From the NCBI GenBank assembly GCA_937873455.1, contig CALMYG010000002.1, forward strand, positions 11,325-75,324: a DNA stretch of 64,000 nt. The letters are read 5' to 3'. How positions within the stretch are numbered: the stretch's first letter is position 1; each line of letters starts with the position of its first letter. A model generated the notes under the pieces. The model saw nothing but the letters and a program-made list of their open reading frames with translations. It did not search any database and was not told the DNA's origin. The stretch comes from an uncultured Verrucomicrobiota bacterium. GTDB lineage: Bacteria > Verrucomicrobiota > Kiritimatiellia > CAIVKH01. Both the position numbers and the translations under genes were made by a program. Below are positions 1 to 64,000 of this stretch, piece by piece.

Positions 1-1636
1 TCCCGGTTTTTCCGGCCACCACCACGTCGGGAATGCGGGCGGTCCGCGCGGTTCCCCGGGAGGACATCACGACATCCTTCATGCCCAACCGGGTGACTTC
101 GATATGGCGGCGATCCCAAGCGAGACGGTTTAACACCACCGGGGCTTCGGAGCTGAATACCTCGCTGCCCTCCGGGCGCATGCCGATCACCAGGCGCGGC
201 TGGTACACCGTGCCCCCGTTGGCCAGCGCGGCGGTCATCATCGCCATTTGAAGCGGCGTCACCAACAAGGCGCCCTGCCCGATCGAGACATTACAGGTAT
301 CCCCATCGCGCCAACCGTCGCGGTGCACCTGGCGCTTCCACGCGGCATTCGGCAGCAGACCCGGTTGTTCGCCATCCAATTCAATCCCGGATCGCCCGCC
401 CAGACCCAGAGCGGACGCCATGTGGTAGATGCCGTCGATGCCGGTTTGCAGGCCGATGTGAAAGAAATAAACGTTGCAGGAAACCTCAATCGCCTGTTGG
501 AGATTCACCGGTCCATGACCGTTTCGGTTCCAGCAGCGGAAGGTGACATTGCCGAGCTGGAAATAGCCCGGACAGTTGTGCACTTCCTCGATCCGGCTTC
601 GCCCGTTGATCAAACCGGCCAGGCCGGTGATCATCTTGAAGGTGCTCCCCGGCGGATAGGTGCCGGCCACCGCGCGACTGAGGAGCGGGGTGTCGGGGTC
701 CTCCATCAAGGCCCGCCAGTTGGCGGAGGAAATCGACGGGACAAAACGATTCAAGTCGTACCCGGGCGAACTGGCGAGGGCCAACACGTCCCCGTTTTTC
801 GGATCCAGAACCACGACCGATCCGGGGCGTGAATCCAGCGCTTGTTCAGCCATCCGCTGGATGTCAGCATCCAGCGCCAGCATAAGATCATGGCCGCGGC
901 GCGGCGGACGGAGGCCGAGGTCGTGGCGACGGTAGCCGGAAACATCCACGCGCATGAGCCGCCCGCCCGCCTCACCGCGCAACCAGTGGTCCATGGTGCG
1001 CTCCAACCCGGCGCGACCCGCCATTTCCGGCAGGTAAAAATGGAACCGCTCCTCCTCGTCCTCCGGCGGATCGGCCCGCCCGACATACCCGATGGCGTGG
1101 CAAGCGAGGGCATCATGCGGATACACGCGTACCGCCTGGGTGTACAACTCGACGCCAGGAATGGATCCGCCCAACTCGACAAACCGGGCCAGCGCCGCCT
1201 CATCCAGATCACGCCACGCCAACAGCGGCAAGGGAAGGCGCCGGCGGATATGAATCCAAATATCTTCGCGTTTGATTTCCGGAGGGCGCCCGATGATGCC
1301 GGTTAACGACGCCATGACCTGTTCGACGTGATCGATGGTGTTTCGCCACGGCCCGGGTCGCCGCAATTCCTCCAGATAGAGCGCCACCCCATGGCTCGGG
1401 CGGTTATCCGCCAGAATCAGTCCATGCCGGTCCACCATGCCGCCCCGCACGCCGGGAATCCGGATGCGACGGATACTCTGTTTGGCCAGGTCGACCTCAT
1501 AGCGGTCGGAATGGGCCACCTGGATGCGCCACAGGTAGCCGCCCAACAGCGTCAGGCCGGCCAGGAACACCACCAGCAGCAGCCGAAGCCGCAGCAGATC
1601 GTCATCCAATACCGAGGTAGGAACGTTGCGCGCCAT
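1..1636 (-). CDS. mrdA: Penicillin-binding protein 2 (peptidoglycan D,D-transpeptidase MrdA), C-terminal part outside window
   Basis: Manual minus-strand translation from the ATG at 1636 gives MARNVPTSVLDDDLLRLRLLLVVFLAGLTLLGGYLWRIQ (TM anchor), then the PBP2 dimerisation and transpeptidase region (...VVVLDPKNGDVLALASSPGYD...). It runs off the window start, so it is absent from the ORF track. It overlaps the mreD stop, the conserved mreBCD-mrdA order. Confidence 0.8.
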   Translation of the reverse strand, partial: MARNVPTSVLDDDLLRLRLLLVVFLAGLTLLGGYLWRIQVAHSDRYEVDLAKQSIRRIRIPGVRGGMVDRHGLILADNRPSHGVALYLEELRRPGPWRNTIDHVEQVMASLTGIIGRPPEIKREDIWIHIRRRLPLPLLAWRDLDEAALARFVELGGSIPGVELYTQAVRVYPHDALACHAIGYVGRADPPEDEEERFHFYLPEMAGRAGLERTMDHWLRGEAGGRLMRVDVSGYRRHDLGLRPPRRGHDLMLALDADIQRMAEQALDSRPGSVVVLDPKNGDVLALASSPGYDLNRFVPSISSANWRALMEDPDTPLLSRAVAGTYPPGSTFKMITGLAGLINGRSRIEEVHNCPGYFQLGNVTFRCWNRNGHGPVNLQQAIEVSCNVYFFHIGLQTGIDGIYHMASALGLGGRSGIELDGEQPGLLPNAAWKRQVHRDGWRDGDTCNVSIGQGALLVTPLQMAMMTAALANGGTVYQPRLVIGMRPEGSEVFSSEAPVVLNRLAWDRRHIEVTRLGMKDVVMSSRGTARTARIPDVVVAGKTG

Positions 1637-2141
1637 GCGATTCCGTATTTCCTTGAATCAAACCCAATTTTTCCTCGAGCGCGTGTACCGCCCCGATCAC
1701 CAGAGGTCCGGTGACCAGGCCCATGAGAACCGCGCCGGGTATTTTCACCGGCAACCACAGCGGATGCCACGCGATCAACCCGTCCTTTAACAACAATACC
1801 ATCAACACCAGCGTCACCACCCCGTGAAGGGCGGCGGTCACGATCATATGCGTAAACGAAGCATGCAAAATCATCAGATCGCGGTAGCGTTCGATCACCA
1901 ACGCGCACGCGGCAAATCCAAACGAGGAATAACCCAGCGGGGTCATGCTCATGCTGTCTTGAAAGAGCCCGGCGAGCAGCGCCATCACCAGCATCATCAC
2001 GCCGCCGCGGTACAGGGCGTAATACACCACGACCGCCCCGAGCACCGGCGCGGTGGCGTACCCCAACCAGGATACCACCGGGGCCAGCGACTGGATCGCC
2101 GTGCCGGTCAACAAGAGGAAGAGCATCGTCACCAGCGTCAT
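1602..2141 (-). CDS. mreD: Rod shape-determining protein MreD
   Basis: 179-aa polytopic hydrophobic protein directly downstream of mreC and upstream of mrdA, overlapping both. Confidence 0.8.
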   Translation of the reverse strand: MTLVTMLFLLLTGTAIQSLAPVVSWLGYATAPVLGAVVVYYALYRGGVMMLVMALLAGLFQDSMSMTPLGYSSFGFAACALVIERYRDLMILHASFTHMIVTAALHGVVTLVLMVLLLKDGLIAWHPLWLPVKIPGAVLMGLVTGPLVIGAVHALEEKLGLIQGNTESHGAQRSYLGIG

Positions 2142-2983
2142 GGCCGTCCCGCTCCCGCCGCCGATGGGTCCCGGACGTTGAGCACAAACACAAATTGCAG
2201 GCTGCTCAGATCGGCCCGGGTAATAATGTCCGCGTGCTGATACAAGCCGGAGGGATCCGTCACCACGCGGTCGACGTAACCGATCGGGATATTCGGCGGG
2301 AATACACCGCCCAGCCCGGAAGTCACCACATCATCCCCGGGGTGAATCACATCGTTTTTATGAATAAATTCCATGCGGCAAAACACCTGCCCCTGCCACG
2401 ACGGCCCTCGCCCGCTGACCACCCCGAACGACCCGGTACGCAGCAACCGCGACGATACCCGAAACGCCGGATCCGAGACCAACAACACGTCCGAGGTATT
2501 GCGGGATACCGCAACCGTCCGGCCGACCAATCCTTCCAACGATACCACCGCCATGTTTTCCTCTACCCCGTCGGAGGCGCCTTTATTTAAGCGGATCGTC
2601 TGCCACCAGCCGTCCCGCGAGCGGGCCAGCACGCGGCAGGCGATCCAGGTGGTTTCCGGCGGGGGTTGAAATCCCAACTGCCGGCGCAACTCCGCATTTT
2701 CATATTCGAGCAGCCTCAAGCTGTTGCGTTCGGCGGTCAGCCGCTCCACTTCGAGGCGAAGCGTCTTGTTTTCTCCCATCAGGCCGGGAATCCGCCCGAT
2801 GGATTTCATATAGTCCCATCCGGTACCGAACACGGAATCCACCGCGCGTTGGAGCGGGCGGGCGGTTTCGCGAAAGGCGGCCTTGACCGCTCCGGTCATC
2901 GCATCGGGCAGGTTCAGCAGGGCGATCACCACCACCCCCAGCACCAGCCAACGTATCAACAAACGATCGTTCATGAACTCCAC
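2138..2983 (-). CDS. mreC: Rod shape-determining protein MreC
   Basis: 281 aa with N-terminal TM, a coiled-coil segment (LRLEVERLTAERNSLRLLEYENAELRRQL) and a C-terminal beta domain. Sits between mreB and mreD. Confidence 0.85.
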   Translation of the reverse strand: MEFMNDRLLIRWLVLGVVVIALLNLPDAMTGAVKAAFRETARPLQRAVDSVFGTGWDYMKSIGRIPGLMGENKTLRLEVERLTAERNSLRLLEYENAELRRQLGFQPPPETTWIACRVLARSRDGWWQTIRLNKGASDGVEENMAVVSLEGLVGRTVAVSRNTSDVLLVSDPAFRVSSRLLRTGSFGVVSGRGPSWQGQVFCRMEFIHKNDVIHPGDDVVTSGLGGVFPPNIPIGYVDRVVTDPSGLYQHADIITRADLSSLQFVFVLNVRDPSAAGAGRP

Positions 2984-3056
2984 GCACGCAAAGCAACACG
3001 AGGCTCAACGGCGGGATACCGGGAGAGACGAAACCAGAAGAAGCGGGGCGCGATGG

Positions 3057-4097
<1,041 letters not shown>

Positions 4098-4364
4098 CTA
4101 CCCAGAGTTGCGCATACTGTGGGTCAGGGACGCGTGCGCGTCAAGCGATATTCACGCCCGCGATCAAGGTTCATAATTTTTTGTGTTTTTGATTGCTTTT
4201 CTCCCGGTATCAGGCATCGTCATGTCCAGTTTGGTGAGAGAGTAGTTAGTGATTTGGTAGGTTGTCCATCGCCGGCGAGTTGCTTGGTGGATGTCGATCT
4301 GAAACCCGAACGAGTCGGGAACATTCACGAGAGTCTCCCCCACAGCAAATAAGGAAGTAGTAGT

Positions 4365-4742
4365 ATGGCAACCAAGCTCTATGTTGGGAACCTCTCCTTC
4401 GGCACCACCGAAGGCGATCTGCAGAATCTGTTCGCGTCTTGCGGCCAGGTCACCAGTTGCAGCATGATCATCGACAAGTTCACGGGCAAGTCCCGCGGAT
4501 TTGCCTTCGTCGAAATGGCCTCCCCGGCCGAAGCCCAAAAGGCGATCGACGAATTGCACGGCAAGGATTTTGACGGCCGTGCGCTTACCGTCAACGAAGC
4601 CCGTCCCCGCGAGGAACGTCCGCGCGGCGGAGGCGGCGGCGGCTACGGTGGCGGCGGCGGTGGCGGCTACGGCGGTGGTCGTGGCGGCGGCGGTGGCGGT
4701 GGCGGTTACGGCGGCGGCAAGCCCCGTCGCGATCGTTACTAA
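4365..4742 (+). CDS. RRM-type RNA-binding protein with glycine/tyrosine-rich C-terminal tail
   Basis: RNP1-like KSRGFAFVEM and RNP2-like LYVGNLSF motifs, followed by a (GGGGYGGG)n tail. RBS AAGGAAG lies upstream of the ATG. Confidence 0.85.
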   Translation: MATKLYVGNLSFGTTEGDLQNLFASCGQVTSCSMIIDKFTGKSRGFAFVEMASPAEAQKAIDELHGKDFDGRALTVNEARPREERPRGGGGGGYGGGGGGGYGGGRGGGGGGGGYGGGKPRRDRY

Positions 4743-4767
4743 TCGCACGCGCTGTGCGATAGCACCA

Positions 4768-4798
4768 GGGAACGGGGGCAACCCCGTTCCCTTTTTTT
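4768..4798 (+). terminator. Rho-independent terminator downstream of the RRM protein gene
   Basis: Hairpin gggaacgggg-gcaa-ccccgttccc followed by a T7 run. Confidence 0.6.
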
Positions 4799-4968
4799 GC
4801 GCCCACCGCCCGTGGATGCGCGGACGCATCCCTGATTCGTTGACCGATTCCCATCCCTTCATGATCACCCCATCCGGATCATCAAGACGATCATGCAACG
4901 CGCCTGGCCTCTTTATGCGCCGCAGACGCATGCGGTACCGCGGGATGCGCCTTTCCCCGACCCTCCGC

Positions 4969-4997
4969 TTGACTTTATCGGTTCAAGCCCTTACTAA
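4969..4997 (+). promoter_or_regulatory. Candidate sigma70-type promoter for tRNA-Val
   Basis: TTGACT, 17-nt spacer, TACTAA, about 25 nt upstream of the mature tRNA 5' end. Confidence 0.4.
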
Positions 4998-5022
4998 TTC
5001 CCACTCGTAATTCACCCTTTGC

Positions 5023-5099
5023 GGGCGATTAGCTCAGTTGGTCAGAGCGCGTGCCTCACATGCACGAGGTCACTGGTTCGAGCCCAGTATCGCCCACCA
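5023..5099 (+). tRNA. tRNA-Val (anticodon CAC)
   Basis: Cloverleaf readable by eye: acceptor GGGCGAT/ATCGCCC, D-arm GCTC...GAGC, anticodon stem CGTGC/GCACG with loop CTCACAT, T-arm ACTGG-TTCGAGC-CCAGT, discriminator A, encoded CCA. Confidence 0.9.
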
Positions 5100-5140
5100 G
5101 GTTTCGTCCGGCGCCGAGCCGTTGGCGACAGGAGGTACGC

Positions 5141-6256
5141 ATGCAAATCGGGATACTCACCAGCGGGGGAGATTGTCCGGGTCTCAATGCCGCGATTCGC
5201 GGCGTGGCCCGCGCCGGCATGGAACAGTACGGCATGCATGTGACCGGATTTCGCAATGGTTTCCGCGGCCTCGTGCAAGATCGCACCATCCCGCTGGACG
5301 GCAAGTCGCTCTCCGGCATTCTCACCGTGGGCGGCACCATTCTGGGCACCAGCCGGGACAAACCGCACCGCATGCCGATTGGCGGCAAGGAACGGGACAT
5401 GCTGGATGTCGCGGTGGAGCATTACCGCAAACACCACCTGGATGCCCTGGTCTGCATCGGCGGCGGCGGCACGCAAAAGAACGCCCTGCGCCTGCACCAA
5501 GCCGGACTTCGCGTGCTGACCTTGCCAAAAACCATCGATAACGACATCGTGGAAACCGATATTTCCTTCGGCTTCGATACCGCGCTGGATATCGCCACCG
5601 AAGCCATCGACCGGCTTCATTCAACCGCCATGAGCCACGGGCGCATCATCGTGGTGGAGATCATGGGGCACCGCGCCGGCTGGCTGGCCCTCGGCGCCGG
5701 TATTGCCGGCGGCGCCGATGTGATCCTCATCCCCGAAATACCGTACGACGAACGTAACGTCGCCGATACGATTCTGCGCCGGTCGCGGGAAGGAAAAAAC
5801 TTCAGCATCGTCGCGGTGGCGGAGGGCGCCATGTCGATCCAACAAGCCAAACAGATCGATCGCCTGACCGAAATGAAAAAAAAGGCGGAATCCCGGCAGG
5901 AAAAGAAAAAAGCCAACGAAAAACTCCAGCACTTTTACGACGCCCACGTCAACCACACCCTGGAGTTGACCAAGCGCTTGGAAAAAATGACCGGTCTGGA
6001 GTCACGCTTGACCATCCTGGGCCACCTCCAACGCGGCGGCACGCCGACCGCGGCCGATCGCTTGCTGGCCACCCGGCTCGGCACCGCCTGCGCCAAGGCG
6101 ATCCATGAAGGCAAAAGCGGGGTCATGGTCGCCGCGCGTAAAGACACCACCGCACTGGTCGACCTCGAGAAAGTCGCCGGGCCGATCAAGTTCGTGCCGC
6201 CCGACCACCCGTGGATTCAAACCGCGCGCTCCGTGGGCACCGGCTTCGGCGACTGA
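5141..6256 (+). CDS. pfkA: 6-phosphofructokinase (PfkA family)
   Basis: Start trimmed to the ATG at 5141 (RBS GGAGG at 5131-5135) because the longer track ORF reads through the tRNA. Product [21 protein letters not shown]..., with the catalytic TIDNDI and LGHLQRGG motifs. Confidence 0.9.
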
Positions 6257-6328
6257 GCCGAACGCCCCTCCCCAGCCCTACCGGCGCCCCTCGCCCATCC
6301 GTGTCATCCGATATCCGCGGTTAAAAAA

Positions 6329-6390
6329 GTTCCAAACCTTGGAAAAACAAACCGGCCGGAGTTCCAATGTTTGGAAAACCGGCCGGTGCA
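6329..6390. repeat. Tandem pair of ~31-bp units, each a GTTCCAA-N3-TTGGAA palindrome plus ACCGGCCGG, in the convergent pfkA/groEL intergenic region
   Basis: gttccaaaccttggaaaaacaaaccggccgga followed by gttccaatgtttggaaaaccggccggtg. Probably bidirectional terminator hairpins or REP-like elements. Confidence 0.5.
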
Positions 6391-6413
6391 TCAATACGCT
6401 ATCGCGTTAGATG

Positions 6414-8057
<1,644 letters not shown>

Positions 8058-8146
8058 TTAATTGATCTACTTTCGCTGGTAGGGCGGCGTGTCTCACGCC
8101 GCCGCGCGCAGGGACTGCACGCTCTACCGGGCGTGTTTCGTGCGTT

Positions 8147-8434
8147 TTAGTCAATGATGCCGAGGATGTCTTCCTCGCGCATGATCTGGTATTCCTTGCC
8201 GTCGAGCTTGATTTCAGTGCCGCCGTATTTCGGCATGAGCACCTTGTCGCCCTTTTTGACGTTGAAGGGAATCTTGTTGCCCTTCTCGTCCAGCTTGCCG
8301 GTGCCTACGGCGATTACCGTGCCCTGCTGGGGTTTTTCCTTGGCGGTGTCGGGAATGATGATGCCGCCTTTGTTTACTTCGGACTCCTTGAGAGGCTCAA
8401 CCAAAACGCGGTCGGCCAGGGGTTGTATCTTCAT
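8147..8434 (-). CDS. groS: Co-chaperonin GroES (Hsp10)
   Basis: 95 aa: [14 protein letters not shown]...GKLDEKGN... RBS GGAG upstream. Confidence 0.95.
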
Positions 8435-8511
8435 ACGTTTTCTCCTTCTTTATGGTTACGTCATGAAAACAGCGCGCGGCGGACACCCGTCCGGTCGCAC
8501 GCTGAAAGGGG

Positions 8512-10434
8512 TTATTTTTTCTTGTCGTCGTCGACCATTTCAAAGTCGGCGTCGATGACCGTGTCATCTTTTTTTCCGGCATCGCCGGCGGACGGGGCGC
8601 CCTGGGCCTCGGAGCCGGGGGGCGGAGGCGTGGCCTGCTGTTTGCTGTAGAGCTCGGTTCCGGCCGCCTGCATGGCCGCGGTCAGCGCTTCGAGATCGGC
8701 CTTGATCGCGTCGGCGTTATCGGACTTGACGGTTTCCTTCAACGTGGCGGCGGCCGCCTCGACCTTGGCCTTGTTGTCGGCCGAAATCTTGTCGCCGTTT
8801 TCCTTGATGAATTTTTCCGCCTCGTAGGTCATGGCGTCGGCGCGGTTACGGGACTCGATGGCATCGCGCTTTTTCTGATCCTCGCCCGCGTGCGCTTCGG
8901 CGTCCTTGACCATCCGCTTGATTTCATCGTCGCTCAAACCGCTGTTGGCGGTGATGGTGATTTTCTGTTCCTTGCCGGTGCCGAGGTCCTTGGCGCTGAC
9001 ATGCAGGATGCCGTTGGCGTCGATATCAAAGGTCACTTCGATCTGGGGCACGCCGCGCGGAGCCGGGGCGATGCCGGCGAGATTGAAGCGGCCAATCGTC
9101 TTATTGTCACCGGCCATCTTGCGCTCACCCTGGAGGACATGGATTTCCACCTGGGGCTGGTTGTCGGCGGCAGTGCTGAAAATTTCACTTTTCTTCGAGG
9201 GAATCGTGGTGTTGCGCTCAATCAGCGGGGTGAAGATGCCGCCGAGGGTCTCGATGCCGAGGGTCAGCGGAGTAACATCCAGCAGCAACACGTCTTTGAC
9301 TTCGCCTTTCAGAACACCGCCCTGGATGCCCGCGCCAACCGCGACGACTTCATCCGGGTTCACACCCTTGTGCGGTTCCTTGCCGAAGAACTTCTGCACC
9401 ATCTCCTGCACCTTGGGCATGCGGGTCATGCCGCCAACGAGAATGACTTCGTCGATCTGCGAAGCGGAAAGACCGGCGTCGCGCAGGCAATTTTCCACCG
9501 GCTTGAGGGAGCGCTGAATCAGGTCGTCGACCAATTGTTCGAGTTTGGACCGGCTCAGGCTCATGGTAAGGTGCTTCGGCCCGCTGGCGTCGGCGGTGAT
9601 GAACGGCAGGTTGATTTCGGTCTGCTGCGAGCTGGACAATTCGCATTTCGCTTTTTCCGCCGCTTCTTTCAGGCGCTGCAAGGCCATCGGGTCCTTGGAA
9701 AGGTCTATGCCATTTTCTTTTTTGAATTCGGTGATCAGCCACTCGATGATCCGCTCGTCGAAGTCATCACCTCCGAGGTGGGTATCGCCGTTGGTGGCCT
9801 TGACTTCAAATACACCGTCGCCGATTTCCAGAACCGAAATGTCAAAAGTGCCGCCGCCGAGGTCATACACGGCAATCTTTTCCTCTTTTTTCTTGTCGAG
9901 ACCATAAGCCAGCGAGGAGGCGGTGGGCTCGTTGATGATGCGCAACACCTCAAGACCGGCAATGCGACCGGCATCCTTGGTGGCCTGGCGCTGGCTGTCA
10001 TTAAAATAGGCGGGAACGGTGATGATGGCCTGGGTGATTTTTTCACCGAGGTACGCTTCCGCATCGGTCTTCAACTTCTGAAGGATCATCGCCGAAATTT
10101 CCGGGGGCGAGTAGACCTTGTCGCCGATCTGAACGTGGGCGTCGCCGTTGCCGGCGCGCATGACTTCATAGGGGACACGTTTCTTTTCTTCGGAAATCTC
10201 GTCGAACTTGCGCCCCATGAAACGCTTCACGGAGAAGATCGTATTTTTCGGGTTGGTTACGGCCTGCCGCTTGGCGGCGGTACCGACCAAACGTTCCCCG
10301 GACTTGGAGAAGGCAACAATGGACGGCGTGGTGCGTCCCCCTTCCGCATTCGGAACCACCACCGGTTCGCCACCTTCCATGATGGACATGCAGGAATTCG
10401 TGGTTCCCAGATCAATACCTAAAACTTTTGCCAT
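8512..10434 (-). CDS. dnaK: Molecular chaperone DnaK (Hsp70)
   Basis: 640 aa: [15 protein letters not shown]...DLGGGTFD..., with an acidic C-terminal tail ending DDKKK. Confidence 0.97.
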
Positions 10435-10474
10435 ATGCGTTCCTCGTTTCGTAAAGTGGTGTTACGACTTTAAC

Positions 10475-10507
10475 TAAAGCACCTCCCATGCCAATGCGAG
10501 GCTTTAG
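10475..10507 (-). promoter_or_regulatory. Imperfect inverted repeat in the dnaK 5' leader (CIRCE-like position, non-canonical sequence)
   Basis: ctaaagcacctc-N11-gaggctttag lies 40-73 nt upstream of the dnaK start. It is not the canonical TTAGCACTC-N9-GAGTGCTAA. Confidence 0.35.
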
Positions 10508-10621
10508 CGCAACAAGAAAAATCGCATCGCCATGGTATCAAATGAATTACGCCGATATTTCTAATTAATTTACCTGGGGCGCGCCGCGCCGGCGTGCGCC
10601 ACAATGTCGCAGTCGCGTGGG

Positions 10622-10638
10622 CGATGTGTCACACATCG
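10622..10638. promoter_or_regulatory. 17-bp perfect palindrome cgatgtgtcacacatcg between the mgtE stop and the dnaK promoter region
   Basis: Perfect dyad symmetry. Candidate operator, or a terminator stem for mgtE. Confidence 0.3.
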
Positions 10639-10664
10639 AGACGGGTTGACTCAAGCAGGCTCGC

Positions 10665-12014
10665 TCAGATCAACTTGTCGAGCCAGAGGGTGGCCATGCC
10701 GAGAAACAGGAAGAATCCGGTGAGATCGGTGATGGTGGTGACGATGGAGCCCGACATCATGGCCGGATCAAAGCCAAGCCGCTTCATCAGGAAGGGAAAG
10801 AAGGAACCGACAAACGCAGCCACCATGGTGTTGATCCAGAGCGCGAGCATGGCAATCACCCCAAGGTAGATGTTGCCCCGCCACAACCAGGTAATGACGC
10901 TGAGCTGGAGACCCAACGCGGCGCCATTCAGCAACCCGACCCGGAGCTCCTTGCGCAGAACCAGCGCGACATGATTCCATGCCACTTGTCCGGTCGCCAT
11001 ACCCCGAATGGCCACCGCCATCGCCTGGGAGGCGACATTGCCGCCCATATCGGAAACGATCGGCATCAACACCGCCAGGAACGCCACCGCGGCAATCGAC
11101 TCTTCAAACACCGCCACCCCGATAACCGCGACAAGGTTGAAGACAATGTTCGCCATCATCCAGGGCAACCGCTTCTTTACCGAGTAACGCACATCCCCGA
11201 GAGGATGCTCTTCACCGCTGGGAATACCGCCGAGGCGCAAGATATCCTCGGTGGCCTCCTCCTGCATGATTTCCACGACATGATCGGCTTCGACAATCCC
11301 AACCAGCCGCCCGTCCATTTCCACCACCGGCAACGCCTTGTAATGGTAGTGACTGAACAGGCGCGCCACCTCCTCCTGGTCGGCATCAACCCGAACAAAC
11401 CGGACATCTGGAATCATGATGTCATGCAGCGTTTTGGAGGGACGGCGGAACACCAGGTCGCGTATGGAAATTGTGCCGAGCAGCTTGCCATGATCATCGA
11501 CCACATAGACATAGGCCGCGCCCTCCACCTCGTCATCATCGATTCGTCGTAAACGGACCAGCGCCTCTTCCAGGGTCAAGCTGGCCGGTAAGGCAAAGTA
11601 CGCGTCGGTCATGATGCCGCCGGCGGAGTCTTCCGGGTAATGCATCAATTGCGACACCTTGGCCGACTCGGGAGGATCCAGGCGGGAAAGCACCTCCACC
11701 TGGCGGTCCGGGGTCAACTCCGCGACAATATCGGCGGCATCGTCATGCGGCATCTCCTCGACCAACGTGGTGATTTCCTGGCTGGAGAGCTGGTCGGTGA
11801 TGGCGGCAGCTTTGTCCGGATCGAGTTCGATCAAGACCTCCGACGCCAACTCCGAAGGCAGAGCCCGCAGTCGCGCAACCGCCTCCTCAATAGCAAGTTG
11901 CTGAAGTTCGTCGGCCAAATCAGCGGGGTGACGGTTACCTTCCGCGTCCCGGGTTTCAGGGTGATCGGTCATGGTGTTACCTGTGTACGGGTTTTCTAAA
12001 GGGGAAAACAGCAA
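10665..12014 (-). CDS. mgtE: Magnesium transporter MgtE
   Basis: N-terminal MgtE-N domain, tandem CBS domains, then a C-terminal 5-TM MgtE channel domain (...PFLMKRLGFDPAMMSGSIVTTITD...). Confidence 0.9.
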   Translation of the reverse strand: MLFSPLENPYTGNTMTDHPETRDAEGNRHPADLADELQQLAIEEAVARLRALPSELASEVLIELDPDKAAAITDQLSSQEITTLVEEMPHDDAADIVAELTPDRQVEVLSRLDPPESAKVSQLMHYPEDSAGGIMTDAYFALPASLTLEEALVRLRRIDDDEVEGAAYVYVVDDHGKLLGTISIRDLVFRRPSKTLHDIMIPDVRFVRVDADQEEVARLFSHYHYKALPVVEMDGRLVGIVEADHVVEIMQEEATEDILRLGGIPSGEEHPLGDVRYSVKKRLPWMMANIVFNLVAVIGVAVFEESIAAVAFLAVLMPIVSDMGGNVASQAMAVAIRGMATGQVAWNHVALVLRKELRVGLLNGAALGLQLSVITWLWRGNIYLGVIAMLALWINTMVAAFVGSFFPFLMKRLGFDPAMMSGSIVTTITDLTGFFLFLGMATLWLDKLI

Positions 12015-12111
12015 ATTTTTTTCCGATTATCCTTCCATTCAGGAAGTGTTTGGGTATTCTTAGAACGTTTTACGAGAAGTTCACCCACACATAAGATAGA
12101 GGAGAGAAACG

Positions 12112-15069
12112 ATGACGCAAGCAACACTACGTGGGAAGCAATGGTTGGTCGCGGGGTTAATGGGGTGTTTTTCCCTTTTCGCTTCGACGGCACAGGCTGC
12201 TTCCGCCGCATCCGATGATGCCGGCAATTACTCGCCTGGAACCTTTATTAACGGCGCCAACGAAGGCTCCGGCTTTGCCCCTTGGGAATTCCAACTTGGC
12301 ACCGGCGCCCAGATCGACCTCGAAGACTCGACCGTCGGCACCGGCGATATCAACTCCGGTAATGGATACTCCTTTATGGTGTATGGCGGCGACGATGGCT
12401 TTGGCGGTTCGTATGCCGACCTGACCCGTCCATTTGGTTCAGCCCTGGTTCCCGGAGATGTCTTCTCATTCACGATGGCGTATAACTGGAACGGCGGTAT
12501 TCGCGGCATGGCGCTCCTGCGCGCTGGCGGCGAGTTGATGTATTTGCAATACCGCGGCGGCAATGAACTGGCCTACGGGTTCGCCGGCGGACCGGATACG
12601 GTCATCTCCACCGACTACCTTGCTGATGCCGTGCTGGAAGTCAGCATTGAACAGTTGGCCGGAAACGCCTTGAGCGTGACCTTGTCCCGCAATGACGGCT
12701 TCACCACCAACCTGGTTTCCGGTCCTTTGGCCGGGCCGGCTACCGGCATCAAGTTCTACAACGGCGGGCACATGGCCGATAACCTTAACTATGCCCTGTT
12801 CGTCAATGATCTCGAAATCGTGCCCAGCGCGATTCCCTCCCTTGAGTTGAACGGGAAGGAAGGCATGGCCCTGATCACCAACCTGATGACCTTGACCCGC
12901 GGCGGGGCCAACCTTGATGCGATCACCGTCACCCTGCAAAGCAGCGACCCGGCTATCGCCTCGGTGCCGGTCAGCGTGGATTTTGTTGCCGGTGCAACCG
13001 CCACCAACTTCCCAATCGTCGGCAACGGCCTCGGCCTGGTCACCGTTTTGGCCTCCGCCGCCGGTTACCCCGACTCCTTCTTCGATGTTTTCGTATACGA
13101 CATCGCCTATGACGACACCTCCTACTATCCGCCCGGCCTCTTCGACGACGCCGGCAACGGTGGCGCCGGATTCCAACCCTGGATCATCATCAACAACAAC
13201 GACTCCGAACTTGGTCGTTTCGCCGGCGTATTCATTGGCGATTCAACCTTCGGCGGCACCGATGTCAATACAGCCGGCGCATCCTTCGGCCTCTACGCCA
13301 ACGGCGATGACAATCCCTTCGTCGACGCCATTCGTCCCTTCGCGGCTGAACTGGCGGTCGGCCAGTCGATTTCCGTGGAAATTGGCGTCAACTTCCGCAA
13401 CGGCTCCAAGGGCGTATCCTTCCAGAGCAGCGGCGGAAACATCTTTGAATTCGCGGTGTTCAGCGACGACTACTGGTACAAGATCGGCAACAACGCCCCG
13501 GTCAGCCTGGGTTGGGACTACGCCTCCGACAGCGCGTTTGAAATCGAACTCAGCCGCCTCGCCGGCAGCCTCTACGATGTCACGATCAACCGCCGCGGAG
13601 GAACCCCCGAATCCTTCGCTTTGAATCAGGTCGATCTCGGCGCCACGGCCCCGAACGAAGTGAAGTTCTTCAACGTCGCCACGGAACCTGGCGACGAAAA
13701 CAACCTCTACGCCAACCGGCTGGCCATGTACTCCAGCGAATCCATCGACCTGCTGACCGTTGACGGCAACGACGGCATGGTGGCCGGTCAAGTGGCGACC
13801 TTCACGGTCACCCGCTCCGGCGATACGGATGATGCGCTGACCGTCAATCTCGCCAGCACCGATGCCGGCGTCGCGACGGTTGATGCCTCGGTCGAAATTC
13901 CGGCGGGACTCGACTCCGCCACCTTCCAGGTCACCGCCGTCGCCAACGGCGAAGTCACCATCGAAGCCACCGCGGACCAATACCTCGGCATTGCCTTCGA
14001 CGTACTGGTCGTTGATATCGCTTATGATGACACCACCTACTACCCGACCGCGATATTCGCGGATGGCGGCAACGGAGGCGTCGGCTTCGAACCCTGGATC
14101 ATTTCCCTTAATGATGGCGAAGGCGAAGGCTACACCAACTATGTCGGCGCCTTCGTTGGCAGCTCCACCTCCGGCGGCAGCGATGTGAACTCCAGCCGCG
14201 GCACCGCGTTCGGCTTATATGCCAACCGGGAAGGCGAAGGCGGTCCCGATCCGTTGGCCGAAGCGACCCGTCCGTTCGCCGATGAACTCGGAATCGGTGA
14301 ATCCATCTCGTTCGCCCTGGGCGTGAACTTCCGCAACGGCGCCAAAGGCGCGATGATCCAGAATGACGGTACGTGGCTGTTTGAAGTCGCGGTCTTTAAC
14401 GACCAATACGTGTACAACATTCGCAGCCAGGGCGACAATCCGGTCGATCTCGGCTGGGAATACGCCAGCGACTCCGCGATTATCGTCACCCTGTCGCGCA
14501 TGGATGCTTCCACCTACAACGTCTTGATCGAACGCGAAGGCAGCGCCCCCGAAGAAGTCCTGCTGCAAGGCATCACCTTGTCGAGCGCCCCGGATCGCGT
14601 GCGCTTCTACAACTACTTCACCGACGGCGGCGGTGATGAAAACAACCTCTACATCAACGCCCTGGCCATCTACACCGGAACCGTCGGTGAAGAAGTCACC
14701 GACGGCATTCCGAACAGTTGGTGGGAAAAGTGGGGCGTGGAGCCGGGCGACCGCGTGGCCGGAATCGACCTCGACGACGATGGCGCCTCCAACCTCGAGG
14801 AATACCTGGCCGACACGAATCCCCAGGATGCCAACTCGGTATTCGGCGAAATCAGCGGCATGACCGGCGGCATGGTGCTGTCGATTCAGACCGCGCCGAC
14901 CACCAACAGCCGTGTGTACGACATTTATTGGACCACCGACCTGTTGGCCTCGCCGCAGCAGTGGAACGCCCTCGGCAATCCGACGGCCGGCAATAACGGC
15001 GTCCTGACCCTGACCGTCACCAATGACGTACCGGTCCGGATCTACCGCACCGGTGTTGCGCTGCCGTAA
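12112..15069 (+). CDS. Large secreted repeat protein (signal peptide; 3x ~300-aa tandem domains with Ig-like spacers; C-terminal Ca-binding dockerin/TSP3-like motif + beta-sandwich tail)
   Basis: Signal peptide MTQATLRGKQWLVAGLMGCFSLFASTAQA. Three homologous modules start at DIAYDDTSYYPPGLFDDAGNGG and its variants. C-terminal IDLDDDGASNLEEYLADTNPQD motif. A terminator follows the gene. Confidence 0.8.
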   Translation: MTQATLRGKQWLVAGLMGCFSLFASTAQAASAASDDAGNYSPGTFINGANEGSGFAPWEFQLGTGAQIDLEDSTVGTGDINSGNGYSFMVYGGDDGFGGSYADLTRPFGSALVPGDVFSFTMAYNWNGGIRGMALLRAGGELMYLQYRGGNELAYGFAGGPDTVISTDYLADAVLEVSIEQLAGNALSVTLSRNDGFTTNLVSGPLAGPATGIKFYNGGHMADNLNYALFVNDLEIVPSAIPSLELNGKEGMALITNLMTLTRGGANLDAITVTLQSSDPAIASVPVSVDFVAGATATNFPIVGNGLGLVTVLASAAGYPDSFFDVFVYDIAYDDTSYYPPGLFDDAGNGGAGFQPWIIINNNDSELGRFAGVFIGDSTFGGTDVNTAGASFGLYANGDDNPFVDAIRPFAAELAVGQSISVEIGVNFRNGSKGVSFQSSGGNIFEFAVFSDDYWYKIGNNAPVSLGWDYASDSAFEIELSRLAGSLYDVTINRRGGTPESFALNQVDLGATAPNEVKFFNVATEPGDENNLYANRLAMYSSESIDLLTVDGNDGMVAGQVATFTVTRSGDTDDALTVNLASTDAGVATVDASVEIPAGLDSATFQVTAVANGEVTIEATADQYLGIAFDVLVVDIAYDDTTYYPTAIFADGGNGGVGFEPWIISLNDGEGEGYTNYVGAFVGSSTSGGSDVNSSRGTAFGLYANREGEGGPDPLAEATRPFADELGIGESISFALGVNFRNGAKGAMIQNDGTWLFEVAVFNDQYVYNIRSQGDNPVDLGWEYASDSAIIVTLSRMDASTYNVLIEREGSAPEEVLLQGITLSSAPDRVRFYNYFTDGGGDENNLYINALAIYTGTVGEEVTDGIPNSWWEKWGVEPGDRVAGIDLDDDGASNLEEYLADTNPQDANSVFGEISGMTGGMVLSIQTAPTTNSRVYDIYWTTDLLASPQQWNALGNPTAGNNGVLTLTVTNDVPVRIYRTGVALP
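12200..14680 (+). repeat. Intragenic tandem triplication (~0.9-kb units) within the 12112-15069 CDS
   Basis: Unit starts at about 12200, 13098 and 14017. Units 2 and 3 share long near-identical peptide stretches (FGLYAN, VNFRNG, DENNLY...). Confidence 0.6.
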
Positions 15070-15090
15070 GCGACGGACGCAACCGCAAGG

Positions 15091-15122
15091 AAAAGCCCCG
15101 CCACCCGGCGGGGCTTTTTTTG
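15091..15122 (+). terminator. Rho-independent terminator
   Basis: gccccgcc-accc-ggcggggc stem-loop followed by T7-8. Confidence 0.7.
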
Positions 15123-15289
15123 TGTGGGGCGGCCACGGTTTTTCACTTGCCACACCCGCCGGACCCGCGTAAGGTCCGCCCCCAGTTCTCCTGTGGAGAA
15201 CGGAAGCGAGCGCCCGGCCGCCTCTGGTTTGGGCCAAAGCGGATTGTCACCGTCCCGCCAATCGCGGGGCGATAACCAATAACGGAGGA

Positions 15290-16258
15290 ATGATTATGGA
15301 ATCCGGTGAATTAACCGTGAAAGTAAGCGTACAGGACCTGCTCGACGCCGGCCTGCACTTCGGCCACCAGACCAAGCGCTGGAACCCGAAGATGAAAAAA
15401 TACATCTTTGATGCCCGCAACGGGATTTACATCATTGATCTCGACAAAACCCACGACCTGCTGATCAAGGCCCAGCGCTATATTTACGAAGCGGTATCCA
15501 TGGGCCGCAGCATCCTGTTTGTCGGCACCAAGAAACAAGCGATGCTGCCGATCAAGGCGTTGGCCGAAAAATACAACCAGCCGTACATCGTCAACCGCTG
15601 GCTCGGCGGCACCCTGACCAACAGCACCACCATACGGCGCAGCGTCGCCCGCATGCGCGAACTTGAAGCGCTGGAAAAAGACAACAAGTGGGGCTCGCTG
15701 AACAAGAAGGAAGTCTCCCGCCTCCGTCGCGAATTGGAAAAACTTCACTTCAACCTCAGCGGCATCGCCAACATGGATCAATTGCCGGGCGCCCTGTTCA
15801 TCATCGACACCAATCGCGAATCGATCGCCATTCAGGAGGCCCAACGCCTCGGCATTCCGATCATCGCCATTGTTGACACCAATTCCGATCCCGACCCGAT
15901 CGACTTCCCGATTCCCGGCAACGACGATTCCATTCGCGGCCTGCAACTGATCCTCGACATCACCGGGGAGAGCATGGAAAAGGCCGTGGGTGAATATTCC
16001 CGTGTCGCCGCCGAGGAAGCCCGCAAACGCGCCGCCGATGAAGCGGCCGCTGAAGCCAAATCCAAAGCCGCCGCCGCCGCGCGCGCCGAAGCCGCCGCCA
16101 AGGCCCTCGCCGCCGTGAAGGAAAAGAAAGCCCGGGCCAAGGCCAAGGAAGCCGCGGAGGCCAAGGAAGCCAAAGCCAAGGAAACGACCGAGGCCGCGCC
16201 TGCTGCTACCGAAGCCGCGCCGCCCGCCGAGTCCGCCGGCGAAACCCCGGCATCCTGA
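15290..16258 (+). CDS. rpsB: 30S ribosomal protein S2 with ~90-aa Ala/Lys/Glu-rich C-terminal extension
   Basis: LLDAGLHFGHQTKRWNPKM...WLGGTLTN... core. The second ATG at 15296 has better spacing to GGAGG (15284-15288) and may be the true start. Confidence 0.95.
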   Translation: MIMESGELTVKVSVQDLLDAGLHFGHQTKRWNPKMKKYIFDARNGIYIIDLDKTHDLLIKAQRYIYEAVSMGRSILFVGTKKQAMLPIKALAEKYNQPYIVNRWLGGTLTNSTTIRRSVARMRELEALEKDNKWGSLNKKEVSRLRRELEKLHFNLSGIANMDQLPGALFIIDTNRESIAIQEAQRLGIPIIAIVDTNSDPDPIDFPIPGNDDSIRGLQLILDITGESMEKAVGEYSRVAAEEARKRAADEAAAEAKSKAAAAARAEAAAKALAAVKEKKARAKAKEAAEAKEAKAKETTEAAPAATEAAPPAESAGETPAS

Positions 16259-16292
16259 AACCCGAACACCACCGACAGCACAAGGAAACTTA

Positions 16293-17126
16293 ATGGAAAT
16301 CACCGCATCATTAGTCAAAGAACTGCGTGACGAGACCAATCTCGGCATGATGGAATGCAAACGCGCCTTGCAGGAAGCCGGCGGCGACAAGGAAAAGGCC
16401 GTACGCCTTCTCCGCGAACGCGGCCTGGCGATTGCCGGCAAAAAAGCCGAACGCGTGGCCAAGGAAGGACGAATCGCCGCCGACATCTATGACAACGGCA
16501 AAACCGGCGTCATGATCGAGGTCAACTGCGAAACCGACTTCGTCGCCAAAAACGAAAACTTCCAGGGCTTTGTCGCCACCCTGCTCGCCCATGCCAAAGG
16601 CATCGACGGCAGCCTGGCCGAAGCCGCAAAAGATCAAGTCGTCGCCAAGATCGCGGAGATCGGCGAAAACATCATCGTGCGCCGCAACGTCAAGTACTCC
16701 GTCCAAGGTAACGGCGCCATCGCCGGGTATATCCACCTCGGCGGCAAGGTCGGCGTGCTTCTCGAAGTAGGCTGTGACAAAGCGGAAACCATCCAGGCCG
16801 ATGCCTTCAAGGAAGCGGTCAAGGATGTCACCCTGCATATTGCCGCCGCCAACCCGCAATTCCTCAACCGCGCCGACGTGGCTCCCGAAGTCATCGCCGC
16901 CGAACGGGAAATTTACGCCAAGCAGGTGGAGGGCAAGCCCGCCAACATCGTGGACAAGATCGTCGACGGCAAGCTGGAAAAATTTTACAGCACCATCGTC
17001 CTGGTCGAGCAGGGATTCGTTAAGGACCCTGACCACACCGTGGCTGACATGCTCGCCGCCAAAGGCAAGGAGCTGGGCGACAACCTGGTCATCCGTCGGT
17101 TCACCCGCTACCAAGTCGGGGTGTAG
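16293..17126 (+). CDS. tsf: Elongation factor Ts
   Basis: ITASLVKELRDETNLGMMECKRAL... 35 nt downstream of rpsB, the conserved rpsB-tsf operon. Confidence 0.95.
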   Translation: MEITASLVKELRDETNLGMMECKRALQEAGGDKEKAVRLLRERGLAIAGKKAERVAKEGRIAADIYDNGKTGVMIEVNCETDFVAKNENFQGFVATLLAHAKGIDGSLAEAAKDQVVAKIAEIGENIIVRRNVKYSVQGNGAIAGYIHLGGKVGVLLEVGCDKAETIQADAFKEAVKDVTLHIAAANPQFLNRADVAPEVIAAEREIYAKQVEGKPANIVDKIVDGKLEKFYSTIVLVEQGFVKDPDHTVADMLAAKGKELGDNLVIRRFTRYQVGV

Positions 17127-17150
17127 TTCAAACCGGCAGACCAAAATCAA

Positions 17151-17178
17151 AAGGCGGCTTCGGCCGCCTTTTTTTATC
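17151..17178 (+). terminator. Rho-independent terminator of rpsB-tsf
   Basis: aaggcggc-ttcg-gccgcctt followed by T7. Confidence 0.7.
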
Positions 17179-17402
17179 GCCACGACCATCGGGCGCATCC
17201 GGCCAGCGATTCTGATTAGGAACACGCGACAAGCCAGGCATCGTTGTGCGCCGAAGGCGCATGCGGTACCGCGGGAAGCCATCGGGTAAATACCGCGCTT
17301 CGCGGGATTCGGTTTCCCAAAAAAGTCAACCAATCCGGGAAGCGCCCGCCACCCGGTCCACGAAGCTGGCGCGATGATCCCCCGTTATGGTATTGTTTGC
17401 GT

Positions 17403-18524
17403 ATGGCATCACCTGATCAGTCCATACCAAAGGGAAGAGTCGCCGTCGGGCTTAGCGGCGGCGTGGACAGTTCCGTAGCTGCCGCCCTCCTCGTGGACCA
17501 GGGGTGGGAGGTCATCGGCTTCACCTTGCACATGTTCAAGGAGGGCTCCCGCTGCTGTTCCATCGAAGACGTCAATCGCGCGCGGCGCATTTGCGATCAC
17601 CTGGGCATTCGTCACTACGTGATCAACGTCATGGACCGCTTCATGGAAGAAGTGGTCCGCCCCTTCACCGACGCGTACGCCGCTGGCCGCACCCCCAACC
17701 CCTGCATTTATTGCAACCGGCTCTTTAAATTCGGCACCGTGCTCGAACGCGCCCGGCAACTCGGCTGCAGCCACATGGCAACCGGCCATTATGTGCGCCT
17801 GGATCGTGATGCCGACGGCCTCTATTTTCTGCGCCAAGGACGCGATCCTAATAAAGATCAGTCCTACTTCCTTCACCGACTTACCCAGGACCAACTCGGC
17901 AGCGCGTTATTCCCCCTCGGTGAGCTTACCAAACCCGAGGTTCGGGTGATTGCGCGGGAAAAACAATTGCCCATCGAGGGCGCCCGCGAAACCGCCGACT
18001 TGTGTTTCATCACCGGGAAGGGACCGGCCCCGCTTATTGAACAGTTTCATCCGGAAGTCGCCCGCCCGGGCGATATCACCGACCAAGCCGGACGGGTTCT
18101 TGGCCAACACGGCGGCATCCATAAATTCACCCTCGGACAACGTGAAGGCCTCGGCATCGCCACCGGAGAAAAGATGTATGTCAAAGCCCTTCGCCCGGAA
18201 GAAAACATAGTCGTCGTCGGGCGTCGCCCGGAAATCCTCTCGTCCGCGTTTACCGTCCACGACCTCTTCTGGGTAAAAGATCGTCCCCCGCCTGACGAGA
18301 GCTCCCTGTTGGTGCGCACCCGTTACCGGCAAAAACCCGTTCCGGCCATCATCACCGGCAGCCCCGATTCCAGCACGCCATCCACCCCGGAAACATTCCC
18401 CCGCATCGCGGTGACGCTTGAAGAACCGATTTTTGCCGTAACCCCCGGACAGGCCGCCGTTTTTTACGACGGTGACGCCGTACTCGGGGGCGGATGGATC
18501 GAAAATTTCACTTTATCTGTCTAG
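17403..18524 (+). CDS. mnmA: tRNA-specific 2-thiouridylase MnmA
   Basis: Start trimmed to the ATG at 17403 (MASPDQ...). PP-loop VAVGLSGGVDSSVAA, catalytic cysteines (CCS..., TPNPCIYCN), and C-terminal domains. Confidence 0.9.
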   Translation: MASPDQSIPKGRVAVGLSGGVDSSVAAALLVDQGWEVIGFTLHMFKEGSRCCSIEDVNRARRICDHLGIRHYVINVMDRFMEEVVRPFTDAYAAGRTPNPCIYCNRLFKFGTVLERARQLGCSHMATGHYVRLDRDADGLYFLRQGRDPNKDQSYFLHRLTQDQLGSALFPLGELTKPEVRVIAREKQLPIEGARETADLCFITGKGPAPLIEQFHPEVARPGDITDQAGRVLGQHGGIHKFTLGQREGLGIATGEKMYVKALRPEENIVVVGRRPEILSSAFTVHDLFWVKDRPPPDESSLLVRTRYRQKPVPAIITGSPDSSTPSTPETFPRIAVTLEEPIFAVTPGQAAVFYDGDAVLGGGWIENFTLSV

Positions 18525-18627
18525 CCGGATAAAGTAATATATACGCCAACACAAGTAGTTATGAAGGTTGCGCCGCCGCATTTCGCCCTTTCGCGCATAC
18601 GGCCGGCTTAACCGTGGGAGCGACACC

Positions 18628-21600
18628 GTGAGCACGCATGTACATACCAATCGGGAAAAACTTCTTCGCGAGGCCCTGGCCCGCCGTATTTTGATCATTG
18701 ATGGCGCCATGGGCACCATGATCCAGCAGTACAAACTGCAGGAAGCCGACTACCGGGGTGAACGCTTCAAGGATTTTCCCCGCGATGTCAAAGGCAACAA
18801 CGACCTGCTCACCCTGACCCAGCCCCACATCATTCAGGAAATTCACCGCAAGTACCTGGAAGCCGGAGCGGATATCCTCGAGACCAACACCTTCAACGCA
18901 CAGTCGATCTCCATGGCCGACTACCACATGGAGGATCTTGCCTACGAACTGAACGTTGCCGGCGCCCGCATCGCCCGTGAAGTCGCCGATGCTTTCGAAA
19001 AGAAAAACCCGGCGAAGCCGCGCTTCGTCGCCGGCGTGATCGGCCCGACCAACCGCACCGCATCGATCTCCCCCGATGTCAACAATCCAGGTTTCCGCAA
19101 CGTCAACTTCGACCAACTGGTAACCGCGTACACGGAGTCCGTGCGCGGGCTGATCGATGGCGGCTCGGATATTATTTTGATTGAGACGGTGTTCGACACC
19201 CTCAACGCCAAAGCCGCGATCTACGCCGTGAAGCGCTACCTTGCGGAGCAAGGCATCGCAATGCCGATCATGATATCCGGCACGATCACCGACCGTAGCG
19301 GACGCACCCTCACCGGCCAGACCGCCGAGGCGTTCTGGTATTCGATGATGCACGCCGACCCGATCAGCATCGGCTTTAACTGCGCCCTCGGCGCCGCCGA
19401 CATGCGCCAGCACATCGACGACGTGTCGCGCGTGACCCCCGCCTACATCAGCACCCACCCCAACGCCGGGCTCCCCAACGCCTTCGGCGGCTACGATGAA
19501 ACCCCCGAGGACATGGCGAAGATCCTGCGCGAGTTTGCCGAAAGCGGCCTGATCAATATGGTCGGCGGCTGCTGCGGCACCACGCCGGAACACATCAAAG
19601 CCATCGCCGAAGCAGTGGAAGGCCTCCCCCCGCGCCGCCCCCCCGTGGTCGAAAAGACCCTGCGTCTCTCCGGCCTCGAACCGTTCGTGATCCGCCCGGA
19701 AACCAACTTCGTCAACATCGGCGAGCGTTGCAACGTCACCGGCTCGCGCAAGTTTCTCCGCCTGATCAAGGACGGCAAGCTCGACGAGGCCCTTGATGTC
19801 GCCAAGGTGCAGGTTGAAAACGGCGCCCAACTGCTCGACATCAACCTCGATGAAGGGCTGCTCGACGCCGAAACGTTGATGCCCCAATTTCTGAACCTGA
19901 TGGCGTCCGAGCCGGAAATCTCAAAGGTTCCCTTCGTGATCGACTCCTCCAAGTGGAAGGTCATTGAAGCCGGGCTGAAGTGCGTACAGGGCAAATGCGT
20001 GGTCAATTCCATCAGCCTCAAGGAGGGCGAAGACGTGTTTGTCGAACAGGCCCGCAAGGCCCGGCTCTACGGCGCGGCGGTGATCGTGATGGCCTTCGAC
20101 ACCAACGGCCAGGCTGACACCCTGGAGCGTCGATTGGAGATCTGCACCCGCTCGTACAAAATCCTCACCGAGGTTGTCGGCTTCCCGCCCGAGGACATTA
20201 TTTTTGACCACAACATCTTTGCCATCGGAACCGGCATTGAAGAGCACAGCGGCTATGGCGTGACCTTCATCGAGGCCACCCGCCAACTCAAGACCGCCCT
20301 CCCCCACATCCGCATCAGCGGCGGCGTGAGCAACGTCTCCTTCTCCTTCCGCGGCAACGAACCGGTGCGGGAGGCCATCCACTCCGTGTTCCTCTACCAT
20401 GCCATCAAGGCCGGGATGGACATGGGCATCGTCAACGCGGGCCAGCTCGCGGTGTACGACGACATCGCCACCGAACTGCGCGAACGCGTGGAAGACCTGG
20501 TGCTCAACAAACGCCCTGACGCCACCGAACGCCTGCTCGAAATCGCCGGTAAATACAGCGGACAGGAAAAAGCGAAGGAAGAAGAACAAGCCTGGCGCAG
20601 CCTGCCGGTGCGCGAACGCCTCGCCCACGCCCTGGTGAAGGGCATCACGGATTATATTGATCAGGATACCGAGGAAGTGCGCAAGGAAACCAGCCACCCC
20701 CTCGAAGTCATCGAAGGCCCGCTCATGGCCGGCATGAATATTGTCGGCGACTTGTTCGGCGCGGGCAAAATGTTCCTGCCGCAGGTCGTCAAAAGCGCGC
20801 GCGTGATGAAAAAGGCGGTCGCCTACCTCGAACCGTATTTCGAAGAAGCCAAGAAAACCGGTCCGGCTCAAGTCAAGGGCCGCATCCTCATGGCCACGGT
20901 AAAGGGCGACGTCCACGATATTGGGAAAAACATCGTGGGCGTGGTATTGCAGTGCAACAATTACGAGGTCATTGATATCGGGGTCATGCAGGCCTGCGAG
21001 ACGATTCTGCGCACGGCGAAGGAACGCGGCTGCAATGTGATCGGCCTGTCCGGTTTGATCACACCGTCGCTGGACGAAATGGTCCACGTCGCCTCGGAAA
21101 TGAAACGCGAGGGCTTCGACATTCCCCTGCTCATCGGCGGGGCCACCACCTCGAAGGTTCACACGGCGGTCAAGATCGCCCCGCAATACCAGGAGCCGGT
21201 GGTGTACGTGCCCGACGCCTCGCGGGTGGTCGGAGTGGTGAGCAAATTGCTCAGCGCGGAACAAAAGCCCGATTATGTCAAGGAACTGCATGCCGAGTAC
21301 GAGGGCGTGCGGGAGATCCAGCGCAACAAAGTGTCGCGGGAAAAATGGCTGACCATCAATCAGGCGCGTGCCGGAAGATTTCCCACTGACTGGAAAACCT
21401 ACACCCCGCCGAAACCCACCTTCACCGGCATCAAGACGCTGGTCGATTATCCCCTGGAGAAATTAGTCGAGCGGATCGACTGGACCCCGTTCTTCGCCAC
21501 GTGGGAATTGGCCGGCCTGTATCCGGAAATTTTTGACGATGCCGTAGTCGGCAAAGAGGCACGGAAGCTGTTCGACGACGCCCAGGCCATGCTGAAACAG

Positions 21601-22320
21601 ATGATGGCCCACAAATGGGTCACCGCCAACGCGGTCTGCGGCTTCTGGCCGGCCAATGCGGTGGGTGATGATGTTGAGTTCTACACCGACGATTCGCGCA
21701 AGCAGGTATTGCAAACCTTCCATTTCCTGCGCCAGCAAATGGACAAGCCGACCAGCAAGGCCAATCTTTGCCTCGCCGACTGGGTTGCACCGAAAGAGAC
21801 CGGCGTGCCGGATTGGGTCGGCGGCTTCGCGGTCACCGCCGGACACGGCATCGAGAAACAGCTCGAGGTGTTTGAGAAGGACCACGACGACTACCACAGC
21901 ATTTTGCTCAAGGCCCTAGCCGACCGCCTCGCCGAGGCGTTTGCCGAACACCTGCACGAGCGGGTGCGCAAGGAATTCTGGGGTTACGCCGCCGACGAGG
22001 TCATGAGCAACGACGATTTGATCCTCGAAAAGTACCGCGGTATTCGTCCCGCGCCGGGTTATCCGGCCTGCCCGGACCACACCGAAAAAGGCCCGCTCTT
22101 CGAACTGCTTGATGCTCCCGCACAAGCCGGCATCCGCCTCACCGAAAGTTTCGCCATGTACCCCGGCGCGGCGGTCAGCGGCTTCTACTTCAGCCACCCC
22201 GACTCCACCTACTTCGGCATCGGCCGCATCAACAAAGACCAGGTCGAGGACTACGCGAAGCGCAAAGGCGAGTCGGTGCAGTATGTCGAGCGCTGGCTGG
22301 CGCCGATTCTTGGGTACTGA
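18628..22320 (+). CDS. metH: Cobalamin-dependent methionine synthase MetH
   Basis: Hcy-binding, pterin-binding, B12-binding ([20 protein letters not shown]) and AdoMet activation domains are all present. The GTG at 18628 with RBS GGGAG gives an N-terminus matching MetH homologues; the longest ORF ATG is at 18568. Confidence 0.95.
22207..22247 (+). repeat. Left copy of imperfect direct repeat (metH 3' end, att-like)
   Basis: acctacttcggcatcggccg-ca-tcaacaa-a-gaccaggtcga, repeated at 32949-32989 with roughly 37 of 41 bases identical. Confidence 0.6.
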
Positions 22321-22365
22321 TTGGATTTTGGAATTTGGAATGCGGATTTTGGATTTGTGAAGGGT

Positions 22366-22809
22366 TCACGGCTTAAGTTCTGGATGTTTCGAATCCAACC
22401 ACGCCAGAACATCCACCTCAAGTCCTCGCGCGAATTCAATCAACTCATCTGCGTCGGCTTCTGTTGCGCCTCCCACATAGTCATACTCGACGGTGTTTCG
22501 TTTGGCTCGGCAGGTGTCGAGATATACGGCGTCGGTCTTTCGCTCGTCGCCGAGAATAAGCGGTAACGCCTGAAGCGTCCGATAGTGAGCAAGATTTTGG
22601 CTTGGTCTGTATCCTTCGGAATAAAGTAGAACCGTGCAAAGCTTTAACACTGCGTTATAGGCGATTCCAAAGCGCCAGTCAGAAGATATTCCACCCGCAG
22701 CGGAATCCGATATATCGCGACGAGCGATTGACACCAGGTTTTCTATTTCCTTTCGACTCGTCTTATGCGGTCTTAGCCAGCCATTAGTTTCCCATTGTTT
22801 TAAGCTCAT
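22366..22809 (-). CDS. HEPN-fold / nucleotidyltransferase-substrate-binding-like protein (partner of upstream MNT)
   Basis: 147 aa, predicted all-alpha, overlapping the 3' end of the MNT gene by 26 nt. The canonical Rx4-6H motif was not seen, so the assignment is by context. Confidence 0.45.
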   Translation of the reverse strand: MSLKQWETNGWLRPHKTSRKEIENLVSIARRDISDSAAGGISSDWRFGIAYNAVLKLCTVLLYSEGYRPSQNLAHYRTLQALPLILGDERKTDAVYLDTCRAKRNTVEYDYVGGATEADADELIEFARGLEVDVLAWLDSKHPELKP

Positions 22810-23377
22810 TAGGCGAACCTACCACAAAGATTTTCTCTGAATCCATAACGGAGGTTACAAAATGATCATTTTCTCGAAGCCGGCGGGAAAAATCCTCTGC
22901 GGTGATTACGTGCGGATTGATTTCTCTTCCCAAACGATCACTGAGACCGGAAAGCAATGACGATAACTTGCGGAGACTGATCGAACCGATCACCATTAGA
23001 TCGATGTCGCTATCCGCGCCAGCGGTGTCGCCAGCCACCGACCCAAAGACAAACGCACACCGAATACCATCCACCGCCAAAACATCACCCAGCACGTCGG
23101 CCAAGCCTATTGTTTTTAACACAAGTTGGTGAATATCCGGATAAAGTGGGTGGTTCTTGTTCGCAGAATAATACAACCGGTTCCCGTTACGCCGACGCGA
23201 CACGATACCCAATATGTTTAATTTCTCAATGTCCTGTCGCACTGTTCCGATGGTGAATCCAGTTTGCCGCTGTAAGTCTCGTAGATGGACCTCTCCTCCG
23301 CGCAAACCGAACAAAATCCGGAATATTTCCGCCCGGACTCGCGAGCAAACCAATTGAGCTAATACATTCATATGCAT
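22784..23377 (-). CDS. Winged-helix DNA-binding domain fused to minimal nucleotidyltransferase (MNT/MntA-like)
   Basis: C-terminal GSVAGDTAGADSDIDLMV, the GS-x9-13-DxD NTase motif. N-terminal wHTH (LRDLQRQTGFTIGTVRQDIEKLNILGIV). Confidence 0.75.
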   Translation of the reverse strand: MHMNVLAQLVCSRVRAEIFRILFGLRGGEVHLRDLQRQTGFTIGTVRQDIEKLNILGIVSRRRNGNRLYYSANKNHPLYPDIHQLVLKTIGLADVLGDVLAVDGIRCAFVFGSVAGDTAGADSDIDLMVIGSISLRKLSSLLSGLSDRLGREINPHVITAEDFSRRLRENDHFVTSVMDSEKIFVVGSPNELKTMGN

Positions 23378-23719
23378 GCTTATACCATACGTACGATTGG
23401 TGTGACCACACTATTTTCTAGTTCAATTAGGCTAATTCAATGATACGCGCTTCCAAGAACACTCAAAAGAGAGAACAGATTGAAGAACGCAGGGGGGCAT
23501 GCATCCGTTTATGCAAATACACAATACAACGATACAGCGCGCGCGATTTTGTCCCACAAAAAAGAGCGATGCAACCCACACAAAAGCCACGAAAATCGGT
23601 ATACAATAAACGTACGAGCGGCCGCTTCCGGAAACATGTTCAAACGAAACAAGTTGTGCGGGGGGCTTGACATATAATGAGCGGCATGATAGGTTCGCGT
23701 AAATTAACAGGATATTACT

Positions 23720-24094
23720 ATGGCTTTCGAAAAGTTTACGCAGACAGGTACACGTCAAGCTCCGCTTGTTTCAATTAGGCGGGGGGGGTCGCTTGGATTA
23801 TCGCAGGGGGCCATAAATCGCTATGGTTTTGACAATGACATGACCCATGTAGTCTTGTTTTACGACAAAGAAGACAAACTAGTTGGGATTAAACCAATTG
23901 CCGGAGATTCTGAAGAGCATGCAATTAAAGTGATAGTCAGGCCGTATAAGGCGGCTAAGGGAAAAGAGTCAAAGACCGCGTTTTTCTCTGCCAAGTCATT
24001 TTTGGATTTTTACGCAATTCCGTATTCAGAGACCAAATCATATGACGCGAAGTGGGATGAACAGAACGCGATGATCGTCATCGATTTAAAATAA
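23720..24094 (+). CDS. Hypothetical protein
   Basis: 124-aa ORF behind an AT-rich promoter-like region (TTGACA/TATAAT hexamers at 23667-23678). No recognisable motif. Confidence 0.45.
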   Translation: MAFEKFTQTGTRQAPLVSIRRGGSLGLSQGAINRYGFDNDMTHVVLFYDKEDKLVGIKPIAGDSEEHAIKVIVRPYKAAKGKESKTAFFSAKSFLDFYAIPYSETKSYDAKWDEQNAMIVIDLK

Positions 24095-24259
24095 CATAAA
24101 AACTTATGGGCCCCGAGTAGCCTCGTGACCCATAAGCGAACCGGCCAGTTACGGACCGATTACTGTCTGTAACCTCTAATCTAAGACCATAACTGGCCAA
24201 ACGCAAGCAAAACCCGACCACTCGGCGGGCTACAGTCGAGTGGTCATGGAGTAACAGTT

Positions 24260-24772
24260 ATGGCATGGACCATGAGGATAGAACGAGCGAAACCAAATCC
24301 GCTCGGTAAAGACAAAACGGGTGCGGGATATCCCAAGCTTAATCAACTACTCGGAGAGTGGGTTGATCTCAAAAATATTGGAGATCAATCAGTCGACCTG
24401 AGTCAACTGCACTTGGCTCATCTTGAGTTCAGTGCTGGATGCAAACCCAAGGAAAGACCGGTGATCTACTGGAATGGGAAGGCGGGTACCATTCTGGGGC
24501 CTGGGCAAGTAGCTCGTATTCATACCGGAAGAAGTTCTGACTCACACCAAATGGATCTCGTGGACCAATTCGGTGCCGACATCCATTCATACGCCGAAAG
24601 CGGTTCGTTTGTTCTTAACAACGACTGCGGCGACGTTATGAGTGTGTGGTGGAAAGACCGCGAGGGAAACCTCCATAGAGATGATGCGGCTGGGTATGAT
24701 CCCAACCCACCAGAAGGTGCTATCCTGACCAGGGTTGGTCCAAAACTAAAACCAGTTCTGAGTTACGCATAA
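24260..24772 (+). CDS. Lamin-tail-domain (LTD) protein
   Basis: NPLGKD...GEWVDLKNIGDQSVDLSQLHL and NNDCGDVMSVWW..GNLHRD fit the LTD motif pattern NP.G.D..EWVEL.N.G...VDLSGW.L ... N.GD.V.L. Confidence 0.55.
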   Translation: MAWTMRIERAKPNPLGKDKTGAGYPKLNQLLGEWVDLKNIGDQSVDLSQLHLAHLEFSAGCKPKERPVIYWNGKAGTILGPGQVARIHTGRSSDSHQMDLVDQFGADIHSYAESGSFVLNNDCGDVMSVWWKDREGNLHRDDAAGYDPNPPEGAILTRVGPKLKPVLSYA

Positions 24773-24877
24773 GTGAAGCGGCGGCGATCCTTGTGTCTGT
24801 TGAAATGATTCGTTCCATAATGGATCATTTCAACGGCCAAGGAGCGCCTGACCGTCATATGATTGATGACTCACCTT

Positions 24878-25489
24878 CTAATAATCAAACACACCCTTGA
24901 TCCCGCTTTGGTCGAGTTGTACTTGACGCGGTATAAAATTATAACATGCTTGAGTCAGTTCCCATTGGCCATTCTTAACCAATTCCTTCTTTAATACAGC
25001 CAAGAGTCGAGGTAGATAAAAGACGTCTTTGGCTGCATATTTCAACTGTGCATCTGATAATTTTTTGGCCGCCCAATTCGAAGTGCGCATTCGCTTATCG
25101 ATACGAATCCCCAGTTTATCTCTTAGCAAAGACTTTAAACTATGATCACGCCTTGTCGGATCGACCAATTTGGATGCCACCTTTGTACAGGCGATGTTTT
25201 GAGGTTCTATTTGCCACTGATTAACCATGAAATTGAGATCAAATAATGCATAGTGAAACACCTTGCAGATATCTGGGCGCTCAATTAGCTCGATCATCTT
25301 TTGCGGCAAACCGCTGCCTGCCTTGATCACATAAACACTGCCACCTCCATACACCTGAAAAGACGCGATTGAGTTATCTCGCCAATCAAGACCTGTTGTT
25401 TCTATATCAACAGCCACAGCGCGCTTGGCTTTATAGCGGTCAATATTCAAGGATGCTGGTAAATCATGCGCCTTAAAAATGACATTCAT
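24878..25489 (-). CDS. 3'-5' exonuclease, DEDDy family (RNase D / WRN-exo-like domain)
   Basis: Exo I VAVDIETTGL, Exo II HYALFDLNFM and Exo III YAAKDVFYL motifs. The internal ATG at 25489 lies immediately after the upstream gene's stop (taa-t-ATG). Confidence 0.8.
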   Translation of the reverse strand: MNVIFKAHDLPASLNIDRYKAKRAVAVDIETTGLDWRDNSIASFQVYGGGSVYVIKAGSGLPQKMIELIERPDICKVFHYALFDLNFMVNQWQIEPQNIACTKVASKLVDPTRRDHSLKSLLRDKLGIRIDKRMRTSNWAAKKLSDAQLKYAAKDVFYLPRLLAVLKKELVKNGQWELTQACYNFIPRQVQLDQSGIKGVFDY

Positions 25490-25490
25490 A

Positions 25491-26264
25491 TTAATTTGCC
25501 CAGTGATAAAGTGATAACAATTGCCGATCAATGAAGTCGTATAATGTGCCTTCCCTTCGGACGCACAACACAGGAACGCCTCCACGGCCTTTGTCATGCT
25601 TGTGCAATGTAATTATTGCAATATCATCGAAACGATAAATATTAAAAAGAGGCGTTACTGGAGCTAGAATCACTTTTATCTTGTCGCCATTGTCCTCGAA
25701 TATTTGCTGGAACTCCTTAATGGTTTCATTAATGGACGCGATGATGTCGTCGTTGGGCAGATCGAATCGCCTCGCAAGCTCCGAAATACATGCTCCGTTT
25801 TTCGGATCCGGAACAATAAGCTTCAAAGTGGTCCCACGACGGGAGGCGAATTCCTTAAGACGCTTCAAGTTTGAATTTCTCCATGTTCGCGCATATGCAA
25901 AAAAAAGGTCGATCTGTTTAGCGTTCCGGAAAAGATCGTCCCATGAAACGTCCTGATAAAAATCCTGTGGCGTCGCGGTAATTCCCGCTTGTTTAAGATC
26001 ATCAGCGATCTTAGCACTTGCCAATATTTCAGCGACGAACGCACGTTTATTGATCAATTCCCATATTAGCATTATTAGGGCTGCGGGAAAAACAAGAGAT
26101 CCCGTTTGCGAGATCAGTTTCTGGAGCGTTGGGTGATAACTCAACCATGGAATCGATTCCGCGATATACATCAAGAGAAGTCCGATGCCCGCAACGACTA
26201 GCATTGATATAATAACGTGGAGATTTGTTCTTTCCTTGAGAAGATTTGTAATTCTATTTGGCAT
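25491..26264 (-). CDS. Membrane protein (2-3 N-terminal TM helices + ~170-aa soluble C-terminal domain), function unknown
   Basis: Hydrophobic segments LHVIISMLVVAGIGLLLMYIAESIPWL and SLVFPAALIMLIWELI. Very AT-rich gene, translationally coupled to the downstream exonuclease. Confidence 0.6.
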   Translation of the reverse strand: MPNRITNLLKERTNLHVIISMLVVAGIGLLLMYIAESIPWLSYHPTLQKLISQTGSLVFPAALIMLIWELINKRAFVAEILASAKIADDLKQAGITATPQDFYQDVSWDDLFRNAKQIDLFFAYARTWRNSNLKRLKEFASRRGTTLKLIVPDPKNGACISELARRFDLPNDDIIASINETIKEFQQIFEDNGDKIKVILAPVTPLFNIYRFDDIAIITLHKHDKGRGGVPVLCVRREGTLYDFIDRQLLSLYHWAN

Positions 26265-26305
26265 CGGACATCCATCCTCTTAAGCTTATATTTTAGCATT
26301 CCTGT

Positions 26306-28888
26306 TTATGTAATTCCCAGCACCTTCGTACACTCCTCCCCGAACTGGCTGATTACGCGGACGGCGATTTTTTGGGTCTTTTTCTTGATCTCGATGGGGT
26401 GTGAAAGGTGGCCGTAGATGCGGTCGAAGGCTTCGTCGTCGATTTCGATTTTCAGGGTTTTTTCGGCGTTGCGTTTGGTGGATGATTTGGCGAGGTCGGA
26501 GAGGCCGCGTTTCCATTTGTTGAACTCGTCCTTGTCGCCGCCGCAGAAGAAGACCTGGCGGACCATGAAGTTGCTGCCGTCGTAATCGTCGTCCACCATC
26601 CAGTAGGCGATGTCAGCGACGTCGCGGGGTTTGACTTCGTCGGTAACGGGGTCGTAGATGTCGAGGCCGCGGATTTCGACTTGAACTGCCTTGGGTTCGT
26701 TTTTCTTGGATTTTAACTCATTCAGCACAATATCCGGCTCGCCGATGGTGACAAAGGAGGCGGCTTTTTTGTCGCGTTTGAGCAGGCCGTCCTGCATCAG
26801 ATCGTCGTGCATGCGGACCTTGGTGACTTCGAAGGTGCCCATGCTGGCTGTCACGCTTTGGTTCTCGATGTTGCTCTCGAAGGAAAAGCCGAGAATGATC
26901 AGCCAGTCGGCGTCGCCGCGGGTCCGGCATTCCTTGACCGCTTCGTTGACCGCCTGACGGCTGACCGTGCCGAACTTGGGACCGATGTGGATGTAGGCCT
27001 TCTTTTCACCTTTGGCCGACTGGTAAAATCCTTCGGCGTGCAGATAGGCGCTGTTCAGCCGGTCCACCCGCATGAACACCGCCTGCTCGTTGCGGATGCC
27101 GTTTTTGATGCCGGCAGACTTCATGTGCTCGAATATCCGCTCTTCAAATGATTCCAATTCGTCCTTGTCCGGCACCGGCTTGTCCAATTCCTCCGCAGCA
27201 ATCGGTTCAAAGTTCTGGAGGGGTTCGACGGTGAACGGACCCGAGACGCGGAGCTTCTTCCGGTCAAATTCTGGCTGGTCAACAAGTATCTCTTCTCCCA
27301 GAGTTTCTTGTTGAGCAATTTGACCTAGCGTTACATGCGGCACTTTCTTGTACACGAATCCTTGCCGTATGTCGCTACCCGCATCGTCATACAGCTTGTA
27401 GTAAGGATAAGTTGACGAAAGAAGCCTTGTCTTTGATATATTTAAGGCAATTCGTGATGTGTCGATTGCAATCCAACGACGACCCCACTCCTCTGCAACA
27501 ACGGCAGTCGTTCCGCTACCGCATGTCGGATCAAGCACCAAATCACCGGGATCAGTTGCCATCAACATACACCGCTGAATTACGGTTACACCCGTTTGAA
27601 CAACATACAATTTGCCGGAGGCACCAGCAGTATCGGTCCACAAGTTGTTAACCTCAACAACCGGATAATCATCATAATACAATTTATAGCGAAGGGCATT
27701 CTGGGTGGCATACAGACGATTTTGATCGGCCAATTGCTTCATACCGGTCAGGTTGGTTTTCCAGCTTTTTCCAGCAGTAGGCCTATAGATTTTACCGTTC
27801 CACTCAAAATCAAATACACATGATTCTGTTCTTCCCGACGAAGAAAGATCTAGGCTCGTAAATACACGCGCACCCTCTGGTAACTTCAAGAGTTTCGACC
27901 GCTCATTTTTGCCAACAGATTCAATCCTCCCATCAGGATATTCAATCAAGCTGAATTGCTCTGATTCAACCACATCTTGATCTTGAAAAAGTTTTCGGTA
28001 TTTCATTGCCCCATCAGAAAAGCGCTTGCCGTACCATATAATGTAGTCGCATACGCCTGGTATGTAGGCATTTCGAAGAGGATTTTTAGTTTGAAATGCA
28101 ATTTGTGACACGAAATTATCACCGCCAAAGACTTCATCCATGAGACTGCGAACTAAATGCACATTCTCGTCGCTTATCTGCACGAAACACGATCCGCTTT
28201 CACTCAGAAGCTCCTTGGCCACGAGCAACCGATCACGCAAGTAGCCCAAGTAAGAGTGAATTCCTAACTCCCATGTATCACGATACGCTTTGATCTGCTC
28301 TGGTTCGCCCGTCAACTCCTCATCAGGCTGACTCTCTGACATAGATCGTTTATTCAGCTTCATCTGCCAGTTCGATCCGTATTTTATTCCGTATGGCGGA
28401 TCGATGTAGATCATCTGGACTTTGCCGGCCATGCCTTCTCGTTCGAGGAGGGAGGTCATGACGAGCTGGCTGTCGCCCTGGATCATGCGGTTGGTCCAGT
28501 CGTCGGCGTGCTGGTAGTACTCGGACACCTTGTCGATCTCGTCGAGTTTCAGTCCGTGGCCGAAGAGTCCGTTCAGAAAGGTTTGCTGGGCGTCGGGCAC
28601 TTCCTTGAGCTGGTACAATCGTCCGATGATTTTTTCCGGGGCAATGTGTTCGTGGCGATAGAGGGAGCGGATATCAACCTTGAGCCGGTCTTCGCGGTCA
28701 TCGGCACCGTATTTATGCATCCAGAACAATTCCGGGTCCTGGCCGCGATGGACGACGGGATTCACGGGAAAGTCCGCCTTTTCCTTGCCGCCTTTGACCC
28801 TCGGGCTGGACGATTCCTGCCCGGCTTCTTCTCGGGAAGGAATCAGCACCCGCTTCTCTTTGGAATGTTTGATGGATTTGATGGTCAT
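26306..28888 (-). CDS. mod: Type III restriction-modification Mod-like DNA methyltransferase (beta-class N6A/N4C MTase)
   Basis: Motif [11 protein letters not shown] precedes motif [17 protein letters not shown], the permuted beta-class order typical of Mod. 860 aa. Confidence 0.85.
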
Positions 28889-29082
28889 TTCGCGGCCTTG
28901 GTTCGGTAGGTGGCGCGGGTTTCGCGGGCGGCAGCGGCGGCTTCCGGACGCAGATGGACAATTTTACCATTCTTCACGACATGGATCGGGAGGCCGGCCT
29001 GCCATTGGCGGGCAATGGCTTTTTTCACCGCGGCTTTCATGGCGCGATCAGCCTGCACGGCCATGGATTCAGTTTTCTTCAT
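28885..29082 (-). CDS. Small hypothetical protein (65 aa) translationally coupled between P-loop kinase and mod
   Basis: Its ATG overlaps the kinase stop as ATGA, and its own stop overlaps the mod start as ATGA. Basic, lysine- and alanine-rich N-terminal stretch [29 protein letters not shown]. Confidence 0.4.
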
Positions 29083-29771
29083 GCTTTCGTCTCCCGGAGA
29101 AACACGTCGTAGCATTCCTCATTTCGAACACGTTCGGCACCCTCGGCCAACTCCACCATCAATACCGGTGAATTCCCCGAATTATCAAAGATCATGCACG
29201 AGTCAGCAAGTTTTTGATAAGCAGGCAGATTGGCGATAAATCGGGGCCAGCGCCGCCGGCGCGCCTCTTCCGGTACGTCATGCCCGCCCAATTTGACCCG
29301 GTTGGTAATCCGATATCGGGCCAAAGCGGGTTTGGATATCCACAATATGAACAAATGAATGTGATAGCCTCGCCGTTTTAGCTTCTTGATAAGGGCCAAA
29401 TAACTCCGGCCCGACAGGGTGGTTTCGAAGCCGAAATCATTCCCTTTCCGCGACAATTCCTCAATCCGGGTGAGGACCAGGCGTCCGGCGGAAAGCATGG
29501 CCCGGGCAGGGTCAAGGGGCGCCAATCCCTGGGCAATCAGGTCGGGGTTCACGAATTCACCGCAGTGCGCGTAGTGCGGCAGGTATTCCAATGCGAAGGT
29601 GGTTTTGCCCGCGCCGTTGGGTCCGGCAATGATGAAGCAGTTTGGTGCCTTAGCCATGGACAACTCCATCCGCCGTGTAGTAGCCGCTCCGTGAGCGGCA
29701 CGCCGACATGCTCGCTCGTCGAAATATGCGCCTCGCGGAAGCGCTACTACACCGCATGACTGATGGCTCAC
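29079..29771 (-). CDS. Zeta-toxin / AAA_33-like P-loop kinase
   Basis: Walker [13 protein letters not shown] and the kinase-fold arrangement. The start codon overlaps the res stop as ATGA. An alternative internal start at 29657 or 29669 is possible. Confidence 0.7.
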
Positions 29772-32700
29772 ACACCCGCCACCTCACGGGTCAGGATATA
29801 ATCACGCAACTGATTTTTGATATCACGGATATCCCCGGCAATCTCGATAAAGGCCCACGGATCATATTCGTACTTCTCCCGGACGGCATTGACGGCGGGA
29901 AGCCAGCGGTTTTCGACATACCACTTTTTGGCCGCCTTGTCCTGGCTCATGCCGGAGATTTCGATGATAAGGTTGATGTGCTGATCTTCAGCCACGCGGC
30001 ACCGGGCGATGAAATCGGGGAAATACAGCTTGTCTTTGCCGTCTTGAACATACGGGATGGCGAAGCCGAGGAAGGCGTTCTTCACGTAGGCTTCGACTTC
30101 ATCAAGCTCTTCCAATGTCTTGGCGGCGATCTGCTCCCAGCTATCGGTATCGGCGACCACATAATTGACATGGCTTTTCGTTGTTTCGAAAACCGGCCGT
30201 GAGGTGTGGCCATTGACGTAGGTGGTGCTGCCAAACTTATTGTAGAAATTAAGCACCGGTAGAATCTGATCCGTGGCCCGGCTGGCGGCCATGATGCCCC
30301 GGCTGATATGGCTACAGATCCGGTCCGGCAGGACAAAATACAGCAATTTTTTGAATGCCGGATCGGGAATGTTCAGCAGAACCACTTTGGTATGGTACCA
30401 CTTCTCGACAATGCGGAGAAGCTGGTTGAATTTGTAAAATTGGGGCTGACCATTGTCATCGCTGTAATGTTGATTGATCAGCGCGCGGGTGATCAGGAAA
30501 AATAATTCCTGCTCACGTTTTTCCACGATGGAACGGACCGTGAGTTTTTCCGTATTTTCGGAAAAAGCGGTGGCCATCTCGGTTTCCAGCGGGAATTTGG
30601 TGCCGTCGATTTCAAAATTTTCCAGGTTGGAAAAGTCGGCGGTGATGGGTCCGTCGCGTGATTCCACCCGGTAGCCGACGACATTGGGGAATGTGATCTC
30701 GAACTTTTCCTGCCGTTCCGGAATTGCAAGGATGTGCCACTTATCCACGGGCGGCGGAGGCTTGATCGTCCCGCCCTTGAACATGCGGAACGGAACGCCA
30801 ATGATGTGGGCGTATTCCGGGGGAAACTTCCAGGTGATATTTTCCGGCTTGAACCGTTTGATATTGTCCTCGGGAATTTCCTGTCCGTCCTTGTCGTAGG
30901 CTTGCAGTATGTAGTTCTTCCGGCGCAAAGCGCGGCCGGCGACCTGTTCGCAAAGCAACTGCGATCCGAAGGCGCGAAGCCCCATGATATGGGTGACGGT
31001 ATTGGCATCCCAGCCCTCGGTCAGCATGGAAACAGACACCACGCAACGAATATGGGCGCCCAGCATCCCTTTCTTCCCGACGGAGTTGACCACCTCGCGC
31101 ATGATTTCGGCCTCGGTGATGTTTTCGGCCGAGCCTTGGCCATGAATACGGGCGTACTCGCGTTTAAACACCTCGATTTCGTCGGAGAAGATTTTCTTGA
31201 AATCGTCGTTGATCTGATCGGAGTTTTCCAGGGCATCGCTGTCGATAAGGAGCGTCGGAGGCTTTTTGAGTGGTTTATGGGTTTTCCGGTCGTAGTTTGA
31301 AAAAATTTCAAAATGTCCGGGAATGGCCCGCAAGGTGTCATCCGGCAGGGTTTGTTCGTACCCGGCAATGTATTTGTATACTTCCTTGGAAACCGACGTG
31401 TTGTTGCATACGACAATAAACACGGGCGGGCTGTCGAACAATCCGCGGATTTGTTCATAATCGCGCTGGTAGTGCCCGTGGAATTTTTCGAGGGCGGCCT
31501 GCACGAGCGTCGGCAATTTCGGCGGTTCCTCCCCGACGGGGGTTTTCCCTTCCTTGCGGGCATCGGACTTTCGGCGCTTCTGACCCTTCTTTGGCAGTTC
31601 GTCCTTCACGTGTTCGTAAAGGTTGCGCAGGACCGGCATGGTCAATTCGTGGGTGGTATCGCTTTCCGGCAAGAAAGGAATTTTCACCAAACCGGCCTCA
31701 ATGGCCTCGATGAGGCCGAAATCGGTGACGACCCAGGGGAACAGGCTGTAAGCATCGTAACCGGAACCGGTCAGGTAATACGGCGTGGCGCTAAGATCAT
31801 AGACGGTGTCGACCTTGAATCGTTTGGCTACCTCAGTCAGCCCGGTAAACCAGACGGCGGCCCGTTTGTTTTCCTCCTTGGTATCCTCGCCCTCAATAGC
31901 CTTCCCGGCTTCTTTGGGCAGATAGCAGTGGTGAGCTTCATCGTTCAGGATCAGGAGGCGCGAGCCCGGCTTGATCTTGCCGAGCACGCGGCGCAGCATT
32001 TGTCCGGCATCTTCGGTCGCCTGCTGTTTTTCGCCCTGGGCATTGATTTTTCCATCAAATGGACTGCGTTTATTGCCCTGAAGGGTACGAGGTTCAAACG
32101 CGTGGTAATTGGTGATCACGATCCGGGCATTCAAATTGCCCATTTTGTTGTCCCACCCACGTGGAATCAGCGAGCGGGCATGATAGTAGTCCGTAATTTC
32201 CGCACGGCGGTCGAGGTTTACAAACAGCACGCCGAGGCGGTTTTTGATCGTGATACCGGGCGCAACAATCAGAAAGGAATCGGCGAAGCGGGTGTCGTTT
32301 CGGTATTCCTGTCGATTGAAGAAGTGATAGAGAATCTGCATGGCCATGACCACGGTTTTCCCGGTGCCGGTAGCCATTTTGAACGCGACGCGCGGCAGAT
32401 TGCAGGACAGGTTTTCCGTGCTGACCTGCTGGGCGGAACGCAATTGATTCAGGACATATTGACCGGCATTGGACCGGTCAGCTACTTCATTCAACCAAAT
32501 GGCAGTTTCGATGGCCTCGCGCTGGGCGAAGAAAAGTTTGGCCTCGGCATGTCGATCGGGATTTAGAAACCAAAAAGTCAGTAATTCGCGGGTCACGCGA
32601 GTCACCGAGGGATAACCATCCTTCCGCCAAAGCCCGACCTCTTTCCGCAACAAGTTGATCAAATGAGAACCAAATTCCTCGGCTCGTTCATTGATCTCGA

Positions 32701-32869
32701 ACATGGACCGTTGAGGTCCCTGCCGAACTGGAATAGACTGAATTTCCGGGGCAAAAATTCGGCGTCCCTTGACGATTTTCTGATAGTCCAGCGTTCCCTC
32801 GTCATCCGTGGCATAATGAAGCAACGGTTCATCATACGGGCTATTGAGGATGGGGTTGTCGGTTGTCAT
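29768..32869 (-). CDS. res: Type III restriction enzyme Res-like subunit (SF2 helicase/ATPase + C-terminal nuclease region)
   Basis: Walker [15 protein letters not shown] box LNDEAHHCY, later helicase motifs, and a ~300-aa C-terminal region. 1033 aa. Confidence 0.85.
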
Positions 32870-32924
32870 GAACCTCGCCTAATCACCGGCAAAACAATGC
32901 ATTTTCCCTGCGATCAGGGCAAGT

Positions 32925-33023
32925 ACGGAAAAGACGAGTCTCCAGTCAACCTACTTCGGCATCGGCCGGTTCAACAAGGACCAGGTCGATAGCGCCAACC
33001 CGCAGCGGTCAAACCAATGAAGC
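32925..33023 (+). pseudogene. Displaced, degenerate metH 3'-end fragment (right att-like repeat)
   Basis: Translates to ...[26 protein letters not shown], against authentic MetH ...[24 protein letters not shown].... A 20-nt exact match (acctacttcggcatcggccg) is present. Confidence 0.5.
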
Positions 33024-33069
33024 ATGTCCATTTTTAGCGACATGAACCACTATACTCCAACCGCTGATT

Positions 33070-33777
33070 TTGATATCACCGATCACCGTGACGGATCAAC
33101 CACCCCAATCGAGCCGTGAAATCGCGGTGTTCATCAGCGGGCGGGAATCGACGTGCGATGAATGCGGTCAGTCACTCGGCGCTCACGCCTGGATCACCGT
33201 GCGCGAAGGCAAGGCGGCGTGCCTTTCCTGCTCCGACCTTGATCATCTGGTGTTCCTGGCGTCGGGCAATGCCGCGCTGACGCGGCGCGCAAAAAAACAC
33301 TCCAAGCTGTCCGCCGTTGTGTTGAAGTGGAGCAAGGCCCGGAAACGCTACGAGCGGCAGGGGCATCTGGTGGAAAACGAAGCGCTCGAACGGGCGGAAA
33401 GCGAGTGCGAGGCCGACGCCGGGGAGCGGGAAGTCCGGCGCGCCCGGGAGGTCCTGCGCCGCGCAGAAATCGACCAGATCTATGTGCGCGCCTTCGCGGA
33501 AAAAGTCCGCGCGCTTTATCCCTCCTGTCCGGCCAAGCGGGAGTTTTTCATCGCCGAACACGCCTGCCGGAAATACAGCGGGCGGGTCGGGCGCACGGCT
33601 ATGGCCAAGGAGCTGGATGAAAAAGCCGTGCGCCTCGCCATGCGCGCCCATATCCGGCATGAGGAAACCGGATACGACACGATCCTTTCGCGCGGAACCG
33701 ACCGCCACGAAGCCCGCGACCGGGTGGCAGATGCGATCGATGACGTTGAACGCGCGTGGAGCGGCCCCGCTGCGTAG
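33070..33777 (+). CDS. Conserved hypothetical protein with N-terminal zinc-ribbon (DUF2293-like)
   Basis: CDECGQSL...CLSC zinc ribbon; C-terminal HIRHEETGYD motif as I recall it for the DUF2293 family. Confidence 0.55.
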   Translation: MISPITVTDQPPQSSREIAVFISGRESTCDECGQSLGAHAWITVREGKAACLSCSDLDHLVFLASGNAALTRRAKKHSKLSAVVLKWSKARKRYERQGHLVENEALERAESECEADAGEREVRRAREVLRRAEIDQIYVRAFAEKVRALYPSCPAKREFFIAEHACRKYSGRVGRTAMAKELDEKAVRLAMRAHIRHEETGYDTILSRGTDRHEARDRVADAIDDVERAWSGPAA

Positions 33778-33868
33778 TGCGTCATGATCAGCCTCGGCAT
33801 TCAGGCAGGGGCGCCGTTCTTTGGTGTACACGGTCAGGCCAGACCATAGTTGGCTCTCGCCCCCCCGC

Positions 33869-34444
33869 TCACACCTTCAAGCGCGCGAGGACTTCGGGGG
33901 TGCCGTCACGCAGGAGGATGATCAGCACCTCGCCTTCGGCGGGAAAAACATCGGCGATGGCGGTGATGTTGACTTGATGGGTGACCAAAACCAAGGGCTG
34001 GTCACCCGCCCACCCGGCAAGAAATGACATCAGCGCAGCGGTTTGTTCCGCTTCGCGGCGGGGGGCGGCAAAGAAGGAGTTGAGCGCGGGCAACAGCTCG
34101 ACGAGACCAAGGCCGAGAAGTTCCGCCGTCTCCAGGCAGCGGCACCATTGACTGCTGTAGACCCGGGCGTGAACGATGCCGTTGGCCCGCAACAGATCCC
34201 CGATCCGCCGAGCCTGATCGCGACCGGCATCAGACAGATTCCGCTGCGTCGCGCAATCGTCCAACTGGAAACCTGCCGGATCGCCGGTTCCGGGTGCACG
34301 GGCATGGCGCAGGATCACGGCGGCCCGTCCTTCACGAACCAGCCGCCACGCCTCCCCATCCGTATCCGCAGCAAACGCTGACCCGGCTGAAAGCGCCAGC
34401 GCGCAGGAGCCAAACCAACGAAGCATGCATCTTTTCCACCACAT
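33869..34444 (-). CDS. Secreted histidine phosphatase superfamily protein (phosphoglycerate-mutase-like)
   Basis: Signal peptide, then a VILRHARAP RHG-like motif with a downstream His. Confidence 0.65.
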   Translation of the reverse strand: MWWKRCMLRWFGSCALALSAGSAFAADTDGEAWRLVREGRAAVILRHARAPGTGDPAGFQLDDCATQRNLSDAGRDQARRIGDLLRANGIVHARVYSSQWCRCLETAELLGLGLVELLPALNSFFAAPRREAEQTAALMSFLAGWAGDQPLVLVTHQVNITAIADVFPAEGEVLIILLRDGTPEVLARLKV

Positions 34445-34505
34445 GCCCCAAAATACCCCAATCCGCCGCTTTTGCGATGGATGAGCCCAGGTTGCCCGGC
34501 GAAAC

Positions 34506-34557
34506 GTTCCAAGGTTTGGAACTTTTGGGGGCTTGATTTTCCGAACCTTGGAACTTT
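34506..34557. repeat. Two copies of the GTTCCAAGGTTTGGAAC-type palindromic element followed by T-runs
   Basis: gttccaaggtttggaactttt and ttccgaaccttggaacttttt. The 16-mer TTCCAAGGTTTGGAAC is identical to the minus-strand reading of 6331-6346. Confidence 0.45.
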
Positions 34558-34576
34558 TTACCCGCGGGATGTTGCG

Positions 34577-37150
34577 TTATGGCACGGGATCCATGGTGAC
34601 CCGGATGCGAATGGCATTAAGCGGATGTTGGATTTCGTATGTGAATAGATTGCGCGGAGGGGTGGCAGGAACATTGCTGGCCAAGACGCTCCAGACTCCG
34701 GCGGTGAGATCGTGGCTTTGGTAGAGGGTGTACAATCGACCGGTTACGCTGGGCCACTCCAGATCAAACATTGCCCCGGGAGTCTTCTCGCTCCAGTCCA
34801 GGACAAAGAAGGAGGCCGGGTCGAGCGGCGAGGTCCCAGCAATGTATTCTTCCCACGCGGCGAAGCCGTCGCCATCGTAATCGGTCAGGGCCGCGATCTC
34901 GGGCGGGTCGTTGGTCAGGCCCTGGTCGGCAAGCCAGGAAAAGGGCACGCCTTGCGTGGTGCGTTGCGGGCGGAAATAGGCGCGGACCAGCACGTCGGCC
35001 TCAACCGGGCCAAGCGTGAGCAGGTAACTGGTTTGACCGCGGGCCTCCGGCACTTCCGCTCCGGCAATATCGACGCGATCAATTTCGTGGAAGGCGGCCG
35101 CCACCACGGCAACCGTTGCTTGACCCAAAGGATCAACCGCCTGCCATGAGGGCTCGACTAGTCCTTCGGATTCGGCGACCGCTTCCACGGCGAACCAGAC
35201 TCCATTCAGGTGATTGGTTACCAAAAGCTGGGCGCCATCGGTTGCGGCCACGTCGAGCATGCCGGCATGTTGCCAGAAGAGTTCGGCGGGAATAACCACG
35301 GGATCAGATAACAACGCAGCCGACGTGGTAAGCATGATGTCCACGTGAAGGTGGGTGGCCGTCGGAGAGACGGCGAGAAGGAGTTCGTCCGCCCGGTAAT
35401 AGACCTCGGCGGTTTGAGACGTTGCCGCCTGGATGGACCAATCCGCCGGCAGGTTCAACCGGATTCCAACCGAACCCGGTACATCCCCGGCGGGATAGGC
35501 GCCGGTAATGACCACCGGGAGCGGTTGCCCGCGCAGGTAAGGTCCGGCCGGTTCGAGCACGATGGGAAGAGGCGCGAAGGTGTAGGCCCCGAGGTCGGGC
35601 GGCGTGCCGGCGATCACGCGCGGCAGGCCAGCCAGGTCCTGCCGTCCGGCCAGCCAGGGGACATTGGTGGCAGCACCCACCCCGGGCGAGACGGCGTGAA
35701 GCCGATAATCGCCGATGCCAGCGTTCAGGTATTGCGGTATTCCCGTAACCATGTTGGTTGCACTTACCGAAGGCGGCAAAAGGTCATCCAGCAGACTAAA
35801 TCCAATGGAATTGCCGATTTTACCGGCAGTAACACCGATGCCACCACCGGGGTTTTCATTTATGATAGAGTTTATCAATCTTGACTGATCGCCACCAAAC
35901 AAGACTCCGCCGGCGCTGGGCGCAGTATTGTTGCGGACGATTCCGTGCCAGAGGTCGGCAAAGTTTCCGAATGCCACCCCGCCGCCGGCGAAACCGGCTT
36001 GATTCCAGGCAATTAGCGCGCTTTGTACGCGGCGAATGTTGTCAATGAGCATTCCGCCGCCGCTGTGGTTGGCGCTGTTGCTAATGACCGTGATGGCGTC
36101 TATCTCAACGTTGTTGCCCCAATATACGGCCATACCACCTCCGTAACCGGCCCGGTTGTGGCGAATGGAGCACCGCATGACGCGGCTTGACTGGCTATGC
36201 ATCAGGGCGATTCCGCCGCCGCTTCCGAACGGCAATGCGGTATTGTTTACCGCGATGACATCGGAAATTTCGCGAAACGCCAAACCGAGTAGGCCGCCTC
36301 CAGCACGCTGCTGAAGGTTGGTGGCGCTCAAGCCGCCGGCGGCGCCGTCGCGTACGGTGAAACCACGCAAGATGGCTTGAGGATGATTTAAAATAATACC
36401 GCGCACCACCGGATTCGTGGCGCCCCGGATACTCGTTGCTACCGGCCCCCCCACACTGACGATAGACACGGGTTTTTCCACCACCACGCGTGCTGCTCCA
36501 GCGGTGTGGGAAACGATCCCGCTATCGTAACTTCCTGGCCAGACAAGAATAACGGCATGGTCACCGGCGACATCCACCGCGGCCTGGATGGTGGTAGCAG
36601 CGGTGGCTTCGGAGGTAAAGGGTGGCGTTGGATTGGTGCTGGCGGCGTTGACGTAATGAACGGAAGCGGAAGCGGTAAGCGCGGAATCAACCGCATAGCG
36701 ATAAGGCCAGTTTGGTAGAAATCGCGGACCGGAGGATGTGAGCGCCTGGCGATAGTCTTTGCTTTGCCGTAGAGCGCCTTCCCGGACGATCTCCGGGAGG
36801 GTTATCGACCAAAACGGCGCTTCGACATCAGCGCTATGCCGTACGCCCTCGCCACTTTCCGTACCGGGTTGGTAGCCATGATCGGTTTCGGAGTTGATCC
36901 GGTAAGCTCCAGCCTGCCAGAGTGCGATGACTTCATTGAATTCCGGGGACGAGAGCTCGCCATCCGTAATGTTGAAGTCCGCCGAGGCCCTGGGCAGCAG
37001 AGCGAGTGGTTGAGGAAGATCAGCGACCGGAAATGCGGCGAAAGCGCGCAGCGGGAAGCTGCCCGCAAGCACCATGAGCATGCCGATACCGGCCGAAAGG
37101 ATTCCCGCGGCCCGTTTCCGGCAAATCGAATGATGTCCCCAAATACCCAT
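34577..37150 (-). CDS. Secreted parallel beta-helix (pectate-lyase-fold) repeat protein with C-terminal Ca-binding dockerin-like motif
   Basis: Signal peptide, beta-helix cap (VHYVNAASTNP...TIQAAVDVAGDHAVILVWPGSYDSG), and repeated NxxGGG rungs. C-terminal TDYDGDGFAAWEEYIAGTSPLDPAS. Confidence 0.75.
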   Translation of the reverse strand: MGIWGHHSICRKRAAGILSAGIGMLMVLAGSFPLRAFAAFPVADLPQPLALLPRASADFNITDGELSSPEFNEVIALWQAGAYRINSETDHGYQPGTESGEGVRHSADVEAPFWSITLPEIVREGALRQSKDYRQALTSSGPRFLPNWPYRYAVDSALTASASVHYVNAASTNPTPPFTSEATAATTIQAAVDVAGDHAVILVWPGSYDSGIVSHTAGAARVVVEKPVSIVSVGGPVATSIRGATNPVVRGIILNHPQAILRGFTVRDGAAGGLSATNLQQRAGGGLLGLAFREISDVIAVNNTALPFGSGGGIALMHSQSSRVMRCSIRHNRAGYGGGMAVYWGNNVEIDAITVISNSANHSGGGMLIDNIRRVQSALIAWNQAGFAGGGVAFGNFADLWHGIVRNNTAPSAGGVLFGGDQSRLINSIINENPGGGIGVTAGKIGNSIGFSLLDDLLPPSVSATNMVTGIPQYLNAGIGDYRLHAVSPGVGAATNVPWLAGRQDLAGLPRVIAGTPPDLGAYTFAPLPIVLEPAGPYLRGQPLPVVITGAYPAGDVPGSVGIRLNLPADWSIQAATSQTAEVYYRADELLLAVSPTATHLHVDIMLTTSAALLSDPVVIPAELFWQHAGMLDVAATDGAQLLVTNHLNGVWFAVEAVAESEGLVEPSWQAVDPLGQATVAVVAAAFHEIDRVDIAGAEVPEARGQTSYLLTLGPVEADVLVRAYFRPQRTTQGVPFSWLADQGLTNDPPEIAALTDYDGDGFAAWEEYIAGTSPLDPASFFVLDWSEKTPGAMFDLEWPSVTGRLYTLYQSHDLTAGVWSVLASNVPATPPRNLFTYEIQHPLNAIRIRVTMDPVP

Positions 37151-37198
37151 ACCTGCTATTTAAGCAGGTTATGTGCCACCCTGCGCGGGGGTGAGCAT

Positions 37199-39874
37199 TT
37201 ACGGCTGGTTCACGCCGACCTCCCCGCCAAGCTCGAGTTCGCCTTGGGCATCATCCGGTAGGGTGAGATCAAAATAAAACCGCGTGTGTCCGGAGGACAA
37301 ATCGCCGCCGATAAATATGGTGTCGCCTTGCACCGACGGTTCGGCGTCACCCCACGCGCGATGAATTGACCATCCCGGGGGAAGCAGCGCGCGCCACCAG
37401 ATTTGGGTGAGCGTTCCCGACGGTTCGTACCAGACATCGCATTCAATCACCGAGGACATACGGCCGGCGGCCCGGTAACCACGGCTGGCTTGCCGGGCCT
37501 GGAGGCGCGACCACTGCCAGGTGATGGTTGAGTCCCCGGTGATCATGAAGCTGGTTTCCCGTGCGCTACCGGATGCGGGAGCACTGCCGGTTCCGGTCCA
37601 ACCTACGCATACATACTGGTTGGTTCCGATCCAGACGGATCCTTGCTCGACCCGGCTGGTGATGGTCACGCTGTCGTCGATGACCAGGTTGCCGATGCCG
37701 GGGTAGGCGTTGCCGTACAATGATTGTATGGTCACGGTATGAACGCGCACAAATTCAGCGACCACGGACACGCCGCCGGAAACCGGAAGGATGATCGTGT
37801 TGCCGATGATATCCGCCCCGGCGAGATCACCGCTCCATTGTCCGAACCGCCAACCGGGATCGGCGACGGCGGTGATTTCGACCGTTGCACCGGCGGCGAA
37901 CCAGCCGCCGGTGGTGGTAAGGTTACCGCCGGCGCCGGCCGAGGCTTGCACCGGATACAGCGGCTCGATCAGGAATGGATCGGGCGATAGCGGGGTGAAG
38001 GCGACGTCCTCCATGCCGCTGGCCATCCAACCGGCAACCACCGTCAACGCCGCACTGCCCACGGCGTTGCTGGGCGCCCGCAAGGTGACCACGACTTCCG
38101 CGGTGTTACTCAGGTTTCCCATTGTCACATACCCCTGACCGTCCGGCGAAAATTCAAGCGCCGGGTTTGCCTGCAGATCAACCAGCATCCACCCGGCAGG
38201 AGGGTTCACCGAGATTCCATAGGCCAGCAACCGCCGCGTTGCCGGAAAATCGATGGCTACGGTGATTTCGACGTCTTCTCCGGGAATATAAAATGCCGGC
38301 GTGGCCTGCAGGCTCGGGGACTCCCACTCAAACGCGCCGAGATCAGGGCGGGGACCGGCGATCCGCGGCGCACCGTCCGCATCGGTGAAAGTGGTCATCC
38401 ACGATGCCCACTCGCCCTGGTTGATGGTCGGTGAGGAGGGATGTTTCCGGTAATTACCGCCGGCGGCGTTGGCGAAAACCGGCGCATCCTGGACATTGCT
38501 GACCACGGTGATTGCGGTTGCCGGATAGGTGGCGGCGAAGCTGAAACGCAGGGAATTATTGGAGAATGCCGCGCGAATATCCTTGCCCTGATTGTCGGTG
38601 ATGATGCTGTTGCGCACGGAATTCAGTTGCCCGTTGTAGCTGATTCCGGCGCCGGAATTCTCCGAGGAATTTTCGACCACGGTGGAAAACCACAATTCGC
38701 AGTTATTGCCGAGCACGACGCCACCGCCATGATCGTCGGCATGATTACCCTGTACGATGAGATTATAGGCGCGGGCGTTGTCGATCAGCATGCCGCCACC
38801 CAACATCGAGGCGTGGTTCCCGGCAAGCACGGCATGGCGCAGCATGGTGCCGCCCCCGGAGAAAACCGCCAGTCCGCCACCGGCGTAGGCGCGATTATCA
38901 CGAACATGATTGTATTCCACCACCCCGTTCATGCCGCTGATCAGCGCCCCACCCCCGTTGCCGAACGGCAACGCCGAGCAGCCGTGTATGACGTTATCCG
39001 CCACCCGGTCGGCCGCCAGAACGAGCAGTCCCCCGCCATCGCGTTCACTTAACGATGGACTGGCGCCGCGGCTGGCGGCTCGGCGAATGGTAAAGCCCTG
39101 GAATACCGCCTGGGGGTGTTGGATGAAGACACCGCGAATCCATGCGTTGGTGCTGCCTTCGATCATGGTTTCATCAGGACCATGCATGCTGGCCAACACC
39201 ACGCCGGCGGTGAGCGCCACCCGGCTGAGGCCGTATTGGTTGGAAACCATGCCGGAAGCGTACATGCCGCGATCCACCAAAATCAGATCACCCGGTTCGG
39301 CCAAGGCTACGGCGTCCTGAATGGTCACGGCGGCGGTCTGCAGCGTGGTAAACGGTGGAACGGGATTGGTTGATTGCGCGGCGACATAACGCGTCGTTCC
39401 GGCGGTCGACCCCGCTGCGGGAGCTTGGTACACGCGGGCGTCCACCACCGGAGTGAATCCATCCACGGTGTTGGGATCGTAGCGGTACGACTGGGCGCGA
39501 TGGAGACCGGAAAAGCGGAGCATTTCCTCATAACCAATCGACCAACTGGACCCGGAGTAGTCCGCGGAATGCCGCAATCCGTTGGTTGGGCCGGCCCCCG
39601 GCTGATAGCCATCGACGGCATTGGGATCGAGGCCATAGTTACCAGCACGCCACAGATCGGCCACCCGGTTGAATTCACCCGGCTCAAACGCAAACGGCTC
39701 ACCCGCGGTATCCGCGCTGTGGCGTGGCAACAACACCAGCGGGTCGGGTTGCACCTGGATGAATTCAGCCCGGGCGATGGCGCTTAGGGCGACGACCACC
39801 AGGAGCGCGGTGATTCCGGGCCGGAAATGCACGGCTTGGAGGGCGCATGACCTATCGTTTAGAAAATTATTCAT
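37199..39874 (-). CDS. Secreted parallel beta-helix protein with InlB-B-repeat-like C-terminal domains
   Basis: Start trimmed to the ATG at 39874 (signal peptide MNNFLNDRSCALQAVHFRPGITALLVVVALSAIARA, RBS GGAGG). Beta-helix cap YVAAQSTNPVPPF...; C-terminal DPGWRFGQWSGD repeats. Confidence 0.75.
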   Translation of the reverse strand: MNNFLNDRSCALQAVHFRPGITALLVVVALSAIARAEFIQVQPDPLVLLPRHSADTAGEPFAFEPGEFNRVADLWRAGNYGLDPNAVDGYQPGAGPTNGLRHSADYSGSSWSIGYEEMLRFSGLHRAQSYRYDPNTVDGFTPVVDARVYQAPAAGSTAGTTRYVAAQSTNPVPPFTTLQTAAVTIQDAVALAEPGDLILVDRGMYASGMVSNQYGLSRVALTAGVVLASMHGPDETMIEGSTNAWIRGVFIQHPQAVFQGFTIRRAASRGASPSLSERDGGGLLVLAADRVADNVIHGCSALPFGNGGGALISGMNGVVEYNHVRDNRAYAGGGLAVFSGGGTMLRHAVLAGNHASMLGGGMLIDNARAYNLIVQGNHADDHGGGVVLGNNCELWFSTVVENSSENSGAGISYNGQLNSVRNSIITDNQGKDIRAAFSNNSLRFSFAATYPATAITVVSNVQDAPVFANAAGGNYRKHPSSPTINQGEWASWMTTFTDADGAPRIAGPRPDLGAFEWESPSLQATPAFYIPGEDVEITVAIDFPATRRLLAYGISVNPPAGWMLVDLQANPALEFSPDGQGYVTMGNLSNTAEVVVTLRAPSNAVGSAALTVVAGWMASGMEDVAFTPLSPDPFLIEPLYPVQASAGAGGNLTTTGGWFAAGATVEITAVADPGWRFGQWSGDLAGADIIGNTIILPVSGGVSVVAEFVRVHTVTIQSLYGNAYPGIGNLVIDDSVTITSRVEQGSVWIGTNQYVCVGWTGTGSAPASGSARETSFMITGDSTITWQWSRLQARQASRGYRAAGRMSSVIECDVWYEPSGTLTQIWWRALLPPGWSIHRAWGDAEPSVQGDTIFIGGDLSSGHTRFYFDLTLPDDAQGELELGGEVGVNQP

Positions 39875-39896
39875 GGTATCATCCTCCGGCAATTGA

Positions 39897-42800
39897 TCAC
39901 CAGGATTGCTCCGGTTCATCGTGAAACGCATTGACACCGACAGTGGCTTGAATAGCCACGGGCCCCCGGGTGTCCGGTGGCCACAGGATATCCATTTCAA
40001 ACGAGGCCTCGCCGCTGTCGAGCTGCTCCAGCAGCAGGATGGCGCCCCCGGGGTGCATGGCCGGCGCGTGTGCGCCGCGGACCGCGACCACGCTCGCACC
40101 ATCAGGCAGAACAGGTTTGTACCAGATGCGATCAAGAACGCCTGACGTCTCGTAGGTGATGGTGACCAGGATCGTGCTGCGCACGTCGCCTTGCACGCGG
40201 GCGCCGCGCGAGGCATGGCGCGCTTCCAGCGCGCACCAGCGCCAGGCGATGGAGGTGTCTTCGTCCATCAGCACGGTAAATGCCCGCGCGGTGCCGCGCA
40301 CGGGCAAGCGGCCCGAACCAACCCAGTCGGCCACGACATGGGTGCGGCCTTCGTTGGTGACGACGGCGCGGGCGGAAAGCGCCATGATTTCGCCGCGATC
40401 CATGACATAGGTCATGGGGGGCGGCAGCACGCCGGCGCGGTCGGACTCCACGGTGAGGGTGACCAACTGAACAAAATCGGCCTGGACATTCCGGTCGCGG
40501 TTCATCAGCACATTGATTGAGCCGTTGGCGTTGGTGATGGCGTTGTGCGTGTCACCGATCCATCCGCGGAAGCGCCAGCCGGGGTCGGCCTGGGCGGTGA
40601 TGGTTACCATCTGATTATGGATGGTCCAGCCGTTAGGCAAGGTGGTGGTCATCTGACCGGAGCCGCTAGGTTGTGCATTCAGCCATTTGTAGTGGTTAAC
40701 CACAAGAGGGGCGGCGGCGCCGGACCACGCGAAGGTTTCCGACCCTTTGATCAGGGTGGCGGCAACCGCTGCGGTTACGGTACGCGCGTGGGTTGCTCCG
40801 GGATCCACCCGGATAAGCGCCGTGATAAAAGCATCACCGAGCAACAACGGTTGCGTGGGCAGGATCTGATTACCGTTGATCGGGATGGATTCACCGGCCC
40901 GGCTGGCCCCGATCAGCTCCCACCCGGACGGCAGGGTCACGGTAACATTGGAAACCGCCAGTTGGCGGTCGGCCGCCCAGATCAGCCGGATATTAAGCGG
41001 GTTGGTTGCTCCGGCGATGTAGCCGTTCATCAGGGATTCGATCCAGATTTTGCGCCAGAATTCATACGCGCCGATATCGACGAAAGGGCCGGCTACCCGC
41101 GCGTTGCCGTCCATGTCCGGCGTATCACGCAACCATGAAAGCGTCTGGCCCATATCCAGGGCGGGGGAATTCGCGGTCAGCCGGAAGTTGCCGGCGGCGG
41201 CATTTTCATACTGCGGGTTGACATTCAGCACCTGAATGACGGACCAGTGCGCGGGCAAGGCGTGGGGCAAAATGGATTGGCGAACGGTGTGGACGAGGTG
41301 GTTACTGACCGCTTTGATCCCGGGCGGCGTGTTGGACCAGGCGATGGAGCTGATGATACTCGCTTCGGCGCCCACCAAGGCAAAGGCGCCGCCTTCAGGC
41401 GCGGAGTTGCGCTCCACGGTGACATTGCGGATGATGGCGTTGTTGCCCAAAGCGATGCCGCCACCCATGATCTCCGCGCGATTGGACCAGGCCACGGCGC
41501 TGCTGAATCGGGAACAATTGTCCACCACAAAACCGCCACCATTATTTAAAGCATGATTGTTGAACGCGAGCAGGCGGTGGGCGACGGCGTTCGTTCCCCA
41601 CAAAATGGCCAGCCCGCCGCCGGAAAAGGCCTGGTTGTCGTGAAATACGCAATCGGTGATCGTTCCTTGGGCGTACCATAGTGCCGCGCCCCCGCCCTTG
41701 CCGTTGGGCGTCGCGGTATTCCCGGTAAATACACAGCGCTCAATGCGCGCCATGTCATTCGCCAGAAGCCCGCCCCCATAGGACCGTTCCACCGGGAACC
41801 CCTGCACGCGGCCGTTTCGGATGGTAAAGCCGCGTATAATCGCCTGTGTATGGACCATCAGCACCCCGCGCACCGAAACCGGGCCGCCAGGACGGTGCCC
41901 CCAAATCGTGGTGACCTCCGGTCCTTCGCTGCTTTCCAAGGTAATTCCTTTGTCCAGAATAACGCGGGAGAATCCGAATAGATGGTCACGGCCACCTTCT
42001 TGATAAAGACCCGGACCCACCAACACCGTGTCGCCATCCGATGCCGCATCCACGGCGTCCATGATCACGTGTGCGGCCGTTTCCCATGAGGTGTAGGGAT
42101 AAAGCGGATTCGGCGAGTTGGTGGAAACGTAATGAATGGGGGTTTCGCCGGAATGGATGCGCGATGTGACGGAGTGAAAAACGCCCCAGGCATTCGTTAC
42201 CGAGATGACGATGTAGTTTTGCCCGGTACGCATGCCGGTAATAGCGGCCGACCAGGATGCGCCCGCCGCGCTAACCGCTCCGGAAGCGACGACTTCGCCG
42301 GCGTAAAGACAAACCCAGGGAAGAAACCCGGCGACATGAACGTTCTGCGTACCGGAAAGGGTAAAAAAGCTTTCAATGATATCGGCGTCCGGCGCATTCG
42401 TTATGCCAACCCATGGACGCCCCGTCCCGATTCCGCCGCGCTGGAGGGTGCAGGTATCGTAGGCCGGGGTGCCGTTCCAGTTGGTCGCGGTGATGGTAAT
42501 TTCGTGGGCGACGAGCGGCTCGGGCGTAAAATCCGCGACCCGCCACTGCGTGGAAGACAGACGAACCACGGGGTATCGGGTGGTTACCGTTGATGGCAAC
42601 GCCACGACATCGGCCCAAAGATCGCCGACTACATTTGCATTGTTCACCCCGCGCACTTCAAAGGCGTCATACGCCACCCATCCACAAGCCGTCGTGATGG
42701 TCACCGATGGCGCAATCGCCCCGGCGGAGCCATCGAATTCAAAGCAGCCGATGTCCACGCGATCGAACAACACCCGTGGATTCCCCTCGTGATCGCCGGA

Positions 42801-44381
42801 TGGCATGTCCGGGGGCAAATCCACGAATCCCGCGTCGATGGCCACCGAAAATGCGGACAAGCGAAAATCTCCGGTGTCCGGCGAGGCCAGGCGCGGATCC
42901 TGGTTAAAACCATCGCTTTCCATCCCCGTGGCAGCGCTCAATGCGGCCAGGTTGGTATACAACCGGTCGGTATAAAATCGCGACAACTGGTTTTCCCGGA
43001 AATACAGATTGCCGTTGATGGTATTGTCCTCGATCCGCATGATGACATTGGTCGATGGCAGCGGCCAAAACAGGTCGTGCTCGGTTTGACCTCCAAAGAC
43101 CAGGTTGTTGACCAACCGGTTATGGGTAAGCGAGGCCCAAACGGTGTTGTTGGTTTCCTGGTGTGTCGCCGGCATCCAGCGCGACATCGTTCTGCCATGT
43201 AGGCTGGCGATTCCGCGGTTGAAGGCCACGGTATTGTTGACCACATCAATATAATCGGATTCCGCCACCTGTATGCCGATCAACTCATTCCCGATCAGTA
43301 AATTATTCGCGGCCATCACCCGCCGGCTGACCTCGATGAACAGCGCCACCGCCACGTTGTCGGGACGACGGGGATGACCACGGGTGTTGACCACCGTATT
43401 GGCGTGGATGAGCTTGGGCGAATCGTCGCGGCAAAAATCCGCCCATATCCCATTGCTCAAATTGCCGTCCAGCCGGTTGCTGACCACCTGAAACCCGGAC
43501 GACGCATACAGCTTGATACCGCTGGCGATCATGGAGGCGTCGACACCGCGCAGGTTGTTGGAGTTGATGGTATTCGACATAATCACCACGTTGGTCGAAA
43601 AGTCGGCATGCACGCCGCTGCCGCCGTTATGGGCGACCAGGCAGTTTTCCAGCACGCTGTAACTTCCCAGCAGCACCCCGATATAATTCATCCAGGTAAT
43701 CGAACAGTCGACGAGGCGGGTGTGGGACCCCACCAGAATACCGGGCCATTGGCCGAGCACATTGCTGTGTTGAAAATGCAGCCCTCGGACGAGATAATGA
43801 CGCCCGATCGCGAAAAGGAACAGATCGTCTCCCACCGAGGCCTCTACCGTTTGTAGATTAGGATCCACCGGAAATGACGGCTGAATGTAGAGGATGGAAT
43901 TGGTCCGGTCGTGAAAAAACGATCCGGGAATCATGTCGTTTTGATTGAAGCCAAGCGGTTCGATGAAGGGATTCACCGCTGGACCGATTTGCTGCAACCA
44001 TTCGCCGTTCACGAACACTTGCTGACTGCGGTTCGTCCATCCGGTGGTTTTCCATACCGATCCGGTATGCAGCGACCAATTGGTGACGATACGTGAGCCT
44101 TTGATTAGCGGCGTTTCGTTGGAGTATGCCGCTATGAGGATCGGTTGCGATGCCGTGCCATGCGTTCGGTTGGTCAAGTGCTCGCGGTACACGCCGCCCC
44201 GCACATAAATCGCGTCGCCCGGAGCCACCAGGTTCAAAGCCCGCTGTATCGTGCGCAGGGGCAGATTGGTGGACGTTCCGGGATGGCTGTCCAAGCCATC
44301 CGGAGCTACGTAGTAGGACGCCCCCAGCGAGGAAAATATCCAGCCGGTGATGATCCATGCGCCCAACCAAGCGCGCCCCAT
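39897..44381 (-). CDS. Large secreted protein with two parallel beta-helix modules and InlB-B-repeat-like C-terminal domains
   Basis: Signal peptide. Two cap motifs (YYVAPDGLDSHPGTSTNLPLRTIQRALNLVAPGDAIYVRGGVY and HYVSTNSPNPLYPYTSWETAAHVIMDAVDAASDGDTVLVGPGLY). C-terminal DPGWRFRGWIGD. Confidence 0.8.
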   Translation of the reverse strand: MGRAWLGAWIITGWIFSSLGASYYVAPDGLDSHPGTSTNLPLRTIQRALNLVAPGDAIYVRGGVYREHLTNRTHGTASQPILIAAYSNETPLIKGSRIVTNWSLHTGSVWKTTGWTNRSQQVFVNGEWLQQIGPAVNPFIEPLGFNQNDMIPGSFFHDRTNSILYIQPSFPVDPNLQTVEASVGDDLFLFAIGRHYLVRGLHFQHSNVLGQWPGILVGSHTRLVDCSITWMNYIGVLLGSYSVLENCLVAHNGGSGVHADFSTNVVIMSNTINSNNLRGVDASMIASGIKLYASSGFQVVSNRLDGNLSNGIWADFCRDDSPKLIHANTVVNTRGHPRRPDNVAVALFIEVSRRVMAANNLLIGNELIGIQVAESDYIDVVNNTVAFNRGIASLHGRTMSRWMPATHQETNNTVWASLTHNRLVNNLVFGGQTEHDLFWPLPSTNVIMRIEDNTINGNLYFRENQLSRFYTDRLYTNLAALSAATGMESDGFNQDPRLASPDTGDFRLSAFSVAIDAGFVDLPPDMPSGDHEGNPRVLFDRVDIGCFEFDGSAGAIAPSVTITTACGWVAYDAFEVRGVNNANVVGDLWADVVALPSTVTTRYPVVRLSSTQWRVADFTPEPLVAHEITITATNWNGTPAYDTCTLQRGGIGTGRPWVGITNAPDADIIESFFTLSGTQNVHVAGFLPWVCLYAGEVVASGAVSAAGASWSAAITGMRTGQNYIVISVTNAWGVFHSVTSRIHSGETPIHYVSTNSPNPLYPYTSWETAAHVIMDAVDAASDGDTVLVGPGLYQEGGRDHLFGFSRVILDKGITLESSEGPEVTTIWGHRPGGPVSVRGVLMVHTQAIIRGFTIRNGRVQGFPVERSYGGGLLANDMARIERCVFTGNTATPNGKGGGAALWYAQGTITDCVFHDNQAFSGGGLAILWGTNAVAHRLLAFNNHALNNGGGFVVDNCSRFSSAVAWSNRAEIMGGGIALGNNAIIRNVTVERNSAPEGGAFALVGAEASIISSIAWSNTPPGIKAVSNHLVHTVRQSILPHALPAHWSVIQVLNVNPQYENAAAGNFRLTANSPALDMGQTLSWLRDTPDMDGNARVAGPFVDIGAYEFWRKIWIESLMNGYIAGATNPLNIRLIWAADRQLAVSNVTVTLPSGWELIGASRAGESIPINGNQILPTQPLLLGDAFITALIRVDPGATHARTVTAAVAATLIKGSETFAWSGAAAPLVVNHYKWLNAQPSGSGQMTTTLPNGWTIHNQMVTITAQADPGWRFRGWIGDTHNAITNANGSINVLMNRDRNVQADFVQLVTLTVESDRAGVLPPPMTYVMDRGEIMALSARAVVTNEGRTHVVADWVGSGRLPVRGTARAFTVLMDEDTSIAWRWCALEARHASRGARVQGDVRSTILVTITYETSGVLDRIWYKPVLPDGASVVAVRGAHAPAMHPGGAILLLEQLDSGEASFEMDILWPPDTRGPVAIQATVGVNAFHDEPEQSW

Positions 44382-44492
44382 CCGGTTGCCAACCAGGACA
44401 AAACGCGGCCCTTTATAGCCACATCGGTTAATAATCTACTCCTGCCTTCGTCAATAGTGTACCCCATCCGGCCAAAGAATTCTAGATATTTA

Positions 44493-44527
44493 GAAAATAA
44501 AAAAGCAAGGCGGGTTGCGCCTTGCTT
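44493..44527 (-). terminator. Rho-independent terminator ending the minus-strand polysaccharide operon
   Basis: On the minus strand, gcaaggcgc-aaccc-gccttgc followed by ttttttatttt. Confidence 0.55.
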
Positions 44528-44552
44528 GCCGGATTTGGTTAACCGTCGGATT

Positions 44553-45656
44553 TTAAGGGGTAAATTCGCGGAAGGCCTGGGCGATGTAGTCAATATGTTC
44601 GTCCGGCATTTCCGGATACATGGGCAGCGAGAGAATCTCCTTGGCGCACCGCTCGGTGATGGGAAACTGGCCCGCTTTCCATCCAGCGTCGGCGTAGGCT
44701 TGCTGGAGGTGGATGGGAATCGGGTAGTGAATGATGGTGGGGACGCCGCGATCGGCCAAGTGTTTGATGAGTTGTTCACGCTGGGGAACGCGGACGACGT
44801 AGAGGTGGTACACATGCTCGACGTCCGGCGAAACGTACGGGGTGACGACCCAGGGAATATCGGTAAGTCGTTCGGTATAGCGGGCGGCGTGGTTTCGGCG
44901 CAGGGTGTTGCCGGCATCCAGGTGTTTAAGTTTAATGTTCACGATAACCGCTTGCAGGGTGTCGAGACGGCTGTTTTCGCCTTTCTCCAGGTGGTGATAT
45001 TTCACCAGCGATCCATAGTTGCGCAACATGGCCATGCGTTCGGCCCAAGCCTTGCTGTTGGTGGTGGCGATGCCGCCGTCGCCGTAGGCGCCAAGGTTTT
45101 TTCCCGGATACAAACTAAAGGCGGCGATATCGCTCATGGAACCGGCGCGCTTGCCCTTGTAGCGGGATCCGTGGGCCTGTGAGGCGTCCTCGATGACATG
45201 CAACCCGTGTTTTTGCGCGATGGCACGTACGGGATCCATATCGGCGGGTTGGCCGTAGAGGTGTACCGGCATGATGGCTTTGGTGCGCGGGGTGATGGCG
45301 GCCTCGATTAGAGCGGGGTCGAGGTTGTAGGTTTTTTCATCGATATCGACCAACACCGGGATCGCGCCGATGGAGGAGATGCCGAGTACGGTGGCGATGA
45401 AGGTGTTGGCGGCGGTGATGACCTCGTCGCCGGGACCAATGTCCAACGCGCGCAAGGCCAGCTTGATGGCATCAAGACCGGAGGCGACGCCCACGCCGTG
45501 CGCGCATTCGGAGTAAGCCGCGAAATTTTTCTCGAACTCGGCTACCGGGGCGCCGAGCACAAAATTGGTTTGATCCATGACGCCACGAATGGCCGGCATG
45601 ATTTCCGATTCCAAGGTCGCGAATTGAGCTTTTAAGTCGATAAACGGTATTTTCAC
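44553..45656 (-). CDS. DegT/DnrJ/EryC1/StrS-family PLP-dependent sugar aminotransferase
   Basis: MKIPFIDLKAQ... with the PLP-lysine region characteristic of WecE/ArnB/WbpE-type enzymes. Confidence 0.9.
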   Translation of the reverse strand: MKIPFIDLKAQFATLESEIMPAIRGVMDQTNFVLGAPVAEFEKNFAAYSECAHGVGVASGLDAIKLALRALDIGPGDEVITAANTFIATVLGISSIGAIPVLVDIDEKTYNLDPALIEAAITPRTKAIMPVHLYGQPADMDPVRAIAQKHGLHVIEDASQAHGSRYKGKRAGSMSDIAAFSLYPGKNLGAYGDGGIATTNSKAWAERMAMLRNYGSLVKYHHLEKGENSRLDTLQAVIVNIKLKHLDAGNTLRRNHAARYTERLTDIPWVVTPYVSPDVEHVYHLYVVRVPQREQLIKHLADRGVPTIIHYPIPIHLQQAYADAGWKAGQFPITERCAKEILSLPMYPEMPDEHIDYIAQAFREFTP

Positions 45657-45758
45657 TTTTTTCCTTTTGTTTTATTCGTGGCGACCATTGAGGGTCGGCC
45701 TCCATCTTTTCACATGCGCCCAAGCTGTTCGGGCTCTTTCCCCTGGCACCCAAACATA

Positions 45759-47141
45759 TTAACCGGTTTGTTGCCGGATTTTTTTATACCGGGAATTCCA
45801 GGTTTGGTCATCCGCTATTTCGATGCGCACGGGAATGGCCTCCCGGGGGAGCCGATCGCGACAAAATACGCGCAGGCGATGGCGCAAGGCGCCCGGCTCT
45901 TCCGGGTTGACCAGGCGGACGGTCGCGGCCACGGTGTGGCCAAGGATAGGATTTTTCTCCCCGCTGACCACGGCATCGCGGATATTGTCAGCGGCAAGGA
46001 GGACGTTTTCCACTTCGGCGGGGTTGACCTTTTGGCCGCCGACATTGATCAGTTCGCTTTGCCGCCCCAGGACGCGGATGAAGTCACCATCCACCTCCAC
46101 CCGGTCACCGGTGTTGATCCAGCCCTCGGCATCAATAGGGCTCGGCGCGTTCAGGTAGCCGATCATGGATGACGGCGAGCGGATCCACAAGGTGCCGTCC
46201 ACCACTTTGATGTCAACGTCTCCGCCAGAAACCCGGAACCAGAGCGAACCGTCTTCGCGGGAGCGCGTGGGAGGAGATCCGAATTCCGTCGCCCCGTATT
46301 TCTGGATGAACCGGCAACGCGGCAAGACTTCGCGGAGGCGTGAAAGGGTGATCTCCGGCATGACTTCCGCGCCGTAGGTGATGATTTTCAGGCTGCTCAC
46401 GTCGTGCCGCGACAAGCCGCCCGACAACCACATGATATTAAGCAGGCTGGGTGTAGCAGGCAGCAGCTCGGCCTGATGCCGGGTGATAGCCGCGCAGATG
46501 CCATCGGGATCCGTCGACTCCGGAATGACGACGCCTGCCCCACTGGTGAGGGCGTACCACAAGCTGTCGAGGCCGGCCATGTGATCAAACGGAAGCACCA
46601 ACACGGTGCGCAACGCTGGATGCGGTTTCTGGAACTTGGACAGAAAGCGGTCGGCGCGGTGCAGGCTGGCCTTGGGCACACCGGTGGAACCGGAGGTGAA
46701 AATAATCAGCCCGCCCTGCCCGGCTTCGCGGCATTGCTCATAGAGCGCATGCGTCGCGGCGGCGGGGAAGGCGTGAGTGGTCCAGATGGAATCAGCGCCT
46801 CGCGGAGGCGCTACTACATCGGCGGTGCCCCGCGCATAGATCCATGATGGTTGAGCAATCTCCTTGGCGGCGTCCGGGCGGACCACGGCATTTGGCGTAA
46901 GGGGGATGGCGATACAGCCATGATCGAGAAGGGCAATTAACAGGGCGACCGAATCACCGTCCAGGCCGGCATCAAAAAGGACGGCCTGTCCGGCGGCAAC
47001 CCCATCGGCCTTTAGGCGCTCCGCCCACCGCGCGCATCCGGCCATGAGGTCATCATACCGAACGATCTGCTCGCCGCGAAGCAAGGCCGGCGCGTCCGGA
47101 TGGGCGCGCCAGCGCTCCATCAACCAGTCCAGCCCCATCAA
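45759..47141 (-). CDS. AMP-dependent synthetase/ligase (acyl-ACP/acyl-CoA ligase-like adenylating enzyme)
   Basis: AMP-binding motif IFTSGSTGVPK and downstream adenylation-core motifs. Confidence 0.85.
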   Translation of the reverse strand: MMGLDWLMERWRAHPDAPALLRGEQIVRYDDLMAGCARWAERLKADGVAAGQAVLFDAGLDGDSVALLIALLDHGCIAIPLTPNAVVRPDAAKEIAQPSWIYARGTADVVAPPRGADSIWTTHAFPAAATHALYEQCREAGQGGLIIFTSGSTGVPKASLHRADRFLSKFQKPHPALRTVLVLPFDHMAGLDSLWYALTSGAGVVIPESTDPDGICAAITRHQAELLPATPSLLNIMWLSGGLSRHDVSSLKIITYGAEVMPEITLSRLREVLPRCRFIQKYGATEFGSPPTRSREDGSLWFRVSGGDVDIKVVDGTLWIRSPSSMIGYLNAPSPIDAEGWINTGDRVEVDGDFIRVLGRQSELINVGGQKVNPAEVENVLLAADNIRDAVVSGEKNPILGHTVAATVRLVNPEEPGALRHRLRVFCRDRLPREAIPVRIEIADDQTWNSRYKKIRQQTG

Positions 47142-47872
47142 GCCCCCCCGAGATACAGAATCTGCGCGGTGATGTAGTCGCTTTCCGGGCGAATAAAAAA
47201 GTCAATCGCGTTGGATACATCGGCGAAATTGCCCAGGCGCTTGATCGCAAGCTGGTCGAGAATCGCCTGAATTTTTTGTTTGGGCACGCCGCGGATCAGG
47301 TCGGTCTCGATGGGTGTCGGTCCGACCAGGTTGACGGTAATGCCGAGGGGCGCCAATTCGCGGGCAAGAATCCGGGTCATGGATTCGACGGCGGCCTTGG
47401 AGGCGGCGTACATCGATTCACCTTCAAGTTTCAGCGGCGTAGCCACGGTGCCAAGGTTGACGATACGCCCATACGTGCGGACCTTCATGACCTTCGCACT
47501 TTCCCGGATTAGCAGGAACGATCCCAGAGCATTGGTGCGGAAAATCCGCTCGGCGGTGGCCAGCGGGGTGAGCAGGCAATGGTTCATGCTGGCGATGCCG
47601 GCATTGTTGATCAGGATATCCAGGCGCCCGTGGCGCTCCCGGATGCTGGCCATCATCGCCATGACGCCTTTTTCATCGGCCACATCGGTGCAATGATGAT
47701 GATAACCGGGAACAGACCAGTCGGCGGCTTCGCGGCTGCATCCTTCAACCAGGTATCCCCGGTCGGTGTAATACTCGACCAGATACTTGCCGATGCCCTT
47801 GCGGGTCCCGGTAATCAGCATGACCGGTTGGTCGGCGATCATGTCAGGAAACTCCGTCGAGTTGAGCCGCAA
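47138..47872 (-). CDS. Short-chain dehydrogenase/reductase (FabG-like)
   Basis: TGTRKGIG NAD(P)-binding motif, NNAG, and YAASK catalytic motif. Confidence 0.85.
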   Translation of the reverse strand: MRLNSTEFPDMIADQPVMLITGTRKGIGKYLVEYYTDRGYLVEGCSREAADWSVPGYHHHCTDVADEKGVMAMMASIRERHGRLDILINNAGIASMNHCLLTPLATAERIFRTNALGSFLLIRESAKVMKVRTYGRIVNLGTVATPLKLEGESMYAASKAAVESMTRILARELAPLGITVNLVGPTPIETDLIRGVPKQKIQAILDQLAIKRLGNFADVSNAIDFFIRPESDYITAQILYLGGA

Positions 47873-48143
47873 TGTAATCGGTCAAGGAGCCGATCGACCG
47901 GTACGGCGAGTTGCGCTGGGACATGGCGCGATCATCAGCGAGGGACACCGTTTGTCCAAATTTGGCGCGCACGGCCTCCTCCACATCCACAACCATCATG
48001 ACAATGCCCATGGAGTCGATCGGTCCGCCTTCGCCAAACATCAGGGTGTCCCGGTTGATTTCCGGGGGATGCGGGATGCCCCGCACGTCCAAAATCGAAA
48101 GGTAACAGGTGGTGACAATGGATTGAATCGCTTCGTTACTCAT
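47844..48143 (-). CDS. Acyl carrier protein-like
   Basis: 99 aa with an IDSMGIV phosphopantetheine-attachment-like motif. Confidence 0.7.
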   Translation of the reverse strand: MSNEAIQSIVTTCYLSILDVRGIPHPPEINRDTLMFGEGGPIDSMGIVMMVVDVEEAVRAKFGQTVSLADDRAMSQRNSPYRSIGSLTDYIAAQLDGVS

Positions 48144-48146
48144 GGT

Positions 48147-48770
48147 TTATTTCCAAAGGTCTATGGGGTGATCAGGAACCAGGGTACGCCCCTGGAGGGT
48201 GTAGGTTTTCCCGCATTCCGAGCAGGTCGCCTTGCCATCAACCAGCGTCAGCGGCGCACCGCAGGCGCATACATAGCCGACCGGACGGGCCGGATTGCCC
48301 ACGACGAGGGTAAACGGGGCGACATCCTGCAGCAGTACCGCGCCGGCGGCGGCAAACGACCACGCGCCGATGGTAATGCCGCACGAAACCACCACGCCCG
48401 CGCCGAGGGTTGCGCCCTCCTCGACCACCGTGGGCCGCAGCCAGTTTTCCTTGGCGGCATAGCGCGCCTTGGCCAGAGCCAAGCGGGGCGAACGCGGCCG
48501 CTGGTCATTGGTGAAGACGACTTGCGGCCCTACAAATACGCCGTCCTTGATGGTGACCGCCTCGCCAACATCAACATGCGTTTTGATGGTTACGCCGCGC
48601 CCGATCACCGAGCCGCTTTCGATGAAGCTGTGATCGCAGATGTTGCAGTCCGGGCCGATTACCGCGCCCTTCATGATGTGGGCAAACGCCCAGACCCGGG
48701 TGCCGGAACCGATGAGATCGGTTTCGACCAGGGCTTGGGGATGAATAAATACGCCTTCCGACACGATCAA
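48147..48770 (-). CDS. Left-handed beta-helix (hexapeptide-repeat) sugar N-acyltransferase with C-terminal zinc ribbon
   Basis: Repeated [LIV]G-x4 hexapeptides; C-terminal CACG...CSECG. Confidence 0.8.
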   Translation of the reverse strand: MIVSEGVFIHPQALVETDLIGSGTRVWAFAHIMKGAVIGPDCNICDHSFIESGSVIGRGVTIKTHVDVGEAVTIKDGVFVGPQVVFTNDQRPRSPRLALAKARYAAKENWLRPTVVEEGATLGAGVVVSCGITIGAWSFAAAGAVLLQDVAPFTLVVGNPARPVGYVCACGAPLTLVDGKATCSECGKTYTLQGRTLVPDHPIDLWK

Positions 48771-49792
48771 CCTCCGTAAACAATTGGGATTTTGCGCCCG
48801 TCTTCGGCGAGCGACCGGCTGGCCGCTTCGAGAATATCCACGACCTCGGCGGCTTGTTTCGGATAGCCCTTGTCGAGCGGACGGTCCGGGTTTTGGCAGG
48901 CTTCCACGAAATAGCGGGCCTGACGGTTCAGGGGCTCCTGGGATGGAATCCGCGGAACGAGAATGTCGCCCTCCTTGGTGAGCAATTGAAATTCGCCAAA
49001 GGTGTCATAGACCGGGTCGCGCACGACCGCGCGGTCATGGATCAATACCGGACCAGGGTTTCCGAACTCGTCCCAGGTGATCATCTTCTTTTCGCCGACG
49101 ATGGTAATTTCCCGGATTTTTTTGGGGTCAAGCCAGCTTACATGAATATGGCCGAGTACTCCGTTGGGGTATTGCAGGGTGAGGAACACAATATCCTCGA
49201 CCGGTGCGCGCAGGTAGCTTGCTCCGGTGGCGGCGACCCATTCCGGACGTTGGCCGAGAATGTGATTAAAGATATACAGATCATGGGAGGCCAGGTCCCA
49301 GGCGGCGTTGACATCCCGGCGGAAGGGGCCAAGGTTCGCCCGAACCGCCTTGATATAATACACGGGGCCGGCGGTGGCTTTCTTCACCGCATCAGCAAGG
49401 TATTCAATGCCGGGATTAAAGAGAAAGATATGCCCGGTCATCAGCAGGCGTTTTTTTTCCTCGGCCAAACGGACCAGCTTCCAAGCGTCGGCGGCTTGAT
49501 GGGTAAGCGGTTTTTCGCACAGTACGTGTTTGCCCGCGAGGAGCGCCGCTTCCACCACATCGATATGGGTGGCGGTCGGGGTACAGACCACCACGGCATC
49601 GACATCGGGACGCGCGAGCACTTCCCGGTAATCGGATACGGCTTCGATGCCGTAGGTGCCGGCGATCCGCTTGCGGCAGGCTTCGTCGAGATCGACCCCG
49701 ACGACGACCTCCGCGCCGGGAAGGGAATTGAAGTTACGCACATGGTTGGGTCCCCAACGGCCCAAGCCGATTACTGCAAGTCTTGTTTTCAT
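48767..49792 (-). CDS. Gfo/Idh/MocA-family NAD(P)-dependent sugar oxidoreductase (WbpB/GnnA-like)
   Basis: LAVIGLGRWG Rossmann motif and the EKP motif. Confidence 0.85.
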   Translation of the reverse strand: MKTRLAVIGLGRWGPNHVRNFNSLPGAEVVVGVDLDEACRKRIAGTYGIEAVSDYREVLARPDVDAVVVCTPTATHIDVVEAALLAGKHVLCEKPLTHQAADAWKLVRLAEEKKRLLMTGHIFLFNPGIEYLADAVKKATAGPVYYIKAVRANLGPFRRDVNAAWDLASHDLYIFNHILGQRPEWVAATGASYLRAPVEDIVFLTLQYPNGVLGHIHVSWLDPKKIREITIVGEKKMITWDEFGNPGPVLIHDRAVVRDPVYDTFGEFQLLTKEGDILVPRIPSQEPLNRQARYFVEACQNPDRPLDKGYPKQAAEVVDILEAASRSLAEDGRKIPIVYGG

Positions 49793-49837
49793 AAGCGTTT
49801 AATCCGTAATTAGCGCACCCGTCCTCGACCACGGCGG

Positions 49838-51313
49838 CTACAGAGCGCCTTTACCGGTCATCAGGACAAAAATCGTGCGGGTGAGAATACGGAGGTCGAG
49901 GGCCAATGACCAGTTCATAATATAAAAGATATCCATGAGGATGGTGTCTTCGTGGGATACGGCGGAACGCCCGAAAACCTGCCAAAAACCGGTAATTCCT
50001 GGTCGCACGCTATGGCGGAACTGTTGCCAGGGCTGAAATAATCCGGTCTCGTAAAGCGGAAGGGGGCGCGGTCCCACAAGGGACATCTCCCCTCTCAGTA
50101 CATTGATCAACTGCGGCAGCTCATCCAGACTGGTCTTTCGTAAAAAGGCGCCGGTCCGGGTTACCTGAGACTGATCGGTTAATTTAAGCAATCCCGCGCC
50201 TTGAGAAGCCGCCCCGAAGGAATCGTACTCCTTGTTGACCAGGCGACGCACCGCCTCCTTGTGATGTTCCTCGGTGTTTTGCCGCATGGTTCGGAACTTG
50301 AACACCTCGAAATCCTTGCCGCCGTGGCCGCCGCGTTTTTGCCGGAAAAAGACCGGTCCCGGCGATTCGAGCCTGATTAACCCCGCGATGAGGAGAAACA
50401 ACGGCGACAAAACCAACAACCCGACGGCCGCGCAAAGCCAGTCCATGAATAACTTGATGCGGATCTCCATCCGGTATAGCGGGCTTTCATTGATAAAAAT
50501 GTAACCGTACTCGGCTTCGGGCAGTTGCGGTACCCGTTCGGAAAGCGCGCCGAACTGATCCAGCGCAATACGCAGGCGGATGCCCCGGCCCATGAGTTCC
50601 TTGATCAGGCCGATGCTGCGGTTGTAGTCCACCGGATGCAACCGCATGAACACTTCCGACACCGGGTACCGGGCCAGAATGTCCTCGGCATCCGCCACCG
50701 AGCCGAGGCGTGGCGGAGCATCCGGTATATCCGGCGAATCGCCGTCGAGATAACCGATGACATGTTGATTGGAAAGCGATTCGCGGATGATGACATCCCG
50801 AATGCGTCGGGCTTCGGCGGCCCCGGTGAGGCAAAGTACCTGGCTCGGTTTACGGTCGTAGAGGCGGGTCAGGTTGATCAGGCCGGGTATCAGATAAAGC
50901 CGGCCAAACGAAAGGAATATCCAACCGAGGATCAGAAAGAAAAACATCGTGATGCGGTGTTCCCAAAACAATTGGATGCGCATAAAGAAAATGAGGGCGA
51001 GAAAAAAGCCGAAAAACACCAGCCAAGAACGAGAAATCAACTCCAGGTGTTCCATGGACCGGCGCATGGCCAGCGGTCGGTAGAGGTAACTATACCGGAA
51101 ATAACCGACCAAAAGCGGAATGAGTCCCGCGAGAAAAATCGCGTGCCGGACGTTCGGGGTGTAGACGCCGCCGCGCTCGGCGAAGAACAGATTGCGGAGG
51201 GTGAAAGAAAGGTAAAACGCCCCGGCCATGGCCAGAGCATCCAGCACGGCCAGCATGATTTTGTGGATCATGACGGCGTCCAGCTTGGGTTTGGTTTTAT
51301 TCAATACGTGCAT
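49838..51313 (-). CDS. Undecaprenyl-phosphate sugar phosphotransferase (WbaP/exopolysaccharide priming enzyme family)
   Basis: N-terminal TM block; C-terminal bacterial sugar transferase domain with DELPQL and VGPRP motifs. Confidence 0.9.
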
Positions 51314-51322
51314 GGCGAGAAG

Positions 51323-52081
51323 TTAACGGGCGGTGCGCACAATGGAAGGATAAAGCTTGGCGATAAAGGCCGCGGCTTCGTCGAGGTGGTCGCTGGTTTG
51401 CGGATTGCGCCAACTGGATACGGATATGTAGGCCCATCGATGGGAGGCGCCGCGAAAGACCTGGTCAAATGCCATCCAAAACATGCGCACGTAATGGCTG
51501 GGGGTTTCGCGGGTTGGAGAAACAAACCAGTAGGCATAATACGAAGGATATTCCGCCCAACGACCGTCCGGCAATTGCCGCCGCAGCAGCATGTCCAGTA
51601 CGGTCACCCCCAACGGCCTGCGTCCGGGAATCTCCACCGAAATGGTGCGGGTGCGTACAATTTCGTTGCCGTCGCCGACCAGGCAGATTTGCGGGCGATG
51701 AATGCTGGTGCGGCTGGTTCCGCTCAACACCACCGAGGCGACGCGGGTTGGCTGGCTCGGCAACGAATATTGTTTCTTATGTATGGTGGTATCGGCGGGC
51801 AGCAAGGACCACTCGAGGGGCGAGGCGCCGGACAAACCGGCTCCGCATTCCGGACAGGCTTCCATGTTATCCAGTTCGGAGCGAAGAAAAACGCGGTTAT
51901 GACGGGCATTCAGGCAGTAAACAATTTCATCCCCCTGCCAATCGTCGACCGAATCCGGAAACGGCAGCGCGACGCCGGAGCGTCCGCTATCGCGAATTTC
52001 CGTGGTGAAGGCCATGGCCCATACGCCGATGATCATGACGGCCAGCAAGGCGGAATAGGCGGCGACCTCGCGGCGGTTCAT
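51323..52081 (-). CDS. Exosortase-associated EpsI-like protein
   Basis: ~250 aa with an N-terminal TM helix, 4-nt overlap with the upstream exosortase-like gene. Confidence 0.5.
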   Translation of the reverse strand: MNRREVAAYSALLAVMIIGVWAMAFTTEIRDSGRSGVALPFPDSVDDWQGDEIVYCLNARHNRVFLRSELDNMEACPECGAGLSGASPLEWSLLPADTTIHKKQYSLPSQPTRVASVVLSGTSRTSIHRPQICLVGDGNEIVRTRTISVEIPGRRPLGVTVLDMLLRRQLPDGRWAEYPSYYAYWFVSPTRETPSHYVRMFWMAFDQVFRGASHRWAYISVSSWRNPQTSDHLDEAAAFIAKLYPSIVRTAR

Positions 52082-53016
52082 GACGCTCTCCTCATGGCCG
52101 CCAGACGCCGCAGTCCAACCCGGATTCCAGCCAACAACAAAAGGGTCAAGACCAGCATGACAACCAAGCCGGCCCGGCGGTGCAACAACAGCGCGGTGTC
52201 GGGGCCGAGGATTTCAGCTCCGATCACCGAACCGGTCAGACGCAGGGCGCCGGCCATGATCATCGCGGGAATAAGCGCTCCCGCGGTGAAAATCAACACC
52301 CATGCGCGATCACGCCGGAGGTATCCGGCAATCGCCACGATGGCGGCCAAGGTCAGCAGCGTGCCCAGACCGCTGGCCGGATCGGCTCCGTCCACGGCAT
52401 ACGTGGCGGGCGCGGGCGCCAGCAGGGCCGACCCGGAACGGCCCACCGCGATCCCGATCCCGTTCAAAAATCCGGCGGCGATCTGCGCGGAGACAATGCG
52501 CATCGGAAACGTGACGGCATCCAGGAAATTCAGCGGGACGCAGAAAATCAGCAGACCGACGGGAAACAACAGGCGCCGGGCCAACGACCAGCCATACAAA
52601 AAAAGTGGAATTCCCCAGATGAGAACAATCAGAGCGATCAAGGATAACCGGGTTTGTTGCGCCCGCGCACCGGCCCAATGCATCAACAGGGCCAGTACGA
52701 CCACGGCAAGACCCGGCCAGAATATGGCTCGGGGCGCCGCCGCCAACTCGCGGCGCCGGACGTACAGCAGCAGCAAAACCACCGCCGGCATCGCCCAGCC
52801 GAGGTAATAAACCGACCCGCCGAAAATCCGCCCGCTGCGCCAGAGGTCCAACATCCAGCCAAACGCCGAACGGCCGAATACGTTGATTTCCGTGGTGTTC
52901 CCGAAAAGATGAAATTGCGCGTAGATCAAACCCGCGACCGTGGAAAGACACGCCAGGGCGGCAAGGGGTAAACGCGAGGTTGGTGACCGTGATTCCATAA
53001 ACAGTACCCGAGGCAT
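52078..53016 (-). CDS. Exosortase (XrtA/EpsH-like 8-TM protein)
   Basis: 312-aa polytopic protein, Arg-rich loops, embedded in the EPS locus just upstream of the EpsI-like gene. Confidence 0.6.
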   Translation of the reverse strand: MPRVLFMESRSPTSRLPLAALACLSTVAGLIYAQFHLFGNTTEINVFGRSAFGWMLDLWRSGRIFGGSVYYLGWAMPAVVLLLLYVRRRELAAAPRAIFWPGLAVVVLALLMHWAGARAQQTRLSLIALIVLIWGIPLFLYGWSLARRLLFPVGLLIFCVPLNFLDAVTFPMRIVSAQIAAGFLNGIGIAVGRSGSALLAPAPATYAVDGADPASGLGTLLTLAAIVAIAGYLRRDRAWVLIFTAGALIPAMIMAGALRLTGSVIGAEILGPDTALLLHRRAGLVVMLVLTLLLLAGIRVGLRRLAAMRRAS

Positions 53017-53019
53017 CCG

Positions 53020-53913
53020 CTACCTACCATGCGCACGAATGCGATCCCGCTTCGCGCTTCCGGATAAGCGAGCGAGCAGCCGGTGGGGGCGGCGGTGGGT
53101 AACCCCCTGCCAAAGCGCCTTCGCCACCAGCGTCAGCGCGGTAATGGTTTTGTCGGTCCATCGTCGTCCCCACGAACAGGTTTGTTTGTCGATAACGTTC
53201 CATCGGTAATGAATTTGCCGTAAACGATAGACCACGGAACGGCTGAAATTGTTCGGATGAACCCGGTACGCCGCGACAACATCATGGCACTGGGCGAGGC
53301 CATCCCGCGCGGCAACGCGAATAATCAAGTCGAGATCGTACTCGATCGGCAAGTCGGGGTCGTAATTGCCAACTGCAAGCGCGGATGCCCTCCGGTACAT
53401 TACCGAGCCATGTTTAAGGGGGCCGATGGGATGGATCAGGCATGCACGCACAAACGAGGCGACATCGGGAAAATCGGGAAAGCGTTGACGGCCATAAACC
53501 ACGCCGGACGGGTCCATCAAGTCGATGTCGCCGTAGGCGAGGCCCGCACCGGTTTGCCGTAGGAGCTCCCAACGCACCCGTATACTGGAAGGCGTGAGGC
53601 GGTCATCGTGGTCCAGAATGGCCACCGCCTCGCCCCGGGCCAACCGAATGCCTTCGATAAGGGCATGAGGAAGCCCACGGAACGGTTGGCGATGATACAC
53701 CAAGCGGGGGTCGTTGAATTCCTCCACCAGGCAAGCAAGCGGCGGATTCGACCCGTCATCCACAATCAAAACCTCAAGATCAGGCCAATCCTGATCCAAT
53801 GCGCTTCGCACCGCTTCCCGAAAATAATCGGGCCGGGTGTTGTAGGCGGTAATCAGCACCGTGACGGACGGCGCGGTTACAGCTTGGCCGGTATCGCAAT
53901 CGTGCGCCTTCAT
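53020..53913 (-). CDS. Glycosyltransferase family 2
   Basis: VTVLITAYN...DQDWPDLEVLIVDDGS. Confidence 0.8.
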   Translation of the reverse strand: MKAHDCDTGQAVTAPSVTVLITAYNTRPDYFREAVRSALDQDWPDLEVLIVDDGSNPPLACLVEEFNDPRLVYHRQPFRGLPHALIEGIRLARGEAVAILDHDDRLTPSSIRVRWELLRQTGAGLAYGDIDLMDPSGVVYGRQRFPDFPDVASFVRACLIHPIGPLKHGSVMYRRASALAVGNYDPDLPIEYDLDLIIRVAARDGLAQCHDVVAAYRVHPNNFSRSVVYRLRQIHYRWNVIDKQTCSWGRRWTDKTITALTLVAKALWQGVTHRRPHRLLARLSGSAKRDRIRAHGR

Positions 53914-53917
53914 TGAT

Positions 53918-54793
53918 TCAGGAGGTGGGCCACCGATGGTTCGTCCGGGTTACCACTTTTTCCGAACGTTCCCGGTGTTCGTTGTCGGCATACACGGCAT
54001 ACCGCATACCGCGATCGGAACCATACCCCCCGTTCACCAGTTTGAGGGTGAGCCGGGCCGCATTGAGCGGGAACGCCAGAGCGCGCACCCACCCCGGCAT
54101 GGTTCGCCGAAAATTCAAAAGTTCCTCAAGTGCCTTGGCCCCGCCGCCAAGATTGTCTCCCGTCATTGTGAATGCGGACAGAAAGCAGGGAATATGACGT
54201 GCTTTGTAACCGGCGCGAAGGACCCGCACCACGAAATCGATGTCGCCCACGGCCTTCCAATCGGGGTTAAAGCGGAAACCGGCCTCCAGGATGCGACGAC
54301 GGAAAAACATGGTGCATGACAATACATACAACTGACTGGAGCCGATCAAACACCAATGTGGAGAATAGCCGCGACGGGAGGCGATGTAGTCGCCGTTGGG
54401 ATGAACCAACAGGGCATTCCCGAAAATCATGTCGACATCCGGGCGGCGATCGAAGAAATCCCGAACCCGCCGCAAGGTTCCAGGCAAATATTGTTCATCT
54501 CCGTTCAGGTAGGAAATGATCGTCCCCCGGCTGCGTTCAAGCCCCTTGTTGATGGCGTCGTACATGCCGCGGTCAGTTTCGCTCAGCCAATAGCCCGGCT
54601 GATGATTGCGTTCCAGCCAAGCCACCGAACCGTCGGACGAACCGCCATCAATCAGCCAATGTTCCGCGGCAAGGTCACCGCCGCACTGATCCGCCACCGA
54701 ACGCAGGCAGCGCGGCAAATAACTCATCCCATTAAAATTCGGGGTAACGATAGAGAAATAGGGTTTTGGAGAATTGTTTGTCATGGAATCCAT
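53918..54793 (-). CDS. Glycosyltransferase family 2
   Basis: FSIVTPNFN...LIDGGSSDGS. Confidence 0.8.
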   Translation of the reverse strand: MDSMTNNSPKPYFSIVTPNFNGMSYLPRCLRSVADQCGGDLAAEHWLIDGGSSDGSVAWLERNHQPGYWLSETDRGMYDAINKGLERSRGTIISYLNGDEQYLPGTLRRVRDFFDRRPDVDMIFGNALLVHPNGDYIASRRGYSPHWCLIGSSQLYVLSCTMFFRRRILEAGFRFNPDWKAVGDIDFVVRVLRAGYKARHIPCFLSAFTMTGDNLGGGAKALEELLNFRRTMPGWVRALAFPLNAARLTLKLVNGGYGSDRGMRYAVYADNEHRERSEKVVTRTNHRWPTS

Positions 54794-54844
54794 GGTACCG
54801 GAAGCAGCGAGATCGTAGCATGATTGATGATCCGACTCAATGGT

Positions 54845-55990
54845 TCATTCGCCTGCACCGCCGCCATAGTATTGCATGGCGTCGACAAGCCGTTGCCCGA
54901 TATCCGTCCAGCGATGCCGGCGTTGCAAGTCTTCCGCCCAACCGGCAATGACCGGGGCGGGTGTTTCCAAGGCCCGGGTCAAAGCATGCCGGAACGCCTC
55001 TTCGTCATCATTGGAAAAAGGCCATCCGGTATCACCCATAACCTCCCGGGTGACGGGAATCAAGGAATAGACCGGCGGCGTACCGGCCATAATGGACTCC
55101 ACCGGTGGCAAGCCGTAACCTTCGTGTTCGGTAAAGTGAATGAGGGCGCGGGATTCGGCCAGGAGATTCTTACGGGTTTCCTGATCCACCCGTCCCAGAT
55201 ATCGCCAACATGGATGCTCCGGAATCTTTATCGTGTCCGCCAAGGTGCCGACGGCAACGATGGAGCCCGAATATCCCGTCGCGGCTCGCCACCGCTCGGT
55301 CCAGGCAATGGCCAGATCGGAGCGCTTGTGGGGAGCTTTTCTCACATCGACCAGCAGTTGATCCTTCTTGGTCCGTTGAGGCCAATCGGTTTCGGCGGCC
55401 AACCCGGCCATGATCACCGGGGGACAGGGCAGGCGCTGCCGCTCCGCCCAGCCCATGATTTCTTGGCGGCTGAATTCGGAAATGGTGAAGATAATATTGG
55501 CATTCCGGATGGTTTGCCGGTGGGTCCAGACATAATAAGCGTGTTTGGCCGCCGATACCGAGCCGGGATATCGTTCACGGTAAATCACCGAAGTAACATC
55601 GGCGAGGCAAACCGCCAGCTTGACCGGGCATTTGCGGGCAATGGAACCGAAGCCCTTGGGGAGAAACAGCCAGGAGTTTCCGCTTCGCACGGCCTCCCGA
55701 TAACAGCCCCATTGATCCCAATAGATACGTCCGGCCTGGCCACGAATCGGGTAGCTGAAGTTCCGTATCTCGGTATTGGGATGCCCCAGATCTAGCGATG
55801 ATGTCGTGGGGTTGCCGAATAGGGTGATCTTTCGCACGGCTTTGTTTTCCTGCATGGCCTTGAGGTAGCCCAGCGAAAGGTTGTAGATGCCGATCGAGGT
55901 GGCGGTGGAAACAACCTGGTCGGCGATGGAGTACGTGACATTCATGGAGGAGGCTGGAGGGAATGCGGCGGTGCGGACTTCATGCTTCAT
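54845..55990 (-). CDS. Glycosyltransferase family 4 (GT-B)
   Basis: C-terminal EHEGYGLPPVESIMAGTPPV motif. Confidence 0.75.
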   Translation of the reverse strand: MKHEVRTAAFPPASSMNVTYSIADQVVSTATSIGIYNLSLGYLKAMQENKAVRKITLFGNPTTSSLDLGHPNTEIRNFSYPIRGQAGRIYWDQWGCYREAVRSGNSWLFLPKGFGSIARKCPVKLAVCLADVTSVIYRERYPGSVSAAKHAYYVWTHRQTIRNANIIFTISEFSRQEIMGWAERQRLPCPPVIMAGLAAETDWPQRTKKDQLLVDVRKAPHKRSDLAIAWTERWRAATGYSGSIVAVGTLADTIKIPEHPCWRYLGRVDQETRKNLLAESRALIHFTEHEGYGLPPVESIMAGTPPVYSLIPVTREVMGDTGWPFSNDDEEAFRHALTRALETPAPVIAGWAEDLQRRHRWTDIGQRLVDAMQYYGGGAGE

Positions 55991-56088
55991 TTCAGGATTT
56001 TGGTGTTGATCGTTTTCGGTAGCGGTGCAACCTTCCTTGCGTCGTTGCCCGCGAGTAAGCGACGGCTTAATGAAACCCCCATCCGATC

Positions 56089-57276
56089 ATGAGTAAAAAC
56101 CCCCTGCATATCATGTGGATTTCCCACTTCCCGGTGGAGTGGCTGGACCCTTGTCCGCCCGATCTGGCCGGTATGCCAAAAGGGCATCCGACGACCTGGC
56201 AACGGGTCTTGTGGGGCGAACTGCGCGAGGATGCCCGGTACCGCTTTCACATGGTCACGCTGAACAAACAAGCGCCGCGGAATTTGTCGTGGACCGACGG
56301 CAACACGACCTTTTATGTGCTGAAGACCCGGGGCGGACTGCGTGCGCCATCCTATTTCTGGTACGATACGTGGTTGATTCGACGCCTGGTCCATCGCGTG
56401 CGGCCCGATTTGGTGCACGCCTGGGGCGCTGAGCGAGGCGCCGGGTTGGTGGCTTCGCGCCTGGATGTTCCCTATCTGGTGACCGTTCAAGGCCTGATGT
56501 CCTGGTACGTTCAAGCCATTCCATCCGGCATGCACCACCGGCTGGCCGCGTTTGTGGAGCGGCAGGTGTTTGGCCGGGCGCCGCTTGTCACCACCGAGTC
56601 GCGGTTTGCGTGTGATTTCATCCGGCGGATTGCTCCAGCATTGCGGATCGAACAAATCGAACATGCGCCAGCCTGGCTGTTTCATCGCCTGCCGCGCCGC
56701 CCGATGATCGATCCCGCCCGCTTTTTGTATGTCGGAACGTTGGATCAGCGTAAAGGATTGGACACGCTCCTGCATGCACTTGACCGAATGAATTTGGCCA
56801 GGCCCTGGGAACTGGCCGTGACCGGTTCGCCGGAGCATCCTTACGCCCAGGCGCTGAAACTCGAAATTTCCTCGGCCACATGGAACCGCATCCGCTTTCT
56901 CGGGAACCTCACCGCATCGGCGGTGGCCGAGGAGTTCTCGCGGGCGCTGATGCTGATTTTCCCGACCCGGGCGGACACCAGTCCGAATGCGGTGAAAGAA
57001 GCGGCCGTGGCCGGAGTGCCGGTGATCGGCGCCCACGTCGGCGGTATACCGGATTACATTACCGACGGGAAAAACGGTTTGCTGGTTGAACCGGGCGATC
57101 CGGACAGCTTGGCCCACGCCATACGCGCGGCGCTGGATCATCCACGGTTCAGCCAGGGTGAAGTTGATGAAGAAAACTTGGTTCACGTTCGGGATTATTT
57201 GTCTCCACGGACCATGGCCACACGCTTTTCCGCTCTTTACGACGAATACGCCCAGGCCTCGGTCAGGCCGGTTTGA
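56089..57276 (+). CDS. Glycosyltransferase family 4 (GT-B)
   Basis: ...NAVKEAAVAGVPVIGAHVGGIPDYITDGKNGLLV.... Confidence 0.8.
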   Translation: MSKNPLHIMWISHFPVEWLDPCPPDLAGMPKGHPTTWQRVLWGELREDARYRFHMVTLNKQAPRNLSWTDGNTTFYVLKTRGGLRAPSYFWYDTWLIRRLVHRVRPDLVHAWGAERGAGLVASRLDVPYLVTVQGLMSWYVQAIPSGMHHRLAAFVERQVFGRAPLVTTESRFACDFIRRIAPALRIEQIEHAPAWLFHRLPRRPMIDPARFLYVGTLDQRKGLDTLLHALDRMNLARPWELAVTGSPEHPYAQALKLEISSATWNRIRFLGNLTASAVAEEFSRALMLIFPTRADTSPNAVKEAAVAGVPVIGAHVGGIPDYITDGKNGLLVEPGDPDSLAHAIRAALDHPRFSQGEVDEENLVHVRDYLSPRTMATRFSALYDEYAQASVRPV

Positions 57277-58081
57277 TCGCCTCGCAATATAACGATACAT
57301 TTTTATAGGGAAGTCCATCGGGATTCACATCCAAGTGATCATGGCCGAAGTCCGGGATCGCTGATTCGTGGGCGGCAAGCAGCCGGCATTCGGAAAATCC
57401 CGTTTGTTGCAACAACGTTACCAGGCTGTACCGGTCATACATCCAGCGGTGTTTTTCACCGGGCGGGGTTTCATCCACCATCATCCGCCGCATGCCTCCC
57501 GGAATCAGCCGCAGCAAGCCTCGGGCATAAAGGCGCACAAGCAGACTCTTGAGTTTTCCCGGCGAAAGCGAGGCGACTTTGTCCCTCCAAGCGCGTGGCC
57601 GCATTACCTGCAACGGGGTGTTTTGGGTACGGGAGATCACGTAAGCGGCCATCTCGCGGTCACCGCTTTGTTCCAACGCCTCAAAAAAGTCACGCATCTC
57701 CCCGGCCCCGCGCGTGCGCACCATCTGGTCGAGCAGTTCAAGGATGATCCACTCATAGCGGCGGCGGGCCTCCTCCGAATGCTCTGTTTCGTCGAGCAGT
57801 CGTACATATTCACGGCAACTGGCCTCAAGATCCGGCAACACCACCCGCACAAGACCTCCGGGACGGAGAACACGGAAAGACTCGGCCATCAGGCGGCGTC
57901 CATCCGCCCGGGAAAAATGCTCCAGCACATGGCTGCTGTAGACGACATCGAAGGTTGCATCCGGATAAGGAAACCCCTTCAATAGATTAACCTGCTTCAC
58001 CCCGGGAACCATCGGGTTGAAATCTATGTTTTCCCAGCCGGAGGCGATACGGTCCCCGCAACCGAAGTTTAGCTTTTTCAC
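57263..58081 (-). CDS. Class I SAM-dependent methyltransferase
   Basis: Motif I LNFGCGD and DVVYSSHVLEH. Confidence 0.75.
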   Translation of the reverse strand: MKKLNFGCGDRIASGWENIDFNPMVPGVKQVNLLKGFPYPDATFDVVYSSHVLEHFSRADGRRLMAESFRVLRPGGLVRVVLPDLEASCREYVRLLDETEHSEEARRRYEWIILELLDQMVRTRGAGEMRDFFEALEQSGDREMAAYVISRTQNTPLQVMRPRAWRDKVASLSPGKLKSLLVRLYARGLLRLIPGGMRRMMVDETPPGEKHRWMYDRYSLVTLLQQTGFSECRLLAAHESAIPDFGHDHLDVNPDGLPYKNVSLYCEAIKPA

Positions 58082-59646
58082 GGAGCTGATCCCCGAACAA
58101 CCTGTCCAGCCGGATAAGGCAACGAAAGTGATTTTTTGGTTATGCCGGCAGCATCGGGTAGAGCGGAGGCGGATTCAGCACTTTCAACCGCCACACCAGG
58201 CACACTCACAAAGTTCAAGCGAAGGACTTGCAGCAATGCCGCCAGAAACAACAGGTTGGGAAACGAAGATTTCATATCGCCGTATATCAAGTAAAAACTT
58301 GCTATGCTGTAAAGCAAATGGGCGAGAAAAACCACGTAAACCCTCATCATGAAAACCGAGGTGCCTTGACGTCGCATCATGGCCATGCCTTTGATCCCCT
58401 CAAGGCCGATCATAATGGAAAACAACACAAACAGGAACGCACCCGGGATGCCCGTAGTCACCAATACCGAGAGCGGTCCGCTATGATAATTATGGCTGAT
58501 ATAGGCCCAGGATATCGTGTCGCGCAGGGCCAGAGCGGCTTGGACTTCGGCGGAGTTGAACGTGAGTCCCCGGCCGAGCAGCAGATAATTAGGCAGCTTT
58601 CGCATCGTTTCGTTCCAGACATCCAGCCGCCACTCCGTGGATATGGCAGCATCCATTTTGACGAAAAACGGAATATCGTACCAAGGCACCCATGACAACG
58701 CGCGTTGCACGCCGGCGGGTAGATCGGGGATAAACGGCGTGAGCCCCACGAGAATGGCGGTAAATGCCAGGGTGCTGGCCGTCAGAATCACGATGCGCCT
58801 TCTTGGATAATACAAAACCAGGAAGATCAGGGTAGTACCCGCGATGCCTACGGTGGCGCCACGGAAACCGCTTAGCAAGGTAATGAAAAAACCGGCCATC
58901 CAGAAAAGCACGAAAAAGATGCGGGATCGCCTCTCAAGCGGGAAAAAAGCCATGGCGCCAACCACCAGAGCCGAAGCGAGGCCGGTGAAATAAAAGCGGG
59001 CGGTACCGGCATCACTTTGCACCGCATCCAACGTACTAAGCAGTCCGGAGGTATAGGCCTCCAGAAACATGTACTGAATGTATACGGCGCCGCCGGTCAG
59101 GTAGAAAACGGCTTGAGCAACCGCGGGAACCGTTGACAGCAACAGCATTAGAATCAAACCGAGTTTAACCTGCTTTTCCGTGATGCGAAGGCGTCCGCAA
59201 ATAAGATAAAAAGCGATGAAGATGGCTATTTTGATGTAGGCAAAACCGCCCCACTCGTTGCTGCCGAGGAAACGGATCCCGATGCCGCGCAACGCTATGA
59301 TGATCGCCAACACCAAGGCAAAGCCAAGCAACGCATAATGCGAAAGACTCCACCGGATCATCCGCTGCTTGGTGATACTATGGCCGCCCAGGATCAGGGC
59401 GATCAGAAAAAGGATCACCACATCCATCATGTTCAGCCCTTGCGGCAAGCCGGGTAAAATCAAATCGCTGAACCGCAGTCCCATGACGAGCGCAAATACC
59501 ATGCCGATATTGCTGGCCATCATGAGTACAATCGGCGCGGCCAGCAGCAGGGCGTGGATAACATACCCCCCGGTGGTGAAACCGAAGAAGGCGATGGCCA
59601 CCACGATGATAACGGCAATTATGGGAACTAGAATTCTGGGCATCAT
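58078..59646 (-). CDS. O-antigen ligase/polymerase-family polytopic membrane protein (Wzy-like)
   Basis: About 10-12 TM helices with a large periplasmic loop, sited inside the polysaccharide locus. Confidence 0.6.
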   Translation of the reverse strand: MMPRILVPIIAVIIVVAIAFFGFTTGGYVIHALLLAAPIVLMMASNIGMVFALVMGLRFSDLILPGLPQGLNMMDVVILFLIALILGGHSITKQRMIRWSLSHYALLGFALVLAIIIALRGIGIRFLGSNEWGGFAYIKIAIFIAFYLICGRLRITEKQVKLGLILMLLLSTVPAVAQAVFYLTGGAVYIQYMFLEAYTSGLLSTLDAVQSDAGTARFYFTGLASALVVGAMAFFPLERRSRIFFVLFWMAGFFITLLSGFRGATVGIAGTTLIFLVLYYPRRRIVILTASTLAFTAILVGLTPFIPDLPAGVQRALSWVPWYDIPFFVKMDAAISTEWRLDVWNETMRKLPNYLLLGRGLTFNSAEVQAALALRDTISWAYISHNYHSGPLSVLVTTGIPGAFLFVLFSIMIGLEGIKGMAMMRRQGTSVFMMRVYVVFLAHLLYSIASFYLIYGDMKSSFPNLLFLAALLQVLRLNFVSVPGVAVESAESASALPDAAGITKKSLSLPYPAGQVVRGSAP

Positions 59647-59700
59647 GGGCAGGTGTTCATAAAATCAATGCCGGACCCTAGAGGATGCGGGGCAGGCGCG

Positions 59701-60867
59701 TCAAGCGTGGGCGGGTTGCTCCTGGTGGCGACGGTACAGCGCGCGGTACTGGCTGGCAATGGCCGGCCAGCCCAAAGCCGTTTCCGCTTGTCGGCGCAGA
59801 TGGAGCCCTTGCCGTTGTTGTTCCGCCGGGTCGCTCAAGAGGCGGAGAACGCATTCGGCCGCGGCGCGGGCATCACCCGGGGGGAAGTAAATACCGGCAT
59901 CCGGTCCGGTGTATTCACGAAGTGCGGACAGGTCGCTCAAGACGACCGGCAAGGCCATGGCCATGCTTTCCAGCAAGGCGTTGTTGGCGGTGGCTGACCG
60001 CAGGGGAAGAAACAGCGCGGAGGCGCGCTCGTAAAAGGCTTTGAATTGTTCGTCGTTCAATCCGGTATGGTAGTAAATGCCCCGGCCGCCGGCGCCCATG
60101 GCCGCCTGAGCTTCCCGGTGGCTGTACGGTTCGGCAATGACATCCACCTCCACCTCCGGACGCGCCGCCTGGATCATGCGCACCGCCTCGGCCCAGGTCG
60201 GCCAGTCGCGCATCCAATTGCCGATGGTCAACAACCGCGGCGCCGCAGGGTCCCGCGGACGAATGCGCCGGAAAAAATCCGTGTCGATGCCATGCCGGAT
60301 GCAGGACACATCGTGCACACCGGTGAGTTCGCGAATCGGTTTGACCTCGGAGGCGCAAAGAACAACCAAAGCCTGGCAACGCCGCAACCCCTCCAACAAC
60401 CGGTCCTTCCAGGGCGGCGCTTCCGCGCCGGTCAACACGTCATACGGCTGATGCAGGGTCGCGATAAGCTGGTGTTGTTTGTTCCACTGGATACCGCGGT
60501 ACAGGGTATTCTCCGGATAAATGTAATGAATCACCTGGGGCGCCCGGCGACGGTACACCGGAAGCAACCGCCATTCACCGGCTTTCAGCCAACGGTAGTT
60601 CCAACGCCGGACGTATTCTTTGGGAATCAACCGCTGGATCGGCGGCGTGAGGTTGTATCGTTCGCAATCCTCCAGGTAGGCCATAAGCCGGAAGAACGAC
60701 GAATAACGGCCGTGGTGGGCAAAAGAGAATCCGGCGATTACCGGTCGAGGACGTTGGAGGGTCATGTAATCGTCTCCGTCGAGGGGCGCAACATCCCGTT
60801 GATTCCGCCGAGAAAAGCATGAGATTTTGCGCGTAATCCATGGAGCGCGGCGTCCACGCCGGGCCAA
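59701..60867 (-). CDS. Glycosyltransferase family 4 (GT-B)
   Basis: ESMAMALPVVLSDLSALREY... C-terminal GT4 signature. Confidence 0.75.
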   Translation of the reverse strand: MARRGRRAPWITRKISCFSRRNQRDVAPLDGDDYMTLQRPRPVIAGFSFAHHGRYSSFFRLMAYLEDCERYNLTPPIQRLIPKEYVRRWNYRWLKAGEWRLLPVYRRRAPQVIHYIYPENTLYRGIQWNKQHQLIATLHQPYDVLTGAEAPPWKDRLLEGLRRCQALVVLCASEVKPIRELTGVHDVSCIRHGIDTDFFRRIRPRDPAAPRLLTIGNWMRDWPTWAEAVRMIQAARPEVEVDVIAEPYSHREAQAAMGAGGRGIYYHTGLNDEQFKAFYERASALFLPLRSATANNALLESMAMALPVVLSDLSALREYTGPDAGIYFPPGDARAAAECVLRLLSDPAEQQRQGLHLRRQAETALGWPAIASQYRALYRRHQEQPAHA

Positions 60868-61889
60868 TCAATGGAGTCCAGTGGTTGCGCCGAAGACGCC
60901 TGGTCCTCATCCATCAACCGGTTGGATAACCCGACCAGGGCCAACAACTCGGCAACCCGGCTGTTCATGGTCGCGTTTTGTCCTTTCACGGCAAGGGCAA
61001 TGAACGGGGTATGAAACAGCAGGCAGAAAACAATCCCATGAAAGGAATTGGTAACCACCAGATCCGCCTGGCGAATCCAACCGAGCCATTGGCCGGGTGA
61101 CGGCATGAGATTGCCCGGATTCCACTGCGCGGGATGAAGCCGGCAGCCATGAACCGCAAGACCCAGCGATTGGGCCCGCGCCGTTCCGGACTGCCACGCG
61201 GTCTCCTCCTGTCCGTGCAAGGCAAATACAAAAACAAACGGGCGGGCGGCTCGTGGCGATTGAGCCAGGGCATCGTAACGATCCGCGGACAACAAGAGCG
61301 TAGGGTCGCCAACCGGCACGGCATCCTCGCGCCCGCACAACGCTTGAACCAACCCGACGCCCGAAGGTTCGCGAACGCTGATCGCCTCAAACGCCGGTAA
61401 GCGCTCCTGAAAAATTTCGCGCCACGCCGGAGGGATCGTCTCCAAAGAGCCATGGCCAAAACTGGCCGCATAAGCAATCCGGCGGGTGTTATCGCCGGCA
61501 AAGGCCAGCGAATAAAACATGTCGCTCCCGGCGAGCGGTTCAAGCCAGGTCGGATTCCAGACCTGATCGCTTCCGGCAATCACCATGTCGTAGCGATCCC
61601 GGAGGTCGTGAAGCTCTTCCGGGTGCGAGCGCGCCGGACGGGATAAGGTCAACTGTTCGGCGCGAAACCGGGCGAACAGGCGTTCTTTACGGCGCGCCTG
61701 CCATTTCAACAGCATGTTGCGGGGATCAACGGCCAGCCAACGGCGTAGAAACGGCGGGGGAACAAGCGGCCAGTAGTCGATAATTTCGACCTCATGCCCT
61801 TGCTCGGCGAGGAAGGATTGCAGGGCGTAAGCCTGCAGAACCGCGCCGTAATTATCCGTGCGCTGAAAGGTGACAATGCCGATCTTCAT
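60762..61889 (-). CDS. Polysaccharide pyruvyl transferase family protein
   Basis: MKIGIVTFQRTDNYGAVLQAYAL... N-terminus typical of CsaB/WcaK-like pyruvyl transferases. Confidence 0.7.
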   Translation of the reverse strand: MKIGIVTFQRTDNYGAVLQAYALQSFLAEQGHEVEIIDYWPLVPPPFLRRWLAVDPRNMLLKWQARRKERLFARFRAEQLTLSRPARSHPEELHDLRDRYDMVIAGSDQVWNPTWLEPLAGSDMFYSLAFAGDNTRRIAYAASFGHGSLETIPPAWREIFQERLPAFEAISVREPSGVGLVQALCGREDAVPVGDPTLLLSADRYDALAQSPRAARPFVFVFALHGQEETAWQSGTARAQSLGLAVHGCRLHPAQWNPGNLMPSPGQWLGWIRQADLVVTNSFHGIVFCLLFHTPFIALAVKGQNATMNSRVAELLALVGLSNRLMDEDQASSAQPLDSIDWPGVDAALHGLRAKSHAFLGGINGMLRPSTETIT

Positions 61890-63433
61890 GGGGCGCTCCG
61901 CCTTTCCAACCGGTGACGAAGGGCCGCGCCGAGGGTTGCGCGTTCATTCGGCTCAAGGCCGATGAACCAGGCGGCCGTCATCCATGCCGCGGCGACCAGC
62001 GCGGCGGCGGCTCCGAGATGGCTATAGCCATGAATCGGGATCATGAACCTGGCCGCAAAGGCCGCGGACAGGGTGATGATGAAACACCAGGCCGGGCGCA
62101 GATAGGATAACCGCAGGTAATCCCGCATACGCAAACCGGCGCACCGCGCGGTATACCAGATCAATAACGGGCGACGGATCAATCCAATCAAGATGGTGGC
62201 GACCAGCACACCGGGGATCCCAAGCGAGGTGAAGCCGACCAGATAAATGGAAATGATGACATTCAGCGCGGCACTGGGAAGTTGCGTCCAAACTAAAAAC
62301 TTGAGGCGCCTCATCCCGAGCAACACCGACCACTGCGACCCGGCGGCAAAGACGAGAAAGTCGACCGCCGCCCACCCCATCATCACGTAGGCGGCGATCC
62401 GGTAGTCCTCCCCAAGCGAGGCCGACAACCATAACCGGCAGAACGGATCCGCGAAGACAAACAAACCCACGACCACGAGTATGCCCAGCAGGAAGGTGTA
62501 CCGCGTGCCCAGAACCAGAATGGCGCGCAAGCGGTCGGTTTGGTTCCGGACGTGTTCCTGGGTGGCCATCGGGTACAACTGGTCGGCCATGGTCAGTACC
62601 ACGGGTCGCAACATCTGGGACATGCGTCCGCCCGGATGATACAACGCAATGCCCGCCGGACCGAAAAAATACGAGACAACAAACGGGTCCGATCGCTCCG
62701 ATAAATTCTGCGACAATTGCAGCGCGTACATGTAGCCGCCGAGATGAAACAGCGGCCGCAGACGGGCCGGCCGGACATGACGCGGCGCGAGCGCGGCCCC
62801 GACGCATTGTCGGCGAAAACTTGACGCAAGCAGCACCAGCGCCAGCGCCTGTTGCGCCAGCATAACCACCATCCAGCCGCCAATGGGATTGCCGGATCGC
62901 GGAATAACCACAAACAAGGCCAGGCTACCTAACAATCCGGCGGCGATTTGAATACTGTTCACCAGATCGAATCGATTGATGCTGGTAAGTGCGGCCGAAA
63001 ACAACGGGGCCATGAACGACATGAGAATCGCCGGCGAGGCATACAGCCGGAGGGCCAACACAGCGTCCATGGCAATGGAGTCGGGAACCTGCATGACCCG
63101 AATCAGCCACGGCGCGGCCAGCCACATGCCCGCAACAAACGCCAGCGCGACGGATACGTAGAGCAGGCATGAAGTCGAAAGCAATTCGTTGAAGGCGGCT
63201 TGGTCGCGGCGGGCCACTTGCTCCGACAATTCCCGGCCCAAGGCTTGCCGGAGACCGAGGTCCGCGATCTCGATCATGCCGATCAGCGCCATCAACAGAC
63301 CGGCGAATCCGTAGCCTTCCCGCCCGAGGTGGTGCAGCAAAAACGGCACCATGACCAGCGCGATCGCCGTGCGGAAAAACACCGCGCCCCATCCGGTGAC
63401 GGTATTGCGAACGATCTGCTGCAGAGTACTCAT
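61886..63433 (-). CDS. Polysaccharide flippase (Wzx/MOP superfamily)
   Basis: 515 aa, about 12-14 TM helices, and the N-terminal motif typical of oligosaccharide flippases. Confidence 0.8.
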   Translation of the reverse strand: MSTLQQIVRNTVTGWGAVFFRTAIALVMVPFLLHHLGREGYGFAGLLMALIGMIEIADLGLRQALGRELSEQVARRDQAAFNELLSTSCLLYVSVALAFVAGMWLAAPWLIRVMQVPDSIAMDAVLALRLYASPAILMSFMAPLFSAALTSINRFDLVNSIQIAAGLLGSLALFVVIPRSGNPIGGWMVVMLAQQALALVLLASSFRRQCVGAALAPRHVRPARLRPLFHLGGYMYALQLSQNLSERSDPFVVSYFFGPAGIALYHPGGRMSQMLRPVVLTMADQLYPMATQEHVRNQTDRLRAILVLGTRYTFLLGILVVVGLFVFADPFCRLWLSASLGEDYRIAAYVMMGWAAVDFLVFAAGSQWSVLLGMRRLKFLVWTQLPSAALNVIISIYLVGFTSLGIPGVLVATILIGLIRRPLLIWYTARCAGLRMRDYLRLSYLRPAWCFIITLSAAFAARFMIPIHGYSHLGAAAALVAAAWMTAAWFIGLEPNERATLGAALRHRLERRSAP

Positions 63434-63466
63434 GGCGGAGGGGCGCGACCGATGCGTGCGGGCAGC

Positions 63467-64000
63467 TTAATCTTCGTAGGCGACCCAGGGATGGTTGGAA
63501 AGTACCGCCGCGCATTGTCGCTGAACGTGCTGCGCCCGGGAGCAACCCAGCACCGCGCGTTCCGGAACGGCCGGCATCAGTTCCGGGGCAATGTCATCAC
63601 GCAGGAAGAAGGCGTTGGTGCCGACCCGGTTGCCGCCGATCAGCCGGTACCCTTTTTCGTTTAGGACCCGGCAAAACGCGGTCAGCGATGCCCCCCCGTA
63701 AATCATGCCGAATTCCGGATGAAAGACCGGAGCGTCGGTGGCATCGCGCGCGACGGTGCGCGAAACGCCTTCCGGCCAGCGGGCGTTGATTTCCACCACA
63801 ATGACCCTTGGCCGAACGATCAGGGCCTTCAAGACCCACAGATCGGTTGAGTCAATATCCAGCGACAGTAAATCCGCCTCGTCGACCGGCAGCCCGGAGC
63901 CGGCGAGCAATTCGTTCACGTTGTGTTCATCAACCCGGCGACACACCAGGGTCGGCGGATCCAGCTTGGTCGCGCGGGCAGCCCGGAACATCGCCCCGGC
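63467..64000 (-). CDS. FkbM-like methyltransferase, C-terminal part (N-terminus outside window)
   Basis: ...LSLDIDSTDLWVLKALIVRPRVIVVEIN... resembles the FkbM-family core. The ORF runs off the window end. Confidence 0.4.
   Translation of the reverse strand, partial: AGAMFRAARATKLDPPTLVCRRVDEHNVNELLAGSGLPVDEADLLSLDIDSTDLWVLKALIVRPRVIVVEINARWPEGVSRTVARDATDAPVFHPEFGMIYGGASLTAFCRVLNEKGYRLIGGNRVGTNAFFLRDDIAPELMPAVPERAVLGCSRAQHVQRQCAAVLSNHPWVAYED

Follow-up and report, generated by a model that had tools for sequence, protein, structure and literature searches.

A probably decayed defence island inserted in the 3' end of metH in an uncultured Kiritimatiellia bacterium

Results

We analysed a window of 64,000 nt from an uncultured Kiritimatiellia bacterium (CAIVKH01; GCA_937873455.1, contig CALMYG010000002.1, positions 11,325–75,324, forward strand). 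The gene metH (18628–22320, + strand) encodes an intact cobalamin-dependent methionine synthase of 1230 aa, is called at that same length in the source contigs, and retains all five Pfam domains (S-methyl_trans, Pterin_bind, B12-binding_2, B12-binding and Met_synt_B12). To its right lies a block of foreign composition, beyond which the first gene of host composition (GC 0.65) is a DUF2293 gene (33070–33777, + strand; Pfam DUF2293 E 1.5e-24). This gene probably starts at 33070–33088 and not at the called 33199, its homologues being about 229 aa long as opposed to 192 aa as called. The GC content of the block is 0.504 compared with 0.597 outside it, all 65 other 10.6-kb windows lie at or above 0.577, and the tetranucleotide distance peaks at 0.40 in the block while staying at or below 0.20 elsewhere in the window. 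The lower GC content claimed in an initial annotation of the locus is therefore borne out by both composition and k-mer scans, and the 10.7-kb block is best explained as foreign, horizontally acquired DNA that has entered the terminal ~190 nt of metH.

The two borders of the low-GC stretch, a drop of ten points, coincide exactly with the two copies of a direct repeat. The copies at 22207–22247 and 32949–32989 are identical at 38 of 41 nt, lie in the same orientation and have in common an exact 20-nt core, ACCTACTTCGGCATCGGCCG, at the positions first proposed. The repeat grows by 3 nt leftward (22204–22247 and 32946–32989, both + strand; 40/44 nt identical). Copy 1 lies within the functional metH tail and reads in the metH frame, and copy 2 translates into 15 MetH-tail-like residues followed by DSANPQRSNQ*, the degenerate tail of the initial annotation. 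When the last 211 nt of metH were searched against the 64-kb window, copy 2 was the only significant match (blastn-short E 4.5e-11, next match E 0.6; tblastn E 3.8e-5, next match 0.77), so that the similarity is clearly above chance, and no other direct repeat within 21000–34500 comes close to the pair in strength. The similarity breaks off sharply to the left and to the right of copy 2, whose flanks score no better against the metH tail than shuffles, and the last 73 nt of metH consequently have no second copy in the window. By nucleotide conservation the target segment ranks among the top 2% of metH, and 22204–22226 is the joint-longest stretch of perfect conservation among the metH genes of the window, of a related locus, L001, and of L002.

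The cargo begins beyond a short left arm (22321–22365, + strand), which runs from the metH stop to the stop of the first island gene and holds two GGATTTTGGA-type short direct repeats (22323–22340 and 22344–22361). The first two genes form PDC-M05, a PADLOC candidate defence pair, comprising PDC-M05B (22366–22809, − strand; 147 aa; PDLC04374 E 9.4e-43, full length) and its partner PDC-M05A (22784–23377, − strand; 197 aa; PDLC04368 E 5.9e-55), an MntA-like protein with an N-terminal HTH and a minimal nucleotidyltransferase that matches Pfam Polbeta/NTP_transf_2. Some PDC-M05B homologues carry the JGI name UPF0332. The pair is probably a toxin–antitoxin-like addiction or defence module. It resembles MNT-HEPN type VII systems in its two overlapping genes and MntA-like nucleotidyltransferase, but PDC-M05B has no Pfam-detected HEPN domain and PDC-M05A scores 29 bits against NCBIfam MntA_antitoxin (below the cut-off of 60).

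Two ORFs follow on the + strand: one of 124 aa (23720–24094) without a family match, for which there is a weak PDB match to RuvB (residues 249–324 of chain 3pfi_A, E 0.047), and one of 170 aa (24260–24772) with a weak match to the lamin-tail domain (Pfam LTD, 28.3 bits, below the cut-off of 34.3). The former is kept in the related island of locus L168, to which 23719–24858 is 80.6% identical. A DEDD-type 3'-5' exonuclease (24878–25489, − strand; 203 aa as called; Pfam DNA_pol_A_exo1 E 9.8e-32) and a 257-aa ORF (25491–26264, − strand; no Pfam, NCBIfam, PADLOC, PHROGs or PDB-sequence match) occupy a segment, 24878–26264, that does not align to L168 or to the island of locus L169, and the exonuclease is absent from both.

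The remainder of the cargo, all on the − strand, comprises Mod, a type III-like DNA methyltransferase (26306–28888; 860 aa; Pfam N6_N4_Mtase E 1.4e-27, PADLOC MTase_III E 9.5e-157); a 65-aa ORF taken from the gene tables, without a family match (28885–29082); a zeta-toxin-like/AAA_33 P-loop kinase (29079–29657; 192 aa; Pfam Zeta_toxin E 1.7e-9, AAA_33); and Res, a BPTD_3080-family restriction endonuclease with a Pfam ResIII helicase domain (29768–32869; 1033 aa; NCBIfam NF046055, 1066.9 bits against a cut-off of 800). As in type III restriction–modification systems, Res and Mod share a strand and apparently form one operon; unlike in those systems, a variable insert splits them and further variable genes follow. 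The insert holds the kinase and the 65-aa ORF in the window, whereas relatives have an AAA_15/AAA_21 ATPase and an ORF of ~200 aa (202–212 aa in L168/L169), or DUF4062/HATPase_c_4. The middle part of Mod (27583–28107) is not alignable by blastn with the sister islands, a probable specificity-domain swap. Res-X-Mod and M05 each also occur on their own in unrelated contexts, and the cargo is thus mobile and modular. Its description as entirely defence- or addiction-type holds for the M05 pair and Res/Mod but is overstated, because the four ORFs of 124, 170, 257 and 65 aa have no assignable function. The right arm, from the Res start codon to copy 2 (32870–32945), has no similarity to the metH tail; the equivalent arms of L169 and L168 measure ~90 and ~70 nt, respectively.

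As first noted, no integrase or recombinase was found in any island ORF, here by comparison with Pfam, NCBIfam, PADLOC, PHROGs and PDB sequences. None was found among the ORFs tested and the gene tables across the rest of the window, nor in the complete L168 island. Likewise, a search for phage, plasmid or IMG/VR elements bearing a metH tail fragment returned none.

Sister islands reveal what the two repeat copies correspond to. In L169/L179, whose Res is 86% identical at the amino acid level to that of the window, an intact 192-nt metH tail (window-equivalent 22129–22320) is separated from the Res start by ~90 nt and followed by native DUF456/PEGA genes. The same block, colinear and 87.4% identical over 4444 nt, directly follows the uninterrupted metH of L001, which therefore serves as the empty site; L169/L179 and L001 are an occupied/empty pair for the sister island. 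At L168, it is the PDC-M05B end of the island that carries its own metH tail, a pseudogene starting at ~22141 (window-equivalent) with no metH body upstream, and homology with the window runs without a break from 22143, within the metH tail, into M05B/M05A. At L171, the pseudo-tail is followed by extra accessory genes (Mrr-like, Fic), the arrangement that tandem accretion at a single att site would be expected to give. The left edges of metH homology agree to within ~12 nt (22129 in L169, ~22141 in L168), and a metH-derived piece lies near the Res start in all three islands (192 nt in L169, 44 nt in the window and 32 nt in L168). These tails indicate that the duplicated unit measures ~190 nt (attL region, 22129–22320, + strand); the 41-bp repeat taken as that unit in the initial annotation is real but only remnant-sized, copy 2 being the eroded counterpart (attR remnant) of the full-length L169/L179 tail.

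The same comparisons suggest where the window's own tail comes from. In the last ~53 nt of metH (22268–22320) the L168 tail is the closest to the window (70% versus 49–55%), and the 45 nt past the stop are 58% identical to the L168 island as opposed to 20–24% to native downstream DNA in L001, L002 and L169. This supports an island-borne origin for the metH end (~50 nt) and the 45 nt beyond it, which appear unlike native tails, although the signal rests on ~100 nt and one decayed comparator. The left border, the junction between native metH and surrogate tail, can accordingly be refined to a position inside the gene, at about 22129–22267, rather than past the stop codon.

Discussion

With a probability of roughly 0.6, we consider the locus to be an integrative defence island, now decayed and locked in (CIME-like), that belongs to a small family with the terminal ~190 nt of metH as its insertion target. 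The island would carry its own copy of this tail and would have entered by conservative, Campbell-type insertion, such that the metH body is continued by the island-borne tail and remains functional, the native tail being displaced to the opposite end of the island, next to Res. Both elements of the initial annotation, a surrogate end supplied by the element and a displaced original tail, find support in the tail borne by the L168 island and the intact tail of L169/L179, respectively. The displaced tail would later have been trimmed on both sides, presumably through deletions, to the 44-nt block of copy 2; insertion in the 3' end of metH thus stands, but the classic footprint is incomplete in the window because copy 2 is an eroded remnant. 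With no recombinase left and the displaced tail trimmed, the island would be locked in place, in keeping with the decay or immobilisation first suggested, here supported as probable decay. We infer that the original insertion was catalysed by an integrase, site-specific and most likely of the tyrosine type, that has since been lost or acts in trans as in CIMEs. Against this reading, the window lacks the 73 nt expected after copy 2, so that one or more additional deletions must be assumed; neither an integrase nor a vehicle bearing the metH tail was found in the searches above; and the collections searched hold no empty site for the window's own genome, whose lineage has no close relative in any of them, so that the empty-site comparison succeeded for the sister island only. 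DUF2293 relatives reach at most 73% identity, and metH is not in the neighbourhood of any related DUF2293 locus. Finally, no family member was seen with both att sites intact, because the left end of L169/L179, the sole island with an intact attR, was not assembled.

It is possible, but rather unlikely, that the island never had a dedicated recombinase and that the ~190-nt tail copy is a homology arm: RecA recombination between direct tail copies would loop the island out as a circle, and a single homologous crossover with a recipient metH tail would re-insert it and remake the duplication, until erosion of copy 2 stopped loop-out and fixed the island. Efficient homologous recombination by RecA needs a substrate of at least ~25 nt, and the 20-nt perfect run left in the window is below this. 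In favour of such a route are the lack of recombinases in both completely sequenced members (window and L168), the trimmed second copies in both of these persistent islands, and the length of the duplicated unit, among the most nucleotide-conserved parts of metH (94–95% identity between hosts ~85% identical overall, with a 23-nt perfectly conserved run); in a Saprospiraceae genome (L068), a duplicated metH tail also flanks an unrelated insert that lacks an integrase. However, insertion by a single crossover is inefficient when it relies on ~190 nt of imperfect homology, and we know of no precedent for it as a regular route of island transfer. The near-identical left homology edges in L168 and L169 fit a fixed attP, although common descent would explain them too, and the incomplete L169 island may still encode an integrase. 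Integrase loss is, moreover, common in decayed islands (PMC5704250).

Less probable still is a one-off acquisition by homology-facilitated illegitimate recombination of a linear donor fragment (metH tail, island and the first part of the donor attR), joined homologously within metH on the left and illegitimately upstream of DUF2293 on the right, with the recipient's own tail and downstream DNA deleted in a single event. One step would explain the abrupt right end of copy 2 without residual similarity, no integrase would be needed in the window's genome, and the right-flank genes would differ, as they do, from those after metH in L001/L169. Nevertheless, a donor with the inserted island and tail duplication is still required, making this an add-on to the integrative model and not an alternative origin; the 75 nt missing left of copy 2 (relative to L169) are left unexplained; and no special event has to be invoked for the different right flank, because gene order differs on both sides of metH among these relatives. 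A chance match or assembly artefact in native, fast-evolving DNA, for which one could cite the mere 44 nt repeated and the missing empty site, is refuted by the E value of 4.5e-11 (no other match below 0.6), by a GC drop at the repeat borders that is unique among 10.6-kb windows, by metH-derived pieces flanking sister islands in three other contigs, and by the presence of the island in all 6–8 source contigs with identical flanking proteins and structure from several samples and assemblers (including GCA_035324135.1), which argues that it is not an artefact.

The prophage-like element e14 and phage 21 of Escherichia coli are integrated in the 3' end of icd, carry a surrogate icd end of more than 100 nt, and leave the displaced original end as a pseudo-fragment at the far border; both are phage-derived and have an integrase gene of their own beside the att site. 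The window's island similarly sits within the 3' end of a protein-coding gene of an essential pathway, which a surrogate end keeps intact, but its target is metH, it has no integrase, its displaced tail is eroded to 44 nt, and its cargo is defence genes plus four ORFs of no assigned function. It also resembles CIMEs, as described in the CIME/accretion model (PMC5704250), in being flanked by att-type repeats from a protein-coding gene end without integration or transfer genes. The second accessory block beyond the tail remnant in L168/L171 recalls the tandem accretion of ICESt1/ICESt3-type elements at the fda 3' end in Streptococcus thermophilus (Pavlovic 2004 and Bellanger 2011, via PMC5704250). 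Unlike in that case, no cognate integrase-bearing ICE or IME of the same specificity was found, cis-mobilisation of the window's island is doubtful because attR is truncated, and the host belongs to the Kiritimatiellia as opposed to the Firmicutes. The element is a genomic island of an ordinary kind, and metH is a target gene without previous report.

A metH-derived repeat brackets a compositionally foreign island

The island at the 3' end of metH lies between two copies of a sequence derived from the gene itself. The repeat was found where the initial annotation had placed it, at 22207–22247 (copy 1) and 32949–32989 (copy 2), with 38 of 41 nucleotides identical and an exact 20-nt core (ACCTACTTCGGCATCGGCCG); it extends a further 3 nt leftward, giving 40/44 matches between 22204–22247 and 32946–32989. 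Copy 1 is in the metH reading frame, and the translation of copy 2 runs on into DSANPQRSNQ*. Chance similarity could be ruled out: copy 2 is the sole significant match in the window to the last 211 nt of metH (E 4.5e-11, the second-best match having E 0.6), and the pair is far stronger than every other repeat in 21000–34500. The proposed drop in GC is equally clear, with 0.504 between the copies versus 0.597 outside, and all 65 other 10.6-kb windows are at 0.577 or above. A k-mer scan gave a tetranucleotide distance peaking at 0.40 in the island against at most 0.20 elsewhere, while GC3 is 0.43–0.67 in the island versus 0.66–0.80 in the host. This sharp anomaly is bracketed by the two repeat copies, and GC3 divides it into two sub-modules, one at 22.3–26.3 kb (0.43–0.51) and the other formed by the restriction-modification genes (0.62–0.67).

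The arrangement had been read as a classic footprint of integration into the 3' end of a protein-coding gene. Gene-derived repeats do bracket the insert, but the footprint in the window alone is incomplete because the 73 nt of displaced metH tail (EDYAKRKG...LGY*) expected to the right of copy 2 are absent. The attL region is intact and copy 2 amounts to 44 nt at 91% identity, on both sides of which Smith-Waterman scores against the metH tail are no better than those of shuffles; no further metH-tail remnant was found in the 64-kb window. Because of this lack of residual homology, slow erosion of a complete tail through point mutations was rejected in favour of deletion or replacement. We also rejected the idea that the functional MetH of an ancestor ended after copy 2: the EDYAKRKG...ERWLxPxLGY tail is kept in 80 of 80 loci examined, and metH therefore never ended there.

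Directly 3' of the metH stop, 22323–22361 contains a pair of short GGATTTTGGA-type direct repeats at a spacing of 21 nt. They are partly conserved in the sister island on contig L168 and could be arm-type protein-binding sites or merely a convergent gene-end spacer. An Rfam scan of 17000–34500 found no family, promoter and terminator scans of both island junctions found nothing above expectation, and there is no tRNA gene near the island.

Gene content of the island and its flanks

The left flank comprises S2, EF-Ts, mnmA and metH, the last (18628–22320) being intact and full length with all five domains. Just upstream of metH, 75 nt (18493–18567) share 79% identity with the sequence preceding metH in the relative L001, although the upstream genes differ; this segment matches no Rfam family and could be a conserved leader or regulatory element.

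Within the island, the adjacent genes for PDC-M05B (PADLOC PDLC04374, E 9.4e-43) and PDC-M05A (PDLC04368, E 5.9e-55) overlap by 26 nt. Both components of a PDC-M05 pair are present, but the features of a type VII MNT-HEPN system were not found. M05A is an HTH-nucleotidyltransferase, MntA-like but under the family cut-off (MntA_antitoxin, 29 bits versus 60), and the search of M05B for a HEPN toxin domain returned no Pfam domain, some of its homologues being labelled 'UPF0332 family' by JGI. A 124-aa ORF, a weak LTD-like ORF, a DEDD 3'-5' exonuclease and a 257-aa ORF accompany a type III-like methyltransferase, Mod (PADLOC MTase_III, E 9.5e-157; Pfam N6_N4_Mtase), and a BPTD_3080-family endonuclease, Res, which is full length and exceeds the family cut-off (NCBIfam NF046055, 1066.9 bits versus 800). 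Res and Mod share a strand and are separated by 880 nt, in which two small ORFs lie; a Res above the cut-off and a Mod in the same operon are both as in type III restriction-modification systems of the BPTD_3080 family.

The reported lack of a recombinase held, as no integrase, transposase or excisionase was detected among the island ORFs using Pfam, NCBIfam, PADLOC, PHROGs and PDB sequences. A recombinase hidden among the unknown ORFs was rejected because none of them gave a recombinase match in these five collections. None was found among the tested ORFs of the rest of the window, a region of housekeeping and polysaccharide synthesis genes, nor by Pfam in the L168 island or in L170, a more distant Res homologue context.

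The right flank (DUF2293, a histidine phosphatase and large beta-helix proteins) has host composition throughout. The public call for the DUF2293 gene (33070–33777) gives 192 aa from a GTG at 33199. Its homologues, however, have about 229 aa and the reading frame is open as far back as 33070, so that the start is probably mis-called. A true start near 33070 would leave only ~80–100 nt between copy 2 and the gene.

Sister islands are also associated with metH tails

The two closest Res homologues (86% aa identity) are located in sister islands that also carry MetH fragments. On contig L169, in the orientation of the window, the order is island genes, the Res start, an arm of ~90 nt, an intact 192-nt metH tail whose translation begins GIRLTESF, DUF456 and PEGA; contig L179, from a different sample, is 99.96% identical and has the same arrangement. 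The right flank of L169 is colinear with L001 (87.4% over 4444 nt) and the alignment stops exactly 192 nt inside the L001 metH, which makes L001 an empty site and L169 an occupied one in which the complete native tail is displaced. The claim that the original tail is pushed aside is thereby borne out in L169 and L179, where all 192 nt stand at the Res-proximal end. Both assemblies, which represent the same strain, break at the same base (L169:13519 and L179:11116), ~0.9 kb past Mod; this island may therefore contain a repeat or a segment that varies between strains.

The L168 contig holds a complete but decayed sister island. Its homology with the window starts at 22143, within the metH tail, and continues unbroken past the stop codon into M05B, M05A, the 124-aa ORF, Mod and Res. 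Its metH-tail fragment is a pseudogene and is not preceded by a metH body, and at the other end a 32-nt metH-derived remnant persists ~70 nt from the Res start (its score was reached by 0 of 500 shuffles). The left edge of metH homology falls at ~22129 in L169 and ~22141 in L168. Over the 45 nt past the metH stop, the window shares 58% identity with L168 versus 20–24% with the native downstream DNA of L001, L002 (a second relative without the island) and L169, and over the variable last 53 nt of metH the L168 tail is again nearest (70% versus 49–55%). An element-supplied surrogate 3' end, as originally proposed, accounts for both observations: the L168 island brings its own tail from ~22141, and the end of the window's tail groups with it. 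Taken together, the comparisons with L169/L179, L168 and L001 indicate that the metH tail travels with the island, that the metH end now found in the window is of island type and that copy 2 is what is left of the displaced tail. A 'YVERW' amino-acid signature was downgraded as proof of an island-borne tail, similar motifs occurring in unrelated MetH proteins, and the nucleotide comparison was used in its place.

The L168 contig continues past the metH pseudo-tail into a second accessory block (L171:10843–16774), which comprises a 162-aa ORF, genes for an Mrr_cat/NA-iREase1 nuclease carrying a Top1 zinc ribbon and for Fic and MarR-like proteins, and unknown ORFs; no metH body is reached before the end of the contig.

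Host relatives and the search for an empty site

Comparison with related metH loci was successful in part: L001 provides an empty site for the sister island, but none was found for the window genome. A MetH C-terminus scan of species-representative genomes returned only L001 (90% aa, 85% nt) and L002 (84% aa, 80% nt), in both of which ordinary genes directly follow metH, the gene order differs from the window on both sides and there is no synteny beyond metH. A metagenome scan with DUF2293 reached at most 67% identity, with metH or any other window neighbour near 0 of 80 related loci, and no DUF2293 relative above 73% identity was found in 5.8 billion proteins. Exact protein look-ups placed the island on every contig with an identical M05A (6), DUF2293 (8) or MetH (7), showing that it is real and fixed in this population.

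Variable cargo and the reach of the family

The restriction-modification module has a variable interior. The slot between Res and Mod holds a zeta-toxin-like kinase and a 65-aa ORF in the window (28885–29771), an AAA_15/AAA_21 ATPase and a 202–212-aa ORF in L168 (13133–15288) and L169 (7851–10030), and a DUF4062/HATPase_c_4 protein in L170 (3232–4782) and the contigs of P0132, another distant context. The genes after Mod also vary, being the exonuclease and 257-aa ORF in the window and a ~520-aa unknown protein in L168 and L170. Both ends of Mod are 80–83% identical to L168/L169, but its middle (27583–28107) is not alignable with them and coincides with a GC dip (0.44–0.47), which gives it the look of a target-recognition domain that has been swapped.

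The association with metH is lost with increasing distance. Its extension to more distant Res or M05B homologues was rejected because it is absent in L170, P0132 and L175. In L170 (Res 80%), the 136 nt available upstream of Res contain no significant metH remnant (25 of 300 shuffles reach the score); for scale, the L169 tail starts ~90 nt from the Res start. The P0132 module sits between pyrC and alr, and in L175 the M05A/B pair stands alone. The cargo modules are thus independently mobile.

Searches for mobile carriers and a second metH-tail duplication

The 20-nt core is absent from IMG/VR, and a MetH-tail profile search for mobile carriers returned only a giant-virus metH. Phage and plasmid tblastn with the metH tail found only full metH on mislabelled replicons, or stand-alone activation-domain genes (residues ~933–1225) in gut contigs. 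Two unannotated human faecal sequences labelled 'Bacteriophage sp.' (MT836629.1 and MT836020.1) have a homologue of this stand-alone type, covering ~933–1225 only. No integrase-bearing ICE or IME with metH specificity was present among the matches listed from IMG/VR, phages, plasmids and the contexts of Res and M05B homologues.

An unrelated insert was observed in a Saprospiraceae MAG (JAEUUP010000083.1, locus L068, 10929–14434), where the last ~55 nt of metH, stop codon included, recur 3.4 kb downstream (48-nt HSP, 91.7%, E 1e-13). The insert is of low GC (0.32–0.42, continuing to ~15200) and encodes a TPR protein, a TPR+AAA ATPase and a further TPR protein, with no integrase. As an independent case in another phylum, it suggests a possibly wider use of the metH 3' end.

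Mechanism of insertion

The best-supported mechanism is a conservative insertion of Campbell type, with the last ~190 nt of metH as the target. The element would bring a surrogate tail, and the second tail copy would later have eroded in both the window and L168. For nucleotide conservation, the target segment ranks in the top 2% of 127-nt metH windows, and no perfectly conserved run shared by the metH genes of the window, L001 and L002 is longer than the repeat core (22204–22226), which ties for first place; such conservation suits a recombination target. The same anatomy is seen in e14 and phage 21 at icd and in ICESt1-type elements and CIMEs at fda, from which the window island differs in its metH target, host phylum, defence cargo and lack of an integrase. 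It shares the gene-end repeats, intact target gene and foreign composition of the icd/e14 type, but the element integrase is missing; like a CIME it lacks integration and transfer genes, but no integrase-bearing partner was found among the matches listed. The window island is thus a known kind of element at a new target gene.

Neither complete island, in the window or on L168, encodes a recombinase, and insertion was most likely performed by a site-specific integrase that has been lost or acts in trans, leaving a CIME-like state (reviewed in PMC5704250). The extra Mrr-like and Fic genes beyond the L168 pseudo-tail would fit tandem accretion. An integrase-free family of defence islands is an unlikely alternative, in which a ~190-nt copy of the most conserved 3' stretch of metH would serve host homologous recombination: the island would loop out between its two tail copies and re-insert by a single crossover in a new host, and erosion of the second copy would turn a mobile island into a fixed one. 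The integrase-less Saprospiraceae insert would be a second instance of this route. For this genome's copy, a one-off event of homology-facilitated illegitimate recombination is another unlikely alternative.

A repeat of 44 nt at 91% with a 20-nt perfect run is too short a RecA substrate to recombine readily. With only this much left, recombination between the copies is now improbable by either the integrase or the integrase-free route, and the window island is in effect locked in. Its PDC-M05 pair and restriction-modification system would further penalise loss.

Our limited literature search found no paper linking metH to an integrase and an island. The present case adds metH to the protein-coding genes known to offer islands an attachment site at their 3' end, and it comes from Kiritimatiellia, in which, to our knowledge, almost no mobile elements have been characterised. 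L001, L169/L179, the window and L168 form a natural series, from an empty site through a fresh insertion with an intact tail to two eroded, integrase-less survivors. It illustrates the way in which islands of this sort become fixed and the shuffling of their defence modules (restriction-modification, PDC-M05 and variable inserts) at a single attachment site. If the integrase-free reading were correct, it would suggest that defence cassettes can spread cheaply with nothing more than a borrowed piece of a conserved gene.

Follow-up and report, generated by a model that had tools for sequence, protein, structure and literature searches.

Exonucleases of the NrnC/diDNase family are specialists: characterised members cleave only two-nucleotide substrates (PMC11706625). 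NrnC proteins, found in Alphaproteobacteria and Cyanobacteria, form octamers that perform a housekeeping role and accept both RNA and DNA dinucleotides (PMC11706625, PMC8492067). The diDNases form dimers and are specific for deoxydinucleotides, leaving RNA dinucleotides uncut; they hydrolyse the 5'-phosphorylated forms to mononucleotides, and 42% are encoded near defence genes (PMC11706625). Two features distinguish the classes: the ExoII motif, HHAxFD(L/I)xF in diDNases and H(F/Y)(A/G)RFD in NrnC; and the C-terminal residue, Tyr and His, respectively (PMC11706625).

Mortensen et al. (NAR 2025; PMC11706625) described a Gram-positive operon in which the diDNase accompanies a "conserved HTH domain-containing protein". 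Both that study and a 2026 follow-up (bioRxiv 10.64898/2026.01.26.701840) describe the diDNases as specific to Gram-positive bacteria. According to the follow-up, deoxydinucleotides activate the defence protein Ec2ApeA, and co-expression of a diDNase relieves the toxicity.

The locus considered here comes from an uncultured bacterium of the Kiritimatiellia. It is very probably a self-contained, horizontally mobile two-gene module that lies beside a Type III R-M system in a defence island. The first gene would encode an inner-membrane PLD-fold protein (the TM protein), and the second a translationally coupled diDNase.

The locus in Kiritimatiellia

The window, meaning the whole 64,000-nucleotide stretch that was analysed, holds the pair in a defence island together with PDC-M05, the Type III R-M system (mod and res), and a zeta-like kinase. 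Its relevant features are these:

26265 to 26305, minus strand: mod-TM spacer of 41 nt, from the mod stop (ending at 26306) to the TM ATG (26264)
26275 to 26280, minus strand: Shine-Dalgarno-like AGAGGA, 10 nt ahead of the TM ATG
25491 to 26264, minus strand: TM protein gene, 257 aa; ORF from 26264 to 25491, with TAA at 25493-25491
26049 to 26225, minus strand: two hydrophobic helices within residues about 14-72 (Kyte-Doolittle; helices at about 16-36 and 52-72)
25494 to 25982, minus strand: predicted cytoplasmic PLD-fold domain, residues 95-257, canonical HKD motif absent
25487 to 25493, minus strand: gene junction TAAtATG, consisting of the TM stop, spacer base 25490, and the exonuclease ATG at 25489-25487
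24878 to 25489, minus strand: exonuclease gene, 203 aa, single-domain DEDDy dinuclease of the NrnC/diDNase family
24800 to 24833, strand unassigned: perfect 10-bp inverted repeat TTGAAATGAT ... ATCATTTCAA, 45 nt past the exonuclease stop

The original prediction, made from the sequence alone, correctly placed the TM stop, the exonuclease ATG that follows it, and mod, which lies 41 nt upstream on the same strand. Its exonuclease of 204 aa is one residue too long, since the 204 codons between 25489 and 24878 include the stop. A longer in-frame ORF from 25597 would encode 239 aa, but that start entails a 107-nt overlap with the TM gene and draws no support from homologues. Alignment to homologues and to PDB sequences opens at residue 2 of the 203-aa form, which makes 25489 the likely start. 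Ahead of this ATG there is no Shine-Dalgarno sequence comparable to that of the TM gene, which fits translational coupling of the exonuclease to the TM gene. Both genes are AT-rich, as had been noted: the TM gene has 43.4% GC and the exonuclease 42.5%, against a background of about 60% (mod, 51%; res, 53%; metH, 60%; whole window, 58%).

The exonuclease

This enzyme had been described as an RNase D/WRN-like exonuclease with intact Exo motifs. The motifs stand: D28-x-E30 (ExoI), D84 (ExoII), and Y151-xxx-D155 (ExoIII) are all present, and PF01612 matches with an E value of 6e-32. The comparison to RNase D does not. Ribonuclease D is a protein of about 375 aa with HRDC domains, and the window enzyme falls far short of both RNase D models: TIGR01388, 67.7 bits (cut-off 298.95); and NF008089, 49.3 bits (cut-off 516). 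Like NrnC, it is a single-domain DEDDy dinuclease of about 200 aa, and on sequence grounds it belongs to the NrnC/diDNase family.

Within that family the sequence is closer to the diDNases than to NrnC. The best PDB matches are an ancestor of diDNase (9qrf, 1.3e-48) and diDNaseNoc (9f7g, 1.1e-41), followed by NrnC (7mpr, 1.7e-36, 35% identity; 7mpl, 1.1e-32); a second diDNase, 9f7d, is a lower-scoring match (4e-27). The ExoII motif, H79-YALFDLNF, fits the diDNase consensus at eight of nine positions. The exception is position 2, which is Tyr as in NrnC, so that the window copy reads HYA where the published diDNases read HHA (PMC11706625); about ten of the 49 nearest homologues have the same HYA variant, and most of the 49 bear the diDNase signature. 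Neither diagnostic NrnC residue is present: L82 stands in place of Arg, and the C-terminus, ...GVFDY, ends not in His but in Y203, which lines up with the last residue, also Tyr, of 9qrf and 9f7g. As a member of a dinuclease family, rather than a processive exonuclease of the RNase D/WRN type, the protein is unlikely to be a DNA-destroying effector.

Against PADLOC-DB v2 the exonuclease gave weak partial matches only, to a Cas-associated DEDDh protein (1e-6) and to the C-terminus of BrxH (5e-6). It had no match in phage genomes. Among plasmids, 25 records matched, one of them from Nocardiopsis; the 15 listed are alphaproteobacterial and look like NrnC genes on chromids, so they are uninformative.

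The membrane partner and its relatives

The TM protein is predicted to have three parts: an N-terminal hairpin of two TM helices; a long stalk helix; and a C-terminal PLD-fold domain. The N-terminal helices had been foreseen, as had a cytoplasmic domain (put at about 170 aa; the present estimate is about 163 aa). Structure prediction had been suggested as a check on that domain, and the resulting AF2 model (mean pLDDT 86; helices 3-37 and 45-93) gives it the PLD fold. A conserved juxtamembrane motif, W68-E-L-x-x-K-R74-A-F-x-x-E79, lies at the end of the second TM helix region, and 92-99% of 124 TM-family sequences retain G28, G55, W68, R74, and E79. The family is large, with 2029 representatives at 50% identity (E<=1e-3). 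The protein matches nothing in the Pfam, PADLOC, NCBIfam, or PHROGs libraries, and a profile search of PDB sequences returned only noise (E >= 0.46). A scan of IMG/VR with family patterns gave no confirmed match, and tblastn found nothing for the window protein in plasmids or for the Clostridium protein in phage genomes.

Relatives that share the PLD fold in the structure comparison include Nuc, NucT, Zucchini, PLD4, and SauUSI. PLD nucleases (Nuc, NucT, Zucchini, PLD3/4, BfiI, SauUSI) carry the catalytic motif HxK(x)4D. This motif is missing from the alignment of 124 TM-family sequences, which has no conserved His-x-Lys; the equivalent strand in the window protein reads Y210-R-F-D213. Absence of the motif is the ground on which an active HKD nuclease is rejected. 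With the catalytic motif lost, the PLD-like domain most likely binds something rather than cutting it. (The best-conserved His, H223, occurs in 85% of sequences and lacks a partner Lys; it leaves room for non-canonical catalysis.)

Among the top structural matches is TrmB, an HTH regulator whose ligand-binding domain is likewise PLD-like. The domain is also homologous to the C-terminal domain of XRE-HTH (DUF5919-like) regulators (hhalign probability 95%). In actinomycete proteins, the same PLD-like domain is joined to XRE-HTH instead of to TM helices, and one such fusion is encoded two genes from the pair in locus L010. In both types of regulator, a DNA-binding domain takes the N-terminal place that the two TM helices occupy in the window protein. 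The occurrence of one domain on either TM helices or XRE-HTH is the pattern expected of a sensor with swappable outputs; its ligand, once found, would also annotate hundreds of XRE-HTH-fused actinomycete proteins. DUF5919 itself (PF19319) gave no Pfam match to the window protein at E<=0.01, and the XRE protein of L010 matched it at E 0.004, below threshold. By alignment, the conserved aromatics of the window domain are not common to the HTH-fused relatives.

These relationships bear on the published operon. The membrane protein is never mentioned in PMC11706625, where the partner is called an HTH protein; webFlaGs cluster 1 of that study consists of "hypothetical proteins", XRE regulators, and one DUF5919 protein. 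The accessions of the "hypothetical proteins" are one away from those of the diDNases, and comparison of the TM and XRE protein types reveals that they share only the C-terminal PLD-like domain. Four of the published species were checked: Clostridium perfringens (L039), Nocardiopsis quinghaiensis (L010), Actinoplanes toevensis (L029), and Actinoplanes sp. KI2 (L026). In all four, the gene adjacent to the diDNase belongs to the window's TM family. It appears, on this sequence comparison, that a membrane protein was mislabelled as a DNA-binding regulator.

The window locus is otherwise much like the published operon (PMC11706625): an enzyme of the same family, with diagnostic motifs that agree except at the second ExoII position, shares an operon with a directly adjacent conserved gene (about 260-290 aa), and the setting is a genomic island with defence genes close by. 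The partner directly upstream of the window diDNase is of the cluster 1 type, one of two neighbours given for diDNases, the other being HipA/HIRAN (PMC11706625). By this analysis, what most often accompanies a diDNase in its operon is not a DNA-binding regulator but a two-TM protein whose PLD-fold domain is catalytically degenerate, and the apt experiments shift away from promoter binding toward toxicity, ligand binding, and the integrity of the membrane. The module, moreover, extends beyond Gram-positive bacteria, at odds with the published description: the pair is present in Kiritimatiellia and in at least six other non-Gram-positive phyla.

The pair is conserved and tightly coupled; its arrangement is no coincidence. 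The original prediction had proposed co-occurrence analysis of the two families, and regarded the coupling as coincidental if the exonuclease were usually a lone housekeeping enzyme and its partner were not kept. The exonuclease was found directly downstream of the TM gene in 22 of 34 informative loci, from about ten phyla. Gene order and tight spacing are retained in distant relatives (30-40% identity); if the degraded copy L034 is set aside, the gaps range from -4 to +76 nt. Phyla with paired loci include Chloroflexota, Planctomycetota (Brocadia), Atribacterota, Acidobacteriota, Actinomycetota, and Armatimonadota. Aquimonas has the pair too, as does a C. perfringens prophage, where it lies between RusA/methylase genes and terminase genes. 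Nearly every partner exonuclease bears HHAxFDLxF and ends in Tyr; by exception, the Aquimonas enzyme (L043) has HNAIFDLRF, that of L010 ends in His, and the L034 copy is degraded. Four contexts of the nearest exonuclease relatives were examined: two adjoin the TM family, one adjoins the candidate defence pair PDC-M03 (HipA/HIRAN), an unrelated module that is also a diDNase partner, and one adjoins neither. These nearest relatives are therefore not solitary housekeeping genes, and the refuting condition of the original prediction does not apply. In the remaining 12 loci the TM gene has no diDNase; two of these copies are frameshifted (L027, L035) and ten are intact.

The pairing had been judged unassignable to any named system. 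No PADLOC model covers the TM protein, so for that protein the judgement holds; for the pairing it holds only in part, since a diDNase operon with a conserved partner, there labelled an HTH protein, was published in 2025. Neighbouring genes were surveyed as 283 ORFs within 5 kb at 36 loci, scanned with Pfam and PADLOC; the ORFs were called by a simple longest-ORF/GC3 heuristic, and family counts are pooled over loci. No conserved third gene emerged: no family was found in more than four members among the 283 ORFs, and RmuC occurred three times. The neighbours are variable. They include Septu, pAgo, AbiLi, DRT, MADS, methyl-directed REases, RES, and Fic; many neighbourhoods are housekeeping ones (Radical SAM/menaquinone, glycine cleavage, COX1).

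Candidate functions

Cam1, Csx23, Cap15, and PycTM exemplify a membrane effector layout in which an N-terminal TM segment is followed by a cytosolic sensor domain. Ring nucleases act as off-switches for cyclic-oligoadenylate effectors. The window pair would resemble these effectors in architecture only: N-terminal TM helices, a C-terminal soluble domain, and a small, putatively signal-degrading nuclease alongside. Their sensors are CARF, SAVED, or beta-barrel domains rather than PLD-like, and, unlike those systems, the window module encodes no signal synthase.

The explanation favoured here, though tentatively, is that a membrane effector senses dinucleotides from DNA breakdown while the diDNase clears the signal; its mechanism is held with somewhat less assurance still. 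The PLD-like domain, as the predicted sensor, would detect deoxydinucleotides or other very short pieces of DNA with a 5'-phosphate, which would build up when phage attack or genotoxic stress leads to DNA degradation. Once the ligand is bound, the TM hairpins would assemble and damage the membrane, and the infected cell would stop. The co-expressed diDNase would remove the low background of deoxydinucleotides from DNA repair; it would thereby set the activation threshold and prevent self-killing, much as ring nucleases do for their effectors.

Several findings point toward such sensing: the conserved pair; the diDNase signature; the diDNases as best PDB matches; the XRE-HTH-fused versions of the domain; and the variable defence neighbours. 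The 12 TM genes that lack a diDNase are awkward if the enzyme is needed to tame a toxic partner, and its association with PDC-M03 suggests that it may have a general role instead of a partner-specific one. (The many housekeeping neighbourhoods, the absence of the TM family from the phage and plasmid collections searched, the conserved aromatics that the HTH-fused relatives lack, and the room that H223 leaves for catalysis also run against sensing.)

Ec2ApeA provides the nearest parallel for the signal itself: there too, deoxydinucleotides act as infection signals, and a diDNase lowers effector activation (bioRxiv 10.64898/2026.01.26.701840). It differs in being a soluble HEPN tRNase that has no dedicated diDNase partner, and it has no sequence or fold relationship to the TM protein. 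The pair is therefore a testable candidate for a second system that reads ApeA's signal, and its membrane component bears on the question of what diDNases do in cells. A more specific proposal, a new abortive-infection effector in which a dead PLD domain is gated by deoxydinucleotides and served by a dedicated signal-clearing diDNase, is doubtful at present. If it is true, a widespread two-gene immune module, spread over about ten phyla and at least 2000 protein clusters, senses damage products rather than phage components, and the XRE-fused relatives would be transcription factors responsive to deoxydinucleotides.

Other explanations draw on the same observations. The pair might be a toxin-antitoxin or addiction module that stabilises the genomic island with no phage sensing, the membrane toxin being neutralised by the diDNase or in a complex with it. 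Tight coupling, translational linkage, mobility, and patchy distribution would all suit such a module, as would the frameshifts in some orphan TM copies and the presence of toxin-antitoxin genes (RES, Fic, AbiEii-like) among the neighbours. Nevertheless, ten intact TM genes persist without a diDNase, and strict retention of the enzyme's catalytic and specificity motifs argues that turnover matters, not mere binding; an addiction module is accordingly considered unlikely.

A membrane tether seems similarly improbable. Here the PLD-like domain would draw either DNA ends or the soluble dimer of the diDNase to the inner membrane, where degradation of DNA that enters or leaves the cell (injection, conjugation, uptake) would be finished for salvage or exclusion. 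The PLD-fold relatives work on the phosphodiester backbones of DNA or RNA, the order and coupling of the two genes suggest that they are co-produced 1:1, and genes for RmuC, MutH-like, PolB-exo-like, and AddB-like proteins flank some copies. The neighbour scans found no conserved upstream nuclease in the module, however, and one third of TM genes have no enzyme to recruit.

The original prediction placed the pair at the distal end of the R-M operon, which raises the possibility of an accessory, co-transcribed with res and mod, that clears or recycles the dinucleotide products of restricted foreign DNA. The pair does follow mod on the same strand, a consensus scan found no terminator-like site in the 41-nt spacer, and restriction followed by exonuclease digestion would presumably give deoxydinucleotides. 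But the TM gene has its own Shine-Dalgarno-like sequence, and the composition of the pair (43% GC, versus 51-53% for mod and res) suggests separate acquisition. In addition, Type III MTase and Res are absent from the top-listed Pfam and PADLOC families (best 25 per neighbour set for PADLOC) at the 36 other loci, so the link to mod and res is taken as incidental, a peculiarity of this genome, and a functional tie is very unlikely.

Counter-defence has about as poor a claim, or slightly poorer. In that case the diDNase would destroy a deoxydinucleotide alarm, allowing a prophage or island to escape ApeA-like sensors, and the TM protein would act separately, for example in superinfection exclusion. 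The C. perfringens copy does lie within a prophage, and a diDNase suppresses Ec2ApeA activation (bioRxiv 10.64898/2026.01.26.701840). Yet the searches run against 50,697 phage genomes and IMG/VR detected neither gene, the majority of copies lie on chromosomes without phage genes close by, and the conserved partner is left unexplained. Least credible of all is a housekeeping nanoRNase, an NrnC-type enzyme for the last step of RNA and DNA turnover beside a chance membrane neighbour: the NCBI label ("ribonuclease D"), the close relationship to NrnC, and some housekeeping neighbours speak for it, but the fourth ExoII residue and the C-terminus are not those of NrnC, and the gene is AT-rich, lies in a defence island, is patchy across phyla, and keeps a conserved partner.

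A minor feature lies beyond the exonuclease stop. The inverted repeat at 24800-24833 is located between convergent genes; it has no T run after it and was not called by the terminator scan. It is a possible bidirectional transcript end.

The gene pair and its surroundings

The two genes form a real pair, more specific than the original prediction had it: rather than a new category, it is a member of a published, functionally uncharacterised operon family built around diDNases. One spacer base on the minus strand separates the TAA of the membrane protein (TM) gene from the exonuclease ATG. This coupled junction, both reading frames and the 41-nt distance from mod agree with the original description; the 204 aa given there for the exonuclease counts the stop codon. 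The mod-TM spacer carries AGAGGA 10 nt 5' of the TM ATG; no AGAGGA-like element precedes the exonuclease ATG in the window sequence, which fits termination-reinitiation coupling. A 239-aa exonuclease starting at 25597 was rejected, because 107 nt of it would lie within the upstream gene and because alignments to homologues and solved relatives start from the second residue of the 203-aa protein.

Features of the window around the pair
26264 to 25491, minus: TM gene, 257 aa; stop TAA at 25493-25491
25489 (ATG) to 24878, minus: exonuclease gene, 203 aa plus stop
26306-28888, minus: mod gene, separated from the TM start by 41 nt
28885-29115, minus: small ORF, 65-76 aa, between the zeta-like gene and mod
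29079-29771, minus: zeta-toxin/AAA_33-like P-loop protein (Zeta_toxin, 1.7e-09)
22366-23377, minus: MNT/HEPN-type pair (PADLOC PDC-M05 A, 5.9e-55; B, 9.4e-43)
Within 23720-24772, plus: 124-aa ORF, faint PHROG matches only
Within 23720-24772, plus: 170-aa LTD-like protein, Lamin Tail Domain match below threshold (2.5e-06; 28.3 bits vs 34.3 cut-off)
24800-24833: perfect 10-bp inverted repeat, TTGAAATGAT/ATCATTTCAA, 14-nt loop, between the convergent LTD-like and exonuclease genes

Both genes are indeed AT-rich: GC is 42.5-43.4% for the pair, 51% for mod, 53% for res and ~60% for flanking core genes such as metH. The low-GC island is the whole 22.3-32.9 kb stretch, whose cargo by Pfam and PADLOC includes the PDC-M05 MNT/HEPN pair (at the metH-proximal border), a Type III Mod (PADLOC MTase_III, 9.5e-157), a Res helicase-nuclease and the zeta-toxin-like kinase. 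At 28885-32869 (minus strand) the Type III order is res then mod, with two additional genes between. The zeta-like stop overlaps an internal ATG of the small ORF (gcATGA, 29082-29079), and the small-ORF stop overlaps the mod ATG (aaATGAcc, 28888-28885), so these three genes form a chain; a toxin-like kinase within an R-M operon is unusual. The two AT-rich plus-strand genes at 23720-24772 are convergent with the exonuclease gene, and are probably separate island cargo. The inverted repeat at 24800-24833 has no T tract.

Family assignments of the two proteins

The exonuclease matches Pfam DNA_pol_A_exo1 (6e-32), and all three Exo motifs are intact, as predicted, with catalytic residues D28/E30, D84 and Y151/D155. 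The predicted RNase-D-like identity did not hold: RNase D equivalog models score far under cut-off (67.7 vs 298.95 bits), which leaves "ribonuclease D" as a superfamily label. By sequence, the best PDB matches are small DEDDy dinucleases: a reconstructed "ancestor of diDNase" (9qrf, 1.3e-48); diDNaseNoc (9f7g, 1.1e-41); and NrnC (7mpr, 1.7e-36; 7mpl, 1.1e-32). The diDNases are dimers that cleave DNA dinucleotides only, and differ from NrnC in ExoII, HHAxFD(L/I)xF vs H(F/Y)(A/G)RFD, and in the C-terminal residue, Tyr vs His (Mortensen et al., PMC11706625). With H-Y-A-L-F-D-L-N-F in ExoII and a terminal Tyr, the exonuclease looks diDNase-like at all diagnostic positions bar the second of ExoII (Tyr). 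Among its 49 closest database relatives, the NrnC Arg is missing in 48, and approximately 34 have Tyr at the C-terminus.

The TM protein has no match in Pfam, PADLOC, NCBIfam, PHROGs or PDB sequences. A word-indexed search returned only 22 relatives; an exhaustive profile search returned 2029 50%-identity representatives at E<=1e-3 (511 at <=1e-30), and the best 150 of these 2029 are mostly ~250-300 aa and matched nearly full-length. Hydropathy and an AF2 model (mean pLDDT 86) place two TM helices at ~16-36 and 52-72, with the helix running on to residue 93 ahead of an alpha/beta domain (95-257). Conserved positions in a 124-sequence family alignment include G28, G55, W68, R74 and E79 in the membrane and juxtamembrane part, and W108, D119, Y124, W128 (100%), R129, D153, R166, Y210, D213, H223 (85%), P231 and G239 in the domain. 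The domain has the PLD fold without the HKD motif; HxK(x)4D is absent from it in this alignment. We read it as a putative, catalytically degenerate binding module, akin to the PLD-like modules of TrmB and FAM83. Alternatively, H223 may support non-canonical catalysis.

Recurrence of the pair and the published operon

A PF01612 gene follows two metagenomic TM homologues (34-37% identity), overlapping or abutting them. Scanning GTDB with each species represented by one genome yielded 34 informative TM loci: in Chloroflexota, Brocadia, Atribacterota, Acidobacteriota, Armatimonadota and many Actinomycetota, and also in Cyanobacteria, Planctomycetota, Nitrosomonadales, Pseudomonas, Aeromonas and methanotrophs. 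By tblastn, the exonuclease lies immediately 3' of the TM gene in 22 of them, at gaps of -4 to +76 nt. The other 12 lack it, among them a gammaproteobacterial subgroup, and two of these have frameshifted TM genes (L027, L035). Together with a degraded copy whose diDNase is split too (L034), these point to decay of some copies.

Frameshifted or split TM copies at other loci
L027, 7911-8825
L035, 6009-6823
L034, 2002-3330

In the reverse direction, a search begun with the exonuclease led to four contexts. The Clostridium perfringens prophage and Aquimonas exonucleases have a TM-family gene directly upstream (HMM E 1.5e-37 and 3.7e-54); the third adjoins PDC-M03A/B, a HipA/HIRAN candidate system; and the fourth, on a phage-like contig, has neither partner. 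These contexts and the 22 paired loci argue against the exonuclease being a lone housekeeping gene with no conserved partner.

In C. perfringens (L039/L040, 4171-5621), the pair lies inside a prophage in a typical moron position, with RusA and N6-methylase genes to one side and small and large terminase genes on the other.

Approximately two thirds of 93 Gram-positive diDNase genes are in an operon with a "conserved HTH domain-containing protein", one third adjoin HipA plus HIRAN genes, and 42% of diDNase genes have a defence system no more than ten genes away (PMC11706625). A membrane partner is mentioned neither there nor in the 2026 follow-up (PMC13464484). The relevant webFlaGs cluster 1 comprises mostly "hypothetical proteins" with accessions +-1 from the diDNase (e.g. 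WP_136002636/7, WP_213011331/2, WP_263023574/5), and includes XRE regulators and one "DUF5919 domain-containing protein" (PMC11706625). Four species of that study are among the loci compared here: C. perfringens, Nocardiopsis quinghaiensis, Actinoplanes toevensis and Actinoplanes sp. KI2. Each has a full-length TM-family member directly 5' of the diDNase, leaving no space for an HTH.

The Nocardiopsis locus (L010) encodes an XRE-HTH protein two genes off, on the opposite strand. Its C-terminal half aligns with the PLD-like domain (hhalign: 75% for the single sequence; 95%, E 4e-8, 151 columns for the 124-sequence TM profile vs a 28-sequence XRE profile). At the level of these alignments, the PLD-like domain is alternatively fused to an HTH. 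We infer that cluster 1 merged two architectures sharing this domain and was named after its annotated HTH members; the literature thus seems to have mis-described the diDNase partner. The pair had been thought unassignable to a named system. PADLOC is indeed blank for the TM protein, but the operon family is a published one, if in a Gram-positive range outside which the window copy lies.

At L010 9423-10830, a CYTH-domain protein gene (1.5e-15) overlaps that for the XRE-HTH protein with its PLD-like/DUF5919-like domain. These two genes converge on the TM-diDNase pair, and the set may form a larger functional neighbourhood in actinomycetes.

A possible mechanism and its alternatives

The gene pair, its conservation and its diDNase signature are established, and for this widespread module a concrete hypothesis can be put to the test. 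The diDNases hydrolyse pdNpdN and reduce cellular deoxydinucleotides (bioRxiv 10.64898/2026.01.26.701840; PMC11706625). The defence protein Ec2ApeA is activated by deoxydinucleotides, and its toxicity is relieved by diDNase (bioRxiv 10.64898/2026.01.26.701840). In a tentative mechanism, the favoured one though as a whole less likely than not, the PLD-like domain would bind deoxydinucleotides or very short 5'-phosphorylated DNA; the TM hairpin would provide the output, via membrane damage or signalling; and the diDNase would set the threshold. Known membrane effectors combine a TM segment with a sensor domain, and the TM protein resembles them with its TM segment and putative sensor. The HTH-fused relatives are in keeping with a sensor whose outputs can be exchanged. 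HIRAN, known from HLTF, binds DNA 3' ends, and its presence in the other diDNase partner may indicate that sensing of short DNA is a shared theme. However, one third of TM genes lack a diDNase, and the conserved pocket-like residues are not common to the HTH family.

The pair may instead be a TA-like module or a membrane tether for DNA clean-up; counter-defence and a housekeeping function are further alternatives. Its neighbours, surveyed with Pfam and PADLOC over 283 ORFs within 5 kb at 36 loci, include no third conserved gene. Among the defence and TA neighbours are Septu PtuAB, pAgo, AbiLi, DRT UG37 and MADS components, together with RES, Fic, AbiEii-like ATPases and restriction enzymes of the methyl-directed and NaeI/AspBHI types; others are RmuC (three times), one DDE transposase and plainly housekeeping genes. 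The partnership recurs, in neighbourhoods that mix defence and TA genes with housekeeping ones. A role as an R-M accessory would suit the originally proposed place at the distal end of an R-M operon. No Type III R-M appears among the listed neighbour families, and GC differs from that of mod and res; the adjacency is therefore a defence-island coincidence, with read-through transcription from mod possible.

At the metagenomic locus L003 (7208-16318), the genes flanking the pair encode a MutH/MvaI-like endonuclease, a PolB-exo-like DEDD protein, RmuC and a 1280-aa AddB-like PDDEXK protein. RmuC is adjacent at the unrelated L001 as well (6556-7803), and the PADLOC RTasRmuC model matched three neighbours overall. 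TM genes without a diDNase adjoin other small genes, possible alternative partners (L012 8966-9823, L013 8955-9482, L028 1305-1781, L019 7157-7906). One encodes a DUF7019 protein (9.6e-12), two have unannotated products of 158-175 aa, and the product of the last is PDC-S31-like (1.1e-24).

Follow-up and report, generated by a model that had tools for sequence, protein, structure and literature searches.

A putative toxin-antitoxin-like passenger cassette in the res-mod slot of a type III-like restriction-modification operon

Does a kinase gene packed between the res and mod genes of a restriction-modification (R-M) operon belong to the restriction system, or does it travel in the operon as a passenger? 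The question is raised by four genes in the window (the whole 64,000-nt stretch of DNA analysed), for which the initial annotation offered two readings: a variant R-M system to which the kinase is obligately coupled, or an embedded toxin-antitoxin (TA) pair. All four open reading frames were found to be present and co-directional on the minus strand: res (29768 to 32869), the kinase gene (29079 to 29657), a small gene encoding its partner (28885 to 29082) and mod (26306 to 28888). We consider it likely that the kinase and small genes form a TA-like passenger cassette in a variable slot of a type III-like R-M operon, which lies on an island in metH. The cassette is an optional passenger and not a new kinase-dependent restriction system.

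Res (1033 aa), an SF2 helicase-nuclease, aligned with positions 2-969 of the 970 in the NCBIfam equivalog NF046055 at 1066.9 bits (cutoff 800), which places it, by sequence and over its full length, in the curated BPTD_3080 family of restriction endonucleases. Additionally, it matched Pfam ResIII (4.4e-12) and, weakly, PADLOC REase_III at residues 883-972, and a sequence search against solved structures gave no match. Mod (860 aa) matched Pfam N6_N4_Mtase (1.4e-27) and PADLOC MTase_III PDLC03632 (9.5e-157), and its motifs occur in the order DPPY, then DPTCGSGTT. Its best solved relatives by sequence were type III Mods, i.e. 6k0w, EcoP15I (4zcf_A) and Mbo45V (7dsu), and on these matches Mod is classed as a beta-class N6/N4 DNA methyltransferase nearest to type III Mods.

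A low-GC island of approximately 10.7 kb, inserted at the metH 3' end, carries the operon. The island is bounded by a 44-nt direct repeat (plus strand), with the left copy (22204 to 22247) in the metH 3' end and the right copy (32946 to 32989) in a metH 3' remnant just upstream of res; the two copies are 91% identical (repeat search, family D1). Between them, the GC content falls from about 0.60 to 0.44-0.56. The same metH fragment borders the orthologous islands in two related loci (L023 and L025).

How tightly are the four genes bound to one another? An ATGA overlap had been assigned to every junction, which holds for kinase/small (29079-29082) and small/mod (28885-28888), but the res/kinase junction (29768-29771) reads GTGA, and an overlap there requires a kinase longer by 38 codons. 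This GTG start was rejected: it adds 38 Cys/Arg-rich residues, and no homolog carries the extension. The identical 192-aa NCBI protein P0001 ('zeta toxin family protein [Kiritimatiellia bacterium]') begins with MAKAPN, corresponding to the ATG at 29657; all kinase homologs listed begin at the equivalent position and are mostly 190-197 aa long, and a GGAG Shine-Dalgarno motif (29664-29667) lies 6 nt 5' of this ATG. Because the kinase starts at ATG 29657, res and the kinase gene are separated by a 110-nt spacer (29658 to 29767, minus strand). Most of the spacer is an imperfect hairpin with 29-nt arms (29672-29755; inverted repeat I1), whose predicted RNA fold has a dG of -57.4 kcal/mol (z = -3.08; 0 of 200 shuffles equally stable), and an Rfam search of the spacer gave no match.

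Four-nucleotide overlaps are common operon punctuation, and within the 64-kb window one is possible in 3 of 30 co-directional neighbour pairs. Since such overlaps are ordinary, they show only a tight operon. The kinase/small junction is the sole one in the operon with an overlap conserved elsewhere, reading ATGA in 16 of 22 genome loci, with overlaps of 14-17 nt in most of the others. At the small/mod junction, gaps of 53 nt (L040) and 9 nt (L018) replace the overlap.

The kinase matched Pfam Zeta_toxin (1.7e-9; 37.8 bits, cutoff 22.3) and AAA_33, in agreement with its first description as a zeta-toxin/AAA_33-like kinase. The top Foldseek matches to its AF2 model (pLDDT 89.5) were zeta (1gvn), AvrRxo1 (4z8t) and PezT (2p5t), with TMq of 0.68-0.75; PFK-2 and polynucleotide kinase were also among the related folds. 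Its invariant residues are K18 (Walker A), D39, E78, T80, R116, R120 and GGH124-126. The zeta toxin has a catalytic Asp67 and a UNAG-binding Thr118 (PMC3062530), which Asp39 and Glu78-x-Thr80 of the kinase resemble in motif pattern, not by superposition. Direct sequence (phmmer) and profile searches of the PDB recovered the P-loop only and did not detect the solved zeta toxins, and the likeness to zeta is one of fold and Pfam model only. Judged from the model, the kinase has a zeta/AvrRxo1-like P-loop fold and is a putative toxin.

The 65-aa partner was modelled with moderate confidence (AF2 pLDDT 70.6) as helix, beta-hairpin and helix with a basic tail. Its family comprises 1851 clusters at 50% identity and has no model in Pfam or NCBIfam; fold and profile searches gave no match, and no similarity to epsilon, PezA or Arc1 was detected. 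In one locus (L102), the partner gene is intact beside a truncated kinase gene, and small genes that occur without the kinase are under purifying selection (dN/dS 0.08-0.16 versus the window copy; about 0.2 for L023 versus L025). By analogy with avrRxo1:arc1, where the partner is likewise downstream, it may be regarded as a putative antitoxin. The persistence of the orphan small gene could equally reflect a role apart from the kinase, such as that of a regulator.

The two genes constitute an autonomous mobile cassette. A homologous small ORF lies directly 3' of the kinase gene in 21 of 22 genome loci, and most metagenome loci with a kinase of at least 45% identity have a small ORF directly downstream, usually with an ATGA overlap. 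Loci L018 and L019 share 91.8% DNA identity over exactly 741 nt, covering both genes and nothing beyond; the cassette moves as a 741-bp unit. More than 30 unrelated contexts contain the pair, and 491 plasmids carry the kinase. Specifically, the kinase is a Tn3 passenger in Legionella, adjoins an integrase in Crocosphaera and lies between VapC pairs in Nostoc, and other cassette neighbours include VapBC, RelB/ParE and HigBA-like genes. Among 30 distinct loci, the neighbours were mostly unrelated housekeeping genes, along with integrases, Fic and R-M genes. In Akkermansia, the cassette lies between cbiF-like and cbiG genes and is possibly fused to the methylase. Cassettes also recur within or beside R-M loci. 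Two of these loci are type III-like; the others are a type III system of classical gene order, in which the cassette separates mod from res (L018), a type I locus on Synechocystis pSYSG, in which it follows hsdS (PMC4963859), and an Eco57I-like locus, in which it lies directly 5' of an Eco57I/MmeI-type methylase gene (L102).

The res-mod interval, in turn, is a variable cargo slot. Among 14 annotated plasmid operons of the BPTD_3080 family, seven have an empty slot and seven carry one or two unrelated genes in it (e.g. UPF0175 plus DUF3368, DUF3800, or hypothetical proteins of 68-354 aa). The gene order, initially taken as inverted, is res then mod in nine of the 14 and thus usual for this family. 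The closest relatives of the operon (L023, L024 and L025; Res 86% and Mod 77% identical) lack the kinase, and their slot holds the small gene, an AAA_21 ATPase gene and a gene for a 202-212-aa protein; the direction of change, kinase loss in these relatives or gain here, is one that we infer.

These comparisons bear on the view of a new type III-like system with four obligate components, in which the kinase and its partner would act as integral subunits or as regulators. Dense packing with two ATGA overlaps favours it, as does the recurrence of the res-kinase-small-mod order in L040/L041, where the junctions are all overlapping or close. However, the synteny breaks down in the closest relatives, whose Res and Mod are intact and under purifying selection without the kinase; half of the annotated BPTD_3080 operons have an empty slot and the others unrelated cargo, most cassettes lie away from R-M genes, and the spacer leaves res and the kinase gene without an overlap. 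Moreover, the Hydrogenedentes operon L040 has a Res 72% identical to the present one but a kinase only ~52% identical and not sister to it, whereas the kinase of a non-R-M locus (L036) compares at 57%, which suggests separate captures of the cassette in L040 and here. The comparative data largely refute an obligate system, which we regard as highly improbable, and the cassette is dispensable for the R-M operon. Fortuitous insertion, also raised at the outset, agrees in part with the data, as pairs away from R-M genes predominate and the small/mod overlap is not conserved, but the repeated capture of the same cassette type in varied R-M loci (L018, L040, L102 and pSYSG) argues against it.

That repeated capture, the present operon included, would also fit selective recruitment into R-M operons and cooperation with them as a guardian or second line of defence: a phage that inhibits the R-M enzyme or host expression would release the kinase, which would abort infections escaping restriction, as for PrrC in EcoPrrI and for PARIS, where the concept is established (PMC12707154). 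An R-M gene is the immediate neighbour in 4 of the 30 distinct loci, more than expected from random placement in this small sample, and in the closest relatives the slot is occupied by an ATPase pair resembling AriA/AbiL. Against this, about 85% of cassettes are not adjacent to R-M genes, TA and defence genes often share islands through mobility and not function, the TA of Pez-Ham is dispensable for defence (PMC13064477), and the link of the cassette to Res and Mod is one of gene neighbourhood; we consider such recruitment rather unlikely. A kinase that acts on small molecules without toxicity and has a small regulator or chaperone as its partner, i.e. a mobile metabolic or housekeeping accessory, would suit the stable residence in the cobalamin operon of three Akkermansia genomes, the numerous housekeeping neighbours and the presence of PFK-2 and polynucleotide kinase among the related folds. 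It is doubtful indeed, given that three toxin families are the best fold matches, that the distribution is typical of TA systems (plasmids, Tn3 passenger, VapBC, RelB/ParE, HigBA-like genes and integrases), that presence and absence are patchy among close relatives, and that the kinase decays while the partner is retained.

The favoured reading is a TA-like passenger; the embedded TA pair proposed initially is upheld in cassette behaviour, fold and evolutionary pattern, while TA function stays putative. A mechanism may be drawn from the parallel with epsilon/zeta and PezAT and, above all, with AvrRxo1:Arc1, in which the toxin comes first and the antitoxin downstream. The kinase and partner would be made together through translational coupling, and the partner would bind the kinase and block its activity. 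After island loss or a shut-off of host expression, e.g. by phage, the partner would decay, and the freed kinase might phosphorylate an essential nucleotide-type metabolite (UDP-GlcNAc- or NAD-like), leading to growth arrest. If so, the cassette would stabilise the R-M island and might add a second line of defence, an abortive one, to restriction. The overlap between the partner stop and the mod start probably couples Mod translation to the cassette, and, speculatively, this coupling would make clean cassette loss costly.

AvrRxo1:Arc1 of Xanthomonas and its relatives shares with the cassette a zeta-like P-loop kinase fold (Foldseek 4z8t/4z8q, TMq 0.73-0.74) and a toxin gene placed first, with the small partner immediately 3'. 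In that system, arc1 stays intact where the avrRxo1 toxin is inactivated, and the flanks of this mobile module vary (PMC4938570); both traits recur here. However, AvrRxo1 is a type III-secreted effector of ~420 aa, whereas the present kinase has 192 aa and no extra domains, and Arc1 has 98 aa, whereas the helix-hairpin-helix partner has 65 aa and no detectable similarity to it. Phosphorylation of NAD is a feature of AvrRxo1. With epsilon/zeta and PezAT, the cassette shares the Pfam Zeta_toxin domain and fold (1gvn, 2p5t, 3q8x), the Walker A Lys, a conserved Asp in the pattern of the catalytic-base position and a plasmid-rich distribution. In contrast, the antitoxin gene precedes the toxin gene in those systems, and its product folds as a helical bundle (epsilon, or PezA, which has an HTH), whereas the partner here is downstream and unrelated; the present kinase is also 50-80 residues shorter, and its similarity to solved zeta toxins is below phmmer and profile detection.

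Like the classical type III systems EcoP1I/EcoP15I, the host operon encodes two subunits, an EcoP15I-related beta-class Mod and a ResIII helicase-nuclease. It differs in that Res belongs to a separate curated family (22 bits on the classical model, cutoff 564), Mod has ~200 additional residues and an unassigned region at its C-terminus, and BPTD_3080 operons usually place res before mod. Type III operons with attached genes have been described (Murray et al. 2021; PMC8259958), but there the third gene, which lies 5' of mod, encodes a conserved helicase-like ATPase and does not occupy a variable slot between res and mod. PrrC is embedded in the type IC system EcoPrrI (PMC12707154), PIN-type TA pairs occur in type I R-M loci (PMC5499597), and Pez-Ham joins PezAT to Hachiman (PMC13064477). 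Unlike in these, the host operon here is of the type III-like BPTD_3080 family and carries a zeta-like kinase whose partner belongs to a family without a model; PrrC is functionally linked to its R-M enzyme, whereas for the present cassette such a link is hypothetical. What they have in common with the present, putative case is a self-contained toxic or abortive module set in or against a DNA-targeting defence operon, and the type I locus of pSYSG carries the same cassette family (PMC4963859).

The operon comprises four minus-strand genes, transcribed in the order res (29768-32869, 1033 aa), P-loop kinase (29079-29657, 192 aa, beginning MAKAPN), small (28885-29082, a 65-aa ORF read from the sequence) and mod (26306-28888, 860 aa). 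The initial annotation had described every junction as an ATGA overlap. In the window sequence, this was genuine for kinase/small (29079-29082) and small/mod (28885-28888), but the res/kinase junction is GTGA, and an overlap there would require a GTG start of the kinase at 29771, adding 38 residues that no homolog shares. This start was rejected, since the lengths of the homologs, the annotated protein of identical sequence and the place of the Shine-Dalgarno sequence all favour a later one. The kinase start was assigned to the ATG at 29657 because a database protein identical to the 192-aa product exists ('zeta toxin family protein [Kiritimatiellia bacterium]'), almost all of the best 120 homologs are 190-197 aa long, and a GGAG lies 6 nt 5' of this ATG. 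Therefore, a 110-nt spacer separates res from the kinase gene. Across the whole window, a 4-nt overlap was possible in 3 of 30 co-directional neighbour pairs; such overlaps are a sign of compact operon organisation, and of no more than that. A scan of positions 26000-33200 for promoters and terminators found no excess above shuffled sequence.

Most of the spacer is filled by an imperfect hairpin (29672-29755; -57.4 kcal/mol, z = -3.1), and none of 200 shuffles was as stable. Its assignment to a known RNA or repeat family was dropped, with no match in Rfam and no copy among 110 related loci. The sole partial copy, of one hairpin arm (24/26 nt, itself palindromic), is located 17 kb away at 46795-46820, within an unrelated coding ORF.

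Res matched the NCBIfam equivalog NF046055, 'BPTD_3080 family restriction endonuclease', at full length with 1066.9 bits (cutoff 800), residues 4-1024 being aligned to profile positions 2-969 of 970. It contains the Pfam helicase domain ResIII (4.4e-12) and weak PADLOC REase_III matches at its C-terminus (3.9e-7); against NF012027, the model for classical type III endonucleases, it reached 22 bits (cutoff 564), and a sequence search of the PDB returned no solved relative. Mod is a large N6_N4 site-specific methyltransferase co-directional with Res, the kind of partner expected in BPTD_3080 operons. It belongs to the beta class, with the Pfam domain N6_N4_Mtase at residues 157-485 and DPPY (motif IV) ahead of DPTCGSGTT, the motif order of type III beta-class Mods, in which the target recognition region lies between motifs IV and I. 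Moreover, it matched PADLOC MTase_III at 9.5e-157, and its best sequence matches in the PDB were type III Mods (6k0w Mod, EcoP15I Mod and Mbo45V). Because of the domains and model scores of Res, together with the type III match and solved relatives of Mod, the label 'type III-like' is fair; judged by sequence, it is more exactly named a BPTD_3080-type system. No Pfam domain covers the last ~370 residues of Mod (~490-860; 26306-27420), though they are conserved in other Mods of the family; the Mods of L027 and L040, for instance, share 35% identity across 356 aa.

Gene order and the slot between res and mod were surveyed in 14 annotated plasmid operons of the same Res family. Res was paired with a large N6_N4 methylase in all of them, and res preceded mod in 9 and followed it in 5. 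The slot was empty, with res and mod adjacent, in 7 operons and held one or two extra genes in the other 7, namely a UPF0175/DUF3368 pair on pAQ5 of Picosynechococcus PCC 7002, a DUF3800 protein in Thermus and hypothetical proteins of 68, 139, 173, 307 and 354 aa. These counts indicate that the res-then-mod order, at first regarded as inverted, is the usual one in the BPTD_3080 family and that the slot often carries unrelated cargo. No description of a cargo slot in BPTD_3080-type systems was found in the open-access literature; it extends the cargo pattern of type I loci (PrrC and PIN-type toxin-antitoxin (TA) pairs) to a second restriction-modification (R-M) class. On a plasmid of Agrobacterium tumefaciens F2 (L116, 1-7599), a BPTD_3080-like operon in mod-then-res order is immediately preceded, on its 5' side, by a DEAD/DEAH helicase gene. 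This resembles the 'third ATPase' arrangement of some type III systems, in which an extra conserved ATPase gene has been described (PMC8259958).

The operon is located on a low-GC island (0.44-0.56, compared with about 0.60 outside) of ~10.7 kb, flanked on either side by a 44-nt direct repeat that corresponds to the 3' end of metH (22204-22247 and 32946-32989, 91% identity); no integrase was seen inside it. Just downstream of mod is a 257-aa orphan (25491-26264), and the island also encodes a DEDDh 3'-5' exonuclease (24878-25597) and a lamin-tail-domain protein (24260-24772). The exonuclease was rejected as a conserved companion of mod: exonucleases are annotated at this place in two plasmid operons, but they show no similarity to that of the window. 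A 124-aa orphan within 23720-26264 and, at the metH end, a minus-strand two-gene pair (22366-23377) are both conserved in L025, one of the closest relatives of the operon. This pair matched the PADLOC candidate system PDC-M05 (A, wHTH plus MNT-like nucleotidyltransferase, 5.9e-55; B, 9.4e-43).

Only two proteins, 80% and 66% identical, are closely related to the 65-aa protein, and both are encoded in orthologous operons (L023 and L025) whose Res and Mod are 86% and 77% identical to those of the window. The island neighbours in L025 are the same as in the window, and a metH fragment is present at both loci. No kinase or kinase remnant was detected in their spacers by tblastn or alignment. Instead, small is followed by an AAA_21/AAA_15 ATPase (421 aa) of AriA/HEC-01A/AbiLi-like type and a 202-212-aa protein, and then by mod. 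The ATPase and its partner, which has no family in Pfam or PADLOC, form a candidate two-gene defence module (L023 8122-10030; L025 10278-12156). Purifying selection acts on the orphan small gene: dN/dS was 0.08-0.16 in comparison with the window copy and about 0.2 for L023 against L025. Because the closest relatives lack the kinase while their small gene is still under purifying selection, an obligate kinase is excluded. The initial proposal of an R-M variant with an obligately coupled kinase was thus not supported, given these operons and the occurrence of most cassettes (kinase plus small gene) elsewhere; the idea of a kinase-dependent restriction enzyme fails.

The cassette was conserved far beyond this operon. 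A homologous small ORF was present immediately downstream of the kinase in 21 of 22 genome loci; the two genes overlapped by ATGA in 16 of the loci examined and by 14-17 nt in most others. Most metagenome loci with a kinase at least 45% identical also had the downstream small ORF. In two Lentisphaerae genomes, DNA identity of 91.8% spans exactly the 741 nt of the two genes and stops there, one copy being inside an R-M operon and the other outside. Such sequence comparisons indicate that the cassette moves as a unit. More than 7,400 kinase relatives remained at the 90% clustering level, and the kinase occurred on 491 plasmid records, compared with only 4 phage records. Specifically, the cassette is a Tn3 passenger in Legionella, adjoins an integrase in Crocosphaera and lies between VapC pairs in Nostoc; in all three, a 59-66-aa 'hypothetical protein' following the kinase matched the small-protein HMM. 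Among 30 distinct loci, most flanking genes had unrelated housekeeping functions; integrases (3), Fic (3) and R-M genes recurred, and RelB/ParE or HigBA-like pairs adjoin the cassette at other loci. In three Akkermansia genomes (L011 9200-10794; L012 and L014), the cassette is inserted in the cobalamin operon between a cbiF-like TP_methylase gene and cbiG. There, methylase and kinase constitute one 455-aa ORF (TP_methylase 2-207, Zeta_toxin 316-439), which may reflect fusion or read-through.

Cassettes were found in five R-M settings. Besides the window, the cassette occurs in a Hydrogenedentes operon (L040/L041) whose flanks are unrelated, where it separates a Res and a Mod that are 72% and 62% identical to those of the window. 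In L018 it belongs to a classical-order type III system and lies between Mod and Res, in L102 it immediately precedes an Eco57I/MmeI-type methylase, and in the type I locus of Synechocystis pSYSG it comes after hsdS. The res-kinase-small-mod synteny does recur, in L040/L041, although the closest relatives lack the kinase and most cassettes lie outside R-M loci. Inheritance of all four genes together from a common ancestor of the window and L040 operons was considered and set aside: the kinases are about 52% identical and were not grouped in the neighbour-joining tree, whereas Res is 72% identical, and dN of the kinase (0.47) is more than twice that of Res (0.21). These values are better explained by independent captures, or by replacement of the cassette, than by plain co-inheritance, although the tree is star-like and thus not decisive. 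No account of type III R-M operons that contain a zeta-like cassette was found in the open-access literature.

Such repeated capture by different R-M systems bears on what an embedded TA pair does: island stabilisation, restriction back-up or hitch-hiking. Toxic or abortive modules within defence operons have established precedents: PARIS and PrrC, the latter from a type IC locus, have been called 'R-M guardians' (PMC12707154), and PIN-type TA pairs are linked to type I R-M subunits (PMC5499597). Like PrrC-type guardians, the cassette is embedded within an R-M operon in the window, L040, L018 and pSYSG. An R-M gene was its immediate neighbour in 4 of the 30 distinct loci; this looks above chance, but the count covers cassette loci alone, and TA families too cluster in defence islands. 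The cassette usually has no R-M gene nearby, and because it is mostly found elsewhere, it is not an R-M component. In the case of PezAT joined to Hachiman, defence did not depend on the TA (PMC13064477). We consider it rather unlikely that zeta-like kinase-partner cassettes are preferentially recruited between R and M genes across R-M types (type III-like, classical III, I and Eco57I-like) as a back-up that would kill the cell, or arrest it, upon evasion of restriction or loss of the R-M island, with the BPTD_3080 slot as a dedicated docking site. If so, this cassette, AriA/AbiL-like ATPase pairs and PIN-type TA pairs would be interchangeable second-line modules.

In the type I locus of pSYSG (L111/L115, Synechocystis PCC 6803, 1920-6601), several TA-like pairs, all oriented the same way, are interspersed among the R-M genes, in the order DUF433/PIN, hsdS, a small nucleotidyltransferase, the zeta-like kinase with its 59-aa partner, and DUF4433 plus a macro domain (DarTG-like). 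Kopfmann et al. reported 'genes related to TA modules' on the pSYSG island that failed their criteria (PMC4963859). From position and gene numbering, we infer that this set includes the cassette, whose two genes are not singled out by name in the paper.

The kinase matched Pfam Zeta_toxin (PF06414) at 37.8 bits (cutoff 22.3), whereas sequence and profile searches of the PDB returned a P-loop match only. Its AlphaFold model (pLDDT 89.5) was closest in Foldseek to zeta toxin (1gvn, 3q8x), AvrRxo1 (4z8t) and PezT (2p5t), with TM 0.68-0.75 and E-values of 4e-8 (1gvn_B), 1.6e-7 (2p5t_B) and 5.8e-8 (4z8t_A, TMq 0.73); PFK-2 and polynucleotide kinases ranked behind them. Invariant across 46 homologs were the Walker A K18, D39 (N-x-D), E78-x-T80, R116, R120 and G-G-H 124-126. 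In zeta toxin, Asp67 is catalytic and Thr118 contacts UNAG (PMC3062530); by motif pattern, not superposition, D39 and T80 probably resemble these two residues.

At 50% identity, the partner family falls into about 1,850 clusters, of which nearly all are stand-alone proteins 50-130 aa long. The family lacks a model in Pfam and NCBIfam, and fold and profile searches with the small protein gave nothing significant. It is predicted to form a helix, a beta-hairpin, a second helix and a basic tail (pLDDT 70.6). PADLOC had no defence-system model for either protein beyond a P-loop match. Open-access literature yielded no description of the partner family, no paper mentioning COG4185 and no account of this cassette family as a validated TA.

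The reading that fits best, by analogy, is a TA pair in which the kinase is the putative toxin and the small protein the putative antitoxin. The suggestion of a TA pair embedded in the operon is supported by the zeta/AvrRxo1 fold, the arc1-like pattern of partner retention, the distribution rich in plasmids and transposons, and the company of other TA pairs. We defined a large two-gene cassette family that looks like a toxin-first TA of zeta/AvrRxo1 type and is present even in the model cyanobacterium Synechocystis 6803. The chief value of this operon is that it draws attention to that family and to the variable slot of a type III-like group of R-M systems.

Compared with known systems, the kinase has the Zeta_toxin domain and fold of epsilon/zeta and PezAT, whereas their antitoxin, of epsilon or PezA type, is encoded upstream and the partner here downstream. 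The partner showed no similarity to solved antitoxins by sequence profile or fold. In avrRxo1:arc1, a zeta-like kinase toxin is followed by a small downstream antitoxin gene, the pair is exchanged horizontally, and an intact arc1 is kept even when the toxin has been inactivated (PMC4938570). Unlike AvrRxo1, which is about 400 aa long with AvrRxo1-specific regions, the window kinase has 192 aa, and a PDB search with the partner profile, run with E-values up to 10, retrieved no Arc1 chain. As in AvrRxo1:Arc1, however, a zeta-like kinase is directly followed by a small partner gene, with the 4-nt overlap kept across loci. Moreover, like arc1, the partner persists without the kinase in L023 and L025 and remains intact beside a truncated kinase in L102.
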